A stretch of DNA of 56,253 nt from Sphaerobacter sp. (GTDB lineage: Bacteria > Chloroflexota > Chloroflexia > Thermomicrobiales > Thermomicrobiaceae), in NCBI GenBank assembly GCA_029961075.1, contig JASBVL010000060.1, positions 1-56,253 of the forward strand, given 5' to 3'. Positions 1-56,253 of the stretch are shown piece after piece (positions within the stretch are counted from its first letter, which is position 1; every line of letters starts with the position of its first letter). The notes under the pieces were generated by a model that saw nothing but the letters and a program-made list of their open reading frames with translations, ran no database searches and had not been told where the DNA came from. The translations under genes were made by a program, and so were the position numbers.

Positions 1-55
1 GCTCCACGAGGTCGGCCACGCCGTGGCCGTGCGTGCCTTCGGCGGCGAGATCACG
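1..55 (+). repeat. Left copy of a long direct repeat flanking the R-M cassette. Its right copy is 3025..3079 and probably extends 5' beyond the window.
   Basis: Direct sequence comparison: 55/55 nt identical. Confidence 0.85.
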
Positions 56-88
56 CCTATGCACTGGTCACGAGCCTAGAGTGCATGT
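1..88 (+). pseudogene. Truncated 5' copy of the membrane HExxH metalloprotease gene. Bases 1-55 are identical to 3025-3079. The reading frame gives ...LHEVGHAVAVRAFGGEIT, then diverges and stops at 86-88. The 5' end lies outside the window.
   Basis: Exact 55-nt identity to the interior of the CDS at 2807..3841. Identity is lost at position 56. Confidence 0.7.
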
Positions 89-181
89 TAGTACCCCTGG
101 AATACTCGAACGAGTGTGCTATACTTGGTGAATGTACACTCCCAGTCGAGGTGCCGCCCTGAGCCCCACGGAGGTCCGGAA

Positions 182-1900
182 ATGGTCGACGGGATCGTGC
201 GAACGGCTCCTGCCCTCCAGCTCGCGCTTGGACTTATCCCGAAGGAGCCAAGGCGGTCGCCTGAAGAGAAGCGTGGTGTCGTATATACGAAACCCTGGGT
301 AGTTGACCTAATTTTGGACCTGGCGGGGTATATACCGGATCGCGATCTCGCAGGCACCTTCGCGGTGGAACCAGCCGCGGGGGACGGTGCGTTTCTCGTT
401 GCCATGGCACGGCGACTGGTCACCTCCTGCCACCGGTGGCAGCGTCCGCTCAGCGCCATCACCAACTCGCTGCTCGCGTACGAGCTAGACGAGGAGAGCG
501 CGGAACGCGCTCGTATCGCCGTCGCGAGTGCCCTCCGTAGCTTGGGTGTTCCGTCTTCTGCGGCGGAAAGTCTGGCGTCTGGCTGGGTATGTACTGGTGA
601 CTACTTGATGGCCTCGCCATGCCTGCCGGCGGCCGATTTCGTGATCGGCAATCCACCCTATATACGCCTGGAAAATATGGATGCGTTCCAAGCCGCATCC
701 TACCGCAAGGTCTACCAGACAATGCGCGGCCGCGCCGATATCTACATCGCCTTCTATGAGGCAGCACTTCGCCAGCTGAAGCCGAACGGGGTTTGCGCTT
801 TCATTTGCGCGGATCGGTGGATGTTCAATCAATATGGGGCGGAGCTGCGCCGTCTGGTAACTGAGGGGTACGCCGTCGATTCCGTCATCGAGATGCACCG
901 CACCGATGCCTTCGCCGACGATGTCAGCGCATACCCAGCGATCACGGTCATCCGAAACGGCCAGCAGGGCCCAGTCATGGTTGCCCGCTTGTCTCAACAA
1001 GCTGCGCTCGCAGGGGAGCACATCACCACGGATGTGTTCCAACGGCTTCAGGATGATGGAAAGACCGCCCCTGCCGACGTGGGGATACAGGCAACCTGGG
1101 TCAAGCATTGGTTCACCGGCCCCGATCCGTGGCCGCTCGTCGAACCCGCCCGGTTGGCGCTCCTCAAGGAGTTGGAGGAGCGCTTCGATCCCCTGGAGTC
1201 CCCGCAGACCGGGACCAAAGTCGGGATTGGCGTCGCGACGGGAGCTGATGACATCTTCATCACAACGGACCCTGCCCTTGTCGAGCCGTCCCGGCTCTTG
1301 CCATTGGCGATGGCAGCGGATACCACCTCAGGGCGCTTGCTCTGGTCAAAACACTATCTCGTGAATCCTTGGTCGCCGTCCGGGCTGGTAGATCTGGATC
1401 AGTACCCTCAGCTCGCGGCTTATCTGGGACGACACCGAGAGCGGCTGCTCCAGCGACACGTGGGTCGGAAGAACCCACATGCTTGGTATCGCACTATCGA
1501 CCGAGTAAACTACAGCCTCCTGCATCGGCCGAAGCTGTACATTCCTGACATAAAGGATCAACTCAACCCTGCGCTTGACACGGGAGAGACGTACCCACAT
1601 CATAATCTGTACTACATACATTCTGATGCATGGGATCTTGAGGTCTTGGGGGGCCTCTTAATGTCGGCTATCGGCCAGTTCTTCGTCGAGTGCTATGGAG
1701 TTCGGATGCGCGGGGGTTATCTTCGTTTTCAGGCCCAGTATCTTCGTCGGATCCGCGTGCCTCGTCCTCAAGACATCTCTCCTGCCCAACGCGCTGCTCT
1801 CATCCACGCGTTTCGGCAGCGCGACCGAGAGCTCGCTACCCAGGTAGCCCTCGAGGTGTACCGGATTCCGCGCGGTTCCACGGAGCTTGTGGTGAGATGA
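182..1900 (+). CDS. Type II restriction-modification N6-adenine DNA methyltransferase, gamma-class, TaqI/PaeR7I-like.
   Basis: Motif I-like AVEPAAGDGAF and motif IV GNPPY occur in gamma-class order. Colinear resemblance to M.TaqI: VYTKPWVVDL, LKPNGV, and C-terminal RFQAQYLRRIRVP versus the LRMLERLPV region. ATG at 182 is preceded by GGAGGT. The track ORF starts at 116. The gene lies in a low-GC block. Confidence 0.8.
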   Translation: MVDGIVRTAPALQLALGLIPKEPRRSPEEKRGVVYTKPWVVDLILDLAGYIPDRDLAGTFAVEPAAGDGAFLVAMARRLVTSCHRWQRPLSAITNSLLAYELDEESAERARIAVASALRSLGVPSSAAESLASGWVCTGDYLMASPCLPAADFVIGNPPYIRLENMDAFQAASYRKVYQTMRGRADIYIAFYEAALRQLKPNGVCAFICADRWMFNQYGAELRRLVTEGYAVDSVIEMHRTDAFADDVSAYPAITVIRNGQQGPVMVARLSQQAALAGEHITTDVFQRLQDDGKTAPADVGIQATWVKHWFTGPDPWPLVEPARLALLKELEERFDPLESPQTGTKVGIGVATGADDIFITTDPALVEPSRLLPLAMAADTTSGRLLWSKHYLVNPWSPSGLVDLDQYPQLAAYLGRHRERLLQRHVGRKNPHAWYRTIDRVNYSLLHRPKLYIPDIKDQLNPALDTGETYPHHNLYYIHSDAWDLEVLGGLLMSAIGQFFVECYGVRMRGGYLRFQAQYLRRIRVPRPQDISPAQRAALIHAFRQRDRELATQVALEVYRIPRGSTELVVR

Positions 1901-2628
1901 GGCAAGAGGCTCTAGAGGAACGACTGCGAGAGGCCATTCACCAATATTGGCAGACTCGGCAGACGCAGCAAGACCGCCAAGTCGCAAGCGGAAAGGCAGA
2001 TGCCGGTTCCCGGGGGGCCGTCACCGGCGGAGCGCAGATGCTGGCCTTCGAGCAGTTGTTGGTGAACCTATCAGTTGAATCTGGAGTACCTAGTGAGGAT
2101 ATCCATCGGCGCGCCGCGATCAACCTACCCGGCTACTACCGGCCAGAGAAGGAGTGGGATCTTCTTGTAGTCTCCCGTGGACAGCTTGTGGCCGCAATAG
2201 AGCTCAAGTCTCAGGCTGGCCCCTCCTTCGGAAACAACTTCAATAACCGCGTTGAGGAGGCGGTAGGCAACGCGACCGATTTCTGGACAGCCTACCGTGA
2301 AGGTCGGTTCGGGGCTGGGCCACGTCCCTTTCTCGGCTACTTCTTCTTGCTTGAGGATTGCGACAAGGTGCGCCGTCCGGTACGAAACGAGGAACCACAT
2401 TTCCCCGTGGATCCAGTATTTGCGAACGCCTCCTACAGCCAGCGGTACGAGATCTTCTGTCATCGCCTGGTCTACGAACGGTTGTACGACAGCGTCTGTC
2501 TCACGCTGGCGACGAAACCAACGATGTACTCCGCAACTCGCATCTCCCACCCGGCGGGCGACCTCACGTTCTACCGCTTTGTAGCAACACTGCAGGGACA
2601 CATCACCACATGGCTGCGGAGCCAGTGA
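1897..2628 (+). CDS. Putative Type II restriction endonuclease, companion of the methyltransferase. About 243 aa, a size consistent with PaeR7I/XhoI-class enzymes.
   Basis: ATGA start/stop overlap with the MTase gene at 1897-1900. Same low-GC block. M-first operon layout as in PaeR7I. No catalytic motif could be verified by eye. Confidence 0.45.
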   Translation: MRQEALEERLREAIHQYWQTRQTQQDRQVASGKADAGSRGAVTGGAQMLAFEQLLVNLSVESGVPSEDIHRRAAINLPGYYRPEKEWDLLVVSRGQLVAAIELKSQAGPSFGNNFNNRVEEAVGNATDFWTAYREGRFGAGPRPFLGYFFLLEDCDKVRRPVRNEEPHFPVDPVFANASYSQRYEIFCHRLVYERLYDSVCLTLATKPTMYSATRISHPAGDLTFYRFVATLQGHITTWLRSQ

Positions 2629-2806
2629 GGATGGTAGAGCCGTCTACCGGTCTTGGACAGCCAGCGTTCAAACCTGCTTCGCTCAGTCCATGGTCCGAAC
2701 GGACCCGTCCGACAGTTCTTCCCCCAAATCCCTCGGCACAGATCCGGTCGCCAGCAGAGTGAAACGACCACGTGGTTAGGGGAGTGCTCTGGCTTCCGAC
2801 TCCGCG

Positions 2807-3841
2807 ATGCTACAATTGCCGGGACGGAAAGGCCAGGGAGTCCACCCGGTGCCCACGCTCGACCTCGTCGCCATCCTCAGCCTGCTCATGGTGCTGGTGT
2901 CGATCCGCACGCTGGTCACGACGGTGCGCCAGCGCGCCACCCTCTTCGACGCCGCCTTCACCCGCGCCGACCGCCAGCAACTCGCCGAAGTCGCCGTCTT
3001 CCTCCTGCTGCCCATCAGCGTGCTGCTCCACGAGGTCGGCCACGCCGTGGCCGTGCGTGCCTTCGGCGGCGAGATCACGGGGTTCGGCTACTACTTCTTC
3101 TTCGGGTACGTCGCGCATCGCGGCTTCTACACCGCGGCGGACCTGTTCTGGATCGCGCTCGCCGGCAACCTAGTCAGCGTGGTGCTGGGGCTCGCCGCCA
3201 TCGCGCTGGTGGTGCTGCGCCCGCTGCGCCCGCCGGTGAACTACCTGCTGCTCATGTTCGGCGCGATCGACCTGGCCAACTCGCTCGTCTTCTATCCCCT
3301 GCTCGACTTCGCCGGCAACCTGGTCGGCGACTGGTCGCAGATCTACACGCGAGACACGCCGGTCCTCAGCGGGGTCACCGGGGTGATCCACGCCGGGCTG
3401 CTGCTGGCGGCCGTCGTCGCCTGGCGGAGCGACCGCGTGCGCCGGCTCTACGCCGCGCGCACCGGGATCAGCCCGCAGGCGGTGCGGCGGGTGACGCGCC
3501 GCCAGGTGGCGAACGAACTGCTGGCGGCCGGCGAGCAGCTCGCCGGGGCGTGGCGGCATCCGCTGCGGGTGGTGGCGGACGCGCAGGGCGAGGCGGTCGG
3601 CGTCCGCCTCCAGTGGATCAGCGGGGGCTACGGCCGCGTGGTCGCCGCCTACGCGCTGGTCGACGACTGGCGGCGGCTGGAACTGTACGGCGGCCTGCAC
3701 GCGCTCGACGGCGGCACGCCGCACCAGCAGCCGCTCGGGGTGATCGAGGGGATCCCCGAGCCGCCGGAGCTCACGCGGGTGCTGGCTCACGCGCTCGACG
3801 CGGTGGACGCGTGGGAGCGCCCACTCGCGCGCCTCGGCTAG
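2807..3841 (+). CDS. Polytopic membrane zinc metalloprotease, HExxH (LLHEVGHAV), M50/site-2-protease-like.
   Basis: Multiple hydrophobic helices. An HEVGH motif lies in a helix. A downstream NSLVFYPLLDFAG resembles the S2P NxxPxxxLDG motif. The start is uncertain; a later GTG or ATG is possible. Confidence 0.55.
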   Translation: MLQLPGRKGQGVHPVPTLDLVAILSLLMVLVSIRTLVTTVRQRATLFDAAFTRADRQQLAEVAVFLLLPISVLLHEVGHAVAVRAFGGEITGFGYYFFFGYVAHRGFYTAADLFWIALAGNLVSVVLGLAAIALVVLRPLRPPVNYLLLMFGAIDLANSLVFYPLLDFAGNLVGDWSQIYTRDTPVLSGVTGVIHAGLLLAAVVAWRSDRVRRLYAARTGISPQAVRRVTRRQVANELLAAGEQLAGAWRHPLRVVADAQGEAVGVRLQWISGGYGRVVAAYALVDDWRRLELYGGLHALDGGTPHQQPLGVIEGIPEPPELTRVLAHALDAVDAWERPLARLG

Positions 3842-3897
3842 CGCCGGGCGCCGCGAGGTCCGCATCCTGCGACCCATCCGAATGGAGGGCCGATGCC

Positions 3898-4755
3898 ATG
3901 CCCTGGTGGAGACGGGTCCGACACACACCGCCGCCACACGGCGCCGAGCCAGCCGCACCGGCCGGGACGCCGGGCGACGACGCCGGCCAGCCGTACATCC
4001 GCGACGCCGAGCGGCGGAGCCTGCGCCGCCTGCTGCAGCGCCGGAGCAACCTGGCGTACGACCTGGCGCAGGCCGAGCTGGCCCTGCAGCCCGAGAACCC
4101 CTGGACCGAGCGGATCGCCCAGCTCGACGCTGCGATCGCCCAGGCGGAGGCGGACCTGGCGGCGCTGCGGCCGGCGCCCGCGACCGTGCCGCGGGTCCAG
4201 CTCCCGGCCACGCCGATCGCCGTGGAGGACGTGCGCCCGGCGGAGCCGGCGGCGGTGACGCTGCGGGCCGGGGAGGTGACCCTCCGCTACCAGGAGGAGA
4301 TCGACTGGGCCGAGCGCGGCCATCAGGTGGCGCTGCCGCAGCTCGCGCGCGTAGCCGGGGACGTCGCCCCGTTGGTGCCGGCCGACCTGGAGGCGTCGAC
4401 GCGGGCCGCGCTGGCCGACCACCTGCGCCAGGGCTTCTCGATCGTGGCCGAGGAGGCGCTGGAGCGCGCCGCGGCGGGCGAGCCGCCGCCGGCCTACACC
4501 CTGGCCGACCTCACCCGCCCCTGCCCCACCTGCGGCGGCTGGCAGGACCCCAAGGGGCGCTGCGCGGCCTGCGCCGAGCTGGAGCGCCAGCGGCAGCGCA
4601 TCCGGGCCGGGCTGGAGCGGCTGCGCGCCGAGCGGGACGAGCAGCGGCAGGAGATGGAGCGCTACCGGGAGCGCCTGCCGGTCATCCGCCGGCAACTGGC
4701 CGAGACCGAGGCCGACATCGCGAAGCTGCGGGCCAAGGGGGTCGAGCCGGCGTAG
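3898..4755 (+). CDS. Hypothetical protein with a CPTCGG...CAAC zinc-ribbon motif followed by an Arg/Glu-rich coiled coil.
   Basis: This is the C-terminal portion of the 2653..4755 ORF. ATG at 3898. The composition is protein-like. No family recognised. Confidence 0.45.
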   Translation: MPWWRRVRHTPPPHGAEPAAPAGTPGDDAGQPYIRDAERRSLRRLLQRRSNLAYDLAQAELALQPENPWTERIAQLDAAIAQAEADLAALRPAPATVPRVQLPATPIAVEDVRPAEPAAVTLRAGEVTLRYQEEIDWAERGHQVALPQLARVAGDVAPLVPADLEASTRAALADHLRQGFSIVAEEALERAAAGEPPPAYTLADLTRPCPTCGGWQDPKGRCAACAELERQRQRIRAGLERLRAERDEQRQEMERYRERLPVIRRQLAETEADIAKLRAKGVEPA

Positions 4756-4860
4756 CGCGGGGGGCGCGTTCGGTATTGCGTGTTGCGTACTGCGTCGTGC
4801 GTGGTGCGGAGTGCGTGTGGAGGTATTCCCCTCACTCCTCACCCCTCTCCCAACATGGAC
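4756..4860. repeat. Repeat family A copy A1, a half element. It has tandem heptamers (GTATTGC GTGTTGC GTACTGC GTCGTGC...) followed by the core in reverse orientation (CCTCACCCCTCTCCCAAC).
   Basis: Seen in sequence. Shares the heptamer arm and core with the copies at 6305, 10598, 24150, 53090 and 54855. Confidence 0.7.
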
Positions 4861-5303
4861 GTTGGCGATTTCGTCCGGCGTACCCGGCGATCGTCTCCAG
4901 CCGGCTCATGGCGTCTGCTGAACGCGTCGGGAATCCGCGCCCGGCCAGGCGCGGATAGCCGACTATCTCGTCAGTCTCCGTCAACCCCGCCGGTTGGTCG
5001 TTCGTTACGCTGGCAGGGACGGGAACGGTCCTGGCAGAGGGGACACCCCGGGGGCCTTGGTGATCGGCGCCTGCTCCGCCAGCTTAGCGGCGATCCCGGC
5101 GGCAGGTGACGGCATGCCCGGGGCGGCGGGTCGTGAGGCGGCCCCGGCCCCGGAGCGGCCCGCGGCCGGCCCCGGGCAGTCGGCAGCCTGGGGCGTGCTA
5201 TGTGTCCCACTCTCTGTGATACAATCCGTGCGCCGGCGCCGTGGCCGCCTGACCGGGGTGCCGGCCCCGTGCGTTCACCACCAGCACCAACGGAGCGATA
5301 CCC

Positions 5304-6308
5304 TTGGCGAAGCAGCTCGGAATCGATCTGGGCACAGCCAACGTGCTCGTCTTCGTGCGTGGCCGCGGCATCGTGATCAACGAGCCATCCGTGGTCGCCA
5401 TCTCCACCAAGGACAACAAGGTCAAGGCGGTCGGGGTGGAAGCGCGCAACATGCTCGGCCGCGAGCCGCGGGAGACGATCGAAGTGGTCCGCCCGATGCG
5501 CGATGGCGTGATCGCCGACTACGTCGTCACCCAGGAGATGCTGCGCTACTTCATCAACAAGGCGGTCGGGCGCTTCTCGCTGGTGCGGCCGGAGGTGATG
5601 ATCTGCGTCCCCGCCGGGGTGACCGGGGTGGAGCGCCGCGCGGTGCGCGACGCCGCGCTGAACGCCGGCGCCCGGCGCGCCTACCTGATCAGTGAGCCGC
5701 TGGCGGCCGCCATCGGCGCCAAGGTGCCGGTGGCCGACCCGAGCGGGAACATGGTCATCGACATCGGCGGCGGCACGACCGAGGTCGCCGTCATCTCGCT
5801 CAACGGGATCGTCGTTGCCCGCTCGATCCGCGTCGGCGGGAACAAGTTCGACGACGCCATCGCCAACTACATCAAGCGCAAGTACAACCTGCGGATCGGC
5901 GAGCGCACCGCCGAGGAGGTCAAGATCGCCATCGGCTCGGCCATGCCGGTGGACTACGACCTCTCCATGGAGGTGCGCGGGCGCGACGAGGTCGCCGGGC
6001 TGCCGCGGACCATCCAGATCCACGCCAACGAGATCGTCGAGGCCATCACCGAGCCGCTGGAGGCGGTCATCGGGGCCGTGCGGGCCGTGCTGGAGGAGAC
6101 GCCGCCGGAGCTGTCGTCCGACATCATCGACAAGGGGATGATCCTGACCGGCGGCGGCGCGCTGCTGCGCCACCTGAGCGACCTGCTGACCGAGGTCACC
6201 GGCGTGCCGTGCTACGTGGCCGACGACCCGCTGAGCTGCGTGGCCATCGGCACCGGCCTGGCGCTGGAGTACTTCGACATCATCCGGGACAGCCTCGAAG
6301 AGCTGTGA
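5304..6308 (+). CDS. mreB: Rod-shape-determining actin homologue MreB.
   Basis: [29 protein letters not shown] and [14 protein letters not shown] are classic MreB motifs. TTG start as in the track. Confidence 0.93.
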
Positions 6309-6565
6309 GGCGCGGGGCGCAGGCCGTCTTGCGTAGTGCGTATTGCGTACTGCGTATTCCGTAGTCTGTGTTCCGTCTTCTCCCCTCTCTCAAAGTTGGG
6401 AGAGGGGCGGGGGGTGAGGGCTGCCCTACCACGCACCACGCAAGACGGAATGCCCAGCACCGAACACGCAACACACAATACGGAATACGCACTACGCGAT
6501 ACGCAATACGGAATACACACCACGCCTCACGCATCACGCCCCCAGGAAGCGCCGGCCCCTCCCCG
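6305..6565. repeat. Repeat family A copy A2, a complete element of about 260 bp. Layout: heptamer tandem arm, core CTCCCCTCTCTCAAAGTTGGGAGAGGGGCGGGGGGTGAGGG, then inverted heptamer arm.
   Basis: The left arm CGTATTGCGTACTGCGTATTCCGTAGTC... is mirrored by the right arm ...GAATACGCACTACGCGATACGCAATACGG. Confidence 0.75.
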
Positions 6566-6663
6566 CTCCGGCGCTCGTGGCACATGATTAGCGCGAGACA
6601 ACCTAGTTCGCGATCCCGGTGCTCGGGCACCGGCGCGCTCCGGCAGCGGAAGGACCGCCCGAC

Positions 6664-8202
6664 ATGGATACTGCCCGCTTCCCGCCCGGTCCCCGGCGCC
6701 TGCCCGTCGTCGGCAACGCCTACCAGTATCGCCGCGACCCGCTCGGCTTCGTGCGCGCCGCGCACAGGGAGTTCGGCGACATCGCCACCATGTACGTCGG
6801 CGCGTGGCCGATCGTCCTCTGCTTTCGGCCGGAGCACGTCCGCTTCTTCCTGGTGGAGCGCGCGGCGGCCTTCACCCCGGTGGGCGTGGCGCCGAACCTG
6901 ATGGAGACGCTGGGCGAGGGGCTGCTGACCACCGACGGGGAGTTCCACGACCAGCAGCGGCGGCTCCTCCAGCCGGCCTTCCACCGGCGGCGGGTGGAGC
7001 ACTACGCCGCCACCATGGTGGCCCGCACCGAGGAGATGCTGGACCGCTGGCGCCCCGGGGACGAGATCGACGTCGCGCAGTGGATGAGCGCCTTGACACT
7101 GCGCATCGTCAGCCAGGCCCTCTTCGGGGTGGACCAGGAGGCGGCCGGCGCGGAGCTGAACCGGGCCTTCGTGGACCTCATCGCGAACAGCCCGGAGACG
7201 ATCGGGCTGATCCGGCTGCCGCGGCTGAACCTCCCCCACACCCGCTACGGCCGGTACATGGCCGCGCGCCGCCGGCTCGACGCCTACGTCTACGACCTGA
7301 TCGATCGCCGCCGGGCCGCGGGGACGGATGGCGACGATGTGCTCTCCTGGCTGCTGACCGCCGGTGCCGACGGCACCGGGTTGACCGACCGCCAGGTGCG
7401 GGACCAGACGGTCACCCTCCTCGCGGCCGGGCACGACACGACCGCGCTCGCCCTCACCTGGACCCTCTTCCTCCTCTCGCAGCACCGCGAGGCGCGGGAG
7501 AAGCTGCTGGCGGAGCTGCGCGCGGTGCTGGGCGATCGGCCGCCGACCCCGGACGACCTGTCGCGCCTCCCCTACCTCGACTGGGTGGTGACCGAGTCGA
7601 TGCGGATCTACCCGCCCGCCTGGGCGCAGGGGCGGGTCGCGCTGGAGCCGTTCGAGCTGGAGGGCTACCGCTTCCCGGCCGGCACGCACGTGATGTTCAG
7701 CCAGTGGGTCATCCACCACCGGCCGGACATCTGGGGCGATCCCGACCGGTTCCGGCCCGAGCGCTGGGACCCGGCCCAGCCCCCACCCCCGCACTGGGCC
7801 TACTTCCCCTTCGGCGGCGGGCCGCGCGCCTGCATCGGTATGCCCTTCGCGCAGATGGAGGCGCGCCTGCTGCTGGCCACGATCCTCCAGCGCTTCGTGA
7901 CGCGCCTGGTGCCCGGGCATCCGGTCGTGCCCGCGCCCCGCATCACCCTGCGCCCGAAGTACGGCATGCGGATGATCCTGAACCCCGCGCCCGCCGCCCG
8001 CGCGGCGCCACCGGGGGTCCACGCAGCGAGCGACGTGGCCCCCCCGACACCCCATGCACGCCGTGACCAGGATTTCGGAAACCAGACAGGTGAAAAATCC
8101 ACGCGTCGTGTGGTAGAGTTACTAGTGGCACGGTCAGTGCCGCGGGCACGGGCCCCGCACCGACTTCCTCCATCCACCCAGGCATGCACTGGGCGTCGAT
8201 GA
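6664..8202 (+). CDS. Cytochrome P450 monooxygenase.
   Basis: AGHDTT (I-helix), ESMRIYPP (K-helix ExxR) and FPFGGGPRACIG (heme-binding Cys loop). Start taken at MDTARFPPGP; the track ORF is 6619. A C-terminal extension of about 60 aa is low-complexity. Confidence 0.85.
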   Translation: MDTARFPPGPRRLPVVGNAYQYRRDPLGFVRAAHREFGDIATMYVGAWPIVLCFRPEHVRFFLVERAAAFTPVGVAPNLMETLGEGLLTTDGEFHDQQRRLLQPAFHRRRVEHYAATMVARTEEMLDRWRPGDEIDVAQWMSALTLRIVSQALFGVDQEAAGAELNRAFVDLIANSPETIGLIRLPRLNLPHTRYGRYMAARRRLDAYVYDLIDRRRAAGTDGDDVLSWLLTAGADGTGLTDRQVRDQTVTLLAAGHDTTALALTWTLFLLSQHREAREKLLAELRAVLGDRPPTPDDLSRLPYLDWVVTESMRIYPPAWAQGRVALEPFELEGYRFPAGTHVMFSQWVIHHRPDIWGDPDRFRPERWDPAQPPPPHWAYFPFGGGPRACIGMPFAQMEARLLLATILQRFVTRLVPGHPVVPAPRITLRPKYGMRMILNPAPAARAAPPGVHAASDVAPPTPHARRDQDFGNQTGEKSTRRVVELLVARSVPRARAPHRLPPSTQACTGRR

Positions 8203-8319
8203 AGGTGGTGGATGCGGGGCCCGGTGGTGTCTCCGGTGGGTTGCGGTTGCCCAGCCGTACGCCCCGCCGGTCCTTGCCACGACGGGCCGTACGCACGTCG
8301 TCGACGAGGAGGGTGTGAG

Positions 8320-9210
8320 ATGTTCCTACGGATCGATCGCCTGCAGGTCGCGTTGCCGCAGCCGAAGGAGGCGGACCCGAACGCCGCGGCGGCAGTGCAG
8401 GAGCTGCTCGGCGGTCGCTTCGGCGAGATGTCGACCCTGATGAACTACATGTACCAGTCGTTCAACTTCCGGGGTCGGGAGAAGCTGAAGCCCTACTACC
8501 ACCTGATCGCCAACATCGCGACCGAGGAGATCGGCCACATCGAGCTGGTGGCGCACACGATCAACCTGCTGATGACCGGGGCGACCGAGCCGGGCGCGCC
8601 CGACACCGCGCCGCTGGCGGCGGCCAAGAACTGGCGCAACACCCACCACGCCATCGCCACCGGCCAGACGGCGCTGGTCGGCAACTCGATGGGCGGGCAC
8701 TGGACCGGCGACTACGTCTTCTCCAGCGGCAACCTCGTGCTCGACCTGCTGCACAACTTCTTCCTGGAGAACGGCGCCCGCACACAGAAGATCCGCGTGT
8801 ATGAGATGACCGACAACCCGGTCGCGCGGCAGATGCTCGGCTACCTGCTGGTGCGCGGCGGCGTCCACGCGCTGGCCTACGCCAAGGCGCTGGAGAGCAT
8901 CACCGGCGTGGACGTCTCGAAGATGCTGCCCATCCCGAACATCAAGAACTCCGACTTCCCGGAGGCCCGGGCCTTCGAGGCGGAGGGCGCGCACCGCAAG
9001 CTCTACCGCTTCAGCCTGGACGACTACAAGGAGGTCGCCAAGATCTGGTCCGGCACCCACCCGGAGGACGGCGGCGCCCTTGAGGTGGTCGACGGCGCGC
9101 CGGCGGGCGGCACGATGCCGGACCTGCCGGAGGTGCCGGAGGAGTTCGCCCCCGGCATCGGCCCGGAGGAGCTGGCCGAGATCGCCAGGCGGCTGATGGC
9201 GAACGCCTAG
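8320..9210 (+). CDS. Manganese (non-heme) catalase.
   Basis: FGEMSTLMNYMYQSFNFRG and EEIGHIELVAHTINLL match the di-Mn catalase signatures. RBS GAGGAGGG 7 nt upstream of ATG at 8320. Confidence 0.88.
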   Translation: MFLRIDRLQVALPQPKEADPNAAAAVQELLGGRFGEMSTLMNYMYQSFNFRGREKLKPYYHLIANIATEEIGHIELVAHTINLLMTGATEPGAPDTAPLAAAKNWRNTHHAIATGQTALVGNSMGGHWTGDYVFSSGNLVLDLLHNFFLENGARTQKIRVYEMTDNPVARQMLGYLLVRGGVHALAYAKALESITGVDVSKMLPIPNIKNSDFPEARAFEAEGAHRKLYRFSLDDYKEVAKIWSGTHPEDGGALEVVDGAPAGGTMPDLPEVPEEFAPGIGPEELAEIARRLMANA

Positions 9211-9240
9211 GTGCGTCTCGCCTGACCGAACGCCCAAGCA

Positions 9241-9284
9241 CCGGCCCGGCGGCGTGGGGTGCCGCCGGGCCGGTTGTTCTCGTG
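9241..9284. terminator. Bidirectional intrinsic-terminator-like hairpin between the convergent catalase and DUF4926 genes.
   Basis: CCGGCCCGGCGGC-GTGGGGT-GCCGCCGGGCCGG followed by TTGTTCTCGTG. Confidence 0.55.
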
Positions 9285-9509
9285 TCAGACGACCGCGCGG
9301 ACGTGGGCGATCTCACGCGGACTGATGGAACGGACGGCATCGGCCGGCAAGGTGACTACAGCCACCGTCTCGCCGCCCAGGGCCGCGAACTCGACCTCAT
9401 ATGCCCTGCCACCAGGATAGACGTGGACCACCGTGCCCAGGTCACCCGCGGCCAGACCGAACTCAGGCAGGTCGCGCATCAATACCACCTGGTCCAGTTC
9501 ACGAAACAT
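9285..9509 (-). CDS. DUF4926-family small protein, 74 aa.
   Basis: MFRELDQVVLMRDLPEFGLAAGDLGTVVHVY...YEVEF...GETVAVVTL closely matches the DUF4926 consensus. A lower-GC promoter region lies upstream. Confidence 0.7.
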   Translation of the reverse strand: MFRELDQVVLMRDLPEFGLAAGDLGTVVHVYPGGRAYEVEFAALGGETVAVVTLPADAVRSISPREIAHVRAVV

Positions 9510-9747
9510 GCGTTACTCCTCTAGCGGGTAGGCAGAGAGAAGCATACCAGACCGAACTGGCGACCACGCTAACGATCGCCCAGACACGAGATCTGCGATT
9601 CCGGGTAGCCCCATCGCCTCGCGTTCGCGACGCACCTGGGACCAATGGGTCGTTGGAGGGGACGCCGCGGGCTGCTAGGCTGGCCGGTGCCGGGACAGCC
9701 GGCGCGCGGGGTGTGAGCGTCATGTCCCGCCGGGGGAGGGACGGCGC

Positions 9748-10584
9748 GTGCCAGTCTGGGATCACTTCGTCGATCTGATCGCGTGGGGACTGCGGGAGCT
9801 GGCGAGCCTCAGCGGCAGCGCGGGGCTCGCGGTCCTGCTCTTCACCCTCATCCTGAAGACCGCGCTGCTGCCGGTAACGGTCCGGACGCGCCGGAGCACC
9901 GCCGCCCTGCGCGCCATCCAGCCCGCGCTCGCGGAGCTGCGGCGGACCTACGCCGGTGATCGGCAGCGCCTGTCGGCGGAGACGCTGAAGCTCTACCAGC
10001 AGCACGGCATCAACCCGGCGGCCGGCTGCCTGCCCACCGTGCTGAGTATCCCCGTCTTCGTTGGGCTCCTCGTCGCCATCCGCGCGTTGTCCGGGACGGG
10101 CAACGGTCCCTGGTCCGAGCCCTTCCTCTGGCTGCCCGGCATGGCCACGGCCGACCCCTGGCACATCCTGCCGCTCGCGGCGGGCGCGCTGCAACTGATC
10201 CAGACCGTGATGCTGTGGCCCGCGGGCACGCGTGTGGCCGCCAGCGGTCGGCGCCAGGCGACGGCGGCCCGGGCCCTCCTCCTGCCGGCGATCGTCGTCG
10301 CCGTCGGCTGGCACGCGCCGGCCGGCACGGTCCTCTATTGGGCCGCGTCGGCGCTCTACAGCGTCGTCGAGCAGTGGCTGCTGACCGGCTGGGGTGCCGT
10401 GCGCGACTGGCTTCCCTTCCTCCCGGAGCTCCCGGAGCACCGCCGCCCGGGCTACGTCGACCCCGCCACCCTGGCGACGGAGGCGGCCACCCGCCGGCCG
10501 CCCTGGCTGATCCGCCAGATCAACCAGCGCGCGGCCCGGCGCATCCAGCAGCTCGAGGCCGAGCGCGCGCAGCAGGACGGGTAG
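9748..10584 (+). CDS. yidC: Membrane protein insertase YidC/Oxa1, short (SpoIIIJ-like) form.
   Basis: Five-helix core with LKLYQQHGINPAAGCLP and VLYWAASALYSVVEQ. GTG start with GGGGGAGGGA RBS. Confidence 0.82.
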   Translation: MPVWDHFVDLIAWGLRELASLSGSAGLAVLLFTLILKTALLPVTVRTRRSTAALRAIQPALAELRRTYAGDRQRLSAETLKLYQQHGINPAAGCLPTVLSIPVFVGLLVAIRALSGTGNGPWSEPFLWLPGMATADPWHILPLAAGALQLIQTVMLWPAGTRVAASGRRQATAARALLLPAIVVAVGWHAPAGTVLYWAASALYSVVEQWLLTGWGAVRDWLPFLPELPEHRRPGYVDPATLATEAATRRPPWLIRQINQRAARRIQQLEAERAQQDG

Positions 10585-10597
10585 GAAGCCGTCCAGC

Positions 10598-10800
10598 GTC
10601 ATGCGTCAGGCGTCAGGCGTCATGCGTGTTCCGTATTGCGTATTGCGTATTGCGTGTCTTGCAGTGCGTGCGGTGTCAGGCGTCCTGCGTCCTCAGTGCT
10701 CCGCGGTCTCCCCGCTCTCCCGTGTGGGGAGCGGGGCCGGGGGTGAGGGGGACGGATGACGCATCACGGATGACGCATGACGTTCCCCCTCACCCCCGGC
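10598..10800. repeat. Repeat family A copy A3, a complete element. Layout: TCAGGCG/TATTGCG heptamers, core CTCCCCGCTCTCCCGTGTGGGGAGCGGGGCCGGGGGTGAGGGGG, then GATGACGCAT inverted arm.
   Basis: Seen in sequence. Confidence 0.75.
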
Positions 10801-10976
10801 CCGTGCCCGGCCGTCCACCCCCCAGGTCGGCCCGGCAGGGACTTGCATGCAGACCGAAGCCCGGCTACACTAGGGCCACTGTGTACGTACATAGATCGCA
10901 TGTTCTGTCAATTCACGCACTTTGTGAGGGATCTGTGACAGAAAGACACCTCTAGACAGCGGTTAGCAGGCCTGGT

Positions 10977-11026
10977 ACACTACATGTAGTGTTGCGAAGG
11001 ACGGGGAGCACCATATATCGTTGCCC
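10977..11026. promoter_or_regulatory. Tandem NrdR boxes upstream of nrdJ. Box 1 is ACACTACATGTAGTGT, a perfect 16-bp palindrome at 10977-10992. Box 2 is GCACCATATATCGTTG at about 11009-11024. Centres are about 32 bp apart.
   Basis: Match to the NrdR-box consensus acaCwAtATaTwGtgt. Spacing of about three helical turns is typical of NrdR operators. Location is about 210 bp upstream of the RNR start. Confidence 0.6.
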
Positions 11027-11234
11027 CGCCCCCCAGAGCCGGCAGAAGCCCAGCACACATCGCAGGGATCGGTAAGCGGATCGGCGCAAGCGCATCCGGG
11101 ACATCTTCGGATATCAGATCTTGGCCGATCGACAGGGGTGGCATTCGCGCTGCGCGCTGGTGGGGTGGGGTCCCGAGGTGTCTCCGGCGTCGCGGACACG
11201 TGGAGAGCGGATTGTGACGGAATCGGGGGGACCG

Positions 11235-14200
11235 ATGGAGGATCGCGAGAAGCGCAGACGGACCGGCGCGAAGGGGACGCAGCCGACGGGGCTGCGGATC
11301 CCGCGCGTCTTCACCCAGGCGGGCCAGGACCCGTTCGATACCGTCGCGTGGGCGCGACGCACCTCGCGGATCACCAACCCGGACGGCTCGGTCGTCTTCG
11401 AGATGCAGGACGCCGAGATCCCGGCGAGCTGGTCGCAGGTGGCGACCGACATCATGGTCTCCAAGTACTTCCGCAAGGCGGGCGTGCCGCAGTACGACGA
11501 GGCCGGGAACCCGCTGCGCGACGCGGACGGCAACCCAGTGCTCGGCTCCGAGCGCAGCGCCAAGCAGGTCATCTCCCGCCTGACCGGCTGCTGGCGGGCC
11601 TGGGGCGAGCGCTACGGCTACTTCGCGACGCCGGAGGATGCCCAGGCCTTCGAGGACGAGCTGAAGTACATGCTCGTCCACCAGATGGCGGCGCCCAACT
11701 CGCCGCAGTGGTTCAACACCGGGCTGCACCACGCCTACGGCATCAGCGGGCCGCCGCAGGGCCACTCCTACATCGACCCGGACACCGGCGAGCTGCGGTA
11801 CTCCGAGGACGCCTACAGCCGCCCCACGCCGCATGCCTGCTTCATCCAGTCGGTCGAGGACGACCTGGTCAACCCCGGCGGCATCTTCGACCTGGTCACG
11901 CGCGAGGCGCGGGTCTTCAAGTACGGCTCCGGCTCCGGCACCAACTTCTCGAAGATCCGGGCCGAGGGCGAGCCGCTCTCGGGCGGCGGCACCTCGTCCG
12001 GCCTGATGAGCTTCCTGAAGATCTTCGACCGCGCCGCCGGGGCGATCAAGAGCGGCGGCACCACGCGCCGCGCGGCCAAGATGGTCGTGGTCGACATCGA
12101 CCACCCCGACATCGAGCAGTTCATCAACTGGAAGGCCGAAGAGGAGAAGAAGGTCGCGGCACTGATCGCTGCCGGCTACTCGGCCGACTTCAACGGCGAG
12201 GCCTACGCGACCGTCTCCGGGCAGAACTCGAACAACTCGGTGCGCGTCACCGACGAGTTCATCCGCGCCGTGCTGACCGACGGCGAGTGGCAGCTCCGCT
12301 GGCGGACGGACGGCCGCGTGGCCAAGACGGTGCGGGCGCGCGATCTGTGGCGCCAGATCGCCCAGGCCGCCTGGCAGTGCGCCGACCCCGGCCTGCAATT
12401 CGACACCACCATCAACGACTGGCACACCTGCCCGGCCTCCGGCCGCATCAACGCCTCGAACCCGTGCTCCGAGTACATGTTCCTCGACGACACGGCGTGC
12501 AACCTGGCGTCGTTGAACCTGATGAAGTTCTACGACGTCGAGCGGCGCACCTTCGACATCGAGCGCTTCCGGCACGCCGTGCGCCTCTGGACCATCGTGC
12601 TGGAGATCAGCGTGCTGATGGCGCAGTTCCCGAGCGAGGCGATCGCCCGCAAGAGCTACGAGTTCCGCACCCTCGGGCTGGGCTACGCCAACCTCGGCTC
12701 GCTGCTGATGACCATGGGCCTGCCCTACGACTCGGACCGCGCCCGCGCCATCGCCGCGGCGGTCACCGCGATCATGACCGGCGAGGCCTACGCCGCCTCG
12801 GCCGAGCTGGCGAGCGTGCTCGGGCCCTTCCCCGGCTTCGCCGCCAACCGCGAGCACATGCTGCGGGTGATCCGCAACCACCGGCGCGCGGCCTACAACG
12901 CGCACCCGGGCGAGTACGAGGGCCTGTCGATCACCCCGGTCGGGCTCGACCCCGCCCACTGCCCGGCGGACCTGCTCCAGGCGGCGCGGGCGGCCTGGGA
13001 CCGGGCGCTGGAGCTGGGTGAGCGGTACGGCTACCGTAACGCCCAGACGACCCTGCTGGCGCCGACCGGCACGATCGGGCTCCTGATGGACTGCGACACG
13101 ACCGGCGTCGAGCCAGACTTCGCCCTGGTGAAGTTCAAGAAGCTGGCCGGCGGCGGCTACTTCAAGATCGCCAACCAGTCGATCGCCCCGGCGCTGCGCG
13201 CGCTCGGCTACACCCCGGAGCAGGTCGAGGACATCCTGCGCTACGTGCTCGGCACGCTCTCCTTCGACGGCGCGCCGCACATCAACCGGGCGTCGCTGGC
13301 GGCCAAGGGGCTGACCGACGACGACATCGCGCGCCTGGAGCAGGCGCTGCCGACCGTGTTCGAGCTGTCCTACGCCTTCACCCCCTGGACGCTGGGCGAG
13401 GAGGCCATGCGGCGGCTGGGCTTCACGCCCGAGCAGTGGCAGCAGCCGGGCTTCAACCTGCTGCGCGAGCTGGGCTTCACGCCGCAGCAGATCGCCGAGG
13501 CGAACGACGTCATCTGCGGCATGCAGACGGTGGAGGGCGCGCCGCACCTGAAGCCGGAGCACCTGCCGGTGTTCGACTGCGCCAACAAGTGCGGCAAGCA
13601 CGGCCAGCGCTTCATCCACCACATGGGCCACATCCGCATGATGGCCGCCGTCCAGCCGTTCCTCTCCGGCGCGATCTCGAAGACGATCAACATGCCGCAT
13701 GAGGTGACGGTGGAGGACATCGAAGAGGCGTACATGGCCTCCTGGCGGCTCGGCCTGAAGGCGATGGCGCTCTACCGCGACGGCTCCAAGCTCTCCCAGC
13801 CGCTCTCCACCGCCAACAAGCCGGCGCAGCCGGCGGCGGCCGCGGCCGAGTCCGCGACGGCGACGCCCGAGCCGCAGATCGTCTACGTGGAGCGGCCCAA
13901 GCGCCGCCCGCTGCCGGCCAAGCGCCGCGGCTTCACCCAGGAGGGGCGCGTCGCCGGGCACAAGATCTACCTGCGCACCGGCGAGTACGAGGACGGCACG
14001 CTGGGCGAGATCTTCATCGACATGCACAAGGAGGGCGCGGCCTTCCGCAGCCTGATGAACTGCTTCGCCATCGCCGTCTCCAAGGGGCTGCAGTACGGCG
14101 TGCCGCTGGAGGAGTTCGTCGACACCTTCACCTTCCAGCGCTTCGAGCCGCAGGGCCTGGTGGAGGGCCACCCCTACATCAAGATGGCGACCTCGATCAT

Positions 14201-14609
14201 CGACTACGTCTTCCGCGTGCTCGGCTACGAGTACCTGGGCCGCACCGACTTCGTCCAGGTGCAGCCGCCGATCCACGGCGACGACGCCGAGGCGCTGGGC
14301 GAGGGCGACGACGCGGAGGCCAGCAGACCGGAGGCGAGCCCGGCCCCGCAGCCGGCCGTGGCCAGCGCCACGCCGCCGGCCGCGCCTAACGGCGCGCCGC
14401 CCAAGACCACCAACGGGCACAGCGTCACAGCGGCCGCGCTCGCGTCGCTGGTCGCCGTGGCGCAGGCGCCGATGGACGGCGGGCTGTCGGAGCACCTGTC
14501 GCAGATGATGGGCGACGCCCCCTTCTGCGACGTCTGCGGCCACATCACCGTGCGCAACGGCGCCTGCTACAAGTGCCTCAACTGCGGTAACAGCCTGGGG
14601 TGCTCCTAG
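11235..14609 (+). CDS. nrdJ: Adenosylcobalamin-dependent class II ribonucleoside-diphosphate reductase, NrdJ-type, about 1125 aa.
   Basis: [11 protein letters not shown] active-site Cys region, NPCSEY and a C-terminal CxxC...CxxC zinc ribbon. Length and layout are typical of monomeric class II RNR. ATG at 11235; the track ORF begins with TTG at 11121. Confidence 0.9.
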
Positions 14610-14633
14610 GCGCCCACGCCCCAGTCCGGCAGC

Positions 14634-14661
14634 GAGGTCCTGGCGATCGCGCCAGGACCTC
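14634..14661 (+). terminator. Perfect 12-bp-stem hairpin GAGGTCCTGGCG-ATCG-CGCCAGGACCTC, 25 nt after the nrdJ stop. It has no U-tract.
   Basis: Seen in sequence. Confidence 0.45.
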
Positions 14662-14755
14662 GCGCTATGCGGCTCCAGCGTTCGGCCGCGACATGGTATG
14701 CTCCGACTATCGTGCCAGGCACACGAATCGGTGCCATCGCCTCGGGGTGCGCCAG

Positions 14756-15139
14756 ATGAGGAGCACCAGGACCAAGATCGGCTCCGGCGGTCGAGTCGTG
14801 ATTCCGGCGGAGATGCGACGCGACCTTGGACGAGCCGACGGCGACGGCGTCATCGTGCACGCTGAGGACGGCGAGCTGCGCATCGCGAGTCCACGGGAGG
14901 CGATCCGGCGTGCGCAGGAGCTGGTGCGCCGGTATGTCCTGGCGGAGCGCTCGTTGGTCGACGAACTGATCGCCGAGCGGCGCGACGAGGCAGCGCGTGA
15001 GGAGGACCGTCCTCGATGCTGCGGCTCTGCTGGCACTGCCCCAGCAGGAGGCAGGAGCCAACGTCGTTGCACAGGCCGTCCAGCATGGCACCGTGATCTG
15101 CGCGGTCAACCTCGCCGAGGTCGTCGGAAAGCTGGCTGA
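14756..15139 (+). CDS. vapB: AbrB/MazE/SpoVT-fold antitoxin, VapB-like. The 3' extent is uncertain because the ORF reads 143 nt into vapC.
   Basis: GGRVVIPAEMRRDLG swapped-hairpin motif. It lies immediately upstream of a PIN ORF. Confidence 0.55.
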   Translation: MRSTRTKIGSGGRVVIPAEMRRDLGRADGDGVIVHAEDGELRIASPREAIRRAQELVRRYVLAERSLVDELIAERRDEAAREEDRPRCCGSAGTAPAGGRSQRRCTGRPAWHRDLRGQPRRGRRKAG

Positions 15140-15380
15140 CGAGGGGGTGCCGGCCAACGTCTTGGAACAGATCCTCGATCCGCTCGATATCGAGGTGGTC
15201 CCCTTCGACACGCGCCTCGCCAATCGCGGGGCTCCTCCACCCGGCGACCCGCCCGAGAGGGCTGGCGCTGGGCGATCGCGCGTGCATCGCCCTCGCACAG
15301 GAGCGGGACTGCCGAGAGTGGGTGCGGACAGGAGCTGGCAGGATCTCCCGCACGGCGTCGAGCTCTACATGATCCGTTAG
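14997..15380 (+). pseudogene. vapC: VapC-type PIN-domain toxin disrupted by two nearby compensating frameshifts, at about 15225-15232 and about 15312-15325.
   Basis: The N-terminal VLDAAALLAL...AVNLAEVVGKL is in frame. The conserved IAGLLHPATRPRGLALGDRACIALAQERDC segment is encoded in frame +1. The conserved end ADRSWQDLPHGVELYMIR is back in the original frame. Confidence 0.55.
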
Positions 15381-15592
15381 GCTCGGATCGGTGGCCGATG
15401 GTGTCCGACCTCCCGATCTGTTGGAGGTGCCCGCGGGAGCAGGCGCGACGCGGAGCAGACGGCGCGCAGCCCTGCGCCTCGTCGCGACGCACGCGCCACG
15501 ACGGGAGGGGGCCATGCATTCCGCTGATGCGAACCGGCAACTCGTCACGCAGTTCTGACGGGCGATGAACGCGAACGATTGGCGCGGCGGCG

Positions 15593-15919
15593 TTGTTCCA
15601 CGACGAGTTCACGCTGGAGTGGCCGCAGTCCGGCGGGCGCATCCGCGGCCGGGACAACTTCGTGCAGGTCAATACCCGCTACCCCGCGGCCGAGCCCTGG
15701 CGCTTCGCGGTGCACCGCATCGTCGCCGACGACGGCGGCGCGGTGTCCGACGTCACCGTCACCGATGGGGCGGTCGTCGCGCGGGCCATCTCCTTCTTTG
15801 CGATGCGGGACGGGCGGATCTGGCGCATGACCGAGTTCTGGCCGGACCCCTTCGCGCCGCAGGAGTGGCGGGCGGCATGGGTGGGACGCTTCGACCCCGG
15901 GGCGCCCGTCATGCCGTGA
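15593..15919 (+). pseudogene. SnoaL-like/NTF2-fold protein fragment, N-terminally truncated or frameshifted.
   Basis: LFHDEFTLEWPQSGGRIRGRDNF is the characteristic SnoaL segment. Only about 9 residues precede it in any frame. An upstream ATG at 15565 is in another frame. Confidence 0.4.
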
Positions 15920-16019
15920 CGGGCATCGTCTCCGCACGCCGCGGGCGGACCGCCGCTCGCCTGCCCACCGACGCGGCGTCGCGCGCCGGTGGGGCGCGTG
16001 GCGCGGCGGCCGCGGCGGG

Positions 16020-16460
16020 TCACGCGTCGGGCAGGACGAACGGCAGGAGCTCCGGAGGAACCGCCTTCAGCCCACGACGCAGGGCCTTCGCCAGCGCGTA
16101 GCGCATCGACGCGGCGTAGCGCTCCCGCACCCGGCGGTCGATCGGCACGCCGCGGCGCCGCATCTGCTCCAGGGCAAACTCCCAGGCCAGGTACTCTTCG
16201 CGCCAGCGAGGGCGCACCCGCCCGAGCGCGTGGTGGCCGACCTCATGGGCGAGGACGGCGAAGCTGAGCGGCGAGCGGGGGTGCGGCGCCTCGATCGGCC
16301 GGCGCGGGTTCCCGACCCAGGCGATGCCGCTCATGCTGCTGCGCCAGTGGCAGACGCGCACGCCGTACTCGCGCAGCAGCGCCAGCGCCTCGGCGGCATA
16401 GCGCCCCTGGATCTCGGCCGTGACATCCCGCTCGCGCCGCTGCGCCCGGGTGGGCGGCAT
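16020..16460 (-). CDS. HExxH zinc-metallopeptidase-like protein. It resembles the ImmA/IrrE (COG2856) signature, and no HTH partner is evident.
   Basis: FAVLAHEVGHHALG...EEYLAWEFALEQM resembles FTLAHELGH...E.EAN.FA.ELLMP. Start taken at MPPTRAQ inside the 16020..16571 ORF. Confidence 0.4.
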   Translation of the reverse strand: MPPTRAQRRERDVTAEIQGRYAAEALALLREYGVRVCHWRSSMSGIAWVGNPRRPIEAPHPRSPLSFAVLAHEVGHHALGRVRPRWREEYLAWEFALEQMRRRGVPIDRRVRERYAASMRYALAKALRRGLKAVPPELLPFVLPDA

Positions 16461-16594
16461 CGCTCCCCCGCTCCCTCTGTACGTACACGGAGTATGCCGG
16501 GGGCGAGCGGCGGCTGTCAACGCGCCGCGGCATCGCTCCTGCAGCGCACCGCGCGACGGAGCACGGAGCACGCAGCCGGGGACACGGGACGCGC

Positions 16595-17641
16595 ATGACG
16601 CACGACGCCGCTACCGCCCTCGATCGCGCCGTGGCCTGTTACGCGGCGATGCAGCGCCACTTCTACGACCGGCGCCGGCAGCTCTACCGGGAGGCGGAGG
16701 GCGGCCCCGGCGGGTTCAGCTTCGTCTGGCCGTTCTCCCAGGCCCTGGCGGCGACGGTCGATCTCGTCGCGCTGCCGGCCGTGCGCGAACGCTACCGGTC
16801 CGACCTGGCCGCGCGCATCGACGGGGTGGAGCGCTACTGGAATGAGCAGTCTCGCCCGCCGGCATACGACTCGGGGGTCCGCGACTGGCGCGGTGGGGGC
16901 GGCGACCAGTTCTCCGACGACAATGAGTGGATCGGGCTCGCCCTGCTGCGCGCCTACCAGCTCTCCTGGGATGCCACCGCGCTCCAGCGCGCCTGGGATG
17001 TGTTCGCCTTCGTCCGCTCCGGCTGGGACGATGACCCGAGCCACCCCATGCCCGGCGGGTTGTACTGGACCCGGGCGACGTGGACCTGCGATCGGAACAC
17101 CGTCTCGACCGCCCCCGGCGCGCTGCTCGCCCTGCGACTGTACGAGCGCAGCGGTGAGGAGCCGTACCTGGCCTGGGCGCGGCGGATGTACGACTGGGTG
17201 TACGGCACGCTGCGGTCACCCGCCGGCCTCTACTGGGACCACATCGACCTGGCGGGGCAGATCGAGCGGACGTACTGGAGCTACAACCAGGGGACGATGA
17301 TCGGCGCGGGGGTGCTGCTCTACCGGGCCACCGGGGGGACGCGCTACCTGGAGGACGCGCAGCGCACGGCCCAGGCGGCGCTGGCGTACTACGGGGCGGA
17401 CGAGCACCTGGACGCCCAGCGGCCGGCGTTCAACGCGATCTTTCTGGAGAACCTGCTGCTCCTCGACGCGGCGGCCCCGGAGCCCGCCTACCGGGAGCTG
17501 CTGTGGGCGTACGCCGAGCGGACCTGGGCCACCCGGCGCGACCCGGCCACGGGGCTGATCGCGCTCGATCCCGGCCGGCCCCCCGAATTGCTGCACCAGG
17601 CCGGGATGGTGCGCCTCTTCGCGCTGCTCGCCGGGGCGTGA
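16595..17641 (+). CDS. Glycoside hydrolase family 76-like protein, a putative alpha-1,6-mannanase fold.
   Basis: FSDDNEWIGLALLRAYQ is the DDN catalytic pair region of GH76. An (alpha/alpha)6-type W/Y-rich composition. Confidence 0.55.
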   Translation: MTHDAATALDRAVACYAAMQRHFYDRRRQLYREAEGGPGGFSFVWPFSQALAATVDLVALPAVRERYRSDLAARIDGVERYWNEQSRPPAYDSGVRDWRGGGGDQFSDDNEWIGLALLRAYQLSWDATALQRAWDVFAFVRSGWDDDPSHPMPGGLYWTRATWTCDRNTVSTAPGALLALRLYERSGEEPYLAWARRMYDWVYGTLRSPAGLYWDHIDLAGQIERTYWSYNQGTMIGAGVLLYRATGGTRYLEDAQRTAQAALAYYGADEHLDAQRPAFNAIFLENLLLLDAAAPEPAYRELLWAYAERTWATRRDPATGLIALDPGRPPELLHQAGMVRLFALLAGA

Positions 17642-17689
17642 TCGACCGGAGCGCTTCCCCGCCCGCCAGGGCGTCGTCCCACGATAGGG

Positions 17690-17835
17690 CGTGCCCCAGA
17701 CAAAGCCCGGGAGGGCACGAGGCCCTCCCCTACCGCAGACGCGGGGCGCGAGCCACCGGTCGGCGCGGGGCGTGTCGAACGGAGCACCGCCCGGATTCCC
17801 ACGGGCGGGCACGAGGCCCTCCCCTACCGGGCATG
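17690..17835. repeat. Repeat family B cluster B1: GGGCACGAGGCCCTCCCCTACCG (x2) flanking GAGCCACCGGTCGGCGCGGGGCGTGTCGAACGGAGCACCGCCC.
   Basis: Seen in sequence. Units are shared with the clusters at 21345, 33600 and 40230. Confidence 0.7.
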
Positions 17836-17888
17836 CGAAAACCGCACGGACCCACTCGGGCGGCCGGCGGTCGTGGGCGGGCGCGGCG

Positions 17889-19361
17889 CTACGCCTCCCC
17901 CTCGGGCGCGGCCGGCGGGGTGCCGTCGGGCGGCGCGACCGGTGCGCTGCTGCCCGGCATGGTGACCGGCTTGGCCGCCTCGATGCTGCGCAGCCGCGCC
18001 AACAGCTCGGTCACACTCTGTCCGGTCAGCGTCTCGAACAGCTCCGGCATCTGGGCGATCATCTTCGCCACCTCGCCGGTGAGGGCGCTGACCCCGTTGT
18101 GGGAGTCGCCGGTCGAGACGATGGTCACCTTGTCGACGCCGGCCAGCGACTGCGCGAACGCCTGCGCCAGCTCGGGCAGGCCGCTGAGGAACTTGTCGAG
18201 GATCGCTGCCTGGTTGTACTCCTGGAAGGCGGCGGCGCGCAGGTGCATCGCGTCGGCCTCGGCCTGCCCCTTGGCGCGGATGATCTCCGCCTCGGCCAGG
18301 CCCTGCAGCCGGATCGACTCGGCGGCGCCCGCCGCCTCGCGCATGCGGCGCTCCCGCTCCGCATCGGCGAGCAGCTCGATGCGGCGCCGCTCGGCCTCGG
18401 CCTGCTTGATCAGCGTCGCTTCCAGCTCCCGCTCGCGCCGCTGGACCTCCAGCTCCTGGACCTTGATCTGCTCCTGGCGCTGGACCTGCTCGACCCGGAC
18501 CAGCTCGGCGATGACCTGCTGCTGCGCCTGGTTGGCCGCGATGTCGTAGGCCTTCTCGGCGAGCGCCCGCTGGCGCCGGACGTCGGCCTCGTACTGGGCG
18601 CGCTTGATCTCGAGGTCGCGCTGCGCCTCGGCCTGGCGCGCCTGGGAGGCCGTCTGGGCCACGACCCGCTCCTGGTCGGCCTGCGCCTCGGCGATGGCCG
18701 CCTCGCGCCTGGCCATCGCCCGCCGGATGGCCGTGTCGCGCTCGGCCTCGGCCTGGGCGATGTCCGCCTCGCGCTTGATGCGCGCCACGTCGGGCCGCCC
18801 CATGTTGGCGATGTAGTCCTGGTCGTCCATCACCTTCTTGATGGTGAAGGAGACGACCTCCAGCCCCATCTTGCTCAGGTCGTCGGCCACCGTCTGGCGC
18901 ACCCGGCCGGCGACCATCTCCGGCTCCTTCACGATCTGCTCGACGGTGAGCAGGCCGACGATGCCGCGCAGGTGGCCCTCCATCACCAGGCGGATCAGCG
19001 CCTCACGCTCTTCCTGGCTCTTGGTCAGGAACTGCTCGGCAGCGGTGCGGATGCTCTCCGGGTCGGACTTGACCTTGATCTGGGCCACGGCTTCGACGTT
19101 GACGGCGACCCCCTGGGCGGTATAGAGGTCCTGGGAGGGCGCGACGTCGAACGACATGAGCTCCAGGGAGAGCTCCTGATAGCTCTGGAACAGCGGCCAG
19201 ATGAGCTTGCCGCCGCCGGTGACGATCCGGGTGCCGCCCGCGCCGTAGACGATCAGGGCGCGGTTCGGGCTGACGCGGCGATACATGCTGCCGACCACCG
19301 CCATGATGAGGATGAGGACGATGACGGCCGCGACCGCGATGGCGAGGGCTGTGGATAGCAT
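17889..19361 (-). CDS. Flotillin / SPFH (band 7) family protein.
   Basis: N-terminal TM segment, SPFH domain and a long EA/RQ-rich coiled coil. Typical FloT/YuaG architecture. Confidence 0.9.
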   Translation of the reverse strand: MLSTALAIAVAAVIVLILIMAVVGSMYRRVSPNRALIVYGAGGTRIVTGGGKLIWPLFQSYQELSLELMSFDVAPSQDLYTAQGVAVNVEAVAQIKVKSDPESIRTAAEQFLTKSQEEREALIRLVMEGHLRGIVGLLTVEQIVKEPEMVAGRVRQTVADDLSKMGLEVVSFTIKKVMDDQDYIANMGRPDVARIKREADIAQAEAERDTAIRRAMARREAAIAEAQADQERVVAQTASQARQAEAQRDLEIKRAQYEADVRRQRALAEKAYDIAANQAQQQVIAELVRVEQVQRQEQIKVQELEVQRRERELEATLIKQAEAERRRIELLADAERERRMREAAGAAESIRLQGLAEAEIIRAKGQAEADAMHLRAAAFQEYNQAAILDKFLSGLPELAQAFAQSLAGVDKVTIVSTGDSHNGVSALTGEVAKMIAQMPELFETLTGQSVTELLARLRSIEAAKPVTMPGSSAPVAPPDGTPPAAPEGEA

Positions 19362-19365
19362 CGGC

Positions 19366-20043
19366 TCACTCCTTCACGCGCGCCCCGTCCGGATCGGTCA
19401 GGGCCGGCGAACGAGACTCCTCGACCCCCTCTGACTGTCCACTGATGGTGAGCTCGCGGTAGGGCTGCACCGTCGCCACGCCGCGCTCGTAGCCGAGGAT
19501 CACGACCTCGGTGTCCCGCGCGACGGCGCGGCCGGTGACGCTGCGTGCCGCCTCGCTGCGGCGCACGCCGCCGAGCGAAAAGATGATCTCGCCGACCCCG
19601 CGGGGCGGGATGCCCACGCTCACCCGGGCGATGGTCCCTTCCAGGGCGTAGTCGCGCGGGTCCATGACGCGCTCGCTCGCCAGGACGGCGCGCAGGAAGC
19701 GGGCGATGATGGCCGCGCCGGCGACGCCGGCCAGGATGGCGGCCAGCAGCGCCAGCAGGAGCGGCCAGCCGGCGACGTGGAGGAGGAGAAAGCCGGCGGC
19801 GCCGAACCAGGTCAGGAAGGCGAGCAGGGCGGAGAGGTTGAACACCGGGAGGTGCTGGGCGAAGTCGTGCCCGTGGCCACCCGCGTCGTGTCCTCCATGG
19901 CTCCCCGCGTCGTGCCCGTGCCCCAGCCCGCCGTCGTGGCCGCCGTGGGGGAGGTGGATGGCGACGTCGGCCGCGCCGAGGACGGCGGACACGAGGGTGA
20001 ACAGCGCGCCGAAGATGAAGCAGATGAGGAAGACGGTCTCCAT
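19366..20043 (-). CDS. NfeD-like membrane protein (flotillin partner) with a His-rich N-proximal segment.
   Basis: Membrane helices plus a C-terminal OB-fold-like segment. It lies 4 nt upstream of the flotillin gene in the same operon. Contains HLPHGGHDGGLGHGHDAGSHGGHDAGGHGHD. Confidence 0.78.
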   Translation of the reverse strand: METVFLICFIFGALFTLVSAVLGAADVAIHLPHGGHDGGLGHGHDAGSHGGHDAGGHGHDFAQHLPVFNLSALLAFLTWFGAAGFLLLHVAGWPLLLALLAAILAGVAGAAIIARFLRAVLASERVMDPRDYALEGTIARVSVGIPPRGVGEIIFSLGGVRRSEAARSVTGRAVARDTEVVILGYERGVATVQPYRELTISGQSEGVEESRSPALTDPDGARVKE

Positions 20044-20313
20044 GATTGGGGCACTCCGGGCGAGGGCACCAGGGTCGCGCCGTCCCGGCGGCCCGCCGCT
20101 AGCGCGCTGACAGGATCGTCAAACGTGTGGCCTCAGCTTACGCCGTCGTCAGGAGACGCGTCAAGCGCCACGTCCCGCGGTACCGGCCATGGTGACGAGG
20201 GCAATCGGCACCGCGCGGCGCCCGGGCCCGTCCATTGGCACGCGGTGTGCAGGACGTGGGCATGACCCGTAGTCACCGGTGTGCGGGGGCGCACCGAACG
20301 CAAGGAGGATGGC

Positions 20314-20550
20314 ATGGCACGCTTGATCGTCGCCAATAGGCGTGGCCACCAGATCATCGAGTGGGATCCGGCGGTGGACACCGAGGAGTCCCGGTCGGCG
20401 ATCGAGGAAGCTGAGCGCATCATCCGGGACGCCCGCCAGCGCGGCTGCCGCGTCTCCCGGAAAGTCGGCGATCAGCATGTCCTCGACGACGCCCCGTTCG
20501 ATCCCACCGTCGAGGAGTATCAGATCGTCGCCCCGATCGCGGGCGGCTAG
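20314..20550 (+). CDS. Hypothetical small protein, about 79 aa.
   Basis: ORF 20281..20550 with an internal ATG (MARLIVANRRGHQIIEWDP...). No family recognised. Confidence 0.3.
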   Translation: MARLIVANRRGHQIIEWDPAVDTEESRSAIEEAERIIRDARQRGCRVSRKVGDQHVLDDAPFDPTVEEYQIVAPIAGG

Positions 20551-20683
20551 CCAGCGGCACACCCCGAGCCCGCGGCGCGCACGGCGGCGGGCTCGGGGCG
20601 CTGCCGTTCGTCGGGCGGCCATGATCTGGGGCCGGTGCGGGCCGGGCCCCGGCCCGCGCCGCACATCAGCGACGAGGTGCCGC

Positions 20684-21169
20684 ATGAGCTTGCTCGACCG
20701 CCTGCTCGACTTCATCTACGGCTACGATCGGGTACGCGACGCGGCGGACGAGCCGCTGGATCTCCCGTGGACGCGCCGCTGGCACCACGTGGCCAAGCGC
20801 AGCGCCGGGCCGGATTTCCGGCGCGAGGACTACCGGCGCGCGCGGGCGAACGCCCGCGAGGTGGCCCGGATCACGCTCGGCGACGAGCTGTGGACGCGCG
20901 CCCAGCGCCAGGGCTACCTCGACGTCCCCTCCCGGCACTTCCCGGGGGTGACCTACCGGCTGCGGATCGGGCGCCGGGTCGAGGTGCGCTGCGCGCCCGG
21001 CGTGCGCTCGCCCTGGCCCTTCTCCTACCTCTGCGTCAACCCGACCTACCCGATCCCGGACGAGGAGTTCTTCGCCCACCTCTACCTCTACCTCCGCGAC
21101 CGGGAGGAAGAGGTGATCCGGGTGGCCGCGCCACAGCCGTGGGACCAGATCCTCGGCCGGACGTTCTAG
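20684..21169 (+). CDS. Hypothetical protein, 161 aa.
   Basis: Protein-like composition (MSLLDRLLDFIYGYDRVRD...). It is the C-terminal part of the 20342..21169 ORF. Confidence 0.45.
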   Translation: MSLLDRLLDFIYGYDRVRDAADEPLDLPWTRRWHHVAKRSAGPDFRREDYRRARANAREVARITLGDELWTRAQRQGYLDVPSRHFPGVTYRLRIGRRVEVRCAPGVRSPWPFSYLCVNPTYPIPDEEFFAHLYLYLRDREEEVIRVAAPQPWDQILGRTF

Positions 21170-21344
21170 GGGGCTGAGCGATCGCGGGGACGCGGCGGGC
21201 GGCCGCCGGGCGCTTTCCGTGGTCGGCGCCCGGGGTAACCCCCCGGGCACAGACCGCGTGCGGAGATCCGAAGAAGGCGTCCAACTCCATGCCCCCCAGG
21301 CCCGTGGCTGCCCGCGCGCACCGCCCGGGGCACGCAGTGCGCGG

Positions 21345-21430
21345 CTGGTAGGGGCGGGGCTTGTCCCCGCCCGGTGGATTGCCGCACGCATGCGCGATCC
21401 GGGCGGGCACACGGCCCGCCCCTACCGGCC
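21345..21430. repeat. Repeat family B cluster B2: GGTAGGGGCGGGGCTTGTCCCCGCC ... GGGCACACGGCCCGCCCCTACCGG.
   Basis: Seen in sequence. Confidence 0.65.
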
Positions 21431-21681
21431 CCCTGCGGCCGTGGAGCGGCGCCCCTCCTCCGCGTGACGGTCGCGGACCTGCTCGACCAGTAACGCACCA
21501 CACGTGTGAGCCCCGGGCCCAGACCACCCCCCGCATGCCAATCGAGGACCGGCCCGCACCCGCCGCGCCCATCTGCGCCGCCGCAGCGGCGCGCGTATCC
21601 TGGGGAGACGATCCACCCCCGTGCAACCCGTAACACTCCGCCACCCCGCCCCGTTCACCAGGGCGAGAGGATCGTGCGCGA

Positions 21682-22296
21682 TTGCTCTGGAGCAAAGGAT
21701 TGGACGTACTGCGCGGCTACCCCATCGACGGTGCGACGCCACAGGACGCGGTGGACGAGGAAGCGCTCGTGGAGCGGGCCCGGCGCGACCCGCGCGCGTT
21801 CGCGGTGCTCTACGCGCGCTATGCCGATCCGGTCTATCGCTTCTGCTACCGGCGGCTGGGCGAGGTGGAAGCGGCGGAGGACGCCACCAGCCAGGTCTTC
21901 CTCAAGGCGCTCGCCGCCCTGCCCCGCTACCGGGCCGGGTCGTTCCGGAGCTGGCTCTTCACCATCGCCTACCACGTCGTGGCGGACCGCTACCGCGAGC
22001 GCCGGCCCGACCGGCTCCCTGACACCACGCCGGAGCCGATCGACCCCGGACTGACCCCGGAGGAAGCGCTGCTGCACAGCGAGGCGCACCGCAGCGTCCG
22101 GGCGCTGCTGGCGCGGCTCTCGCCCGAGCAGCGGGAGGTCGTCGAGCTGCGCCTGGCCGGGCTGAACGGCGCCGAGATCGCCCGGGTGCTCGGGCGGAGC
22201 CACGGCAGCGTGCGGGCGCTCCAGTACCGCGCCGCCCAGCGGCTGCGGGCCGCACTCGACCTCGACACTGAGCGCGGAGGCGCAGGATGCGACTGA
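21682..22296 (+). CDS. ECF-type RNA polymerase sigma-70 family factor.
   Basis: Region 2 (YRFCYRRLG...AEDATSQVFLKA) and region 4 (LSPEQREVVELRLAGLNGAEIARVLGRSHGSVR). GTG at 21751 is an alternative start. Confidence 0.85.
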   Translation: MLWSKGLDVLRGYPIDGATPQDAVDEEALVERARRDPRAFAVLYARYADPVYRFCYRRLGEVEAAEDATSQVFLKALAALPRYRAGSFRSWLFTIAYHVVADRYRERRPDRLPDTTPEPIDPGLTPEEALLHSEAHRSVRALLARLSPEQREVVELRLAGLNGAEIARVLGRSHGSVRALQYRAAQRLRAALDLDTERGGAGCD

Positions 22297-24071
22297 ACCA
22301 GCGCGAGCGTGAGCCGATGGACGCCCTCGACCGCTACTGGGACGCCCTGGTCGCCGGGGAGACTGGCGACGACGACGCGCTCGACCCGGCGCTCGCGGCC
22401 GCCGTGCGCGAGCTCCACGCCCGCGACGACGCCCCGGCCCCGGACCCCGCCTTCCGGGCCCGGCTCGGCCAGCGGTTGGCGGCCGAGGCCGCGGTGCGGG
22501 GAGGATCTGACGCCGTGCCGCTGCGCGCGGACGCGCCGGGCGGGCACGACCTGCTGATGATCGGCCCGCCGGCGGAGGCAGACCAACCGGAGCTGGCCGG
22601 GCCGGCCCAGGGCGGCTGGCGCCGCTGGCTGCGCGAGGGCGCCGGGATGGCGGCCGCGGCCGTGGTGCTCGTGGCCGTCGCCGGCCTGCTGGTCGTGCTG
22701 CTCCAGGGGCGGGGCGAGGGCGAGAGGACTGCCCCGAGCGCTGGGCCCGAGACGACACTACCCTTGGTCGCCACCGATTCGGGGTTCACCATCAGCCTCA
22801 TCGGGGCGGATCTGGCTGGCAGTGCGTTGACGCTAACGTTCGAGGTCGCGGCTGACCCGCAGGCGACGCCTGATCTGGCGGTGCTCGACGGCCTGGGTCC
22901 GTCGCTCCCGCCGTTCACGATGCGCCTGTCCGGTCTCGAGCGCGATGCATCTCAACCGGGCCATGTGGAACCAGGAACGGCCCAAGCGCAGCCGTTTGCC
23001 GGCTATCGTGCCACGGTGCCCGTCCGACTCACCGGCGACGCCACTGACGAGGTGCGGATCACCATCACCGCGCTGCGGTTCGATCGACACCCGGGAGACG
23101 AGCCACAGGAGGTCCCCGGCGAGTGGCGCTTCACCTTCGTCCCGGCCGAGATCGCCGCCGAGGAGGCCGGGCCGGGCCTGGAGGTGATCGAGCCGGCGCT
23201 GGCGACGCTGCGCGAGGCGGGGCTGGTGTTCGACATCGGCCAGCGGTTCGAGGTCGGCGGCGACGCAGCGTGGCGCTCCGGGGAGGTCACTCTCGACTGG
23301 CTGGCGGTGGACCGGGATGTGACCTACCTCGGGTTCACGGCCGACCCACCGGAGCTGGCCGACGTCATCCTGCTCGACGAGCGCGGGTTCCCCTTGGACG
23401 AGCTGGCCGACGGACGGCTGGCCGCGTTCCGCGAGAGGGACGCGAGCGGGAGCCCGCCGAGCACGCGGTGGATCGCCTTCCCCGGGCTCGACCCGGCGAC
23501 CCGCGAGGTCCGCGTGCTGCTCATGCCCACTGCTGACCCGAGCATGGTCACGCCGGGCACGACAGCCGGGCAGTCGGTGAAGACCCCGGTGGCAACCATC
23601 CCGGTCGATCTCTCGCCGCTCGCCGATCTGCCGGCGCCGCAGCCGCTGCGGGCGCGCGCGACGGCCAACGGGATCGACATCGACGCGGTGGAGCTGCGGC
23701 GCGGGGTGGCGGTGAGCACGCTTACGCTCAGCGCGCAGGTGTTGGACCCATCGGCGTTGATTCCGGCCGACGACCTCGCGGTGGAGCATCAGATCCTCCC
23801 GCCGATCACGGCCACCGTGGACGGCGTGTCGGTGCCCGTGATCGGGCAGAGCGGGCCGCGGGGCAGCGCCGCCGACGCCGTGCCGATCCGCCTGGCAAAC
23901 CTGCCCGAGCGGGGCACGCTGCGGCTGTCAATCCCGTGGTGGTGGGTCAAGATCAACGAGAACGAGCGGGAACCGCTCAGGGGCCCCTGGGAGCTGACCA
24001 TCGACCTGGAGACCGGCGCCAGCGCCGTGTCACCCATGCCCAACGCGCCGGTGCCCGGCGGGGGCGACTGA
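22287..24071 (+). CDS. Anti-sigma factor-like membrane protein with a large extracytoplasmic domain.
   Basis: 10-nt overlap with the sigma gene. The N-terminal LDRYWDALVAGE is shared with the paralogue at 32227. It has a single TM (AAAVVLVAVAGLLVVLL). Confidence 0.65.
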   Translation: MRLNQREREPMDALDRYWDALVAGETGDDDALDPALAAAVRELHARDDAPAPDPAFRARLGQRLAAEAAVRGGSDAVPLRADAPGGHDLLMIGPPAEADQPELAGPAQGGWRRWLREGAGMAAAAVVLVAVAGLLVVLLQGRGEGERTAPSAGPETTLPLVATDSGFTISLIGADLAGSALTLTFEVAADPQATPDLAVLDGLGPSLPPFTMRLSGLERDASQPGHVEPGTAQAQPFAGYRATVPVRLTGDATDEVRITITALRFDRHPGDEPQEVPGEWRFTFVPAEIAAEEAGPGLEVIEPALATLREAGLVFDIGQRFEVGGDAAWRSGEVTLDWLAVDRDVTYLGFTADPPELADVILLDERGFPLDELADGRLAAFRERDASGSPPSTRWIAFPGLDPATREVRVLLMPTADPSMVTPGTTAGQSVKTPVATIPVDLSPLADLPAPQPLRARATANGIDIDAVELRRGVAVSTLTLSAQVLDPSALIPADDLAVEHQILPPITATVDGVSVPVIGQSGPRGSAADAVPIRLANLPERGTLRLSIPWWWVKINENEREPLRGPWELTIDLETGASAVSPMPNAPVPGGGD

Positions 24072-24149
24072 GCCGGTGGCCACCGAGAGAGCGTCATCCG
24101 GAGACGACCATCACCATCAGCCACCTCCCACGATGCAGCACACTGTCAT

Positions 24150-24250
24150 GTCTCGCCCCTCTCCCACGAGGGAAGCGGGGCCGGGGGTGAGGGGGACGAA
24201 CTACCGAGTACGCAATACAGAACACGCATTACGACGCATCACCCTCTCAC
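24150..24250. repeat. Repeat family A copy A4, a half element: core TCTCGCCCCTCTCCCACGAGGGAAGCGGGGCCGGGGGTGAGGGGG plus a right heptamer arm.
   Basis: Seen in sequence. Confidence 0.7.
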
Positions 24251-24287
24251 TCCGCCCGCCGCCGCTCCTCGCGGCCGGTGACCGCGG

Positions 24288-25391
24288 TCACCCGGAGCGG
24301 GACAACTCCAGCAGCAGTTGGGCCTCGGTCGGCGACTGGATCGGCAGGAAGGCCGCCTCGCGCAGGCGCCGGGCGGTGCCGCTGCCCGCCAGGAAGCCGC
24401 GGCCCCCCAGCACCTTGGCCTCGACCGCGACCGCCGCCGCGGCGAGCCGGGCGATATCGAGCCGGAGCTCGACCACCGCGCGCATGCCGAGCGACTGGCC
24501 GCCGTCCGCCACCGCGCGCCGGATCGCCCCGCCGAGGCGGGCGAGCCGCGCGTCCATCTCCGCGATCTCGGGCAGGAAGACGGTGGACGCGCCGCGCAGG
24601 TGCGCGCGGGCCTCGGCCAGCGACCGCGCCGCCAGCCCCCAGGAGAAGCAGGCCTGCAGCAGGAGCAGCACCGGCCGCACCCGGCGCATGAAGCCGGGGA
24701 AGTCGTCGCTGAGGATCCACTCCTCGCCGATGGGCGTCTGCGCCAGCGTCAGGGCGGAGCTGCCGGTGGCCTGGAGCGCGAGGAGCGCCGGGTAGGGCGC
24801 CACCTGGAAGCCGGGCGCATCGCCAGGGATGGCGACCACGCAGGGCGGGCCGTCCGGACCGGCCACCACGGTCACCAGCACGAAGCCGGGCGGGAAGAGG
24901 TTGGAGGCCCAGGGGATGCGGCCGTCGAGCACCAGGGCGCGGCCCGCCCGCCGCGCGGTCACCGGCAGCGGCGCCTGCTCCAGGACGTGGGCGATGGCGG
25001 GCGCGAGCGCGGTCGCGCCCAGCAGCTCGACCCGCTGCAGGCGCGGCGCGAGGGTGGCGCGCAGGAACGAGCCCTCGGGCAGCGTCGCGAGGTAGGCCAG
25101 CACCGCCCGGTGGCTCCAGAGCGAGAACGCCGAGCTCAGGTCGAACCAGGCGACCGTGGCGATCACGGCGCCCACGTCCAGCAGCGTCGGGCTCGCCTCC
25201 GGGCTGAGCAGTTCCTGGTGGAGCCAGGTCAGGCCCTCGCGGACGTCCGCCGTGCCGGCGTCGATCGCGGCCGCGCGGGGCTCGAAGTACGCCCCGATCG
25301 CCCGGCGCGTCTCCGCCGGCAGCAGCAGCGTCGTCTCCTCGGCCACGGTCCCCCTCCGTCCCTCGTCAGATCGCGTATCCCGCTGGCGCAT
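24288..25391 (-). CDS. Acyl-CoA dehydrogenase family protein.
   Basis: The C-terminal VLGGRGFLAGSGTARRLREAAFLPIQSPTEAQ resembles the ACAD HGG.G....RL.RDA...I.EGT signature. Confidence 0.55.
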   Translation of the reverse strand: MRQRDTRSDEGRRGTVAEETTLLLPAETRRAIGAYFEPRAAAIDAGTADVREGLTWLHQELLSPEASPTLLDVGAVIATVAWFDLSSAFSLWSHRAVLAYLATLPEGSFLRATLAPRLQRVELLGATALAPAIAHVLEQAPLPVTARRAGRALVLDGRIPWASNLFPPGFVLVTVVAGPDGPPCVVAIPGDAPGFQVAPYPALLALQATGSSALTLAQTPIGEEWILSDDFPGFMRRVRPVLLLLQACFSWGLAARSLAEARAHLRGASTVFLPEIAEMDARLARLGGAIRRAVADGGQSLGMRAVVELRLDIARLAAAAVAVEAKVLGGRGFLAGSGTARRLREAAFLPIQSPTEAQLLLELSRSG

Positions 25392-25499
25392 CGGCCGCCC
25401 TCCTGAACTCTAGCAGGCCGCCCATCGGCGCGCCGGGCACGGTGGTAGGATACGGATACAGGACATCCCAGCCGATGATAGCCCTGGAGCGGGAGCAGT

Positions 25500-28342
25500 A
25501 TGGCCGAGACGGTCGATGCCTCCGGCGACGCCGCCCCAGCGACCGCACGGCCGACCGCGGCGCGGCTGCGGGCGGCGCTGCGCCTGCTGGTCGACGACGC
25601 GGTGGCCGACCGGCTGGCCCTGGCCGCGCTGCGGGCCGACGGCGCCCCCGCGCTGGAGCGCCTGCTGCCGCGGCTGCGCTGGCGCTGGCGCTGCACCTCG
25701 GCCTCGATCTCCCGGCGGACCGGCTCGGCCGGATCGCCCCGGGGGACCCCGCGGCGGTGGGCCGCGCGCTGCTGGATGCCCGTCGCGCGGTCGACCCGAC
25801 CATCCCGCCGCCGTGCGGCGAGTACGCCGCGACGGTCGGCCGCGCGCGAGACGACACGCTCCCGCTCAGCGAGCGGGCGACGCTCCTCGCCCACGCGGGT
25901 GGGTGTGCGGCCTGCCGCGCGGCGCTGGCCGGGGTCGCGCGCGTCGACGACGCCCTCCTGGCCGCCATCGACCGCGCCGCCGGCCGGCTGCCCCCGCTCG
26001 CCCCGGCGCCCGGCGCGCGGCCGGTCGGGGCCATCGTCGCGGTGGCGCTGCTGGTCGCCCTGGCCGGGGCGGCGCTGATCGCCGGGGCTGGCCGGCTGCC
26101 GCTCGTCGGCGGGGAGGCGCGCCCCGCGGCGCCGCTCGTGGCGCGCCCGGCGGCGGCGCCGCTCGACGGCTGGCTGCTGCTGCGCACCCAGCGGGGCGTC
26201 GAAGCGCTCAACCTCGCCTCCGGCGCCCGGGTGCCGGTCAGCATCGGCGACCCCAACGTGCTCAGCGCCTGGATCGTCTCGCCCAGCGGGCGGCACGTCG
26301 CCTACTGGTCGCCCGCCACGAACGCGCTCGAGGTCAGCGACCTCACGGGTGAGCGCGTGCGGATCTGGCGCTGGCCGCCCGCGTAGGCGCGGGCCTCGCC
26401 GGTCGCCTGGATGGGCGACACGACCATTCTGGGGGTGGAGTACGGCAGCGCGAACGACGCGCGTGAGAACCGCCTGGTGGCGCTCGACGTAGCGACCGGC
26501 GACCGGCGGGTCCTCCACCAGGGTCCCCTCGCGGGTGCCTCCCCGTCCCCAGACGGGACGCTGGTGCTGCTCGTCGAGCCGCACGAGCCCGACTGGGCCG
26601 GCCTCAGCGTGGAGCTGCGCCCGCTGGGCGCGGGCGGCCTCGGCGAGCCGATCGCGCGCATCGACGACCGCTTCGTCGGCGCGGCCGTCTGGGCCCCCGA
26701 CAGCGGCCGCGTCTATCTCAGCCTGATCAGCGACGAGGAGCTGGGCCCGCCGCCCGGCAGGCAGTGGTCGGCGCAGGAGCCACGGTTCGTCGAGCGCGTC
26801 GATGTCGCGGCGCTCGATCGCGACGGCCGGATTCACCGGCTGACGGCGGTCGATGTCAACCAGTACGCGCAAATGCTCAGCGTCTCGCCCGACGGGCAGC
26901 GGGTGATCTACCAGCTCCTGACGATCCCCGGTCAGGCCGCAGCCCGCCTCTCCGTCAGCCTGTGGGAGACGCGGCCGGACGGGAGCCAGCGGCGGGCGAT
27001 CGCCGCCGACCTCCCAGGCCGCTCCACCGCGCTCAGCGACCTCCCGGGCCGCTCCACTGCGCTCTGGTCGCCCGACGGCCGCACCCTCCTGCTGGCGGGT
27101 CTGTCCCCCTTCTATCTCGTGAGCGACCCGACCATCCCCGGGGCGGGCGAAGACGGCAGCCAGTCGCTCGTCGCGGTCGAGCCGGACGGCACGCGGCGGG
27201 TCATGGCGGCGTCGCTGACGGGGTTTGGTGGGCAGCCGATCCACTGGCTGCCACCCGAGGCGATCCCGCCACGGCCGGCGTCCACGCCGCCCCCCGCCCC
27301 CGTGGCGCCGCAGCCACCCGAGCCGGTGCCCAGGCTCCCGGCCGGTCTGCGGACCGGCCCGGTGGACCGCACGAGCGGGGACGGCTACAGCGTGTTCCTC
27401 TGGCGGGACGACGCGCCGCTGGTCTGGAGCCGCGGCGGGCACCCCCCGCTGCGGCTCGATCCGGCGGATGCCGACCTCGACTGGTTCGGCACGGATCCGG
27501 CGCTGCTCGGCGTGGTGCGCCAACCGCCCGGCCGGCCGGGCACGGGCAGCCGGCTGACCCTCACCGTCACCGGCCCCCGGGTGACCGAGGCGACGGACTT
27601 GCAGGCGCGCGACACCCGGTACTTCGACCCGGCTGGCATCGGCGACGACCCGACCCGGCGCTACGCGCGCCCCCGCGCCGCGCCGGACGGCCGCACCACC
27701 GCCTTCTTCGTGGTGGACGAGGCCCGCGGCCGCGTCGCGCTCTGGCTCGTCGGGTGGGATCTGCCGGCGCGCGAGGTGGCCGCCTGGCCCGTCCCCGCGG
27801 CGCGCGGTGGCGAGGTGCCGCCGGTCGCCGCCTGGGTCGACGCCGGGACGCTCGTCTACGCCGCGCCCGAGGCGTGGCGGGATGGGCTGCCGCAGCGGGT
27901 GACGCTCCACCGGCTGACCCTGGACGGCGTCGAGACGGCGCCGCTCCTCACGCTCCGCGCGCATGGGGCGGAGCGCGGCATCGCGGTGACCGACCTCGCC
28001 CCGGCGCCCGACGGTGCCGGGCTCGCCGTCCGCGTGCGGCACTACGGCAGCGGCGGCGCCGCCGACTCGCTCCACCTGGCGCCGGCCCGCGACGTCACCC
28101 TCGCGCTGGAGGCGACGCGCGGCGCGGCCGCCGAGGGGCTGGCCTGGTCGCCTGACGGCCGCTGGCTGGCCGCGGCGCTCGACGACCGGGTGCTGCTCCT
28201 CACCGCCGACGGCCGCCGGCTCGTGTCGCTCACGGCACCCGCGGCCGCGGCCGAGTACCCCCTCTGGGTCGCCCGCGACGAGGTCTGGTTCACCCTCGAC
28301 GACGGGAGCGGCCCGCGCGTCATGCGGGTGCGGCTGCGGTGA
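25500..28342 (+). pseudogene. Disrupted gene for a zinc-finger anti-sigma (ZAS-like, H..GC..C) protein with a TM segment and a TolB/PD40-like beta-propeller domain. It has a frameshift at about 25671-25694 and an in-frame TAG at 26384-26386.
   Basis: Frame 0 (25500-25680) and frame 2 (25690-26386) both read as protein and join inside a GCTGGC repeat. 26411..28342 continues in the same frame after a single TAG. SPDG-type propeller repeats run throughout. Confidence 0.55.
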
Positions 28343-28570
28343 GGGGCACCGCGGGAGCCACCCGCCGGGAACGCGCGTGCGACGGCCGGCGCGCCGCCCA
28401 CCTTGGGCTCTCCCGGCCGGCTGCGCTACCATTCCAGTGTTTCACGGAGCCCGGCGACGCCAGCCGGCGCTGGCTCGCCTCTCCCGCCCCGGGGGAGGTG
28501 TGGCGGCCGGCGCGCGGTACGTGTGCCTGCTCGACACCAACCGCCGGCCCGGCTAGGGAAGGGATGAACG

Positions 28571-30349
28571 ATGCGCACCACCTGGCACGACCCTGAGACG
28601 GAGGAGCTGATCCTCCGCGACATCACCCTCGACGAGCCGTGGGCACTGCTCGAGCGCTTCAGCACCCTGGTTCGCCTGTCCGGCAGCGCGGACGAGGCGG
28701 CCGCCGTCGAGTACATCTCCAGCCGGTTGTCCGCCTGGGGGGTGCCGCACGCGGTCCATTGGCCGACCTGCCTCATCAGCCTGCCCGGCCCGGCCACCCT
28801 GCGCACGCTGGGGGAGGACGGTCGGGAGTTCCGGGTCAAGACGCTCTCCTTCTCGCCCTCGACCGACGGCCGCGAGGTCGAGGGGGATCTGGTCTACCTT
28901 CCCGGGAGCCAGGCGAGCGGCCTGGATGATCTCCTCGGCGCCAGCCGCGCGATCGGGGCGGGCGACCTGCGCGGCAAGGTCGTGATCACCGAGGGAATCG
29001 GGATCGCCGCCCGCGGCCTCGACCTGGAGCGGGCCGGGGCGGTCGGGGCCATCTTCATCAACCCCGGCGAGCGCATCCACGAGGGGATCACGACCACCAT
29101 CTGGGGCTCGCCCGACCTGTATCGGCGCGGCGGGGTGCCGCCGGTGCCGGTGCTGGCCATCAACCGGCCGGACGGCGAGGCGCTGCTCCAGGCGCTCCGC
29201 CGGGGGCCGGTGCGGGTCGCCTTCGCGAATCAGGTCGACACCGGCTGGCGGCCGATCCCGGTGATCGTCGCCGAGATCGCGGGGAGCCAGGCCGCGGACG
29301 AGTTCGTCCTGTTCCACGGCCATCTCGACTCCTGGCACGTCGGCATCGGCGATAACGCCACCGGCGACGCCACCCTGCTCGAGATCGCCCGCGTCTTCCA
29401 CCAGCACCGCGACCGGCTCAAGCGCACCATCCGCATCGCCTGGTGGTCCGGGCACTCGCACGGGCGCTATGCCGGGTCGACCTGGTACGCCGACACGTTC
29501 GCGCAGGACCTCAGCGAGAACTGCGTCGCCCATATCAACTGCGACTCGCCCGGCTGCCGCTGGGCCATGGAGTATCGGGACGTGGCCTGGATGGCCGAGG
29601 CGGCGGACCTCTGCCGGGCGGTCATCCGGGACGTCACGGGCCAGGAGGCGAGCGGGGCGCGGCCGCTGCGCGCCGGGGACTGCTCCTTCAACAACCTCGG
29701 CATCTCGACCTACTTCATGCTCTCCTCGACGATGCCGGAGGCCCTGGTGCGCGAGAAGGGGTACTACGCGGTCGGCGGCTGCGGCGGGAACATCGCCTGG
29801 CACACCGAGGACGACACGCTGGAGATCGCCGACCGGGACAACCTGCTGCGCGACATGCGTGTCTACGCCACGGTGCTGCTGCGCACCCTCAACGCGCCGA
29901 TCTACCCGCTCGACTACCGGGCCACGGTGCGCGAGATGGAAAGCCATCTCCGGCGCTACCAGGCGGCGGCGGGCGATCGCTTCGACTTCAGCCCGTCGCT
30001 CCAGGCGGCGCAGAGCCTGGTGCAGACGCTCGACCGCTTCTACGCCGCCACCGAGGCGCTCATGGACCGGGAGGTGGACGACCCGCTGGTGCGGCGCGCC
30101 AACGCCGCGCAGCGGATGCTGGCGCGCTACCTCGTGAGCGTGGGCTACAGCGAGGAGGGGCGCTTCCGGCAGGACCCGGCGCGGGCCATCCCGCCGCTGC
30201 CGGAGCTGGCCCCCGCGACCGAGCTGGGCCAGGTGTCGCCCGAGAGCGATCGCGCCCACATGCTGCGCATCCACCTGACGCGGGGCCAGAACCGGCTGGT
30301 CTGGTGCCTGCGGCAGGCGGGGCGGCGGCTGGCCGCGATCATGGAGTAG
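28571..30349 (+). CDS. M28-family zinc peptidase with an inserted PA domain.
   Basis: HGHLDSWHVGIGDNATG and WWSGHSHGRYAGS are M28 metal-ligand regions. Confidence 0.8.
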   Translation: MRTTWHDPETEELILRDITLDEPWALLERFSTLVRLSGSADEAAAVEYISSRLSAWGVPHAVHWPTCLISLPGPATLRTLGEDGREFRVKTLSFSPSTDGREVEGDLVYLPGSQASGLDDLLGASRAIGAGDLRGKVVITEGIGIAARGLDLERAGAVGAIFINPGERIHEGITTTIWGSPDLYRRGGVPPVPVLAINRPDGEALLQALRRGPVRVAFANQVDTGWRPIPVIVAEIAGSQAADEFVLFHGHLDSWHVGIGDNATGDATLLEIARVFHQHRDRLKRTIRIAWWSGHSHGRYAGSTWYADTFAQDLSENCVAHINCDSPGCRWAMEYRDVAWMAEAADLCRAVIRDVTGQEASGARPLRAGDCSFNNLGISTYFMLSSTMPEALVREKGYYAVGGCGGNIAWHTEDDTLEIADRDNLLRDMRVYATVLLRTLNAPIYPLDYRATVREMESHLRRYQAAAGDRFDFSPSLQAAQSLVQTLDRFYAATEALMDREVDDPLVRRANAAQRMLARYLVSVGYSEEGRFRQDPARAIPPLPELAPATELGQVSPESDRAHMLRIHLTRGQNRLVWCLRQAGRRLAAIME

Positions 30350-30439
30350 GCCCGCCGTCCGGGCGGGCGGGTATCTCCGGTCCGTTTGACAAGGTCCATC
30401 GGTGCCGGTCGGTGCCCGGGGCTCATGGAGTGTGACGAC

Positions 30440-30760
30440 ATAGTCTGGTATCCGCGCCGGGCCGGGGGTTTACCCCCCGGGCTCAGGGGCGAAGCCCACT
30501 GAAGGGGCTGAGCACGGATCGCCGGGTACGCCAGATCTGTTCGTCAGAGTCCATAAGCCGCCGAGCCAGGAGACAAAGCCCACTAAAGGCACTGAGGTCC
30601 GGGATCATCCCCAGCCCCGTTAGTGGGCTTTGCGCTATCAGCCCGGCGGCTGATGAACGTTGACGAATACATTGCCCATTCCTGCCGCCCTGTTCCCAGC
30701 CCGCTGCAGCGGGCTTTTCGTCGTCAGCCCGGCGGCTTTAGCCCGGGCACGCGCCGCCAC
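30440..30760. repeat. Repeat family C cluster. Units: GAAGCCCACTGAAGG, AAAGCCCACTAAAGG, CCGTTAGTGGGCTTTGCGCTATCAGCCCGGCGGCTGAT and CAGCGGGCTTTTCGTCGTCAGCCCGGCGGCTTTAGCCCGGGC.
   Basis: Seen in sequence. It occupies a gene-poor region of about 550 bp. Confidence 0.55.
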
Positions 30761-30924
30761 GGTATCCTCGAACAATTCGTCAACCGCCACGCGCATGGCT
30801 GAGGCGCTACGCGATCCCGGTGCTTGTCCGGGCACGCCACCATCCGGTGACTATTCGCGTAGCGCCTCAGGAGGTTCGGCGAATCGCTTGGCGACCGCAT
30901 CCGCGGTCAAGAGACCGAGGGATA

Positions 30925-31551
<627 letters not shown>

Positions 31552-31687
31552 TCATTCCCTCTTCCTACGCGTGCGTCCATCCGAGTGTAGCATGCGCGGG
31601 GTCGGCATCGGAGGATCCCGCTCGCTGCGCGCAACCCGCGTAACGCCAGGACCCGGCCCGCGTTCCTGCTCGTAGGAGGGGGATGCC

Positions 31688-32230
31688 ATGACGGACGACG
31701 ACCTTCTGCGGCAGGCACAGCGGGGCGATCGCCATGCGCTCGACCGGCTCTTCCGCCGCGAGTGGCAGCCGGTGTACGGGCTGATCTACCACAGCGTCCA
31801 GAACCGGGCCGAGGCCCAGGACCTGACCCAGGAGGTCTTCCTGCGCGCGCTCAAGGGCTTGGACCGCTACGAGCAGCGCGGCATCCCCTTCCGCGCCTTC
31901 CTCACGACGGTGGCGCGCAACCTCCTTCGCGACCGCTGGCGGCGGCCGGGGCCGACGCTGGTGACCATCGACGCCGCGGGAGACCTGGCGACGGCCGAGG
32001 GGCCGGAGCAGCAGGTGCTGGCCGCGTCGACCGCTGAGCGACTTCGCGCGCACCTCGCGACCCTACCCCCCGACTACCAGACCGTGCTCCGTCTCCGCTT
32101 GCTGGAGGACCGGCCCGTGGCCGAGGTCGCCGCGCTCATGGGGCGCAGCCCCGGGGCCATCCGCACCCTGCAGCACCGGGCGCTGACGGCACTCCGCGGC
32201 CGCGTGTTAGAGGAAGGAATGCGACGATGA
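31688..32230 (+). CDS. ECF-type RNA polymerase sigma factor.
   Basis: Region 2 (YGLIYHSVQNRAEAQDLTQEVFLRALK) and region 4 (VAEVAALMGRSPGAIRTLQHRA). RBS TAGGAGGGGG. Confidence 0.9.
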   Translation: MTDDDLLRQAQRGDRHALDRLFRREWQPVYGLIYHSVQNRAEAQDLTQEVFLRALKGLDRYEQRGIPFRAFLTTVARNLLRDRWRRPGPTLVTIDAAGDLATAEGPEQQVLAASTAERLRAHLATLPPDYQTVLRLRLLEDRPVAEVAALMGRSPGAIRTLQHRALTALRGRVLEEGMRR

Positions 32231-33546
32231 GGGGAGAGCCGCAGGTCGAGCAGTTGGACCGCTACATCGACGCGCTCCAGCGCGGCGAGGAGCCACCCGT
32301 CGACACCATCGCCGATCCCGACCTGGCCAGCCTGTGCGCCCTGGCGCGGGAAGTGCGCCGGCTCGGGGCCGCCGGCTGGCCCGAGCCCGGCTTCGAGGCG
32401 CGGGCGGTCGACTGGCTCGCGAGCGAGCTGAGCCGCCCCACGGCGGCAGATGATGACGACCGCGGCGACGCGGTTCCCCCTCCGGCGGCCGACGCGGAGA
32501 CGTGGGCACCGGTGATCCCGCTGGAGCGGCGCGGCTGGGCCCGGCAGGGGTTGGAGCTGGTGGCCGCGGTGCTGGTGGTGGCACTGGTCGCCACGGTGGT
32601 CGCGGCGATCCTGCGCCAGCGGGCCAGCGTCGGCGACGAGCCCGCCCCGGGCGCGCAGCCGGTGATCACCGGCACGCAGCCGACCCCGACCGCCACGCCG
32701 ACACCCACCGTCGCGCCCCTGACCCATGATCCGCGCCTGAGCGCGCTGGAGGCCGCGGCCGGGTTCCAGCTCCTCGCGCCGACCTGGCTGCCGGACGGGT
32801 TCGAACTGGAGCAGACGCTGCCGCCGATGCGCCTGCCAGGCTTCACCAGCGTCCAGTTCACCTACCGCGACGCCGCCGGGGTGCGTGCCCTCACCGTCAC
32901 CCAGGCCTCGCCCTATGAGGAGACGCGGGAGACGATGCCCGCGGAGATCTACGACGCCGCGGTCGAGGTGGACCTCGGCGACGGGGTCACCGCCCGCGTC
33001 TACGAGGGGAGCGAGCGGAGCGAGGTCTGGTGGCAATGGGGACCGACCACGGTCCGCCTAGTGAGCGGGCCGGTCGAGGTCGGCGGCCGCGTCCTCACCG
33101 GGGAGGAACTGGTGGCGATTGCCCGATCGATGGCGCCGGTGGCCGACGCGGACGCCCCGACCAGCCCGCCGCCCGGCGCGGCACTGCCCACCGGCGACGC
33201 GGCCGTCGCACGCGCGCGGGAGTGGGTGAGCGCGATCAACGGCAACCCAGAGGCGACCGTGAGCGAGGTGCGGTTGACGACCGTCGCGGAGCCCGTGGCG
33301 CTCGGCATGCCGGCGCCTGCGGGGATGGACCTGAGCGCGCCCGCGTGGCAGATCGAGTTCGCCGACGCGCTCATCCCGCCGGAGTGCCCTGAGGCGGGCA
33401 GCTCGGTGTGCAGCCATGGTGGGCTGGTGGTGGTCCTCGATGCCGGCACCGGCGCGGTCCTGGGCTGGCACGGCGAGGATGGGCAGTGGCAGCCGCCGGG
33501 CGACGGCGGGACCGACGACGCCGTGACCCAGCCGACCAATCCCTGA
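32227..33546 (+). CDS. Anti-sigma factor-like membrane protein with a large C-terminal extracytoplasmic domain. A paralogue of 22287..24071.
   Basis: ATGA overlap with the sigma gene. N-terminal LDRYIDALQRGEEP, one TM. Confidence 0.65.
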   Translation: MRGEPQVEQLDRYIDALQRGEEPPVDTIADPDLASLCALAREVRRLGAAGWPEPGFEARAVDWLASELSRPTAADDDDRGDAVPPPAADAETWAPVIPLERRGWARQGLELVAAVLVVALVATVVAAILRQRASVGDEPAPGAQPVITGTQPTPTATPTPTVAPLTHDPRLSALEAAAGFQLLAPTWLPDGFELEQTLPPMRLPGFTSVQFTYRDAAGVRALTVTQASPYEETRETMPAEIYDAAVEVDLGDGVTARVYEGSERSEVWWQWGPTTVRLVSGPVEVGGRVLTGEELVAIARSMAPVADADAPTSPPPGAALPTGDAAVARAREWVSAINGNPEATVSEVRLTTVAEPVALGMPAPAGMDLSAPAWQIEFADALIPPECPEAGSSVCSHGGLVVVLDAGTGAVLGWHGEDGQWQPPGDGGTDDAVTQPTNP

Positions 33547-33599
33547 CAGGGCGCGACCGAGCACGATTCGGAAGCGGTCGATGTCCACACCGGTGTTCT

Positions 33600-33840
33600 C
33601 GGGCGGCTCCGTCCGGCACGAGGCCCGCCCCTACCGGAGAACGGCGCGAGCCACCGGTAGGGGCGGGGCTTGTCGAACGGAGCACCGCCCGCGCCATCCT
33701 TCGGGACACGCGGGAGGGCACAAGGCCCTCCCCTACCACACCGAGGCCGCGCCGACGCTGGGGCCGGGGGCCGGCGCGACTCCGTGCGACGCCGGCGCTC
33801 CACGCGGCGGGAAGGCACACGGCCCGCCCCGACCGGTGGA
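33600..33840. repeat. Repeat family B cluster B3. Units: GGCACGAGGCCCGCCCCTACCGG, CCGGTAGGGGCGGGGCTTGTCGAACGGAGCACCGCCC, GGGCACAAGGCCCTCCCCTACC and GGCACACGGCCCGCCCCGACCGG.
   Basis: Seen in sequence. The first two units form an inverted pair capable of a stem-loop. Confidence 0.7.
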
Positions 33841-33866
33841 ACGCCGGTGAGACCGCGCGGGCGGGA

Positions 33867-34904
<1,038 letters not shown>

Positions 34905-35047
34905 GGTCGATGTCGTCTCCTCCCATTCGGCTTCGCGGACAGGGATCCGGTTGCCCTCATTATCACGGCTGGCCCCGGCGGACGCCACACGCCCGGGACA
35001 GTAGTGCCGCCGCGACTGCCCGGCTATACTAGGCCGGCTCCGGACCC

Positions 35048-36289
35048 GTGGGCGAGGTAGTGGCGTTCCGCAGCAGCGAGGAGCGACGAGCGGTGAAGCT
35101 GAGCCTGGGACTCGGCCGCGACCACACACGCATCTTCGTCGGGATGCTCTTCAACGAGGGCTCGCTGGGGATCTATCAGACCCTATGGCCGCTCTACATC
35201 GCCTCGCTCGGCGCCGCCCCGGAGCAGATCGGGCTGGTCATCGGCCTGCTCGGCGCCGCCCGCCTCGTCGCCCTCCTCCCGAGCGGCATGCTCGGCGACC
35301 GGGTGCCGGCGCGCACGCTGATCGTGGGCGGGCGCCTCGCGGTCGCGGTCGGCACGCTGCTCCTCGGGCTGGCGCAGGCGTGGTGGCAGCTCATTCCCGG
35401 GGTGATCATCATCGGCGTCGGCACGATCACCTTCCCGGCGCTGTCCAACGCGGTGGCGGAACTGGCGCATGACAGCCACGAGCGCACCCGCGCGTTCACG
35501 CTGATCTACACGATTGGCCCATCGGCGGCCTGGTTCGTCACCCCAACGATCGGCGGGCTGATCGCCGAGCATGTCAGCCTGCGCGCGCTCCTCTTCGTGG
35601 CCAGCGGGCTGGCCGCCATCTGCGCCGCCATCTTCGCCACCATCGCGGCGGGAGCGGCCACGACGCAGGAGGGGCCGCCGGTGACCTACCGCTCGACCCT
35701 GGCCGAGCGCCCGGTCCGGCAGGTCTTGCTGCTCCAGTTCGTTACCCTTTTCGTGCTGACGATGGGCGTCACCCTGGCGCCGAACTTCCTGCAGGACGTC
35801 CACGCGATCAGCCGCGAGCGGATCGGCTGGCTCGGCTCCTGCGCCGCGGTCGGCAGCGCGCTGCTGGGGCTCACGATCAGCCGGGTCGCCCGGTTCCGCC
35901 GGCCGCTGACCGGGATCGCGCTGGCGACCACGGCCGTCGGGGGCACGCTGCTGCTGCTGCTCGTCGGCCACAGCTTCGCCTGGTTCGTCTTCGCCTACCT
36001 GCTGCGCGGCGGCTACATGGTGGCCTGGTCGACCTACTATGCCGCCCTGGGTGAGGTCACCCCCAACCGGTACCTCGCGCGGGTCTACGCGCTGGCCGAG
36101 CTCTTGGCGGCGGCCGGGCTCATGCTGGCGCCCTTCGCCGCCGGCTGGCTGTACGAGCGGGAGCCGCGGGCGCCGCTGCTCGTCGCCCTCCTCGCGATCC
36201 CGGTGCTGCTGCTGGCGATCGTCGCGGTCGGCCGCCGGCTGCGGGTGGCCCAGCCGGCCGAGCCGACGCTGGCCGGGGAACAGGCCTGA
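35048..36289 (+). CDS. MFS-family transporter.
   Basis: 12 predicted helices. MFS motif-A-like [10 protein letters not shown]. The start is uncertain. Confidence 0.75.
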
Positions 36290-36402
36290 GCGCGGGGCGC
36301 GCCCCGGCTGGTATCCTTGCCGGGCGGGAGCGCGACGCGAACGGTCGCGGCCTGGCCGGTCGCCCGGCTCAGACCGGCGCGCGCCCGGACAGGGAGCCAG
36401 GG

Positions 36403-36936
36403 GTGGCCATCTTCCGACGACGACAGCGTCCCGAGGCGGAGGCGGGTCCGCCGACGACGGCCGACCTGCGCGCGCAGCGTGCGGCGGAGTGGCAGCGCTG
36501 GTTCCAGGGCGCGGCGGCCGAGGCGGACTACCGACGGGCCTTCCTGCAGTACTCCCCCCTGATGTGGGAGATCGTGCAGTCGACCCAGCGGGAGCTGCTC
36601 GCCCTGCTCGTCGGCCGGGTGCCGGCCGAGCTGGGCGTGCCCGCCATCTTCGCGCTCAGCCTCCTCTACAGCCGGCACGCGAAGCCGGACGACGCAGCGC
36701 GCGCGACGCTCGCCACGATCGTCCACGAGCTCGCCCCGGCGCACGCCCGGACCCTGCTGGCGGCGCTGAGCGATGCCTGGCACAACGCCCAGCGCTGCCC
36801 CTACGACGCGCGCGCGCCGCTGGTGCGCGAGGAGTTCACCCGCGCGCTGCGGCGCCTGGCGACGACGAGCGCCGAGGAGGCCGGTGCGATCTCGGCGATC
36901 CAGCAGCAGATCGCGTTCGGCTGGGAGGCGGCGTGA
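36403..36936 (+). CDS. Hypothetical protein, 177 aa.
   Basis: ORF with protein-like composition. GTG start. Confidence 0.45.
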   Translation: MAIFRRRQRPEAEAGPPTTADLRAQRAAEWQRWFQGAAAEADYRRAFLQYSPLMWEIVQSTQRELLALLVGRVPAELGVPAIFALSLLYSRHAKPDDAARATLATIVHELAPAHARTLLAALSDAWHNAQRCPYDARAPLVREEFTRALRRLATTSAEEAGAISAIQQQIAFGWEAA

Positions 36937-36966
36937 GGCGCCGTGCGGGCCGCCGGCTGACGACCC

Positions 36967-37293
36967 CTACCCGCGCACCTGGCCGGCCGCGGTGAGGAGG
37001 CGCTCGAGCACGCGGCCGGCGTCCTCGCCCACGCGGGCGAAGAGCGCCCGGGCTTGCAGCACCTCCACGTCGCCGCCCGCCGCGGCGGCGCGCTCGGCGG
37101 CGCGGAACCCTATCATGCTCACGCCGAGCGGCCCCAGCACCTGCCAGATCAGGTCCTTGAGCTGGGCATAGGTCACCGGGTCGGCCTGCGGCACACTCCA
37201 CTCCTCGATGGTGCGCTGCACGCCCGGCAGACGCTCCCGCAGGATCTCAGCGAGAATCTCGGCTCGGTCGCGGTCCTCCATGAGCCTTACCAT
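36967..37293 (-). CDS. Hypothetical small protein, about 104-108 aa. It is the C-terminal part of the 36967..38073 ORF; start at MVRLMEDRDRAEIL.
   Basis: Protein-like composition restricted to this segment. It is convergent with the upstream gene. Confidence 0.3.
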   Translation of the reverse strand: MVRLMEDRDRAEILAEILRERLPGVQRTIEEWSVPQADPVTYAQLKDLIWQVLGPLGVSMIGFRAAERAAAAGGDVEVLQARALFARVGEDAGRVLERLLTAAGQVRG

Positions 37294-37467
37294 CCCTTGA
37301 TGATGTCGTGCCGTTCCCCGTTCGCTGAGTATGCACTCAGGCGGGGGGCGCTGTCCGCCCACCTCGGTGGTCGGCCACCTGGTCCGGGGCGGCGCACGCC
37401 CCATGCCGGGGCGGGGCGGGCCGCGCTGGCGTATACTGTCCCGCCACAGGGAGAGGAGGGAGCGGCG

Positions 37468-38049
37468 ATGCATGGCCCGTCGTGGATCAATCTGCTCCTG
37501 GGTGCCGGGCTCGCGCTCTGGGTCGTCGAACTGCTCGTCATCTGGCGCGCCGCGACTCGGGAGGGGGCCGACCCGATCGCGCGCGTCTCGGGCGCGGCGA
37601 TCTTCTTCGTCCTGGCCCTGCCGGTCGCGATCGCGGCGCCCGACCTGGTCGAGCGGCTGGCCGGGTTCTGGGAGCGGCTCACCGCGTTCGACGCCGGGAG
37701 CGGGCGGGGCGAACCGGTGGCGCGCCTGGTCATCGGGGGGAAGAGCTTTCCGCTCACCGGCGAGCGCATCCGGATCGGTCGCTTCGGGAACAACGATCTG
37801 GTGCTGGACCACCCGACGGTGTCGGCCTACCACGCGGAGTTGGTGCGGCGGCCGGACGGCCGGTACGAACTGACGGACAACGCGAGCAGCAACGGGACGC
37901 GCATCAACGGCACGCCGATCCGCTCGGCGGTGCTGCGCGACGGCGATCTGATCACCATCGGGGCCCTGTCGATGCACTATCTGATGCGGCCGGCCGGGGA
38001 GCCTGGCCTGGAGGGAGCGCCGCGCCTGAGCCGGCGGCGGGCCGGGTAG
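37468..38049 (+). CDS. Membrane-anchored FHA-domain protein.
   Basis: Two N-terminal hydrophobic helices, then the FHA core (RIRIGRFGNNDLVLDHPTVSAYHAEL...SSNGTRINGT). RBS GAGAGGAGGG. Confidence 0.75.
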   Translation: MHGPSWINLLLGAGLALWVVELLVIWRAATREGADPIARVSGAAIFFVLALPVAIAAPDLVERLAGFWERLTAFDAGSGRGEPVARLVIGGKSFPLTGERIRIGRFGNNDLVLDHPTVSAYHAELVRRPDGRYELTDNASSNGTRINGTPIRSAVLRDGDLITIGALSMHYLMRPAGEPGLEGAPRLSRRRAG

Positions 38050-38148
38050 GGTACGGCGCAAACCAAACACCATCCGGCTGAGGGCGAACCGGATGGTGTG
38101 GTTGGTCGATGGGACAGGCGCTGGGAGTCCCCAGCGCCCGCAGCTTGC

Positions 38149-38481
38149 TTAGTAGCGGCTGTAGCTGCGCTGTCCACGAATCTCCTGGAAGCAGTCCGAG
38201 CAGTAGACCGGCTTGTCATTCCGCGGGACGAAGGGGACCATGGTCTCCTTGCCGCAGTTGCTGCACACGGCCGGGTGCATCGTGCGCTCCGCGCGGGCGC
38301 CATACCCGCCATAGGAGCTACCGCCCGCGTCGCGGCCGGTCTTGGCCGCACGGCGGCACGAGGGGCAGCGCCTGGGCTCGTTGGTGAAGCCCTTCTCTGC
38401 GTAGAACTGCTGCTCACCCGCGGTGAACACGAACTCGGTCCCGCAGTCGCGGCAGGTCAGGGTTTTGTCTGCGAAGCTCAT
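38149..38481 (-). CDS. Zinc-ribbon protein with duplicated CxxC-x17-CxxC (zf-trcl-like).
   Basis: LTCRDCGTEFVFTAGEQQFYAEKGFTNEPRRCPSCR and a second CSNCG...CSDC copy. Confidence 0.72.
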   Translation of the reverse strand: MSFADKTLTCRDCGTEFVFTAGEQQFYAEKGFTNEPRRCPSCRRAAKTGRDAGGSSYGGYGARAERTMHPAVCSNCGKETMVPFVPRNDKPVYCSDCFQEIRGQRSYSRY

Positions 38482-38915
38482 CTCGTCGAGATCTCCTTGA
38501 TTGCGCTAGGCCGCCACGCTGGCGGCGAATCGGATCTTTCGGGTCAGGCTCAGGTTCTCGGCGAGATGGTTCGGAGACAGGCCCTCGCTGCCGCCGTGGA
38601 CACGCGCTTTGAAACCTTGGCCATCGAGTTTAAACATTATCACACTTCGCGACGAAACGCTAGCCCTTTTGGGCTGTTTGCTCCGCACTTGGCCGGGCTG
38701 CCCTGCCTCCCGGGCACCGGCCGCACGGACCGGACGGCCGGAATGGTGGGGCCGGCCGCGGCGTTGATCACCGCGAAGCCGGGCAGGCCGAGGTGGCCCG
38801 CGCACCCGTGGCCGGTCGGCCCATGGTAGAGTCTCCCGCGGGTCCATGCAGCGCATGACCGGCTTCCCGACGCGAGCGCGGCCGCCTCGGAGGCGGCCGC
38901 GCGAGGGAGACGATC

Positions 38916-39701
38916 GTGGCACAGGGTGAGCGCGAGGCACGACGTCGGGGTGGACCAGGTAGCGAGCGGAGCCCGTGGTTCGCCACGCCGCCGCCGCTGC
39001 GCGCCGTGCGCCGCTGGGGAGTCGCCGAGTGGCGCCGGTGGCTGGTCCACCTGGCGGTGCTGATCGCCGGGCTGGCACTCTTCGCACTGGGCCTGGTCTT
39101 GAGCCTCCAGAGCAACCTCGGCGCCAACTCCTGGACCGTCTTCCACGACGGTCTGGCCCGGCGCACGCCGCTGACCATCGGTCAGGCCAGCCAGCTCGTC
39201 GGCTTCCTGATGATCGCCGCGAGCTGGCTGGTCGGCGTGCGCCCCGGCGTCGGGACCGTCCTCAACATGTACCTGGTCGGGCTGTTCATGGACGTCATCC
39301 TGGCCCACGACTGGGTGCCCCTGGCGCAGGCCTACCCGGCGCGGGTAGCGATGCTCCTCGCCTCGGTCGCGGTCCTCGGCCTCGCCACGGGCATCTACAT
39401 CCGGGCCGGGTTCGGCGCCGGCCCGCGCGACAGCTTCAACCTGGCGCTGGTCGCGGTCACGCGGCGCTCGGTCGGCACGGTTCGCTGGCTGGTGGAGGGG
39501 TCCGCCGTCGTCATCGGGATCGTGCTTGGGGGCGACTTTGGCGTCGGCACGATCCTCGCCACGCTCCTGATGGGGCCAGCCGTGGACATCGGCTTCCGGC
39601 TGACCGGCCTGGCCCCCACCGGGACGCCGCGCCGCGCCGTGGATAGACAGCAGGACGAGCCAGCGCCCATAATTGACGAGGTCGAGACGGCAAGCGACTG
39701 A
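38916..39701 (+). CDS. YczE/YitT-like polytopic membrane protein.
   Basis: 6 or more helices. GFGAGPRDSF motif. The start is uncertain. Confidence 0.5.
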   Translation: MAQGEREARRRGGPGSERSPWFATPPPLRAVRRWGVAEWRRWLVHLAVLIAGLALFALGLVLSLQSNLGANSWTVFHDGLARRTPLTIGQASQLVGFLMIAASWLVGVRPGVGTVLNMYLVGLFMDVILAHDWVPLAQAYPARVAMLLASVAVLGLATGIYIRAGFGAGPRDSFNLALVAVTRRSVGTVRWLVEGSAVVIGIVLGGDFGVGTILATLLMGPAVDIGFRLTGLAPTGTPRRAVDRQQDEPAPIIDEVETASD

Positions 39702-39748
39702 GCCGGACGCTGGCGTCCCCGGCGCCCGGCGACGACGGGGAGTGACGG

Positions 39749-40174
39749 GTGACGAGCAGCACGAACGCGGAGACGAACGAGCCGGCCGGCATGGCAGAGC
39801 TGCGCGCCCTGCGTGCGCGGATGCTCCCGATGTTCGAGGCGGTGGCGAGGGAGTACGCCACGCGCACCGAGCCGGGCTACCCGCTCGTCTTCGACAACGT
39901 TGAGGACGGGGGCTTCTTCGGCATCCACCTCGAGCCGGGCTACGGCCTCTACATCATGACCGACGGCCAGTCGGTCTTCGCCCAGATCAACATCATCGGC
40001 TGGCGCACCGACGTGCGCTCCAGCGCCAACAAGGAGAAGTTCGCCGGGCTCCCCTTCGAGGGCGTGCGGCCGGTCAGCAACGACATGAGCGACAGCCAGC
40101 TCCGGAACCTGATCGCGGAGCTGCTCTCCTACTGGAACACCCAGCCGCTGCTGATGAACCACACCGACAGCTAG
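39749..40174 (+). CDS. Hypothetical protein, 141 aa.
   Basis: ORF with protein-like composition. GTG start. Confidence 0.45.
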   Translation: MTSSTNAETNEPAGMAELRALRARMLPMFEAVAREYATRTEPGYPLVFDNVEDGGFFGIHLEPGYGLYIMTDGQSVFAQINIIGWRTDVRSSANKEKFAGLPFEGVRPVSNDMSDSQLRNLIAELLSYWNTQPLLMNHTDS

Positions 40175-40229
40175 GCACCCCGCCGAGCGGCTCGGACGGG
40201 CCGGCGCAGGACGCCTCGCCCGCCGGCGC

Positions 40230-40615
40230 GGGCACGCACGGCGACGCCCCTACCGGGCACGCCAGTCGCCGACCACCGGTAGGGGAGGGCCTTGTGCCCT
40301 CCCACGTCCAACGCGGGCGACGCCGTCCGGGATACGCCCCGCCTCTCGTGGCTGGCGACGGGGGTCTATGGTAGGGGAGGGCCTGGTGCCGGACGGAGCC
40401 TCCCGCGTTTACATCGGGCGGTGCTCCGTTCGACAAGCCCCGCCCCGAGCGGAGAACGGCAGAACGGGCGCGGGGCTGGTCGGTAGGGGCGGGCCGGGCG
40501 CCGACCGGGGGCCGGTGAGGCTCCGTCCGACGCCGGCCCTCCCGGGTCGCCCCGAGCCGCCCGCGCGTGGACGTGGGCGGCTCCGTGCGGCACCCGGCCC
40601 GCCCCTACCGGAGCA
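40230..40615. repeat. Repeat family B cluster B4, the largest. It has five or more units in both orientations: CCGGTAGGGGAGGGCCTTGTGCCC, GGTAGGGGAGGGCCTGGTGCCGG, GGGCGGTGCTCCGTTCGACAAGCCCCGCCCC, GGTAGGGGCGGGCCGGGCGCC and GGCACCCGGCCCGCCCCTACCGG.
   Basis: Seen in sequence. Confidence 0.7.
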
Positions 40616-40665
40616 GGACGACGAGCACCCCGGATCGGGGCGATGGTGCCTGAAGCGGCCGCCAA

Positions 40666-41208
40666 TCACACCGGCGCGAGCGGCCGGTGGGGTGGGGCCG
40701 GCACCGCGACGGTGATGACGTCGCCGGGCCGCACCAGGCCGCTCGCCACGACGACGGCCATGACGCCGGCCTTGCGGATCAGCTTGCCCGCGGCGTCGCG
40801 GTCGAGCACGGCCCGCAGCAGCCCGGTCTGGATCTGCTCGAGCTGCTGGCAGGGGTTGCGCAGCCCGGTGAGCTCCACGATCGCGTCCGGGCCGAGCCGG
40901 AGCCGGGTGCCGGCCGGCAGGCCGAGCAGGTCGATGTCCGCGGTGGTGATGTTCTCGCCCATCTGACCGGGGTGGACGGTGAAGCCGCGGGCGCGCAGCT
41001 CCTCGTGGAGCTCGGCGTGGATCAGGTGCACCTGGCGGAGGTTCGGTTGGTGCGGGTCGCGCGCCACGCGCGAACGATGCTTAACGGTCGGCCCGGCGTG
41101 GGCGTCGCCGGCGACGCCGAGCCCGGCGCGGAGCTCGATCACCGGCTCGTTGCGCTTGCTCAGGGTGTGGCTGGGACTGCGGCTCACCGCCACCACGCGT
41201 CCGGTCAT
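40666..41208 (-). CDS. MOSC-domain protein (YiiM/YcbX-like).
   Basis: MTGRVVAVSRSPSHTLSK...GLGVAGDAHAG...GENITT is the MOSC beta-barrel. RBS GGGAGGA. The track ORF is extended to 41283 through the palindrome. Confidence 0.78.
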   Translation of the reverse strand: MTGRVVAVSRSPSHTLSKRNEPVIELRAGLGVAGDAHAGPTVKHRSRVARDPHQPNLRQVHLIHAELHEELRARGFTVHPGQMGENITTADIDLLGLPAGTRLRLGPDAIVELTGLRNPCQQLEQIQTGLLRAVLDRDAAGKLIRKAGVMAVVVASGLVRPGDVITVAVPAPPHRPLAPV

Positions 41209-41265
41209 GTCGTCCTCCCACGGCGGGGATCCCCTGCCGACGCCGGCACGCACCCGCGCCGGGGG

Positions 41266-41311
41266 ATGTTTCACGTGAAACATGACGGCCGCGATGTTTC
41301 ACGTGAAACAC
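41266..41311. promoter_or_regulatory. Tandem 18-bp palindromes. ATGTTTCACGTGAAACAT lies at 41266-41283 and ATGTTTCACGTGAAACAc at 41294-41311. They are a candidate dimeric-regulator operator pair upstream of the MOSC gene.
   Basis: Perfect dyad symmetry. Two copies lie 28 bp centre to centre, 58 bp upstream of the MOSC start. Confidence 0.5.
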
Positions 41312-41320
41312 GCGCGGGCG

Positions 41321-41773
41321 CTACTCCTCGACGATCCACCCGTCCACGGCGCGCTCGTAGCTCACCAGCTCCTCCGGGCGGAAGAAGAGGCCGATCTCGC
41401 GCTCCGCCGTCTCCGGCCCGTCGGAGGCGTGGATCAGGTTCCGCCCGATGGTCAGGCCCAGGTCGCCGCGGATGGTGCCGGGCGCGGCCTTCACCGGGTC
41501 GGTCGCGCCGACGGTCGCCCGGGTGACCTCGATGGCGCGCGGCCCATCCAGCACGCCCACCACCACCGGCGCGGAGGTGATGTACGCCACCAGCCCGGCG
41601 AAGAAGGGCCGCTCCCGGTGGACCTCGTAGTGCCGCTCGGCCAGCTCCCGCGTGATCTGCATCAGCTTGAGCCCGACGAGCTTCAGCCCGCGGCGCTCCA
41701 GCCGCGCGATGATCTCGCCGACCAGCCCGCGCTGCACGCCATCCGGCTTCACGATGATGAGCGTTTGCTCCAC
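41321..41773 (-). CDS. ndk: Nucleoside diphosphate kinase.
   Basis: [23 protein letters not shown]...NLIHASD (active-site His region). GTG start with GGAGGA RBS. Confidence 0.93.
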
Positions 41774-41878
41774 CTGCCTGTCCTCCGCTCTACCCGCCTG
41801 GCCCGCATCGGCCAGAGAACGCACAGCACCGCCGGCAATGCCGGCGGTGCTAGCCTACCATAGCCGCTGGCCTGGCCC

Positions 41879-42220
41879 TCAGCGCGCGGCGTCCCCGTCG
41901 CGCAGCGTCCCGGTCAGCCGCGCCAGCGCGTCGCTCATCACCTCCACCAGGCGGGCCTCCGGCGCGGCGTCCTCGGTCAGCGCGACCAGCATCAACTCGT
42001 CCCCCACCACGACGTGCAGCGCGCCGCCGGGCACGTCGATCCGGCCGCTCCGCTCGCCCCGCCGGCGCATGAGCTGCGCCAGCGCCGACCCCGAGGCGGC
42101 CACCAGCTCGGCGTCGTCCCCGTCCAATCCGGCCGTGGCGACGACCAGCCCGTCGACCGTGGTGGCGACCACGCTCAGGACCTCGTGGTAGTCGAGCAGC
42201 GCCAGGAGGTGTTGCTCCAT
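41879..42220 (-). CDS. Roadblock/LC7 (MglB-like) domain protein.
   Basis: 113 aa. VVATTVDGLVVATAG...LMLVALT pattern. It lies 5 nt downstream of the TPR gene. Confidence 0.7.
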   Translation of the reverse strand: MEQHLLALLDYHEVLSVVATTVDGLVVATAGLDGDDAELVAASGSALAQLMRRRGERSGRIDVPGGALHVVVGDELMLVALTEDAAPEARLVEVMSDALARLTGTLRDGDAAR

Positions 42221-42224
42221 CGGC

Positions 42225-44489
42225 TCAGCCCCTGCGGTCGCGGCGCGCCCGCGACACGGCCAGGCTGTAGTGCCGGGACGCGAGGTGCACCTCGCCGCGC
42301 TTACGGTAGATCGCGCCCAGCAACCGGTGCGCCGCGATCGCGGCCTCCGGGTCGGCCGCCGTGATCCGGGTCAGCCCGTGGATCAGCCGCTCGGCGTCGT
42401 CCGCCGGATGGCGGTACAGCCACTGGTACTGCTCCAGCGCCGCGCCGGCCTGCCCGGCGTCGACCAGCGCCTCGGCCAGCGCGAACCGCGCCGCGACATC
42501 CGTCGGCTGCTGGCGCACCGCCGCGGCCAGCGCCGCCAGATCCGCCCCCACCGGCGCCGCGGGCGCGGTGGCCGTCGGCCCGGCGTCGGGCGCCTCCGCG
42601 GCCGGGGCCAGCGACCGGTCGCCCGCCACCTGGCCGGCGGCGATCAGCGCCGCCTTCGCCGTCCGCGCCCGCTCGACCAGCTCCGGGTCCATCCCCAGCC
42701 GCTCGATCGCGCCGCTCACCGCGCCCGCATCCAGCGCGCGCTCGGCCGACGCGTCCGGCTCGGCGGCCGTCTCATCCTCCGCGAGGATGGCCAGGTCCGC
42801 CTCAGCCAGCGGCACCGCGGCCGCCTCGGCGGTGCTGGCCACGCTCTCGTCCGCGGTCTCGGGGACCGGCACCCACGCCGCCAGCGCGTCGAGGTCGTCC
42901 ATCTCCGGCGGCGCCGCTGCCGGCGCGTCGGTGTCCACCGGCGACACGTCCGGTCGCGTCCGCTGGAAGAAGGGGATCTCCTCGTCGTCGAAGGTGAAGG
43001 GCTCCACGCCGGCCGCGGCCAGGCTGCGCAGCTCGTCGGTATAGCCCCGCGGTGTCTCCCCGGGGATCGCGTCGCGAATCTCCTCGTCGATCGCGTCCCA
43101 ATCGCTCGACACCGACTCCGCGGTCCCCGCGGCGGGCTCGGGCGGCGCGGCCGGCTCGTCCGGCGTCCCCGCCAGATGGAACGGCGCCAGCCCACGCTCC
43201 TCCAGCGACTGGAGGATCGTGGTGAACCCCGCGAGCTGCGGCTCGTCCGGCCGCGCGGCCTCGATCTCCCGATCGCTCGGGATGGCGAACAGCGCCGCGA
43301 GGTCCTCGTCACGCGGCGGCGCGGCCACGTCCGGCTCCGCCACATCCAGCTCCGCCGCGGCGGGCGCCGGCGGGGTGGCGTCGACGTCCTGGCCGTCCGT
43401 CACCCACGGCGGGGCGACGTCGGCCGCGGCGTCGAAGTCCTCCGCGGCGAACGGCTCGAGGCCGCTATCCTCCAGGGATCGCAGCAGGCCGGTATAGCCA
43501 GCCGTGGAGATCTCCTCCGGCCGTGCCGCTTCGACCTCCTGGTCGGTCGGCAGCGCGAGATCGACGGGCGCGGGCGGCGGCGACGGCGCGGCGGCGCGCG
43601 CCTCCACCATGAGATCAGGCGGCGGAGGTGGCGCGTCGGCGTGCTCCTCCACCATCAAGAAATCAGGCGCCGGCCCGATGCGCGGCAGCGCCGTCTCGAC
43701 GACCGGCGCGGCGACCTCGTCCACCAGCAGCGGCTCGGCCGGGATGAAGAAGTCGAGGCCGTCCGCGGAGGCCAGCAGCTCGGCCGCGCGCGCCCCGGTC
43801 GGATCGAGCGCCCGGGCGCGGTCGCGCAGCGCGGCGGCCGCCGACTGGTTGCCGCGGCGCCGCTCGATGTCCGCCAGCAGGAGCAGCGCGCCGAGCGCCC
43901 CGGGCCCCGCCGTCTGATCGAGAACGGCCCGGCAGGCGGCCGCCGCGCGGTCCCACTCGCCGCGGCGCCAGAGCGCCTGGGCCAGCCGCAGCCGGACATC
44001 GACCCGGGAGGGATACTCGGCGAGCACGGCGGCGCACTCCGCCACGGCGCGGCCCCAGCGCCCGGCCTGGTAGTGGAGCGAGGCGAGGCCGGCTCGCGTG
44101 AGCTGCAGGCGGCCGTCCGGGCCGTAGGTCTCGCGCGCCAGCCGCATGACGCACTCGCGCAGCTCGCCCTGGGCGGGAGCGATCTCCCAGGCGGCCTGGT
44201 AGTAGGCCAGGGCCGCCTGCACGTCCTGGTGCTCCTCGGCGATGCGGCCGAGCCCGACGTAGGCGGCCACGCACTGCGGGTCGCGCAGCAGCGCCGCGGC
44301 GAAGGCGCGCTCGGCCTCCGCGCGCTCCCGCTGCGCGAGATGGGCCTCCCCCATCAGCCGGTGGGCCGCCACACAGTCCGGATACTGCTGGAGGATGCGG
44401 CGGCAGGCCGCGATGGCCCGCCCGGTGTCGCCCTCGCTGAGGGCGTTCTGCGCTTGGTCGAGGAGCTCTGGCAGTGGCAGCGCCGGCAT
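42225..44489 (-). CDS. TPR-repeat protein with a central acidic, proline-rich low-complexity region that carries three internal repeats of about 35 aa.
   Basis: N- and C-terminal TPR units (AYYQAAWEIAP..., ALEQYQWLY...). Internal repeats AGYTGLLRSLEDSGLEPF, AGFTTILQSLEERGLAPF and GYTDELRSLAAAGVEPF. Confidence 0.72.
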   Translation of the reverse strand: MPALPLPELLDQAQNALSEGDTGRAIAACRRILQQYPDCVAAHRLMGEAHLAQRERAEAERAFAAALLRDPQCVAAYVGLGRIAEEHQDVQAALAYYQAAWEIAPAQGELRECVMRLARETYGPDGRLQLTRAGLASLHYQAGRWGRAVAECAAVLAEYPSRVDVRLRLAQALWRRGEWDRAAAACRAVLDQTAGPGALGALLLLADIERRRGNQSAAAALRDRARALDPTGARAAELLASADGLDFFIPAEPLLVDEVAAPVVETALPRIGPAPDFLMVEEHADAPPPPPDLMVEARAAAPSPPPAPVDLALPTDQEVEAARPEEISTAGYTGLLRSLEDSGLEPFAAEDFDAAADVAPPWVTDGQDVDATPPAPAAAELDVAEPDVAAPPRDEDLAALFAIPSDREIEAARPDEPQLAGFTTILQSLEERGLAPFHLAGTPDEPAAPPEPAAGTAESVSSDWDAIDEEIRDAIPGETPRGYTDELRSLAAAGVEPFTFDDEEIPFFQRTRPDVSPVDTDAPAAAPPEMDDLDALAAWVPVPETADESVASTAEAAAVPLAEADLAILAEDETAAEPDASAERALDAGAVSGAIERLGMDPELVERARTAKAALIAAGQVAGDRSLAPAAEAPDAGPTATAPAAPVGADLAALAAAVRQQPTDVAARFALAEALVDAGQAGAALEQYQWLYRHPADDAERLIHGLTRITAADPEAAIAAHRLLGAIYRKRGEVHLASRHYSLAVSRARRDRRG

Positions 44490-44793
44490 GTCACCCTCGA
44501 TTCTCTGGCACCGATGGTCGTTCCGCGATCGCCGTCGTCAGCTCTGCCCCGCCGCGTCCGTCACGCACACGATGGCTTCCGCTCCGCAGCCGGCGTATGG
44601 GCAAGTATAGGGAGCGGGCGGAACGTACCTCAACGCTCAACCGATAGCCCAATACTCCCAAATGGCATCCCACCCCGGCGCCACGCCGCCTGGCACCCGG
44701 GGTGCGTCGCACCAGCCTACGCCGGTGCGCATGCTATGCTGTGCCGCGGCGACGGCCCGGCACCGTGCCACGCCCGAGAGAGGAGCACGCCCG

Positions 44794-45765
44794 ATGGCTG
44801 ACCCGCTGGACCCGCTCGGCGTCCTGTCGACCACCCGGCGCGTGGTCGAGCGCGCCCGCTTCGTCCGGATCGACGCGGACGCGGTCGCCCAGACCGCGGC
44901 GGCGCTCGTCGACCAGCAGGTCGCGCCGCCGGACTGGAGCCACGAGCTACACTGGAGCGACGGTCGCGAGGCGCTGGCCAACTACATCCTGGTGCTGGAC
45001 GCGACCAACTTCTGCTTCTGGGGCGAGCCGCGCTGGCGCGTCGCGTATCGCGGCCGCCGCTACGACGGGTACTGGGCCCTGGCGGCGGCCCTGAAGCGGG
45101 CGCTCGAGCGCGGCGTGCCGCTCACCGACGCCGGCTACCTCGCCGCGATCAGCCGGGACGAGGTGGCGTCCATCTTCGCTGGCGAGGGGGAGATCCCCCT
45201 GCTCGACGAGCGCGTCGCCATCCTGCAGGAGACCGGCCGCGTCCTGCGAGACCGCTACGCCGGTCGCTTCTCGCAGGCCATCGAGCAGGCCGGCCGCAGC
45301 GCGGTCTCGCTGGTCCGCATCATCGCCGAGGACTTCCCCTCCTTCCGCGACGTGGCGTACTACGATGGCGAGCCGGTGTACTTCTACAAGCGGGCCCAGA
45401 TCCTGGTCGGCGACCTTGCCGGCGCGTTCGGCGGCCGCGACCTCGGGGCGTTCGAGGACCTCGACGCGTTGACGGCCTTCGCCGACTACAAGGTGCCGCA
45501 GGTCCTCCACCACCTCGGCATGCTCCGCTACGCACCCGAGCTGCGGGACCGCCTGGCGCGCCGGGCGCTGCTCCCGGCCGGGAGCCCCGAGGAGGTCGAG
45601 ATCCGGGCCGCGACGATCTGGGGGGTCGAGGCGCTGCGCCGCGCGCTCGCCGAGCGCGGCCGTCCGCTGGCGGCGTACCAGGTGGACTGGCTGCTCTGGA
45701 ATGCCGGCCAAAGCCTCCCGGCCGACGCGCTCCCCTACCACCGCACGCGCACGATCTTCTATTGA
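44794..45765 (+). CDS. Queuosine-salvage family protein (DUF2419/Qng1-like).
   Basis: YILVLDATNFCFWGE and YKVPQVLHHLGML are characteristic. RBS AGAGGAG. Confidence 0.65.
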   Translation: MADPLDPLGVLSTTRRVVERARFVRIDADAVAQTAAALVDQQVAPPDWSHELHWSDGREALANYILVLDATNFCFWGEPRWRVAYRGRRYDGYWALAAALKRALERGVPLTDAGYLAAISRDEVASIFAGEGEIPLLDERVAILQETGRVLRDRYAGRFSQAIEQAGRSAVSLVRIIAEDFPSFRDVAYYDGEPVYFYKRAQILVGDLAGAFGGRDLGAFEDLDALTAFADYKVPQVLHHLGMLRYAPELRDRLARRALLPAGSPEEVEIRAATIWGVEALRRALAERGRPLAAYQVDWLLWNAGQSLPADALPYHRTRTIFY

Positions 45766-46054
45766 CCCCGATCCCCCGCCAGGACACGCCGCGGGTCGGT
45801 CCGGGGATATCTCTCTCTTTGTTGTGTATGGATACTCGTCGTGAGCCGTAGGGGCTGTGGGTGATGGGGAAAAGCGGCAGAATCCGCGTCTGGACGCGGC
45901 TCTTGGGGTTAGGGGCACTGGGGATAAACCGTCCACGATTCCCCGCCGGGACGGGGATGGCCGGTGTGACTTCCCCGTCACGGCCCGAGCTGTCCCAGGG
46001 CTGCCCACGCCGCAGCGGGCGCTATCCCCAGCCGCTGGCGGGGTGTGCACAGCG

Positions 46055-46104
46055 TCATCCACAATCCGGGGGAGTTATCCACAACGAGCGGGACGTTTTC
46101 CACA
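46055..46104 (+). promoter_or_regulatory. Three direct DnaA-box-like 9-mers at 20-21-bp spacing. TCATCCACA is at 46055, TTATCCACA (perfect consensus) at 46075 and TTTTCCACA at 46096. A complementary-strand TGGGGATAA lies at about 45919.
   Basis: Match to TTATCCACA. They lie in a 420-bp intergenic region that also contains an AT-rich patch at 45786-45815. Confidence 0.5.
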
Positions 46105-46183
46105 GCCCGCGTGCCGGCCGCCGGCCGTCGTGACCCGATGGCACCGTCGCCGGCGCGGGGTGGGAGCGAGGAGGGAGCGAGCC

Positions 46184-46672
46184 ATGCTGGAGCCACGACC
46201 CTATACGCCGGCGGAGCTGCTGGCCTGGTGCCGGCTGACCGCGCTGACGCTCACCGGGCTGGCCCTGGCCTACACCCGCGAGCGGGAGGGGACCGTCGAC
46301 GGGTTCGTGGCGTATGCCGCCGCGCGCCTGGGCGAGACCTGGGGGGCGCTGGGGACGCCGGGGGTGGAGGCGACCACCCTGCTGCTCCAGCTCAGCGCGG
46401 AGGCCCTGGGCGGCGACGTGCGCTCGCGGGCGATGACGGCCGAGGAGGGCGAGGTGCTGATCTCCGGCCTGCCCGGCGACGGCCTCTGCCAGGCGCTGGA
46501 GGACCACTTCGACATGGCGCTGACGGTGGACGACATCCTGGCCGTGGCCGGGGCCAGCCAGGAGGAGCTGAACCGGCTCTACGACGTGCTCGGGGGCATC
46601 GTGGCCGGTGCCGGCTACGTCTACGATCGGGAGCTGGAGGGGGACGACCAGCGCCTGACGGTGCGCGCCTAA
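46184..46672 (+). CDS. Hypothetical protein, 162 aa.
   Basis: ATG preceded by GAGGAGGGAG. Protein-like composition. Confidence 0.5.
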   Translation: MLEPRPYTPAELLAWCRLTALTLTGLALAYTREREGTVDGFVAYAAARLGETWGALGTPGVEATTLLLQLSAEALGGDVRSRAMTAEEGEVLISGLPGDGLCQALEDHFDMALTVDDILAVAGASQEELNRLYDVLGGIVAGAGYVYDRELEGDDQRLTVRA

Positions 46673-48366
46673 CCGCGCGTCAGGATCTCGATCTGGACGC
46701 CCGCGTCGACGCGCCGGGCGGTGCGCCAGAGGGACAGGGCCGCGACCCCTAGCCCGATCGCGAGCAGCCAGAGCACGCCCAGGCCGACCGCGACCGCGGT
46801 GCGCTCGATCTTGAGGCGCACGGCCGCGAGCAGCACCCGCGCGACCAGACCGGCCACGCCCGACGCATCCGACGCGGCCGTGGCCAGCACCGGCTCCAGG
46901 CCGACCGGGATCGTCGTCAGCAGGGCCGGGACCAGCGCCACCAGCAGGTACACCGCGGAGAGCGCCAGCAGGAGGTACCCGGTGCCGGGCCGCAGGCGGT
47001 TGTGGGGGTGCTGGGGATCGTAGCGGGCGCCGATCGTGCCCGTCCACATCCCCAGCGCCAGGGCGCCGGTCAGCAGGACCACGACCACGCCGGTCCCCGC
47101 CGCGGTCATCGGCAGTGACCAGCCGAAGGCGAGCGCGGCGATGAGGTCGACCGCGACGACGAAGGCCGCCATGGCGCTCCAGGAGACGAGGAACTTCGCC
47201 AGCGTGATCTGCCAGCCGGAGAGCGGCGCGGTGCGCAGCACCCAGGCCGCCAGGCCGTCGCGGGCGAAGGCCCCCGCGGCGAAGGAGGGGCCGAAGAAGA
47301 GGACGATCGCGAGCAGGCTCCCCTGGGCCAGGAGCCAGGCCATGGTCGGGTTCTCGCGGGCCAAGCCGGCACGGTCCCCGAGGGTGAGCTGGAACAGGCT
47401 GACGCCGAACAAGACCAGCATCGGCAGGAAGGCCATCCACTCGCGCACGTCGCGCCGCAGCATGGTCATCTCCTTGGCGGCGACGGCGAGGGTCGGCCCC
47501 GTCAGCCGGGCGCCGGTCGTGGCGCGCCGGCGTGCCGGGCGCTTCCGTGCGGCCCCCTCGCTGAGGCGCACCCAGCCGAGCCGGAAGCCGCGCTCCACCA
47601 GCGTCAGCGAGAGCAGGAGCAGCGCGCCGCTCACGGCGACGACCGCCAGCCCGAGGGCGATGCCGATCGGGTCGGCGCGCGCGGCCCGCTCGAGCGCGAT
47701 CGCGCCCCAGGTCGTCGGGAGCCAGACGGGCGGCATCGGCAGCACATCGGTCGCCCCCTCCAGCCGGTCGCCGAAGCGGAACACCTGCCCACCCAGGCCG
47801 ACGACCAGGCCGGTCAGCGCCTGAACGACGCCCATGACCTGCGCGATCCGGTTGCGCGGCAGCACGCGCACCAGGGCCAGGGTGACGAGGTAGCAGAAGG
47901 CCACCGCTCCGGCGGCGACGGCCCCGACAATCAGCACGAGCGCCGGATAGTAGGGGGCGCGCACCCCGGCGCCGATGCCGTAGCCGACCAGGGGCACGAG
48001 GATGAGGGGTATGGTGAGGAGATTGCCGACGACGACGGTGTGCGCGTACTTGACCAGGAAGATGCTGCGGGTCGGGATCGGCAGGGTGAAGAGCAGCTCG
48101 ACGTCGCGCGCGGCGTAGAGCTGGCCGTAGACCTGCGGCAGGTCGGCCAGGATGACCAGGATGACGACGGCCGGGAGCGCCAGCGCGGCCAGCGGGCGGA
48201 GGACGTCGAGGGAGCCGGCGCGGCCGACGCCGTAGCCCAGCGCGGTGAACCCGGCCATGGCGCTGAGGGCGACGAGGCCGATGGCGATCAGGGCCAGCAC
48301 TTGGCGCGGGCCGGCCCAGGTGTGCACCCACTGCCGCCACTGGATCCAGAGGAGCAGCCGGGTCAT
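46669..48366 (-). CDS. ABC-2-type exporter permease.
   Basis: Polytopic protein. ATGA overlap with the upstream ATPase gene. Confidence 0.7.
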   Translation of the reverse strand: MTRLLLWIQWRQWVHTWAGPRQVLALIAIGLVALSAMAGFTALGYGVGRAGSLDVLRPLAALALPAVVILVILADLPQVYGQLYAARDVELLFTLPIPTRSIFLVKYAHTVVVGNLLTIPLILVPLVGYGIGAGVRAPYYPALVLIVGAVAAGAVAFCYLVTLALVRVLPRNRIAQVMGVVQALTGLVVGLGGQVFRFGDRLEGATDVLPMPPVWLPTTWGAIALERAARADPIGIALGLAVVAVSGALLLLSLTLVERGFRLGWVRLSEGAARKRPARRRATTGARLTGPTLAVAAKEMTMLRRDVREWMAFLPMLVLFGVSLFQLTLGDRAGLARENPTMAWLLAQGSLLAIVLFFGPSFAAGAFARDGLAAWVLRTAPLSGWQITLAKFLVSWSAMAAFVVAVDLIAALAFGWSLPMTAAGTGVVVVLLTGALALGMWTGTIGARYDPQHPHNRLRPGTGYLLLALSAVYLLVALVPALLTTIPVGLEPVLATAASDASGVAGLVARVLLAAVRLKIERTAVAVGLGVLWLLAIGLGVAALSLWRTARRVDAGVQIEILTRG

Positions 48367-49193
48367 CGGCCGCCGCTCCGCTCTCCCGTCGCCAGCGCCT
48401 GGATCAGCTCGGCCGACTCGGCGCCGCCGGTCAACTGGAGGAAGATGTCTTCGAGCGAGGCCCCGGCGTGGCCGCCCCGCTGGCGCAGCTCATCCAGCGT
48501 GCCGAGCGCGATCAGCTTCCCCTGCTGGATGATCCCGACCCGGTCGCACATCTGCTCCGCGATCTCCAGGATGTGCGTGGTGAGGAAGACCGTCGCCCCG
48601 GCGTCGCAGACCCGGCGCAGGAGCACCTTGAGCGTGCGCGCGCTGCGCGGGTCGAGGCCGACCGTCGGCTCGTCGAGGAAGACGACCGGCGGCTCATGCA
48701 CCAGGGCGGCGCAGATGGCCAGCTTCTGCCGCATGCCGTGGGAGTAGGTCTCGATCAGCTCGTCGACGCGATCCGCCAGCTCGAACAACGCCAGCAGGTC
48801 GCGCGCGCGTCGCTCGAAGAGCGCCTCCGGCATCCGAAACACCGAGCCGATGAAGCGCAGGAACTCCCGGCCGGTCAACTTGGGGAAGAGGCTGGGCTCG
48901 TCGGGCACGTAGGCGAAGCGGGCTTTGGCGGCCAGCGGCTCGCGCCACACGTCGAACCCGGCGACCGCGGCCGTCCCCGCGGTCGGCTCCAGCAGCCCGG
49001 TCAGCATCTTGATCGTGGTGGTCTTGCCCGAGCCGTTCGGCCCGAGGAAGCAGAAGAGCTCGCCGGGCGCGATGGTGAGGTCGAGCTGATCGACGGCGGT
49101 GACGGAGCCGTAGCGCTTGGTCAGGCCGATGGCGCGGATGGCCGGCGCTGCGGCGCGCGATGCCGTCGCGCTGCCGGGGGCGGGTTGCTGCAC
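48363..49193 (-). CDS. ABC transporter ATP-binding protein.
   Basis: Walker A GPNGSGKTT, signature YSHGMRQKL, Walker B VVFLDEPTVGLD. GTG start with GGAGGAGGAG RBS. The track ORF is extended to 49262. Confidence 0.9.
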   Translation of the reverse strand: MQQPAPGSATASRAAAPAIRAIGLTKRYGSVTAVDQLDLTIAPGELFCFLGPNGSGKTTTIKMLTGLLEPTAGTAAVAGFDVWREPLAAKARFAYVPDEPSLFPKLTGREFLRFIGSVFRMPEALFERRARDLLALFELADRVDELIETYSHGMRQKLAICAALVHEPPVVFLDEPTVGLDPRSARTLKVLLRRVCDAGATVFLTTHILEIAEQMCDRVGIIQQGKLIALGTLDELRQRGGHAGASLEDIFLQLTGGAESAELIQALATGERSGGR

Positions 49194-49503
49194 GGTCGGA
49201 CTCCTCCTCCCTTCCTCGCCGTCGCGGCCGGCCCGAGCCGGGGGGCGGTGCCCCGGAGGCAACTATACCGTGTGGCGCCGGCGTCGCCCGGCGGCAGGCA
49301 GGTGGCGTCCGGCTGACGCCGCGCACGCGCGTGTCATCCCGAGCGGCGCCAGGCGCCCGCCGTGGCCTGCGTGTCACCCTGCGCGCCACCCGGCAGATGG
49401 CAGGCGCCGTGTCGTCCGGCACGGCGCGCTCCGGACCACCGGGACGGCGCCGGGCCGCCGCATGTGGGCGCCCGGGACCGGGATCACCACGACGCGGGGC
49501 TGC

Positions 49504-50991
49504 TCACAGCCCGGAACCACCCCTGTGGGCGCTCGGGGCCGGGGCAGGCGCGGTGGGCGGCTGGAGCGGTGCGGAGGCGGGCGCGCCGGACAGGTACGCC
49601 AGGGCCCGCGCGGCGGCGCGCTCGCCGGCGACGATGCAGTCGGGGATGCCGACGCCGCGATAGGCCGCCCCGAGGAGGAGCAGGCCGTGATGCAGCTCCA
49701 GCCGGCGGTCGATGGCCGCCAGCCGGTCGAGGTGGCCGAGGACGTACTGCGGCAGCGCCCGAGGCCAGCGGTAGATGCGCACGAGGACCGGCTCGGCGCG
49801 GAGGCCGAGGATGTCGCGCAGCTCCCCGGTCACCAACGCGCGTAACTGGTCGTCGGGCAGGTCGACCGCCTGCTCGCGCCCGGCGCGTCCTACGAAGCCG
49901 CGCAGGAGGACGAGGTCGTCCGGGGCGCGGTCGGGGAACTTGCTCGACGCCCAGGTGACGGCGGTCAGCTCCCGGTTCTCGATGTGCGGGATGACGAAGC
50001 CCCGCCCGGCGCCGATCTGCGCCACGTCGCTGCGCCGGTAGGCGAGCGAGATGGTGGCGGTCGAGACGTACGGGATGCTGCGCAGCAGGTCGGCCAGCTC
50101 GGCGTCGAGGTCGGCGACCAGCTCGGCGGTCGCCCAGGCAGGGGTGGCCAGCAGGACCGCGTCGGCGGCGACGGCCGTGCCGTCCGCCAGGTGGATCAGG
50201 TAGCCGCCGCCGTCGACGCGCTCGACCGCCGCGGCGGGCGTGCCCAGCCGCCAGTTGATCCCGTCGAGCGACGCGACCAGCGCGTCGATCAGCTCCCCGA
50301 GGCCGCCACGCAGCGAGAGGAACCCGCTGGTGGGGGTGCGGCTGGCCACCGGGGGCGGGGGCGCGGCCCGGCGCTGGGCCAGCATGCCGCGGATCAGGCT
50401 GCCGTAGCGCAGCTCACTCTCGCGCAGGCGCGGGAAGGTGGCGAGGAGACTGAGCTGCTCGGCGTCGCCCGCGTAGATCCCGGACAGGAGCGGCTGCGCC
50501 AGGCGCTCGTACGCCTCCCGGCCGAAGCGGCGGCGGACGAAGCTGGCGACGGACTCGTCCCCCTCGTCTTGTCGCGGCGCGCGGAAGACCTCGGTGAGCA
50601 GGCGCAGCTTGCCGCGCAGGGTGAGCAGGCGGGAGCGGAGGAGGGGCCGGACCTTGGTCGGCACCAGCAGGGTGATCCCCTCCGGCAGCGGCTCCAGGCG
50701 GCCGGCGCGGAGGATGTAGGTGCCGCCGCTCTCGCGCGTCGTGCCGACCAGGCGGTCGCCCAGGCCCAGCACCTCGCAGAGCGCGGCCGCAGCCGGCTTG
50801 GAGGCGAGGAAGGAGTCGGGCCCCGCCTCGATGACCAGCCCGTCCTGCCGCTCGGTCAGGATCTTCCCACCCAGCCGCGACGCGGCCTCGATGAGCGTCA
50901 GCTCGAGCCCGGCGTCGGCCTGCCGCAGCCGGTAGGCAGCGGCCAGCCCGGCGATGCCCCCGCCGACGATCGCGACCCGGCCCGCTGCCAT
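49504..50991 (-). CDS. hemY: Protoporphyrinogen/coproporphyrinogen III oxidase, HemY-type (FAD).
   Basis: VAIVGGGIAGLAAAYRL dinucleotide fold. It is adjacent to hemH. Confidence 0.82.
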   Translation of the reverse strand: MAAGRVAIVGGGIAGLAAAYRLRQADAGLELTLIEAASRLGGKILTERQDGLVIEAGPDSFLASKPAAAALCEVLGLGDRLVGTTRESGGTYILRAGRLEPLPEGITLLVPTKVRPLLRSRLLTLRGKLRLLTEVFRAPRQDEGDESVASFVRRRFGREAYERLAQPLLSGIYAGDAEQLSLLATFPRLRESELRYGSLIRGMLAQRRAAPPPPVASRTPTSGFLSLRGGLGELIDALVASLDGINWRLGTPAAAVERVDGGGYLIHLADGTAVAADAVLLATPAWATAELVADLDAELADLLRSIPYVSTATISLAYRRSDVAQIGAGRGFVIPHIENRELTAVTWASSKFPDRAPDDLVLLRGFVGRAGREQAVDLPDDQLRALVTGELRDILGLRAEPVLVRIYRWPRALPQYVLGHLDRLAAIDRRLELHHGLLLLGAAYRGVGIPDCIVAGERAAARALAYLSGAPASAPLQPPTAPAPAPSAHRGGSGL

Positions 50992-51008
50992 GCGCCTGCC
51001 CCCTTCGC

Positions 51009-52001
51009 TTACACCGTCGCCGCCCCCGGCTGGCCGAGCCGCGCGCGCACCGTGTCAGCGACCGCCCGGCACAGCAGCGGGTGATCGTTCAGGGACGCGG
51101 TCCGCTCCAGCCGCAGCCCGAGCCGCTCGGCCAGCTCCCGCGCCTCGATGTCGATGTCGTACAGCACCTCGACGTGGTCGCAGAGGAAGCCGATCGGCAC
51201 GACCAGGACGTGTCTGATCCCATCCCTGGCCAGCGCCTCCAGGGTCTCCTCCAGCGGCGGGCCGAGCCAGGGCTCGGCCGTCGCCCCGGCGCTCTGGTAG
51301 GCGAAGCACCAGCGCGCGGGCCGCACCACGGCGACCACGGCCTGCACCGAGCTGCGCAGCTCCTCCGGGTAGGGGTCGCCCCACTCGAGGATGCGCTCCG
51401 GCAGGCTGTGGGCGGTGAAGACGAGGGTGACGCGATCGCGCTCCGCCGCGGGGAAGCGCGCCAGCGCCTCCTGGATGCGCTCGGCCACCGCCGCGATGAA
51501 GGCGGGCTGCACCTTCCAGCTCTCGACCGTCAGCACCGGCAGGTCGGCCCCGTGCTCGCGCAGCGCCTCGTCCAACCGCTCCAGGTAGGCGCCGACGCTC
51601 ATGCGGGAGTAGTGCGGCGCCATGACCACCGCGACCAACCGCTCCACGCCGTCGGCCAGGATGTCGGGCACCACCTCGCGGATGTACGGGTGCCAGTGAC
51701 GCATGCCGACGTAGGTGCGGAAGACCGTCCCGGGCGGGGCGGCGGCGTTCAGCTCCCGCTCCACGCCGGCGGCCTGCGCCCGCGTCAGCTCGACGATCGG
51801 CGAGCGCCCGCCGATGCGGCGGTAGCGCTCGGTGAGCTCCTCCAGCAGCTCGGCGGAGTAGGGGCGGCCTCCCCGCACGTCGCTGAGGTAGGCGGGGATG
51901 TCCTCCAGGGAATTGGGCCCGCCGTAGGCCATCAGCAGCACGCCGATGCGCGACGGCGCGCGGCCCCCGTCCGTCCGGTGCGACTCGTGCATTCGGGTCA
52001 T
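51009..52001 (-). CDS. hemH: Ferrochelatase (or coproporphyrin ferrochelatase).
   Basis: IGVLLMAYGGP ... HSLPERI ... DHVEVLYD conserved blocks. RBS GGAGAG. Confidence 0.9.
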   Translation of the reverse strand: MTRMHESHRTDGGRAPSRIGVLLMAYGGPNSLEDIPAYLSDVRGGRPYSAELLEELTERYRRIGGRSPIVELTRAQAAGVERELNAAAPPGTVFRTYVGMRHWHPYIREVVPDILADGVERLVAVVMAPHYSRMSVGAYLERLDEALREHGADLPVLTVESWKVQPAFIAAVAERIQEALARFPAAERDRVTLVFTAHSLPERILEWGDPYPEELRSSVQAVVAVVRPARWCFAYQSAGATAEPWLGPPLEETLEALARDGIRHVLVVPIGFLCDHVEVLYDIDIEARELAERLGLRLERTASLNDHPLLCRAVADTVRARLGQPGAATV

Positions 52002-52047
52002 CTCTCCACTGCTCACTCGGTCCCGTGCCCGCTCGTGCCCCCGCGGC

Positions 52048-53076
52048 TCAGCGGGCGGCCAGGGCCGCATCCTCGGCGGCGTAGTCGAAGCGCGCGGGGT
52101 CGTACCGCGCCGGCGGGTGGGCGCGCTCCCAGGCGACAGCCCGGCGCAGCGCCTCGTCGACCGGCACCGGCTCGACGTAGCCAAGCTCCCCCCGGATGCG
52201 GCTGCTCTCCACCGACAGGTGCTGCGCCAGGTCGCCCGGGATCGACCCGGGGGCGCGCCAGCGATCGGCCGGCACGGTGACGACCTCGCCATCCCAGCCG
52301 GCTGCCTGGCCGATGGCCCGCACCCAGTCGGCCTCGGTGGGCGTCTCCGGCTCGGCGACATGGTAGATCCGCCCGGCGGCGCGCGGGTCGGTCGCCGCCA
52401 GCGCGATCGCCGCGGCGATGTTCTCGACGTACCCGCGGGCGCCCCGCCACCGCGCGGTCTGCTCGTCGAGGACGATGACCCGCCGGCCGTCGTCCATCCG
52501 CTTCAGGTAGAGGAAGAGCCGGTGCTGGGTGTCGCCCGGGCCGTAGACCATCGGCAGGCGCAGGACGGTGCCCGGCAGCTCCGGCTCGCTCATCACGATC
52601 TGCTCGACCAGGATCTTGTCGTAGTCGTCGCGCCAGCGGTCGGGGTCGTCGGCGGGGCGCGGCGGGGCGCTCCGGTAGGGGTAGCGGCGCTCCCGCAGCG
52701 GCGACGCCTCGGTGAGGGGCACCGGGTCGGGCGGGCCCGGCTCCACCCCAATGACGCGGCCGAAGGCGCGGTAGACGTCGATGCTGCTGATCACCGTGAG
52801 CCGCCCGGCGATGCCGCGCAGCCCGGCGACCGCGGCGCGGGCGTCGGCCGCGGTCATGGCGAACAGATCGACGGCGACCTCGGGCGCCAGGCGCGCCAGC
52901 TCGGCCCGCCGGGCGGGCAGCTCGCGCCGCTCGCCGTAGAGGTGGCGCACCGCGGGCGGCAGTGGGGCCGGCGTCTGGCCCCGATGGTAGAGCGTGACCT
53001 CGTGCCCCTGCGCGACGAGGTGCCGGACCAGGTGCGGGCCGATGAAGCGGGTCCCGCCGATGATCAGGATGCGCAT
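52048..53076 (-). CDS. NAD-dependent epimerase/dehydratase family protein (SDR).
   Basis: MRILIIGGTRFIGPHLVRHL Rossmann motif. Confidence 0.82.
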   Translation of the reverse strand: MRILIIGGTRFIGPHLVRHLVAQGHEVTLYHRGQTPAPLPPAVRHLYGERRELPARRAELARLAPEVAVDLFAMTAADARAAVAGLRGIAGRLTVISSIDVYRAFGRVIGVEPGPPDPVPLTEASPLRERRYPYRSAPPRPADDPDRWRDDYDKILVEQIVMSEPELPGTVLRLPMVYGPGDTQHRLFLYLKRMDDGRRVIVLDEQTARWRGARGYVENIAAAIALAATDPRAAGRIYHVAEPETPTEADWVRAIGQAAGWDGEVVTVPADRWRAPGSIPGDLAQHLSVESSRIRGELGYVEPVPVDEALRRAVAWERAHPPARYDPARFDYAAEDAALAAR

Positions 53077-53089
53077 TCGCTCCCCCTAC

Positions 53090-53220
53090 GCGGTAGGTGG
53101 TGCGTACGCCGTAGTCCGTGTTCCGTCCTGCTCCCCTCTCCCAGCGTTGGGAGAGGGGCCGGGGGTGAGGGTGGCGTATGACGCACTACGCACTCCGCAC
53201 TACGGTCTACGCGACACGCC
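53090..53220. repeat. Repeat family A copy A5, a complete element that abuts the hemE stop codon. Core: CTCCCCTCTCCCAGCGTTGGGAGAGGGGCCGGGGGTGAGGG.
   Basis: Seen in sequence. Confidence 0.75.
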
Positions 53221-54273
53221 TCACCCCTCACGCGCGCTCACCTCGTGCACCAGCTCGACGACGAAGCGGACGTTGTCCACCGGCGTCTCGGGCAGGATGC
53301 CGTGGCCCAGGTTGAAGATGTGGCCGGGGCGCCCGCCGGCGCGGCGGAGGATGTCCAGCACGTGCCGCTCGATCTCCTCGCGGGGGCCGAACAGGACGAG
53401 CGGGTCGAGGTTGCCCTGCACGGCCCGGTTGTGGCCGACGCGGGCCCAACCGTCGTCGAGCGCGATGCGCCAGTCGAGGCCGACCACGTCGGCACCGGTG
53501 GTCGCCAGGGCCGGGAGCAGCCCCGCCGTGCCGGTGCCGAACACGATCACCGGCGCGCCGAGCGGCGCCACCGCGGCGACGATGCGGCGCAGGGAGGGGA
53601 GCACGCGCCGCTCGAAGTCGCACGGGGCGAGCGCCCCGACCCAGGACTCGAAGAGCTGAACGGCCTGCGCCCCGGCCCGGATCTGCCCGGCCAGGTAGCG
53701 CGCCGTCATGTCGCTCAGCTTCGCCATCAGCGCCTCCCAGACTTCGGGGGCGCGGTACATGAGCGCTTTGGTGCGCCGGTAGTCGCGGGAGCTGCCGCCC
53801 TCGATGAGGTAGCTGGCGACGGTGAAGGGGCCGCCCGCGAAGCCGATCAGCGGCACCCGGCCGTCCAGCTCGTGCCGGACCAGGCGGATGGCCTCCAGCA
53901 CGCTCGGCGTGGCCTCCTCCGGCTCGCGCACGACCAGCGCCGCGACGTCGGCGGCGGTGCGCACCGGGTTGTGGATCACCGGCCCTTCCCCGGCGGCGAA
54001 CGTCAGCTCGATCCCCATCGGCACGAGCGGGAGCAGGATGTCGGCGAAGATGATGGCGGCGTCCACCCCGAGTCGGTCGATCGGCTGGAGGGTGACCTCG
54101 GCGGCGAGCTCGGGCTGGGCGCAGATCTCGAGTAAGGTGTGGCGGGCGCGGATGGCGCGGTACTCGGCCATGTAGCGTCCGGCCTGACGCATGAACCAGA
54201 CGGGCGTGCAGTCCACCGGCTGGCGCCGGCAGGCACGCAGAAAGCGGTCGGCGGCAATGGCTCCGTCGGCCAC
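53221..54273 (-). CDS. hemE: Uroporphyrinogen decarboxylase.
   Basis: [27 protein letters not shown]-terminal signature. GTG start with AGGAGG RBS. The track ORF is extended to 54501. Confidence 0.9.
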
Positions 54274-54470
54274 GGGCTCCTCCTGTCGCGTCGGGCCGGA
54301 CACCGCGCTCCCCAGCCCGTCGAGGATTCTACCACCTCGTGGCCGGACCTTTGACACCGAGGAACCGGCGCGCGGGGCGGGCGGCGCGGGGTATACTCGG
54401 CGCCCAGGTCGACGACAGCAGGCAGGGGGGCGGCGTGCGACGCGCCGCGCCCGAGAGGGGAGGCGGTCCG

Positions 54471-54845
54471 ATGAGCACGGGCGAGCAGCGCGAGGGCGCA
54501 CCCGGCTTCTACGACGTGGCGGAGATTCCCGCCTTCTCGCCGCTGCCGGGGTTCACCATGCAGGCGATCCAGGGGCGGCGCCTGATGCTCAACTGGGTGC
54601 GGATCGCGCCGAACCAGACGATGCCGGCGCACCAGCACCCGCACGAGCAGGCGGGGGTCATGCTGGAGGGGACGCTCGAGCTGACGATCGGCGAGGAGAC
54701 GCGCGTGCTCCGGCCGGGGATGGCCTACACCATCCCGGGCGGGGTGGTGCATTCGGCGCGGACGTTCGCGGACGGGTGTCTGGTGCTGGACGTGTTCAGC
54801 CCGCCGCGGGAGGACTACGCGCGGCTGGCGGCGCAGGGGTCGTGA
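54471..54845 (+). CDS. Cupin-domain protein.
   Basis: Two-His cupin motif region [14 protein letters not shown]...PGGVVHS. RBS GAGAGGGGAGG. Confidence 0.72.
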
Positions 54846-54854
54846 GGCGGCAGG

Positions 54855-55020
54855 CGTCACCCGTCATGCGTCATACGTGATGGCGTATTGCGTATTCCGT
54901 GGTGCGTGGTGCGTGCCCCTCACCCCCGGCGCGTCTCCCAAGGCTTGGAGAGGGAAGAATACGGAATACGCAACACGCAGTACGCAATACTGCCCCGCCC
55001 CACGGATGACGGGTGACGCC
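54855..55020. repeat. Repeat family A copy A6, a complete element with clear terminal inverted repeats. GGCGTCACCCGTCAT on the left pairs with ATGACGGGTGACGCC on the right. The heptamer arms are GCGTATT GCGTATT CCGTGGT GCGTGGT, and the core lies in reversed orientation.
   Basis: Seen in sequence. Confidence 0.78.
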
Positions 55021-55116
55021 TAACGGCCGGTTGACACCCTGGCGATACCATGATATGCTCATGCCGCGATAACGGGCAGGCTCCAGCGGAGCAGATACGT
55101 TGGGCCGGGACAGCGC

Positions 55117-56193
55117 ATGGGCGAACTCATTCTGGGCCGGCCGGCGCTCAAGCTGGAATTCGCGGTGTCCGTGCCGCTCGACCTGACATCGGCGATATCG
55201 CTGGTCTATCGGGCGACCGACCCGCGGCGGTTTGACCGCTGGCTGGTTGAGGCGCGAGAACGCTTGGATCCGGAGACCCGGCACGATCTCGATACCGTGC
55301 TGGGCTGCTCTGGCCGGCTCCTGTACTACGTCGAAGAGTTGTTGATGTCCTTCGACCCGTTCGCACCGGCCCGGCTGGATGCCGACTTTGAGGACTACAT
55401 CCAGCACCTGCGGAGTCTGCCACCCTGGGCATATCATTCAATGATGGCACAGGCGTTGCTCAGGGTGTATCGCGACCGCGGCGTCACGGTGGCGCCGCCG
55501 GACACGGCGGATCGGGCCGCCTGGCGCGCGTTCATGGAACCAGGGATCACCCGCGCCGACCTGAACGAGGCGGTGGACCTGGTTCTGGCACCTGAACAAC
55601 TCAAGGCGCGTACGATCTCTCTGATCGAGCGCTTCTGGTACGACTGCTACGGCGAGGAGTACGCGCGCGCGCTGCCGGAGATGCGGCGCGCCCTGCGGCA
55701 AGCCCGCTCCACCACCTACCCGAGCGTCGCCGCTGCCTTCGAAGAGGTGAGCGGGCACCGGCTGCCGGAAGAGGTGCAGATCGCCCTGCCGCAGGTAGAG
55801 CGCGTCACCGTCTGCCCGTCGTACCACCTGGGGAACTTCGCGCAGTTCATCCTGTATCCGCCGGAGTTGATCCTCTACTTCAACTGCCAGCGCACCAGCG
55901 CGGTCACCCAGCCCGCACGAGGATCCAACCTCTCGGCCGATCTCCTCCCCGGGTTGCGAGCGCTCGCCGATGGGACCCGCCTCCGCATCATCGAGATGCT
56001 GCAGGGCGGGGAGATGTACGCGCAGGAGATCGTTGGTCGGCTGGGGATCAGCCAGTCCGCGGTGTCGCGTCACCTGGCCATGCTGGAAGCTGCGGACATC
56101 GTTCGGGTGCGGCCGACCAACGGCATGAAGTACTACGCGATCAACGCTCGGCGCCTTCGGCAGATTGCCGAGGAGCTCGAGCAGATCGGCTGA
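55117..56193 (+). CDS. ArsR-family winged-helix transcriptional regulator with an N-terminal domain of unknown function of about 270 aa.
   Basis: C-terminal LRALADGTRLRIIEMLQGGEMYAQEIVGRLGISQSAVSRHLAMLEAADIV is an ArsR/SmtB-type HTH. Confidence 0.7.
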   Translation: MGELILGRPALKLEFAVSVPLDLTSAISLVYRATDPRRFDRWLVEARERLDPETRHDLDTVLGCSGRLLYYVEELLMSFDPFAPARLDADFEDYIQHLRSLPPWAYHSMMAQALLRVYRDRGVTVAPPDTADRAAWRAFMEPGITRADLNEAVDLVLAPEQLKARTISLIERFWYDCYGEEYARALPEMRRALRQARSTTYPSVAAAFEEVSGHRLPEEVQIALPQVERVTVCPSYHLGNFAQFILYPPELILYFNCQRTSAVTQPARGSNLSADLLPGLRALADGTRLRIIEMLQGGEMYAQEIVGRLGISQSAVSRHLAMLEAADIVRVRPTNGMKYYAINARRLRQIAEELEQIG

Positions 56194-56253
56194 CGATCAT
56201 CGCGCCGCATGGCAGGTGATCGACCTTAACAATGCGAACACGCGGTTACGCGC

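What the first reader, a model, noticed from the sequence alone, without database searches (positions are those of the whole stretch)
1..3083. R-M cassette flanked by a long direct repeat of the host metalloprotease gene: insertion with long target duplication
Window bases 1-55 are a perfect copy of 3025-3079, which lies inside the intact HExxH protease gene at 2807..3841. Identity stops at base 56, where a low-GC block begins; this block is roughly 50-60% GC against about 72% in the flanks. The block carries a methyltransferase gene and a putative endonuclease gene and ends near 2760-2850. The left copy is therefore a truncated duplicate whose frame runs into a stop at 86-88. The duplicated segment must extend 5' beyond the window and is probably 270 bp or longer. 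This matches the architecture described for R-M units that move by insertion with long target duplication, rather than by a transposase or integrase; none is present.
Basis: partly seen in the sequence, partly recalled or inferred. Interest (0 to 1): 0.75.

Follow-up and report, generated by a model that had tools for sequence, protein, structure and literature searches.

The report
R-M cassette with head-to-tail junction
A foreign XhoI/PaeR7I-type restriction-modification gene pair sits just upstream of a protease gene in a Sphaerobacter genome bin, and the 55-base "repeat" is the assembler's overlap at the contig end, marking a 3,024-base loop that is more likely a tandem or circular copy of the cassette than the footprint of its insertion.

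Summary
Bases 1-55 equal 3025-3079 exactly, and a 59.6% GC block (56-2804) carries an m6A methyltransferase and an XhoI/PaeR7I-family endonuclease in a 72.7% GC genome. Sixteen related loci have an empty site.

The window is a whole 56,253-bp contig of an NCBI Sphaerobacter MAG, so base 1 is a contig end. Fifty-five is the usual final k of metaSPAdes, so the repeat length is only a lower bound. It signals a 3,024-bp cycle in the assembly graph.

[quoted passage not shown] It is flanked by 6-bp CCCGAT repeats and has no protease duplication.
- The window's left junction shares GATCACGCC with L018's native/cassette boundary. This implies a secondary recombination at a 7-bp microhomology.
- An independent k=31 assembly of the same strain runs unbranched from 1296 to 3079 and branches only after 3079. 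No native-upstream path enters at 2805.

Best reading: a simple intergenic R-M insertion, later duplicated head to tail as cassette plus 275 bp of protease locus. The 275-bp target-duplication model is not excluded (about 0.2). This is an ordinary kind of event, of modest interest.

The parts
1..55 (+). Terminal copy of protease codons 59-77 (the HEVGH motif region), identical to 3025-3079. It forms the left side of junction J1 and is the contig-end overlap.
   Evidence: Searches show 55/55 identity. One search shows the window is the whole 56,253-bp contig. One search gives the translation LHEVGHAVAVRAFGGEIT, then PMHWSRA and a stop at 77-79.
49..57 (+). GATCACGCC, which spans junction J1. 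GATCACG is also present at 3073-3079. The same 9-mer sits at the native/cassette boundary of relative L018.
   Evidence: In L018 the 9-mer is at 302-310, where native CCCCGAT meets the cassette's CACGCC. In shuffles, any junction-spanning 9-mer appears anywhere in the 238-nt L018 left region with P=0.006.
56..2804 (+). Foreign low-GC R-M cassette of 2,749 bp. Its ends are ambiguous by up to 4 bp (CACG on the left, CGAT on the right).
   Evidence: GC is 59.6% against 72.7%. The cassette is absent from L002-L017. It is 73.6% identical to the cassette of L018.
107..141 (+). Conserved promoter and operator-like palindrome upstream of the methyltransferase gene. It includes an extended -10, TGCTATACT, at 117-125.
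   Evidence: One search finds 83% identity to two sites in L023. One search shows it is conserved in L018. The promoter role is inferred from sequence only.
182..1900 (+). Gamma-class N6-adenine DNA methyltransferase of 572 aa (NCBI MDI3340924.1).
   Evidence: One search gives PF07669 at 3.9e-21, plus PF02384 and PF12950. Searches give the annotation. One search finds NPPY at residue 157 and PAAGDGAF at residue 64.
1897..2628 (+). XhoI/PaeR7I-family Type IIP restriction endonuclease of 243 aa. Its start overlaps the methyltransferase stop in ATGA.
   Evidence: One search gives PF04555 at 3.6e-77. One search finds 46-52% amino-acid identity to plasmid genes annotated as PaeR7I family. One search shows the same length in L018 and L023.
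2629..2804 (+). Spacer of 176 bp at the cassette's right end, of unknown function. L018 has only about 50 bp here. The last roughly 20 bp resemble L018's right end.
   Evidence: One search finds no similarity to any fetched locus except L001. One search finds no Rfam match. One search finds no terminator.
2805..3079 (+). Segment A of 275 bp: the native protease extended -10 (TGCTACAAT, 2808-2816), the RBS, the GTG start at 2849 and codons 1-77. This is the part that would be the target duplication, or the chromosomal part of the 3,024-bp unit.
   Evidence: Homology to the empty-site loci starts at 2805. There is no step in similarity at 3079/3080.
2849..3841 (+). Intact HExxH membrane metalloprotease-like gene of 330 aa (NCBI MDI3340926.1, QJR03_10390).
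   Evidence: Matches to M50 and M50B are weak and below the Pfam cut-offs.
2996..2996 (+). Polymorphic site: G in the MAG contig and T in Logan contig L001. T is the state in relatives.
   Evidence: One search finds this as the single difference in 1,784 bp. Searches give the state in relatives.

Best explanation
A two-gene Type IIP R-M module of the XhoI/PaeR7I family (presumed target CTCGAG) was acquired horizontally. The methyltransferase would protect host DNA by N6-adenine methylation, and the endonuclease would cut unmethylated DNA. The module inserted into the short intergenic region between a conserved N6_N4 orphan-type methyltransferase gene and the protease gene, immediately 5' of the protease's extended -10. 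Relative L018 has this arrangement, flanked by the 6-bp direct repeat CCCGAT.

Later, in this strain, illegitimate recombination joined two GATCACG sequences. One lay at the cassette's left boundary, and the other lies in protease codons 75-77 (3073-3079). This joined the end of a 3,024-bp unit (cassette plus 275 bp of protease promoter and 5' coding region) to its own start.

The most likely physical form is a chromosomal tandem duplication: U-[cassette-A]-[cassette-A]-rest of protease. That gives two R-M copies, one truncated protease ORF (77 aa plus PMHWSRA) and one intact protease gene. The de Bruijn assemblers collapsed the two copies into a cycle. The contig therefore begins with the 55-mer (k) that precedes the branch.

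Shown: the cassette, its boundaries, the empty sites, the L018 arrangement, the branch after 3079, and the unbranched path 1296-3079.
Inferred: the ancestral left junction, the microhomology mechanism, and tandem rather than circular form.
For: 1. The window is a whole contig, and the repeat sits exactly at its end with length 55.

2. In run SRR24392716 the same strain gives contig L001, equal to window 1296-3079, which ends exactly at 3079. It also gives L019, equal to window 3050-5800 at 100% identity. The two overlap by 30 bases, which is k-1, so this is a real branch.

3. Logan contigs come from graph simplification only, and each 31-mer occurs once per accession. L001 is unbranched across 2805. 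The sequence leading into the junction is therefore the methyltransferase 3' end, the endonuclease gene, the spacer and A. It is not native upstream DNA followed by A.

4. L018 has N6_N4 methyltransferase | homologous M+R (73.6% nt identity) | protease, with junctions GCGCCCCGAT|CACGCC and GCGACCCGAT|GCTACAAT and no protease duplication.

5. The window's junction GAGAT|CACG|CCTATG shares the 9-mer GATCACGCC with L018's boundary (P about 0.006 anywhere in the region).

6. The MAG's own N6_N4 methyltransferase is complete and lies on a different, 29,857-bp contig.

7. The repeat is 55/55 identical, whereas relatives differ at about 12% in this stretch. The duplication is therefore recent.

8. 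The two assemblies chose different alleles at 2996. This fits two near-equal copies.
Against: - DNA left of base 1 was never seen. The MAG is not in the gene-position index or in the genome collection.
- It is not proven that SRR24392716 is the MAG's source.
- Tip clipping or a coverage drop could have removed a native-upstream branch at 2805 from the Logan graph.
- L001 also breaks at 1296 for an unknown reason, so the entry point into the cycle could be there.
- The crossover falls right at the cassette boundary, which is a coincidence under a purely random microhomology event.
- A SPAdes contig that starts at the 55-mer is also what the 275-bp duplication model would give.
- Repeats that span a gene start, as segment A does, are typical of published long-target-duplication cases.
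Confidence: 0.5

Rival explanations
1. The cassette is present once and is flanked by a 275-bp direct repeat (2805-3079) created by, or together with, its insertion: U-A-cassette-A-rest. The left copy is truncated and the right copy keeps the protease gene intact.
For: - The formal criteria of Furuta et al. 2010 are met as far as they can be seen. R and M both lie in the insert, the insert is under 20 kb, the repeat exceeds 30 bp, both copies align to a single-copy target in empty-site genomes, and no mobility gene is present.
- The repeat would span the promoter and start codon, as in many published cases.
- A contig that starts at the last k-mer of the repeat is what a loop made of a 275-bp repeat plus the cassette would yield.
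- The occupied lineages (window and L018) are not sisters, and cassette GC3 is unameliorated. Independent insertions are therefore plausible.
Against: - Logan contig L001 crosses 2805 without a break, although this model requires a second incoming path there at equal coverage.
- L018 shows the same site occupied with only a 6-bp repeat.
- The shared GATCACGCC at the left junction would be a coincidence, or would need extra assumptions.
- A 275-bp repeat is normally resolved by paired-end data, yet the upstream contig was not joined.
Confidence: 0.2
2. The junction belongs to a 3,024-bp circular molecule (cassette plus A) excised from a single-copy chromosomal locus by recombination between the two GATCACG sites. 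This circle would be a possible transfer or re-integration intermediate. The chromosome itself would be U-cassette-A-rest.
For: The graph topology is the same as for a tandem duplication: a cycle of 3,024 bp with an exit after 3079. The microhomology sits at the cassette boundary. Furuta et al. propose a release step for R-M units, which has not been demonstrated.
Against: - No replication function lies in the 3 kb.
- A non-replicating circle should be too rare to survive k-mer filtering in two assemblers and to compete with the chromosomal branch.
- The reciprocal deletion would destroy the protease gene and remove the methyltransferase gene. Loss of the methyltransferase would expose the cell to the remaining endonuclease.
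Confidence: 0.1
3. There is no duplication in the dominant genome. The junction comes from a minor variant, a second dispersed or partial copy that enters the cycle elsewhere (for example near 1296), or chimeric library molecules. The assembler simply attached that edge to the contig.
For: - Logan contigs of this strain break every 2-3 kb, at 1296 and 5800, without any visible cause. This points to low coverage or strain mixture.
- A G/T polymorphism exists at 2996.
- The MAG is a population consensus.
Against: - The junction k-mers passed abundance filters in two different assemblers.
- The break is exactly at 3079 with a k-1 overlap to L019.
- Random chimeras are not recurrent.
- The microhomology at the cassette boundary argues for an event in living cells.
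Confidence: 0.2

Closest known systems
Insertion of R-M units with long target duplication (Nobusato et al. 2000, Gene 259:99; Furuta et al. 2010, PMC2853133)
   Same: A Type II R+M pair without mobility genes has lower GC than the host. Empty sites exist in relatives. A direct repeat of host sequence longer than 30 bp touches both ends of the cassette. The repeat spans a gene start, so the gene stays intact.
   Different: Only 55 bp of the left copy are visible, and its left flank is unknown. Indirect evidence (L001 and L018) indicates that the repeated unit includes the cassette itself. The same site is occupied in a relative with only a 6-bp repeat.
Tandem amplification of an R-M gene complex (reference 84 of PMC2853133; from my own knowledge this is the BamHI system in Bacillus, Sadykov et al. 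2003)
   Same: A unit containing R and M is repeated head to tail, which raises gene dosage. It can expand or contract by homologous recombination.
   Different: In the experimental system the amplification used pre-existing long direct repeats. Here the first duplication seems to have arisen at a 7-bp microhomology. Copy number is unknown and nothing has been tested experimentally.
XhoI/PaeR7I family Type IIP R-M systems (CTCGAG). PaeR7I is the system used to show IS-linked R-M movement (PMC3031569).
   Same: The endonuclease matches PF04555 over the whole domain and is 46-52% identical to plasmid genes annotated as PaeR7I family. The partner is a gamma-class m6A methyltransferase. The M-then-R operon has overlapping genes.
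   Different: The host is a Chloroflexota (Sphaerobacter) chromosome and no IS is nearby. The recognition sequence is untested. CTCGAG is not avoided in the contig (19 observed, 18.5 expected).
Contig-end k-mer overlap in de Bruijn graph assemblies (SPAdes and metaSPAdes default final k=55; Logan k=31)
   Same: The repeat lies exactly at the contig terminus and has length exactly 55. The Logan contigs of the same strain overlap by exactly 30 (k-1) at the same node.
   Different: It is not a pure artefact. The branch reflects a real second continuation after 3079 in the reads.

Membership tests
Type IIP R-M system, XhoI/PaeR7I family | Endonuclease with the XhoI/PaeR7I catalytic domain, full length | tested here: met
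   PF04555 at E=3.6e-77, covering profile positions 2-182 of 191. It is 243 aa long, like its homologues in L018 and L023. Plasmid homologues are annotated as PaeR7I family.
Type IIP R-M system, XhoI/PaeR7I family | Adjacent cognate N6-adenine methyltransferase with an AdoMet-binding motif and the NPPY catalytic motif | tested here: met
   PF07669, PF02384 and PF12950 match. PAAGDGAF is at residue 64 and NPPY at residue 157. The M and R genes overlap in ATGA. The same M+R pairing occurs in L018 and L023.
Type IIP R-M system, XhoI/PaeR7I family | Recognition and cleavage of CTCGAG, with protection by methylation | not testable with these tools
   Only family membership is shown. CTCGAG frequency in the contig is as expected, 19 against 18.5.
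Insertion with long target duplication (criteria of PMC2853133) | Both R and M lie inside the insert, the insert is under 20 kb, and no other mobile-element gene is present | tested here: met
   The 2,749-bp insert holds only M and R. The right-hand neighbours are colinear with relatives.
Insertion with long target duplication (criteria of PMC2853133) | Direct repeat longer than 30 bp at both ends, with both copies aligning to one target in an empty-site genome | tested here: inconclusive
   A 55-bp exact repeat is seen, and both copies align to the protease gene of the empty-site loci. The left copy is cut by the contig end, so its real length and left boundary are unknown.
Insertion with long target duplication (criteria of PMC2853133) | The left repeat copy is preceded by native upstream DNA (arrangement U-A-insert-A) | tested here: not met
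   This is an indirect test. The k=31 Logan contig L001 of the same strain runs from 1296 to 3079 with no incoming branch at 2805. Caveats are tip clipping and the unproven identity of the sample. The direct test, the upstream contig, was not obtainable.
Tandem duplication or amplification of an R-M unit | Head-to-tail junction joining the end of the unit to its start | tested here: met
   The junction 3079->56 is present in the MAG contig (bases 1-56). It is also implied by the branch after 3079 in Logan.
Tandem duplication or amplification of an R-M unit | Two or more complete copies of the unit in one molecule, with doubled read depth | not testable with these tools
   No reads, depths or long reads are available. 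The only support is the inference from the unbranched 1,784-bp path into the junction.

The most novel reading that the evidence does not exclude
The XhoI-type cassette may be a site-specific mobile unit that carries no recombinase of its own. Two diverged versions (74% identity, unameliorated GC3) occupy exactly the same CCCGAT|GCTACAAT site in non-sister Sphaerobacter lineages, with the same end sequences (CACGCC... and ...CCGCGA). The window's 3,024-bp cycle would then be an aberrant excision or exchange product of that machinery, acting on the left end and on a pseudo-site (GATCACG) inside the protease gene. That would catch an R-M unit in the act of moving.
Probability: 0.1. Interest if true: 0.6.

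Novelty: new member of a known kind. Interest (0 to 1): 0.3.

Why it matters
The main value is as a caution. An exact repeat of length k at the very end of a metagenome contig is a signature of the assembly graph. Its length says nothing about the biological repeat.

On the biology, the window adds a Chloroflexota example of a horizontally acquired XhoI/PaeR7I-type R-M module that shows presence/absence polymorphism at one intergenic site. It also hints that the module has recently been duplicated, or excised, together with a piece of the neighbouring gene. If read-level data confirmed a tandem array, it would be a natural case of R-M amplification, which so far is documented mainly in the laboratory. 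If they confirmed the 275-bp duplication, it would extend the long-target-duplication class to a new phylum. Neither outcome would change current concepts.

Tried and rejected
- **Fetching the DNA left of base 1.** Exact-protein look-ups of the MAG's protease, methyltransferase and N6_N4 methyltransferase found nothing. This MAG is not in the gene-position index.
- **Genome-collection scan.** The window's own contig is not in that collection.
- **JGI metagenome scan** for the cassette's left end gave no match.
- **P0055 as the MAG's upstream contig.** It proved to be a distant relative, L017.
- **Other members of the N6_N4 methyltransferase cluster** are all S. thermophilus-like and not this strain.
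- **Terminal inverted repeats of the cassette.** None were found (and inspection).
- **Known RNA or terminator in the 176-bp spacer.** None were found.
- **Segment A imported together with the cassette.** There is no step in similarity at 3079/3080.
- **A shared 31-mer with an L018-like strain as the cause of the Logan break at 1296.** There is none.
- **CTCGAG avoidance as a residence-time clue.** There is none.
- **Papers naming the run or the locus-tag prefix.** None are relevant.
- **Error on my side.** In one search I scanned the gene downstream of the protease in the wrong frame (3897 instead of 3898). Re-scanned correctly, it matches no NCBIfam family.


Full report
**1. What is in the sequence**

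Bases 1-55 are identical to 3025-3079, with a spacing of 3,024. Identity ends at 56 (C) against 3080 (G). No other exact repeat of 28 nt or more occurs in the 56 kb.

Between the two copies lies a block of 59.6% GC in a 72.7% GC contig. GC3 is 66-67% in its two genes against 96% in the protease gene and mreB.

The block encodes two proteins.
- A 572-aa gamma-class N6-adenine methyltransferase at 182-1900. It matches Pfam Eco57I, N6_Mtase and TaqI_C and has PAAGDGAF and NPPY motifs.
- A 243-aa endonuclease at 1897-2628. It matches PF04555 (XhoI) at E=3.6e-77, and its start overlaps the methyltransferase stop.

Plasmid homologues of the endonuclease (46-52% amino-acid identity) are annotated as PaeR7I family. 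This is therefore a CTCGAG-type Type IIP module by family, with specificity untested.

The truncated protease frame at the left end reads LHEVGHAVAVRAFGGEIT-PMHWSRA-stop, with the stop at 77-79 and not 86-88.

**2. Where the window comes from, and what the 55 means**

The protease protein is NCBI MDI3340926.1 (QJR03_10390) from a Sphaerobacter sp. MAG. Its only contig is 56,253 bp long, which is exactly the window. Base 1 is therefore an assembly end.

From my own knowledge, 55 is the default final k of SPAdes and metaSPAdes. Contigs of de Bruijn assemblers begin with the k-mer of the branching vertex they start from. I could not confirm which assembler was used for this MAG.

A repeat of exactly k at a contig terminus gives only a lower bound on the real repeat. 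It says that the graph contains a cycle: after 3079 the reads continue either into 3080 (the protease gene) or into 56 (the cassette's left end).

**3. Independent confirmation of the branch**

The exact endonuclease protein occurs on one other contig in the whole collection. This is Logan contig L001 from run SRR24392716, which equals window 1296-3079 with a single difference (2996 G>T) and ends exactly at 3079.

The exact downstream 285-aa protein is on L019 from the same run. L019 equals window 3050-5800 at 100% identity. L001 and L019 overlap by 30 bases, which is k-1 for Logan's k=31.

Logan drops k-mers seen only once, applies graph simplification only, and keeps every 31-mer once per accession. 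Both continuations after 3079 are therefore read-supported, so the junction is not a one-off chimera.

**4. Empty sites and the right boundary**

The following loci all have a conserved N6_N4 methyltransferase gene on the minus strand, then about 50-77 bp of intergenic DNA, then the protease gene, with no XhoI-type genes:
- S. thermophilus-like contigs L002-L005
- a more distant group, L006-L015
- the GTDB representative MAG HOG56 (L016)
- L017

Homology to the window begins at 2805 (CGATGCTACAAT). TGCTACAAT at 2808-2816 is invariant across all six aligned loci (window, L002, L003, L006, HOG56, L017) and looks like an extended -10. A GGGAG RBS and GTG at 2849 give the 330-aa protein that NCBI annotates. 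The cassette is therefore 56-2804, and it sits immediately 5' of the protease's -10 element.

Similarity of the window to relatives shows no step at 3079/3080, so segment A (2805-3079) is native and was not imported.

**5. The key comparison: L018**

The closest methyltransferase homologue (74% amino-acid identity) lies on Logan contig L018. That contig reads N6_N4 methyltransferase (minus strand) | methyltransferase + XhoI-type endonuclease | protease. The cassette is 73.6% identical to the window's, and the protease 5' part is 87% identical.

A homologous cassette thus occupies the same intergenic site without any protease duplication. Its junctions are GCGCCCCGAT|CACGCCCTAG on the left and GCGACCCGAT|GCTACAAT on the right. 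The empty sites read CCCCGAT|GCTACAAT. The L018 cassette is therefore flanked by a 6-bp direct repeat, CCCGAT.

The window's right junction (CTCCGCGAT|GCTACAAT) is of the same type. Its left junction reads GCGAGAT CACG|CCTATG. The 9-mer GATCACGCC that spans it is the same 9-mer that spans L018's native/cassette boundary. In shuffles, a junction-spanning 9-mer appears anywhere in that 238-nt region with P about 0.006, and far less often at the boundary itself.

The simplest reading has three steps.
- The window's lineage once had U...CCCGAT|CACGCC...cassette, as L018 does.
- The protease gene of this lineage happens to contain GATCACG at 3073-3079. Relatives have GATCGTG, GATCCTG or GGTCGTC there.
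- The present junction arose by recombination within that 7-bp microhomology.

**6. Which structure?**

Any molecule carrying the junction needs protease sequence to the left of the cassette. Three structures fit the cycle.
- (b) U-[cassette-A]-[cassette-A]-rest, a tandem duplication of the 3,024-bp unit.
- (c) A 3,024-bp circle alongside a single chromosomal copy.

Model (a) requires a second path entering at 2805, from native upstream DNA, at the same coverage as the other junctions. L001 crosses 2805 unbroken. In that data set the only path into the junction runs through at least 1,784 bp comprising the methyltransferase 3' end, the endonuclease gene, the spacer and A. That is what (b) or (c) predict.

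The 55/55 identity, against about 12% divergence from relatives in the same stretch, shows that the duplication is recent. If the cassette at this site is shared by descent with L018, the insertion is much older than the duplication and did not create it.

The two assemblies chose different alleles at 2996. This fits two near-equal copies.

Points in favour of (a):
- A contig that starts at the k-mer is equally expected under it.
- Repeats spanning a gene start are typical of published cases.
- The occupied lineages are not sisters. Flank identities are L002-HOG56 95.7%, L018 to those two 92%, and the window 87-89%.
- The cassettes are not ameliorated.

The last two points make independent insertion possible.

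Caveats on the Logan argument:
- Logan simplification could have clipped a short upstream stub.
- L001 also breaks at 1296 without a visible reason.
- I could not prove that SRR24392716 is the MAG's source.

My estimates are: tandem duplication 0.5, 275-bp target duplication 0.2, circle 0.1, and minor variant, partial copy or artefact 0.2.

**7. The upstream contig**

The MAG's own N6_N4 methyltransferase (MDI3342022.1, 321 aa, complete) is on a separate 29,857-bp contig and is absent from the window. The native upstream region therefore exists in this genome but was not joined by the assembler. Its end would settle the question. I could not retrieve it.

**8. How it works (inferred)**

The methyltransferase would methylate the adenine in the target site, and the endonuclease would cut unmodified DNA. 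Together they would give phage defence and post-segregational stabilisation, as is established for Type II systems.

The methyltransferase has its own extended -10 (TGCTATACT, 117-125) inside a palindrome. This element is conserved in L018 and in an unrelated host context, L023, which suggests a portable regulated promoter.

The same M+R pair occurs in unrelated neighbourhoods. L023 has it next to an APH gene. L020 has the methyltransferase in a pPIWI/Mrr defence island, where no endonuclease gene is called but window similarity extends into the endonuclease region. This confirms that the module is horizontally mobile.

A tandem duplication would double R-M dosage and leave one truncated and one intact protease gene. 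It could expand, contract or loop out by homologous recombination.

**9. Comparison with what is known, and novelty**

Type II R-M cassettes with presence/absence polymorphism, long target duplications, and tandem amplification are all described (PMC2853133 and its references 37 and 84). This is a new member in a new host phylum, not a new kind of system.

The most novel reading still open is a site-specific, recombinase-less cassette whose left end recombined with a pseudo-site. I put this at about 0.1.

**10. Verdict**

Interest is modest (0.3). The main lesson is that the 55 bp is a k-mer overlap at a contig end.

Noticed in passing
window 4768-4818, 6321-6537, 10621-10785, 24163-24232, 53128-53217, 54880-54990: Intergenic arrays of 7- and 14-nt periodic repeats of the type TACGCAA/TTGCGTA. 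They lie next to a hairpin-like module, CCCCTCTC...GAGAGGGG, followed by GGGGGTGAGGG. The arrays occur in both orientations at six or more places in the contig.
   Followed up: no
window 17708-17831, 21392-21437, 33601-33837, 40276-40620: A second family of short palindromic REP-like elements (GGCACGAGGCCCTCCCCTACC and relatives). They are clustered in small groups as both direct and inverted copies.
   Followed up: no
window 107-141; L018 about 440-475; L023 624-658 and 1915-1949: A conserved palindrome (GAGTGTGC...GTACACTC) overlaps the extended -10 of the XhoI-type methyltransferase gene. In L023 it occurs twice, 1.3 kb apart, bracketing an APH (phosphotransferase) gene. It may be an operator for R-M regulation or a recombination-prone repeat.
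   Followed up: partly
window, whole contig: Among palindromic hexamers with four G/C, three are very rare: CAGCTG (1), CCTAGG (2) and GGTACC (3). CGATCG occurs 67 times. CTCGAG, the presumed target of the cassette, is at expectation, 19 against 18.5.
   Followed up: no
window 2996; L001 position 1701: This is the single difference between the MAG contig (G, Val) and the Logan contig of the same strain (T, Phe). T is the state in relatives. It could distinguish the two copies of the duplicated segment or two co-existing strains.
   Followed up: partly
window 4756-5303 versus L002 3644-4312: S. thermophilus-like contigs carry a Gly_transporter (PF03458) gene on the minus strand between the 283-aa gene and mreB. 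The window has only 548 bp of lower-GC, repeat-bearing DNA there, and the L006-type contigs also lack the gene.
   Followed up: no
L020 and L021 (GCA_040960995.1 contig; SRR25508684): A 65%-identical methyltransferase homologue lies in a defence island, next to a pPIWI_RE module and an Mrr_cat-nSTAND1 gene. In the NCBI contig no endonuclease gene is called after it, although window similarity continues into the endonuclease region. This may be a decayed R gene.
   Followed up: no
L001 start (window 1296) and L019 end (window 5800): The Logan contigs of this strain break at these two positions, and no repeat or feature is visible there in the MAG contig. The cause is unknown and could be a coverage gap, a strain variant or a structural entry point.
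   Followed up: partly

Follow-up and report, generated by a model that had tools for sequence, protein, structure and literature searches.

The 56,253-nt stretch of Sphaerobacter sp. DNA analyzed here (the window) carries large imperfect palindromes directly after genes, each built from tandem heptamers around a core, and the question they raise is what such a repeat, here called family A, might be: a transcript-end structure or a nonautonomous mobile element, as a preliminary description of the window had suggested, or something else. All six copies (A1 to A6) were found where that description had placed them. Tandem Repeats Finder (TRF) returned period 7/14/21/28 arrays at the copy sites, in agreement with the proposed period-7 arms, and in the whole window runs of CGT (left arms) or ACG (right arms) recurring every 7 nt were confined to the six sites, apart from one weak chance ACG/CGT chain at 16556, within a gene. 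The core palindrome was confirmed with the architecture CTCCCCTCTCCC-loop-GGGAGAGGGG-CCG-GGGGTGAGGG, for which there were five matches and none expected by chance: the query GGGAGAGGGGCCGGGGGTGAGGG, allowing up to three mismatches, matched at 6398, 10727, 24171, and 53149 on the plus strand and at 54917 on the minus strand, with 0 matches in 100 shuffles. Each window copy begins 0-15 nt past a stop codon, as had been noted. The upstream genes are mreB (A2), yidC (A3), hemE on the minus strand (A5), and a cupin gene (A6), and the ORFs upstream of A1 and A4 gave no Pfam hits. That the family is dispersed was borne out by dozens more copies at unrelated loci in Sphaerobacter-like metagenome contigs and in Sphaerobacter sp. 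HOG56, so the copies are not fragments of one duplicated locus. No Rfam family matched any copy at the gathering threshold, and a search with A2 at E-values up to 10 produced only chance-level microRNA and snoRNA matches.

The canonical core is that of A5 (53131-53171, plus strand: CTCCCCTCTCCC, AGCGTT, GGGAGAGGGG, CCG, GGGGTGAGGG). It lies between a left arm of 4-5 units (53099-53130), which abuts the RBS and ATG (53075) of the minus-strand epimerase gene downstream, and a right arm of 8 units (53174-53233), the outer end of which overlaps the end of minus-strand hemE (stop codon 53221-53223). The A2 palindrome starts at the mreB stop codon (6305-6308) and comprises a left arm of 8 units (6324-6379; CGTCTTG CGTAGTG CGTATTG CGTACTG and so on), a core (6380-6420, plus strand: C-stem CTCCCCTCTCTC, AAAGTT, G-stem 1 GGGAGAGGGG, CGG, G-stem 2 GGGGTGAGGG), and a right arm of about 15 NNNN-ACG units (6429-6540) that is predicted to pair with the left arm (z = -7.1). 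The 13-unit left arm of A3 (10589-10692) begins 5 nt past the yidC stop codon, with GCGTCAG/GCGTCAT units outermost and GCGTATT units closer to the core (10708-10751, plus strand: CTCCCCGCTCTCCC, GTGT, GGGGAGCGGGG, CCG, GGGGTGAGGGGG); an inner block of 5 units (10752-10783; ACGGATG ACGCATC ACGGATG ACGCATG ACGT) then forms the loop between G-stem 2 and its complement and leads into a decayed, inverted second core (10784-10812, minus strand: TCCCCCTCACCCCCGG CCCGTGCCCGGCC), which gives a doublet arrangement. Between convergent genes, A4 has a core (24152-24195, plus strand: CTCGCCCCTCTCCC, ACGA, GGGAAGCGGGG, CCG, GGGGTGAGGGGG), no left arm, and a right arm of about 7 units (24196-24250) terminating in CACCCTCTCAC. 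The left arm of A6 (54853-54915) begins 8 nt past the cupin gene stop codon and has four GCGTCAT-type units followed by five of GCGTATT/GCGTGGT type; its core is inverted and partly decayed (54916-54954, minus strand: CCCCTCACCCC, GG, CGCGTCTCCC, AAGGCT, TGGAGAGGG), and the outer 15 nt of its right arm (54958-55020; AATACGG AATACGC AACACGC AGTACGC AATAC, a gap, and CACGGATGACGGGTGACGCC) are an exact inverted repeat of 54853-54867. Directly beyond A6 is a promoter-like site (55031-55059). Finally, A1 consists of a left arm of about 7 units (4771-4820; CGGTATT GCGTGTT GCGTACT GCGTCGT GCGTGGT and so on) and a degenerate core remnant (4828-4853, minus strand; reverse complement TTGGGAGAGGGGTGAGGAGTGAGGGG), its C-stem and right arm being missing. 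The existence of half elements (A1, left arm only; A4, right arm only) and of inverted cores (A1 and A6) was therefore correctly described, and the far-side arm is indeed a heptamer arm complementary to the left type, but the two arms are not simple mirror images.

On the order and content of its blocks, the core of family A is a BoxC/PIT/TM_ECO "intrastrand triplex motif" of type B (Holder et al. 2015, NAR 43:10126, PMC4666352), and the core itself is not new. The preliminary description had not recognized it as this known motif. BoxC/PIT/TM elements have been known since the 1990s and have neither an accepted function nor an accepted mechanism of spreading; more than 3,600 copies were reported from 262 proteobacterial genomes, with no association with phages (PMC4666352). 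The core runs from a C-rich block through a variable loop, a pairing G-rich block, and a CCG loop to a second G block that mirrors the first. A C block CCCTCNCCC, a 3-6 nt loop, and a complementary GGGNGAGGG were found in A5 as CCCCTCTCCC, AGCGTT, GGGAGAGGGG, with deviations at 1-2 positions in A2, A3, and A4, decay in A6, and no C block in A1. The 3-nt second loop, in which TTA defines type A and CCG type B (PMC4666352), is CCG but CGG in A2, and the second G block is mirrored: GGGAGAGGGG reversed aligns with GGGGTGAGGG in G/G, A/A, and A/T positions. The published pattern with 9-nt blocks, CCCTCNCCC N3-6 GGGNGAGGG N3 GGGNGAGGG, had no strict match among the window copies and matched both E. 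coli copies in locus L184; its 10-nt-block version, which has one extra G/C triad per block, matched A5 exactly. An E. coli copy read directly is CTCCCCTCTCCCtttcaGGGAGAGGGctgGGGTGAGGG. BLAST with the core found nothing but weak matches among E. coli genomes, the query being short and of low complexity, and in the literature exact core 12-13-mers matched only eukaryotic primers, whereas 9-mers led to PMC4666352.

The exact 23-mer core was present in at least 12 phyla and in viral contigs. A C-stem, which had been excluded from the search pattern, lay upstream of 125 of the 130 genome matches and 74 of the 81 viral matches, with 89 distinct loop sequences. Family A thus shares with BoxC/PIT/TM the three-block architecture (C-stem CCCTCNCCC, loop, GGGNGAGGG, 3-nt loop, mirror GGGNGAGGG), a strictly intergenic location (all six copies in the window), the lack of strand bias, and frequent inverted doublets (A3 and many related loci); both are also patchy among close relatives and tied to local rearrangement, here at A2, which locus comparison places at the edge of a 1.8-kb indel carrying a P450 gene. 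They differ in block length (10 nt against the published 9 nt), in host (Chloroflexota for family A, with the exact motif found here in the wider set of phyla and viral contigs), and in the ordered heptamer arrays that flank most family A copies and are unmentioned in PMC4666352. As single-stranded DNA the E. coli sequence formed a stable intrastrand triplex by CD and NMR (PMC4666352), and a single strand of the family A core can putatively form a hairpin plus purine-motif triplex or a G-quadruplex, its sequence being a canonical, perfect four-tract G-quadruplex motif. We set the quadruplex aside as the primary reading, because the NMR favored the triplex in E. coli and the G-rich strand shows no sense-strand bias here.

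As heptamer microsatellites, the arms grow and shrink by whole units. The unit consensus is S-A-N-B-A-C-G on the 3′ side of the core and its complement on the 5′ side; four to five positions are kept (S-A at 1-2 and A-C-G at 5-7) and positions 3-4 vary, the A-C-G anchor being partly imposed by the unit-detection procedure. Unit types occur in ordered blocks, with orientation and polarity fixed relative to the core, and most related copies have the same block order, T-type then A-type, on both sides. Arm length ranges from 0 to 15 units. The head-to-tail 7-nt units were found to change in number by whole units between related genomes: in locus pairs of at least 97% identity, 127.6 kb in total, indels numbered 2.36 per kb inside arrays and 0.217 per kb outside, an approximately 11-fold difference, and the net change was exactly one 7-nt unit in 5 of 7 array indels and 7 nt in 0 of 27 indels outside. 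Four of the one-unit changes between near-identical loci were independent, and a fifth pair repeats one of them. Such changes by whole 7-nt units between strains are the behavior of replication slippage. The two modules are coupled, in that 147 of 157 arrays (about 94%) lie within 200 nt of a core. A function for ATGACGC arrays in supplying stop codons in all three frames was rejected: the ATGACGC unit does so, but these arrays are found at the exit side of the element, and no stop codon occurs in the dominant units of the window (CAATACG).

Heptanucleotide repeats of Calothrix PCC7601 are called STRR. Intergenic heptamer simple-sequence repeats have been described as GGGAATC/GGGGAYT in Xanthomonas and Nostoc (Rehm et al. 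2015, PMC4692102, where three heptanucleotides of Calothrix PCC7601 are also cited) and as TAACTGA in Beggiatoaceae, Cyanobacteria, and Bacteroidetes (MacGregor 2015, PMC4679880). Like the arms of family A, these are tandem 7-nt units in noncoding DNA near stop or start codons, variable in copy number between relatives and sometimes paired in inverted orientation, and in both the 7-nt unit is over-represented relative to other unit sizes. The known repeats consist of one heptamer, whereas family A units are a degenerate family (S-A-N-B-A-C-G) arranged in ordered blocks, with nearly all arrays tied to a conserved core.

The composite is specific to a Thermomicrobiales sublineage, namely Sphaerobacter-like genomes and the genome of the window. 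It is abundant in Sphaerobacter-like contigs, and neither a triplex motif nor a family A copy was found in 91 kb around mreB from seven other Thermomicrobiales. Between relatives, family A is gained or lost as a whole. Both A1 and A2 are absent from locus L121, in which mreB is 91% identical at the nucleotide level, and locus L167 has a 165-nt element between orthologous convergent genes where the window has 31 unrelated nucleotides; comparison of occupied and empty orthologous sites thus showed whole elements present or absent.

In other phyla, heptamer arrays were modestly enriched beside the triplex motif (p = 0.004, from Tandem Repeats Finder counts with an intergenic-gap control, which replaced an over-strict autocorrelation test). 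Inverted heptamer arms beside the identical 23-nt core are ATTGCAG/GCAATCT in Acidobacteriota and CCTGAGT/ACTCAGG in Planctomycetota, which also have AATTGAC/TCAATTG between a core doublet, and unrelated heptamers form inverted arms beside the core in Alcaligenaceae, Armatimonadota, and viral contigs.

The explanation that we judge on balance probable is that family A is an intergenic element, selfish or neutral and prone to form structure, that is tolerated at the 3′ ends of genes and whose arms owe their shape to replication slippage. It would be a composite intergenic repeat with the BoxC/PIT/TM_ECO type B core as its first module and the heptamer arms as its second, and this combination of triplex-motif core and heptamer arms seems to be undescribed. 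Such an element would act mainly at the DNA level and persist at the 3′ ends of genes, at a distance from promoters, where it is least harmful. The core, which in the literature on E. coli PIT elements is reported to stall DNA polymerase in vitro, may favor slippage in the adjoining arms, a link that draws by analogy on that literature and on the modest cross-phylum enrichment. In a transcript, full copies would form long stem-loops directly past the upstream ORF, which could protect or attenuate mRNA, as E. coli REP elements do; such stem-loop effects are possible for family A and would be a side effect rather than a demonstrated function.

If instead the stem-loop is what selection maintains, family A would be an RNA-level element like E. 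coli REP/BIME, ending transcription, blocking 3′-to-5′ exonucleases, or stalling terminating ribosomes directly after the ORF and so tuning upstream gene expression and operon polarity; we consider this unlikely. Its position is suggestive: among 47 nonredundant elements, 35 are in codirectional, 11 in convergent, and 1 in divergent intergenic regions (background 157/52/41), and the elements begin a median of 3-12 nt past the stop codon. Predicted folds were far more stable than those of shuffles (z = -7.1, -6.5, -4.1, and -3.8). The sense strand is G-rich in 19 cases and C-rich in 16, a lack of bias that fits arms giving the same hairpin from either strand, and the promoter-like site after A6 places that copy at the end of a transcription unit. 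The part of the transcript-end proposal that rests on position after stop codons therefore stood; termination itself did not fare as well. We detected no U-tract or terminator-like site inside or at the edge of A1, A2, A3, A5, or A6 (A4 was outside the scan) with a consensus that may not apply to Chloroflexota, and no promoter consensus within the elements. For E. coli, work cited in PMC4666352 saw neither promoter nor terminator activity from the core. In A5 and several related copies, only a few bases separate the end of the element from the RBS of the following gene; a promoter would not fit there, and transcription must pass through these copies. Half elements A1 and A4 cannot form the long hairpin, and in close relatives the corresponding genes lack the element. 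Selection for a long hairpin was also rejected on pairing: the duplex energy of a copy's own arms (-69.3 kcal/mol) was no better than that with the arms of other copies (-68.8 kcal/mol; p = 0.45), and there was no covariation support, which argues that no copy-specific hairpin is maintained.

We likewise doubt, to a similar degree, that family A is a nonautonomous transposable element, MITE-like or REP/REPIN-like, whose arms would be terminal inverted repeats or multiple transposase-binding sites and whose central hairpin would be recognized in trans by a tyrosine (RAYT/IS200-type) or other transposase. A dispersed family with a shared consensus at unrelated loci, present or absent as a whole at orthologous sites and patchy among relatives, is what such an element would leave, and family A resembles MITEs in size (100-260 bp), intergenic dispersal, presence/absence polymorphism, and inverted-repeat ends in some copies. 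The defined terminal inverted repeats and target-site duplication of MITEs were not found, however. The L167 and window pair, the one clean occupied/empty comparison, lacks a target-site duplication and is a replacement by unrelated sequence without a clean junction rather than a clean insertion, and arm ends differ between copies; unlike MITEs, family A has no fixed ends, and its arms vary in unit number from none to many. The exact 15-nt terminal inverted repeat of A6, read in the preliminary description as "TIR-like ends," has no duplication beside it and is generic, since left and right arms pair about equally well whichever copies they come from, and complementarity within copies is no higher than between them. 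In about 520 kb we found no autonomous partner: no arrays were split by 0.5-5 kb enclosing a gene, large indels between near-identical loci yielded none, and no transposase, RAYT included, was seen with family A in this search by array spacing and large indels. An L128/L180 indel considered as the trace of an autonomous element borders a family-B hairpin and not family A.

Resemblance to REP/BIME/REPIN extends to short, GC-rich extragenic palindromes after genes or within operons, cores that are often inverted doublets, as in REPINs, and potential mRNA 3′ stem-loops. Family A differs in having a third (mirror) block and microsatellite arms, the heptamer periodicity being as atypical for REP/BIME as the preliminary description had said, and in lacking the unpaired GTAG or CGTC tag of a 20-40 bp REP palindrome: the hairpin foot is flanked by heptamer units or the CCG loop, and CGTC/GTAG occurs only inside some heptamer units. 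The window also carries family B, separate GTAG-tagged REP-like hairpins (D5/D7). Classical hairpins of this kind in the same genome mean that a RAYT may be present, which would suit a transposon origin; against such an origin, Holder et al. did not find the core associated with mobile elements in E. coli (PMC4666352).

The heptamer arrays could also be cooperative binding sites for a lineage-specific protein, serving in chromosome-wide binding or regulation, which we regard as improbable. Seven-base spacing can be read by proteins: the ribbon-helix-helix omega repressor of plasmid pSM19035 occupies successive 7-bp heptads, which may be direct or inverted, and HutP binds RNA triplets at 7-nt spacing. 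The conserved S-A (1-2) and A-C-G (5-7) positions with variable positions 3-4, the fixed unit orientation relative to the core, and the ordered blocks of unit types would suit such a reader; many arrays end beside the start codon of the following gene, and for Beggiatoaceae and Nostoc it has been proposed that regulators bind heptamer repeats close to start codons. Omega operators are likewise contiguous runs of 7-bp units, direct and inverted, with few conserved positions per unit. They are, however, a handful of promoter-proximal sites on pSM19035 with a known binding protein, whereas family A comprises dozens of chromosomal sites after genes without a known binder, and the resemblance offers no more than a lead. 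For family A the analysis identified no candidate protein, part of the A-C-G conservation comes from unit detection, unit number drifts between strains, and the elements are dispensable at orthologous sites; the unrelated heptamers beside the same core in other phyla suggest a process rather than one binding specificity. That family A reflects chance resemblance or misassembly, or consists of pieces of a single duplicated locus, has nothing in its favor beyond the low-complexity look of the sequence and is extremely improbable, being refuted by the core and array counts, the unrelated flanks at all six sites, and the recurrence of the same composite across separate assemblies of many samples, as well as in a species genome derived from an isolate.

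The reading of family A as a tolerated, slippage-shaped selfish or neutral element has points against it. The units, with four conserved and three variable positions, and the fixed block order look more constrained than neutral slippage predicts, and a protein could be reading the heptads. That copies start so close to stop codons could be due to a selected 3′-end role or an insertion preference, not to mere tolerance, and this reading leaves the spread of the composite to new loci unexplained.

A mechanistic coupling of triplex motif and heptamer repeats across bacteria is a speculative extension that we think rather unlikely. If true, the motif might stall polymerase, seeding 7-nt slippage products and mirroring them, which would give a direct handle on why heptamers are a favored long bacterial microsatellite; or core and heptad arms might be the footprint of a widely transferred mobilization or DNA-binding machinery, the heptad specificity of which would differ by lineage. 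Two puzzles, the function and spread of BoxC/PIT/TM and the excess of heptamers in bacteria, are joined in one abundant, ordered element whose arms visibly slip between strains. The lineage includes Sphaerobacter thermophilus, which is cultivable, and the questions of stalling and slippage, of a heptad-reading protein, and of transcript 3′ ends are testable there. For annotation, recognizing these elements avoids spurious small ORFs and miscalled terminators in Thermomicrobiales genomes.

The six copies of family A that the preliminary description placed in the window, with their 7-nt arms and core, were confirmed by reading all six stretches, and the finding is real. The copies lie at ~4771–4853 (A1), ~6324–6540 (A2), ~10589–10812 (A3), ~24152–24250 (A4), ~53099–53233 (A5), and ~54853–55020 (A6). 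Each copy combines tandem 7-nt units with a hairpin at its center, CTCCCCTCTCCC-loop-GGGAGAGGGG, followed by CCGGGGGTGAGGG, and most of the six have a second, oppositely oriented set of units. At precisely these sites, Tandem Repeats Finder detected period 7 (also 14, 21, and 28), and a script screening the 56 kb for CGT or ACG chains at 7-nt spacing returned the same six together with one weak, intragenic chain at 16556. With up to three mismatches allowed, the 23-nt core has five matches in the window versus none in 100 shuffles; in A1 a degenerate remnant of the core is left. Against the 72% G+C of the window, the arms form comparatively AT-rich islands. The half elements and inverted copies described previously are A1 and A4, and A1 and A6 (core inverted), respectively; in A3, 13 left units and the core are followed by five further units and then by a second core, inverted and decayed. 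Location 3′ of a stop codon also held, all six copies beginning within ~15 nt of one: that of mreB (A2), yidC (A3), hemE on the minus strand (A5), the cupin gene (A6), or an ORF without a Pfam hit (A1 and A4).

The core is already known as the intrastrand triplex motif of E. coli, named BoxC, then PIT, then TM_ECO (Holder et al. 2015, PMC4666352). Its published consensus is CCCTCNCCC N3–6 GGGNGAGGG N3 GGGNGAGGG, the second loop being TTA in type A and CCG in type B (PMC4666352). The window cores are type B with blocks of 10 nt versus the published 9 nt, and therefore none matches the strict published pattern; a 10-nt version matches A5 exactly. The E. coli copy retrieved for comparison is CTCCCCTCTCCCtttcaGGGAGAGGGctgGGGTGAGGG. 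TM_ECO was counted at 3,610 copies in 262 proteobacterial genomes, is always intergenic, lacks strand bias, frequently forms inverted doublets, and is linked to local genome instability, its function not being known; a stable triplex forms in vitro when the motif is single-stranded DNA, with none detectable in vivo (PMC4666352). Earlier work, as cited in that paper, found neither promoter nor terminator activity for BoxC/PIT in E. coli and found that it blocks DNA polymerase in vitro. In E. coli ETEC1721, upstream of yhjE, we observed an inverted doublet (locus positions 18–52, minus strand, and 154–188, plus strand) of one type A (TTA) copy and one copy with a CTG second loop, ~100 nt apart, resembling the inverted type A/type B pairs of Holder et al.

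One genome per species was scanned with GGGAGMGGGGCSGGGGGTGAGGG, giving at least 120 loci. The matches listed came from Planctomycetota, Chloroflexota, Acidobacteriota, α-, β-, and γ-Proteobacteria, Armatimonadota, Gemmatimonadota, Verrucomicrobiota, Desulfobacterota, Myxococcota, Bipolaricaulota, and Gastranaerophilales, the last taken here to be nonphotosynthetic relatives of cyanobacteria, and the core-bearing loci among them ranged from 38% to 75% G+C. A complementary C-rich block, absent from the search pattern, lies upstream of the core in 125 of the 130 genome matches listed, with 89 different loop sequences between it and the G block. Predicted viral contigs (IMG/VR, L185–L254) also have the exact 23-nt core, in 70 stretches, and some contigs carry three to six copies in a single orientation inside a conserved ~80-nt element (for example, L223 at 293, 2239, 5431, and 8208; L235; and L188). 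No phage association was found for the E. coli motif (Holder et al. 2015, PMC4666352).

Unrelated heptamers adjoin the identical core in other phyla, some as inverted arms: ATTGCAG and GCAATCT in Acidobacteriota (L090), CCTGAGT and ACTCAGG in Planctomycetota (L021), AATTGAC and TCAATTG inside a core doublet in Gemmataceae (L055), ATCTCAA inside a core doublet in Alcaligenaceae (L085), and a CCCTACA/CCCTATC array in Chthonomonadaceae (L007). Tandem repeats beside the core most often have period 7: among the matches listed, 9 of 121 genome flanks contained it, versus 1 of 310 segments drawn at random, and for viral-contig flanks the count was 12 of 79. Within the same loci, intergenic-like gaps had period 7 in 7 of 60 cases with a core versus 7 of 285 without (Fisher p = 0.004); the corresponding viral counts, 2 of 14 versus 13 of 269, did not differ significantly. 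This enrichment is modest, and we take it as a lead. Heptamers are the commonest long bacterial microsatellite (Mrazek 2007, as cited in PMC4692102). Flanking heptamers go unmentioned in Holder et al. 2015 (PMC4666352), and we found no later literature tying the triplex motif to heptamers.

The composite of core and CGT-type arms is confined to one sublineage. Window MreB is 98–87% identical to Thermomicrobiales proteins, including those of Thermomicrobiaceae, Nitrolancea, Thermorudis, and Thermomicrobium, and in seven other Thermomicrobiales the 91 kb surveyed around mreB contained neither a core (up to four mismatches) nor period-7 arrays. Among the genome loci listed (at least 120), CGT-type units adjoin the core only in Sphaerobacter sp. 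HOG56 (L076) and a metagenome-assembled Chloroflexota genome (L089). Metagenomes were then scanned for the second G block with four ACGS units, spaced 7 nt apart, behind it; the 60 loci obtained, mostly of 67–70% G+C, and the HOG56 copies bear out the proposal of a family dispersed beyond the window. The canonical metagenome element has a left arm of GCGTCAT, ACGTCAT, CCGTGTT, and GCGTATT units, a core of CTCCCCTCTCCC, CTGGT, GGGAGAGGGG, CCG, GGGGTGAGGG, and GG, and a right arm of ACGCATG, ACGCATC, ACGGAAC, and ACGCAAT units; a hairpin loop of 18 nt is a common variant. Of the 157 period-7 arrays across 522 kb, 147 have a core no more than 200 nt away; a few array palindromes lack a core, and many cores lack arms. 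Palindromes of paired left- and right-type arrays without the triplex core were seen in L152 (8210–8328), L145 (3200–3315), and L181 (105–191), and arms are therefore able to exist without it. In one metagenome contig (L146, ~2220–2350, minus strand), the second G block has grown into a tandem 8-nt array, GGGGGTGA, of ~9 copies, beyond which lie CACGCTT/CACGCAT/CACGCCT heptamers and, after these, CATCATT units; this arrangement suggests that the G block is related to the outer CTCACGC-type units.

Family A is gained or lost as a unit. The metagenome locus L167, 81–85% identical to window 33880–38666, has a 165-nt element between orthologous convergent genes where the window has 31 unrelated bases (36935–36967). 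Comparison locus L121, with an mreB 91% identical to that of the window, lacks A1 and also lacks a block comprising A2 and a cytochrome P450 gene (window 6313–8110, compared with L121 4064–4193), homology resuming at window 8111. A2 lies at the edge of a gene-sized indel, a difference that fits the instability reported around the triplex motif. As to the suggestion that the copies are mobile elements, these occupied and empty sites showed no target-site duplication, and we consider a true nonautonomous transposon unlikely.

Family A is likewise confined to the 3′ side of genes. The called neighbor genes of 47 nonredundant elements are codirectional in 35 cases, convergent in 11, and divergent in one, versus a background of 157, 52, and 41; by our arithmetic, the binomial probability of one or fewer divergent cases is ~0.002. 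The median gap from stop codon to element in this set is 3–12 nt, and the G-rich strand is sense in 19 cases and antisense in 16. The proposed role as a transcript-end structure agrees with the position after stop codons, but neither a U-tract terminator nor a sigma-70-like promoter was detected inside A1, A2, A3, A5, or A6. A5 occupies the entire gap between the hemE stop codon and the ribosome-binding site (RBS) of the epimerase gene, several related copies stop a few bases short of an RBS and ATG, and all of these must be transcribed through. A selected RNA 3′-end element, which overlaps our main reading in part, seems to us improbable to a similar degree as the transposon. A good sigma-70-like promoter match (55031–55059, plus strand; TTGACA, 17 nt, TATGCT, upstream TG) was observed 10 nt past the end of A6, shortly before an ArsR-family regulator gene.

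The arms have the unit consensus S-A-N-B-A-C-G. CATGACG is among the commonest units both in the metagenome set, with CATCACG and GAACACG, and in the window, with CAATACG and GAATACG. In 127.6 kb aligned from locus pairs at least 97% identical, indels occurred at 2.36 per kb in arrays versus 0.217 per kb elsewhere, with no elevation of the substitution rate in arrays; five of seven array indels total one 7-nt unit, versus none of 27 indels outside arrays being 7 nt. Arms pair no better with their own partners than with those of other copies (−69.3 versus −68.8 kcal/mol, p = 0.45), so it is to the family, not to the individual copy, that the palindromic look belongs. No palindrome is maintained; the arms are microsatellites, and family A is a known triplex/hairpin motif joined to slippage-prone heptamer arrays. 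With units classed as T (GCGTCAT/GCGTGAT) or A (GCGTGTT/GCGTATT), most of the 35 two-armed copies read T..T A..A, core, T..T A..A, which is not a mirror image. In the window, A6 (T A core A T) is truly palindromic, and A3 has the canonical block order. Full copies are nevertheless predicted to form folds far more stable than shuffles (z = −7.1 for A2 and −6.5 for comparison locus L133), chiefly through pairing of the two A blocks.

Other features were observed in the window. Family B, a second dispersed repeat, reads on the minus strand as GTAG plus GGGAGGGC-loop-GCCCTCCC, the shape of GTAG-tagged REP elements, of which a GTAG-23 family is listed for Thermomicrobium roseum (Di Nocera 2013). 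Its copies (17708–17737, 17802–17831, 21400–21429, 33609–33638, 33711–33740, 33808–33837, 40416–40461, and 40575–40620) are grouped by twos and threes at ~95–100-nt spacing, and the hairpin also adjoins a 2.4-kb indel between Sphaerobacter-like loci (L128 versus L180). An exact 55-nt repeat (1–55 and 3025–3079), its copies 3 kb apart, was assigned to the inside of long ORFs (116–1900 and 2653–4755), so these ORFs may be paralogs or the region recently duplicated; the identity may continue leftward past the window start. The sole Rfam match at gathering threshold in the window is a full-length DUF3800-IX RNA (30798–30867, minus strand; 49.7 bits versus a cut-off of 36.8).

The core is already known and the arms belong to a known class lacking explanation; what appears to be new, undescribed in the literature searched, is their ordered combination. 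We read family A as structure-prone selfish or neutral DNA that would persist where promoters stay intact, with slippage in the arms perhaps favored by the polymerase-blocking core, a package that as a whole we hold to be probable, if only just. It accounts least well for the ordering of the blocks and for the conservation of certain positions in the units; that the heptad arrays are bound by a protein is very unlikely in our estimate. Full copies would also place a long stem-loop past the ORF in transcripts that cross them, with REP-like consequences.
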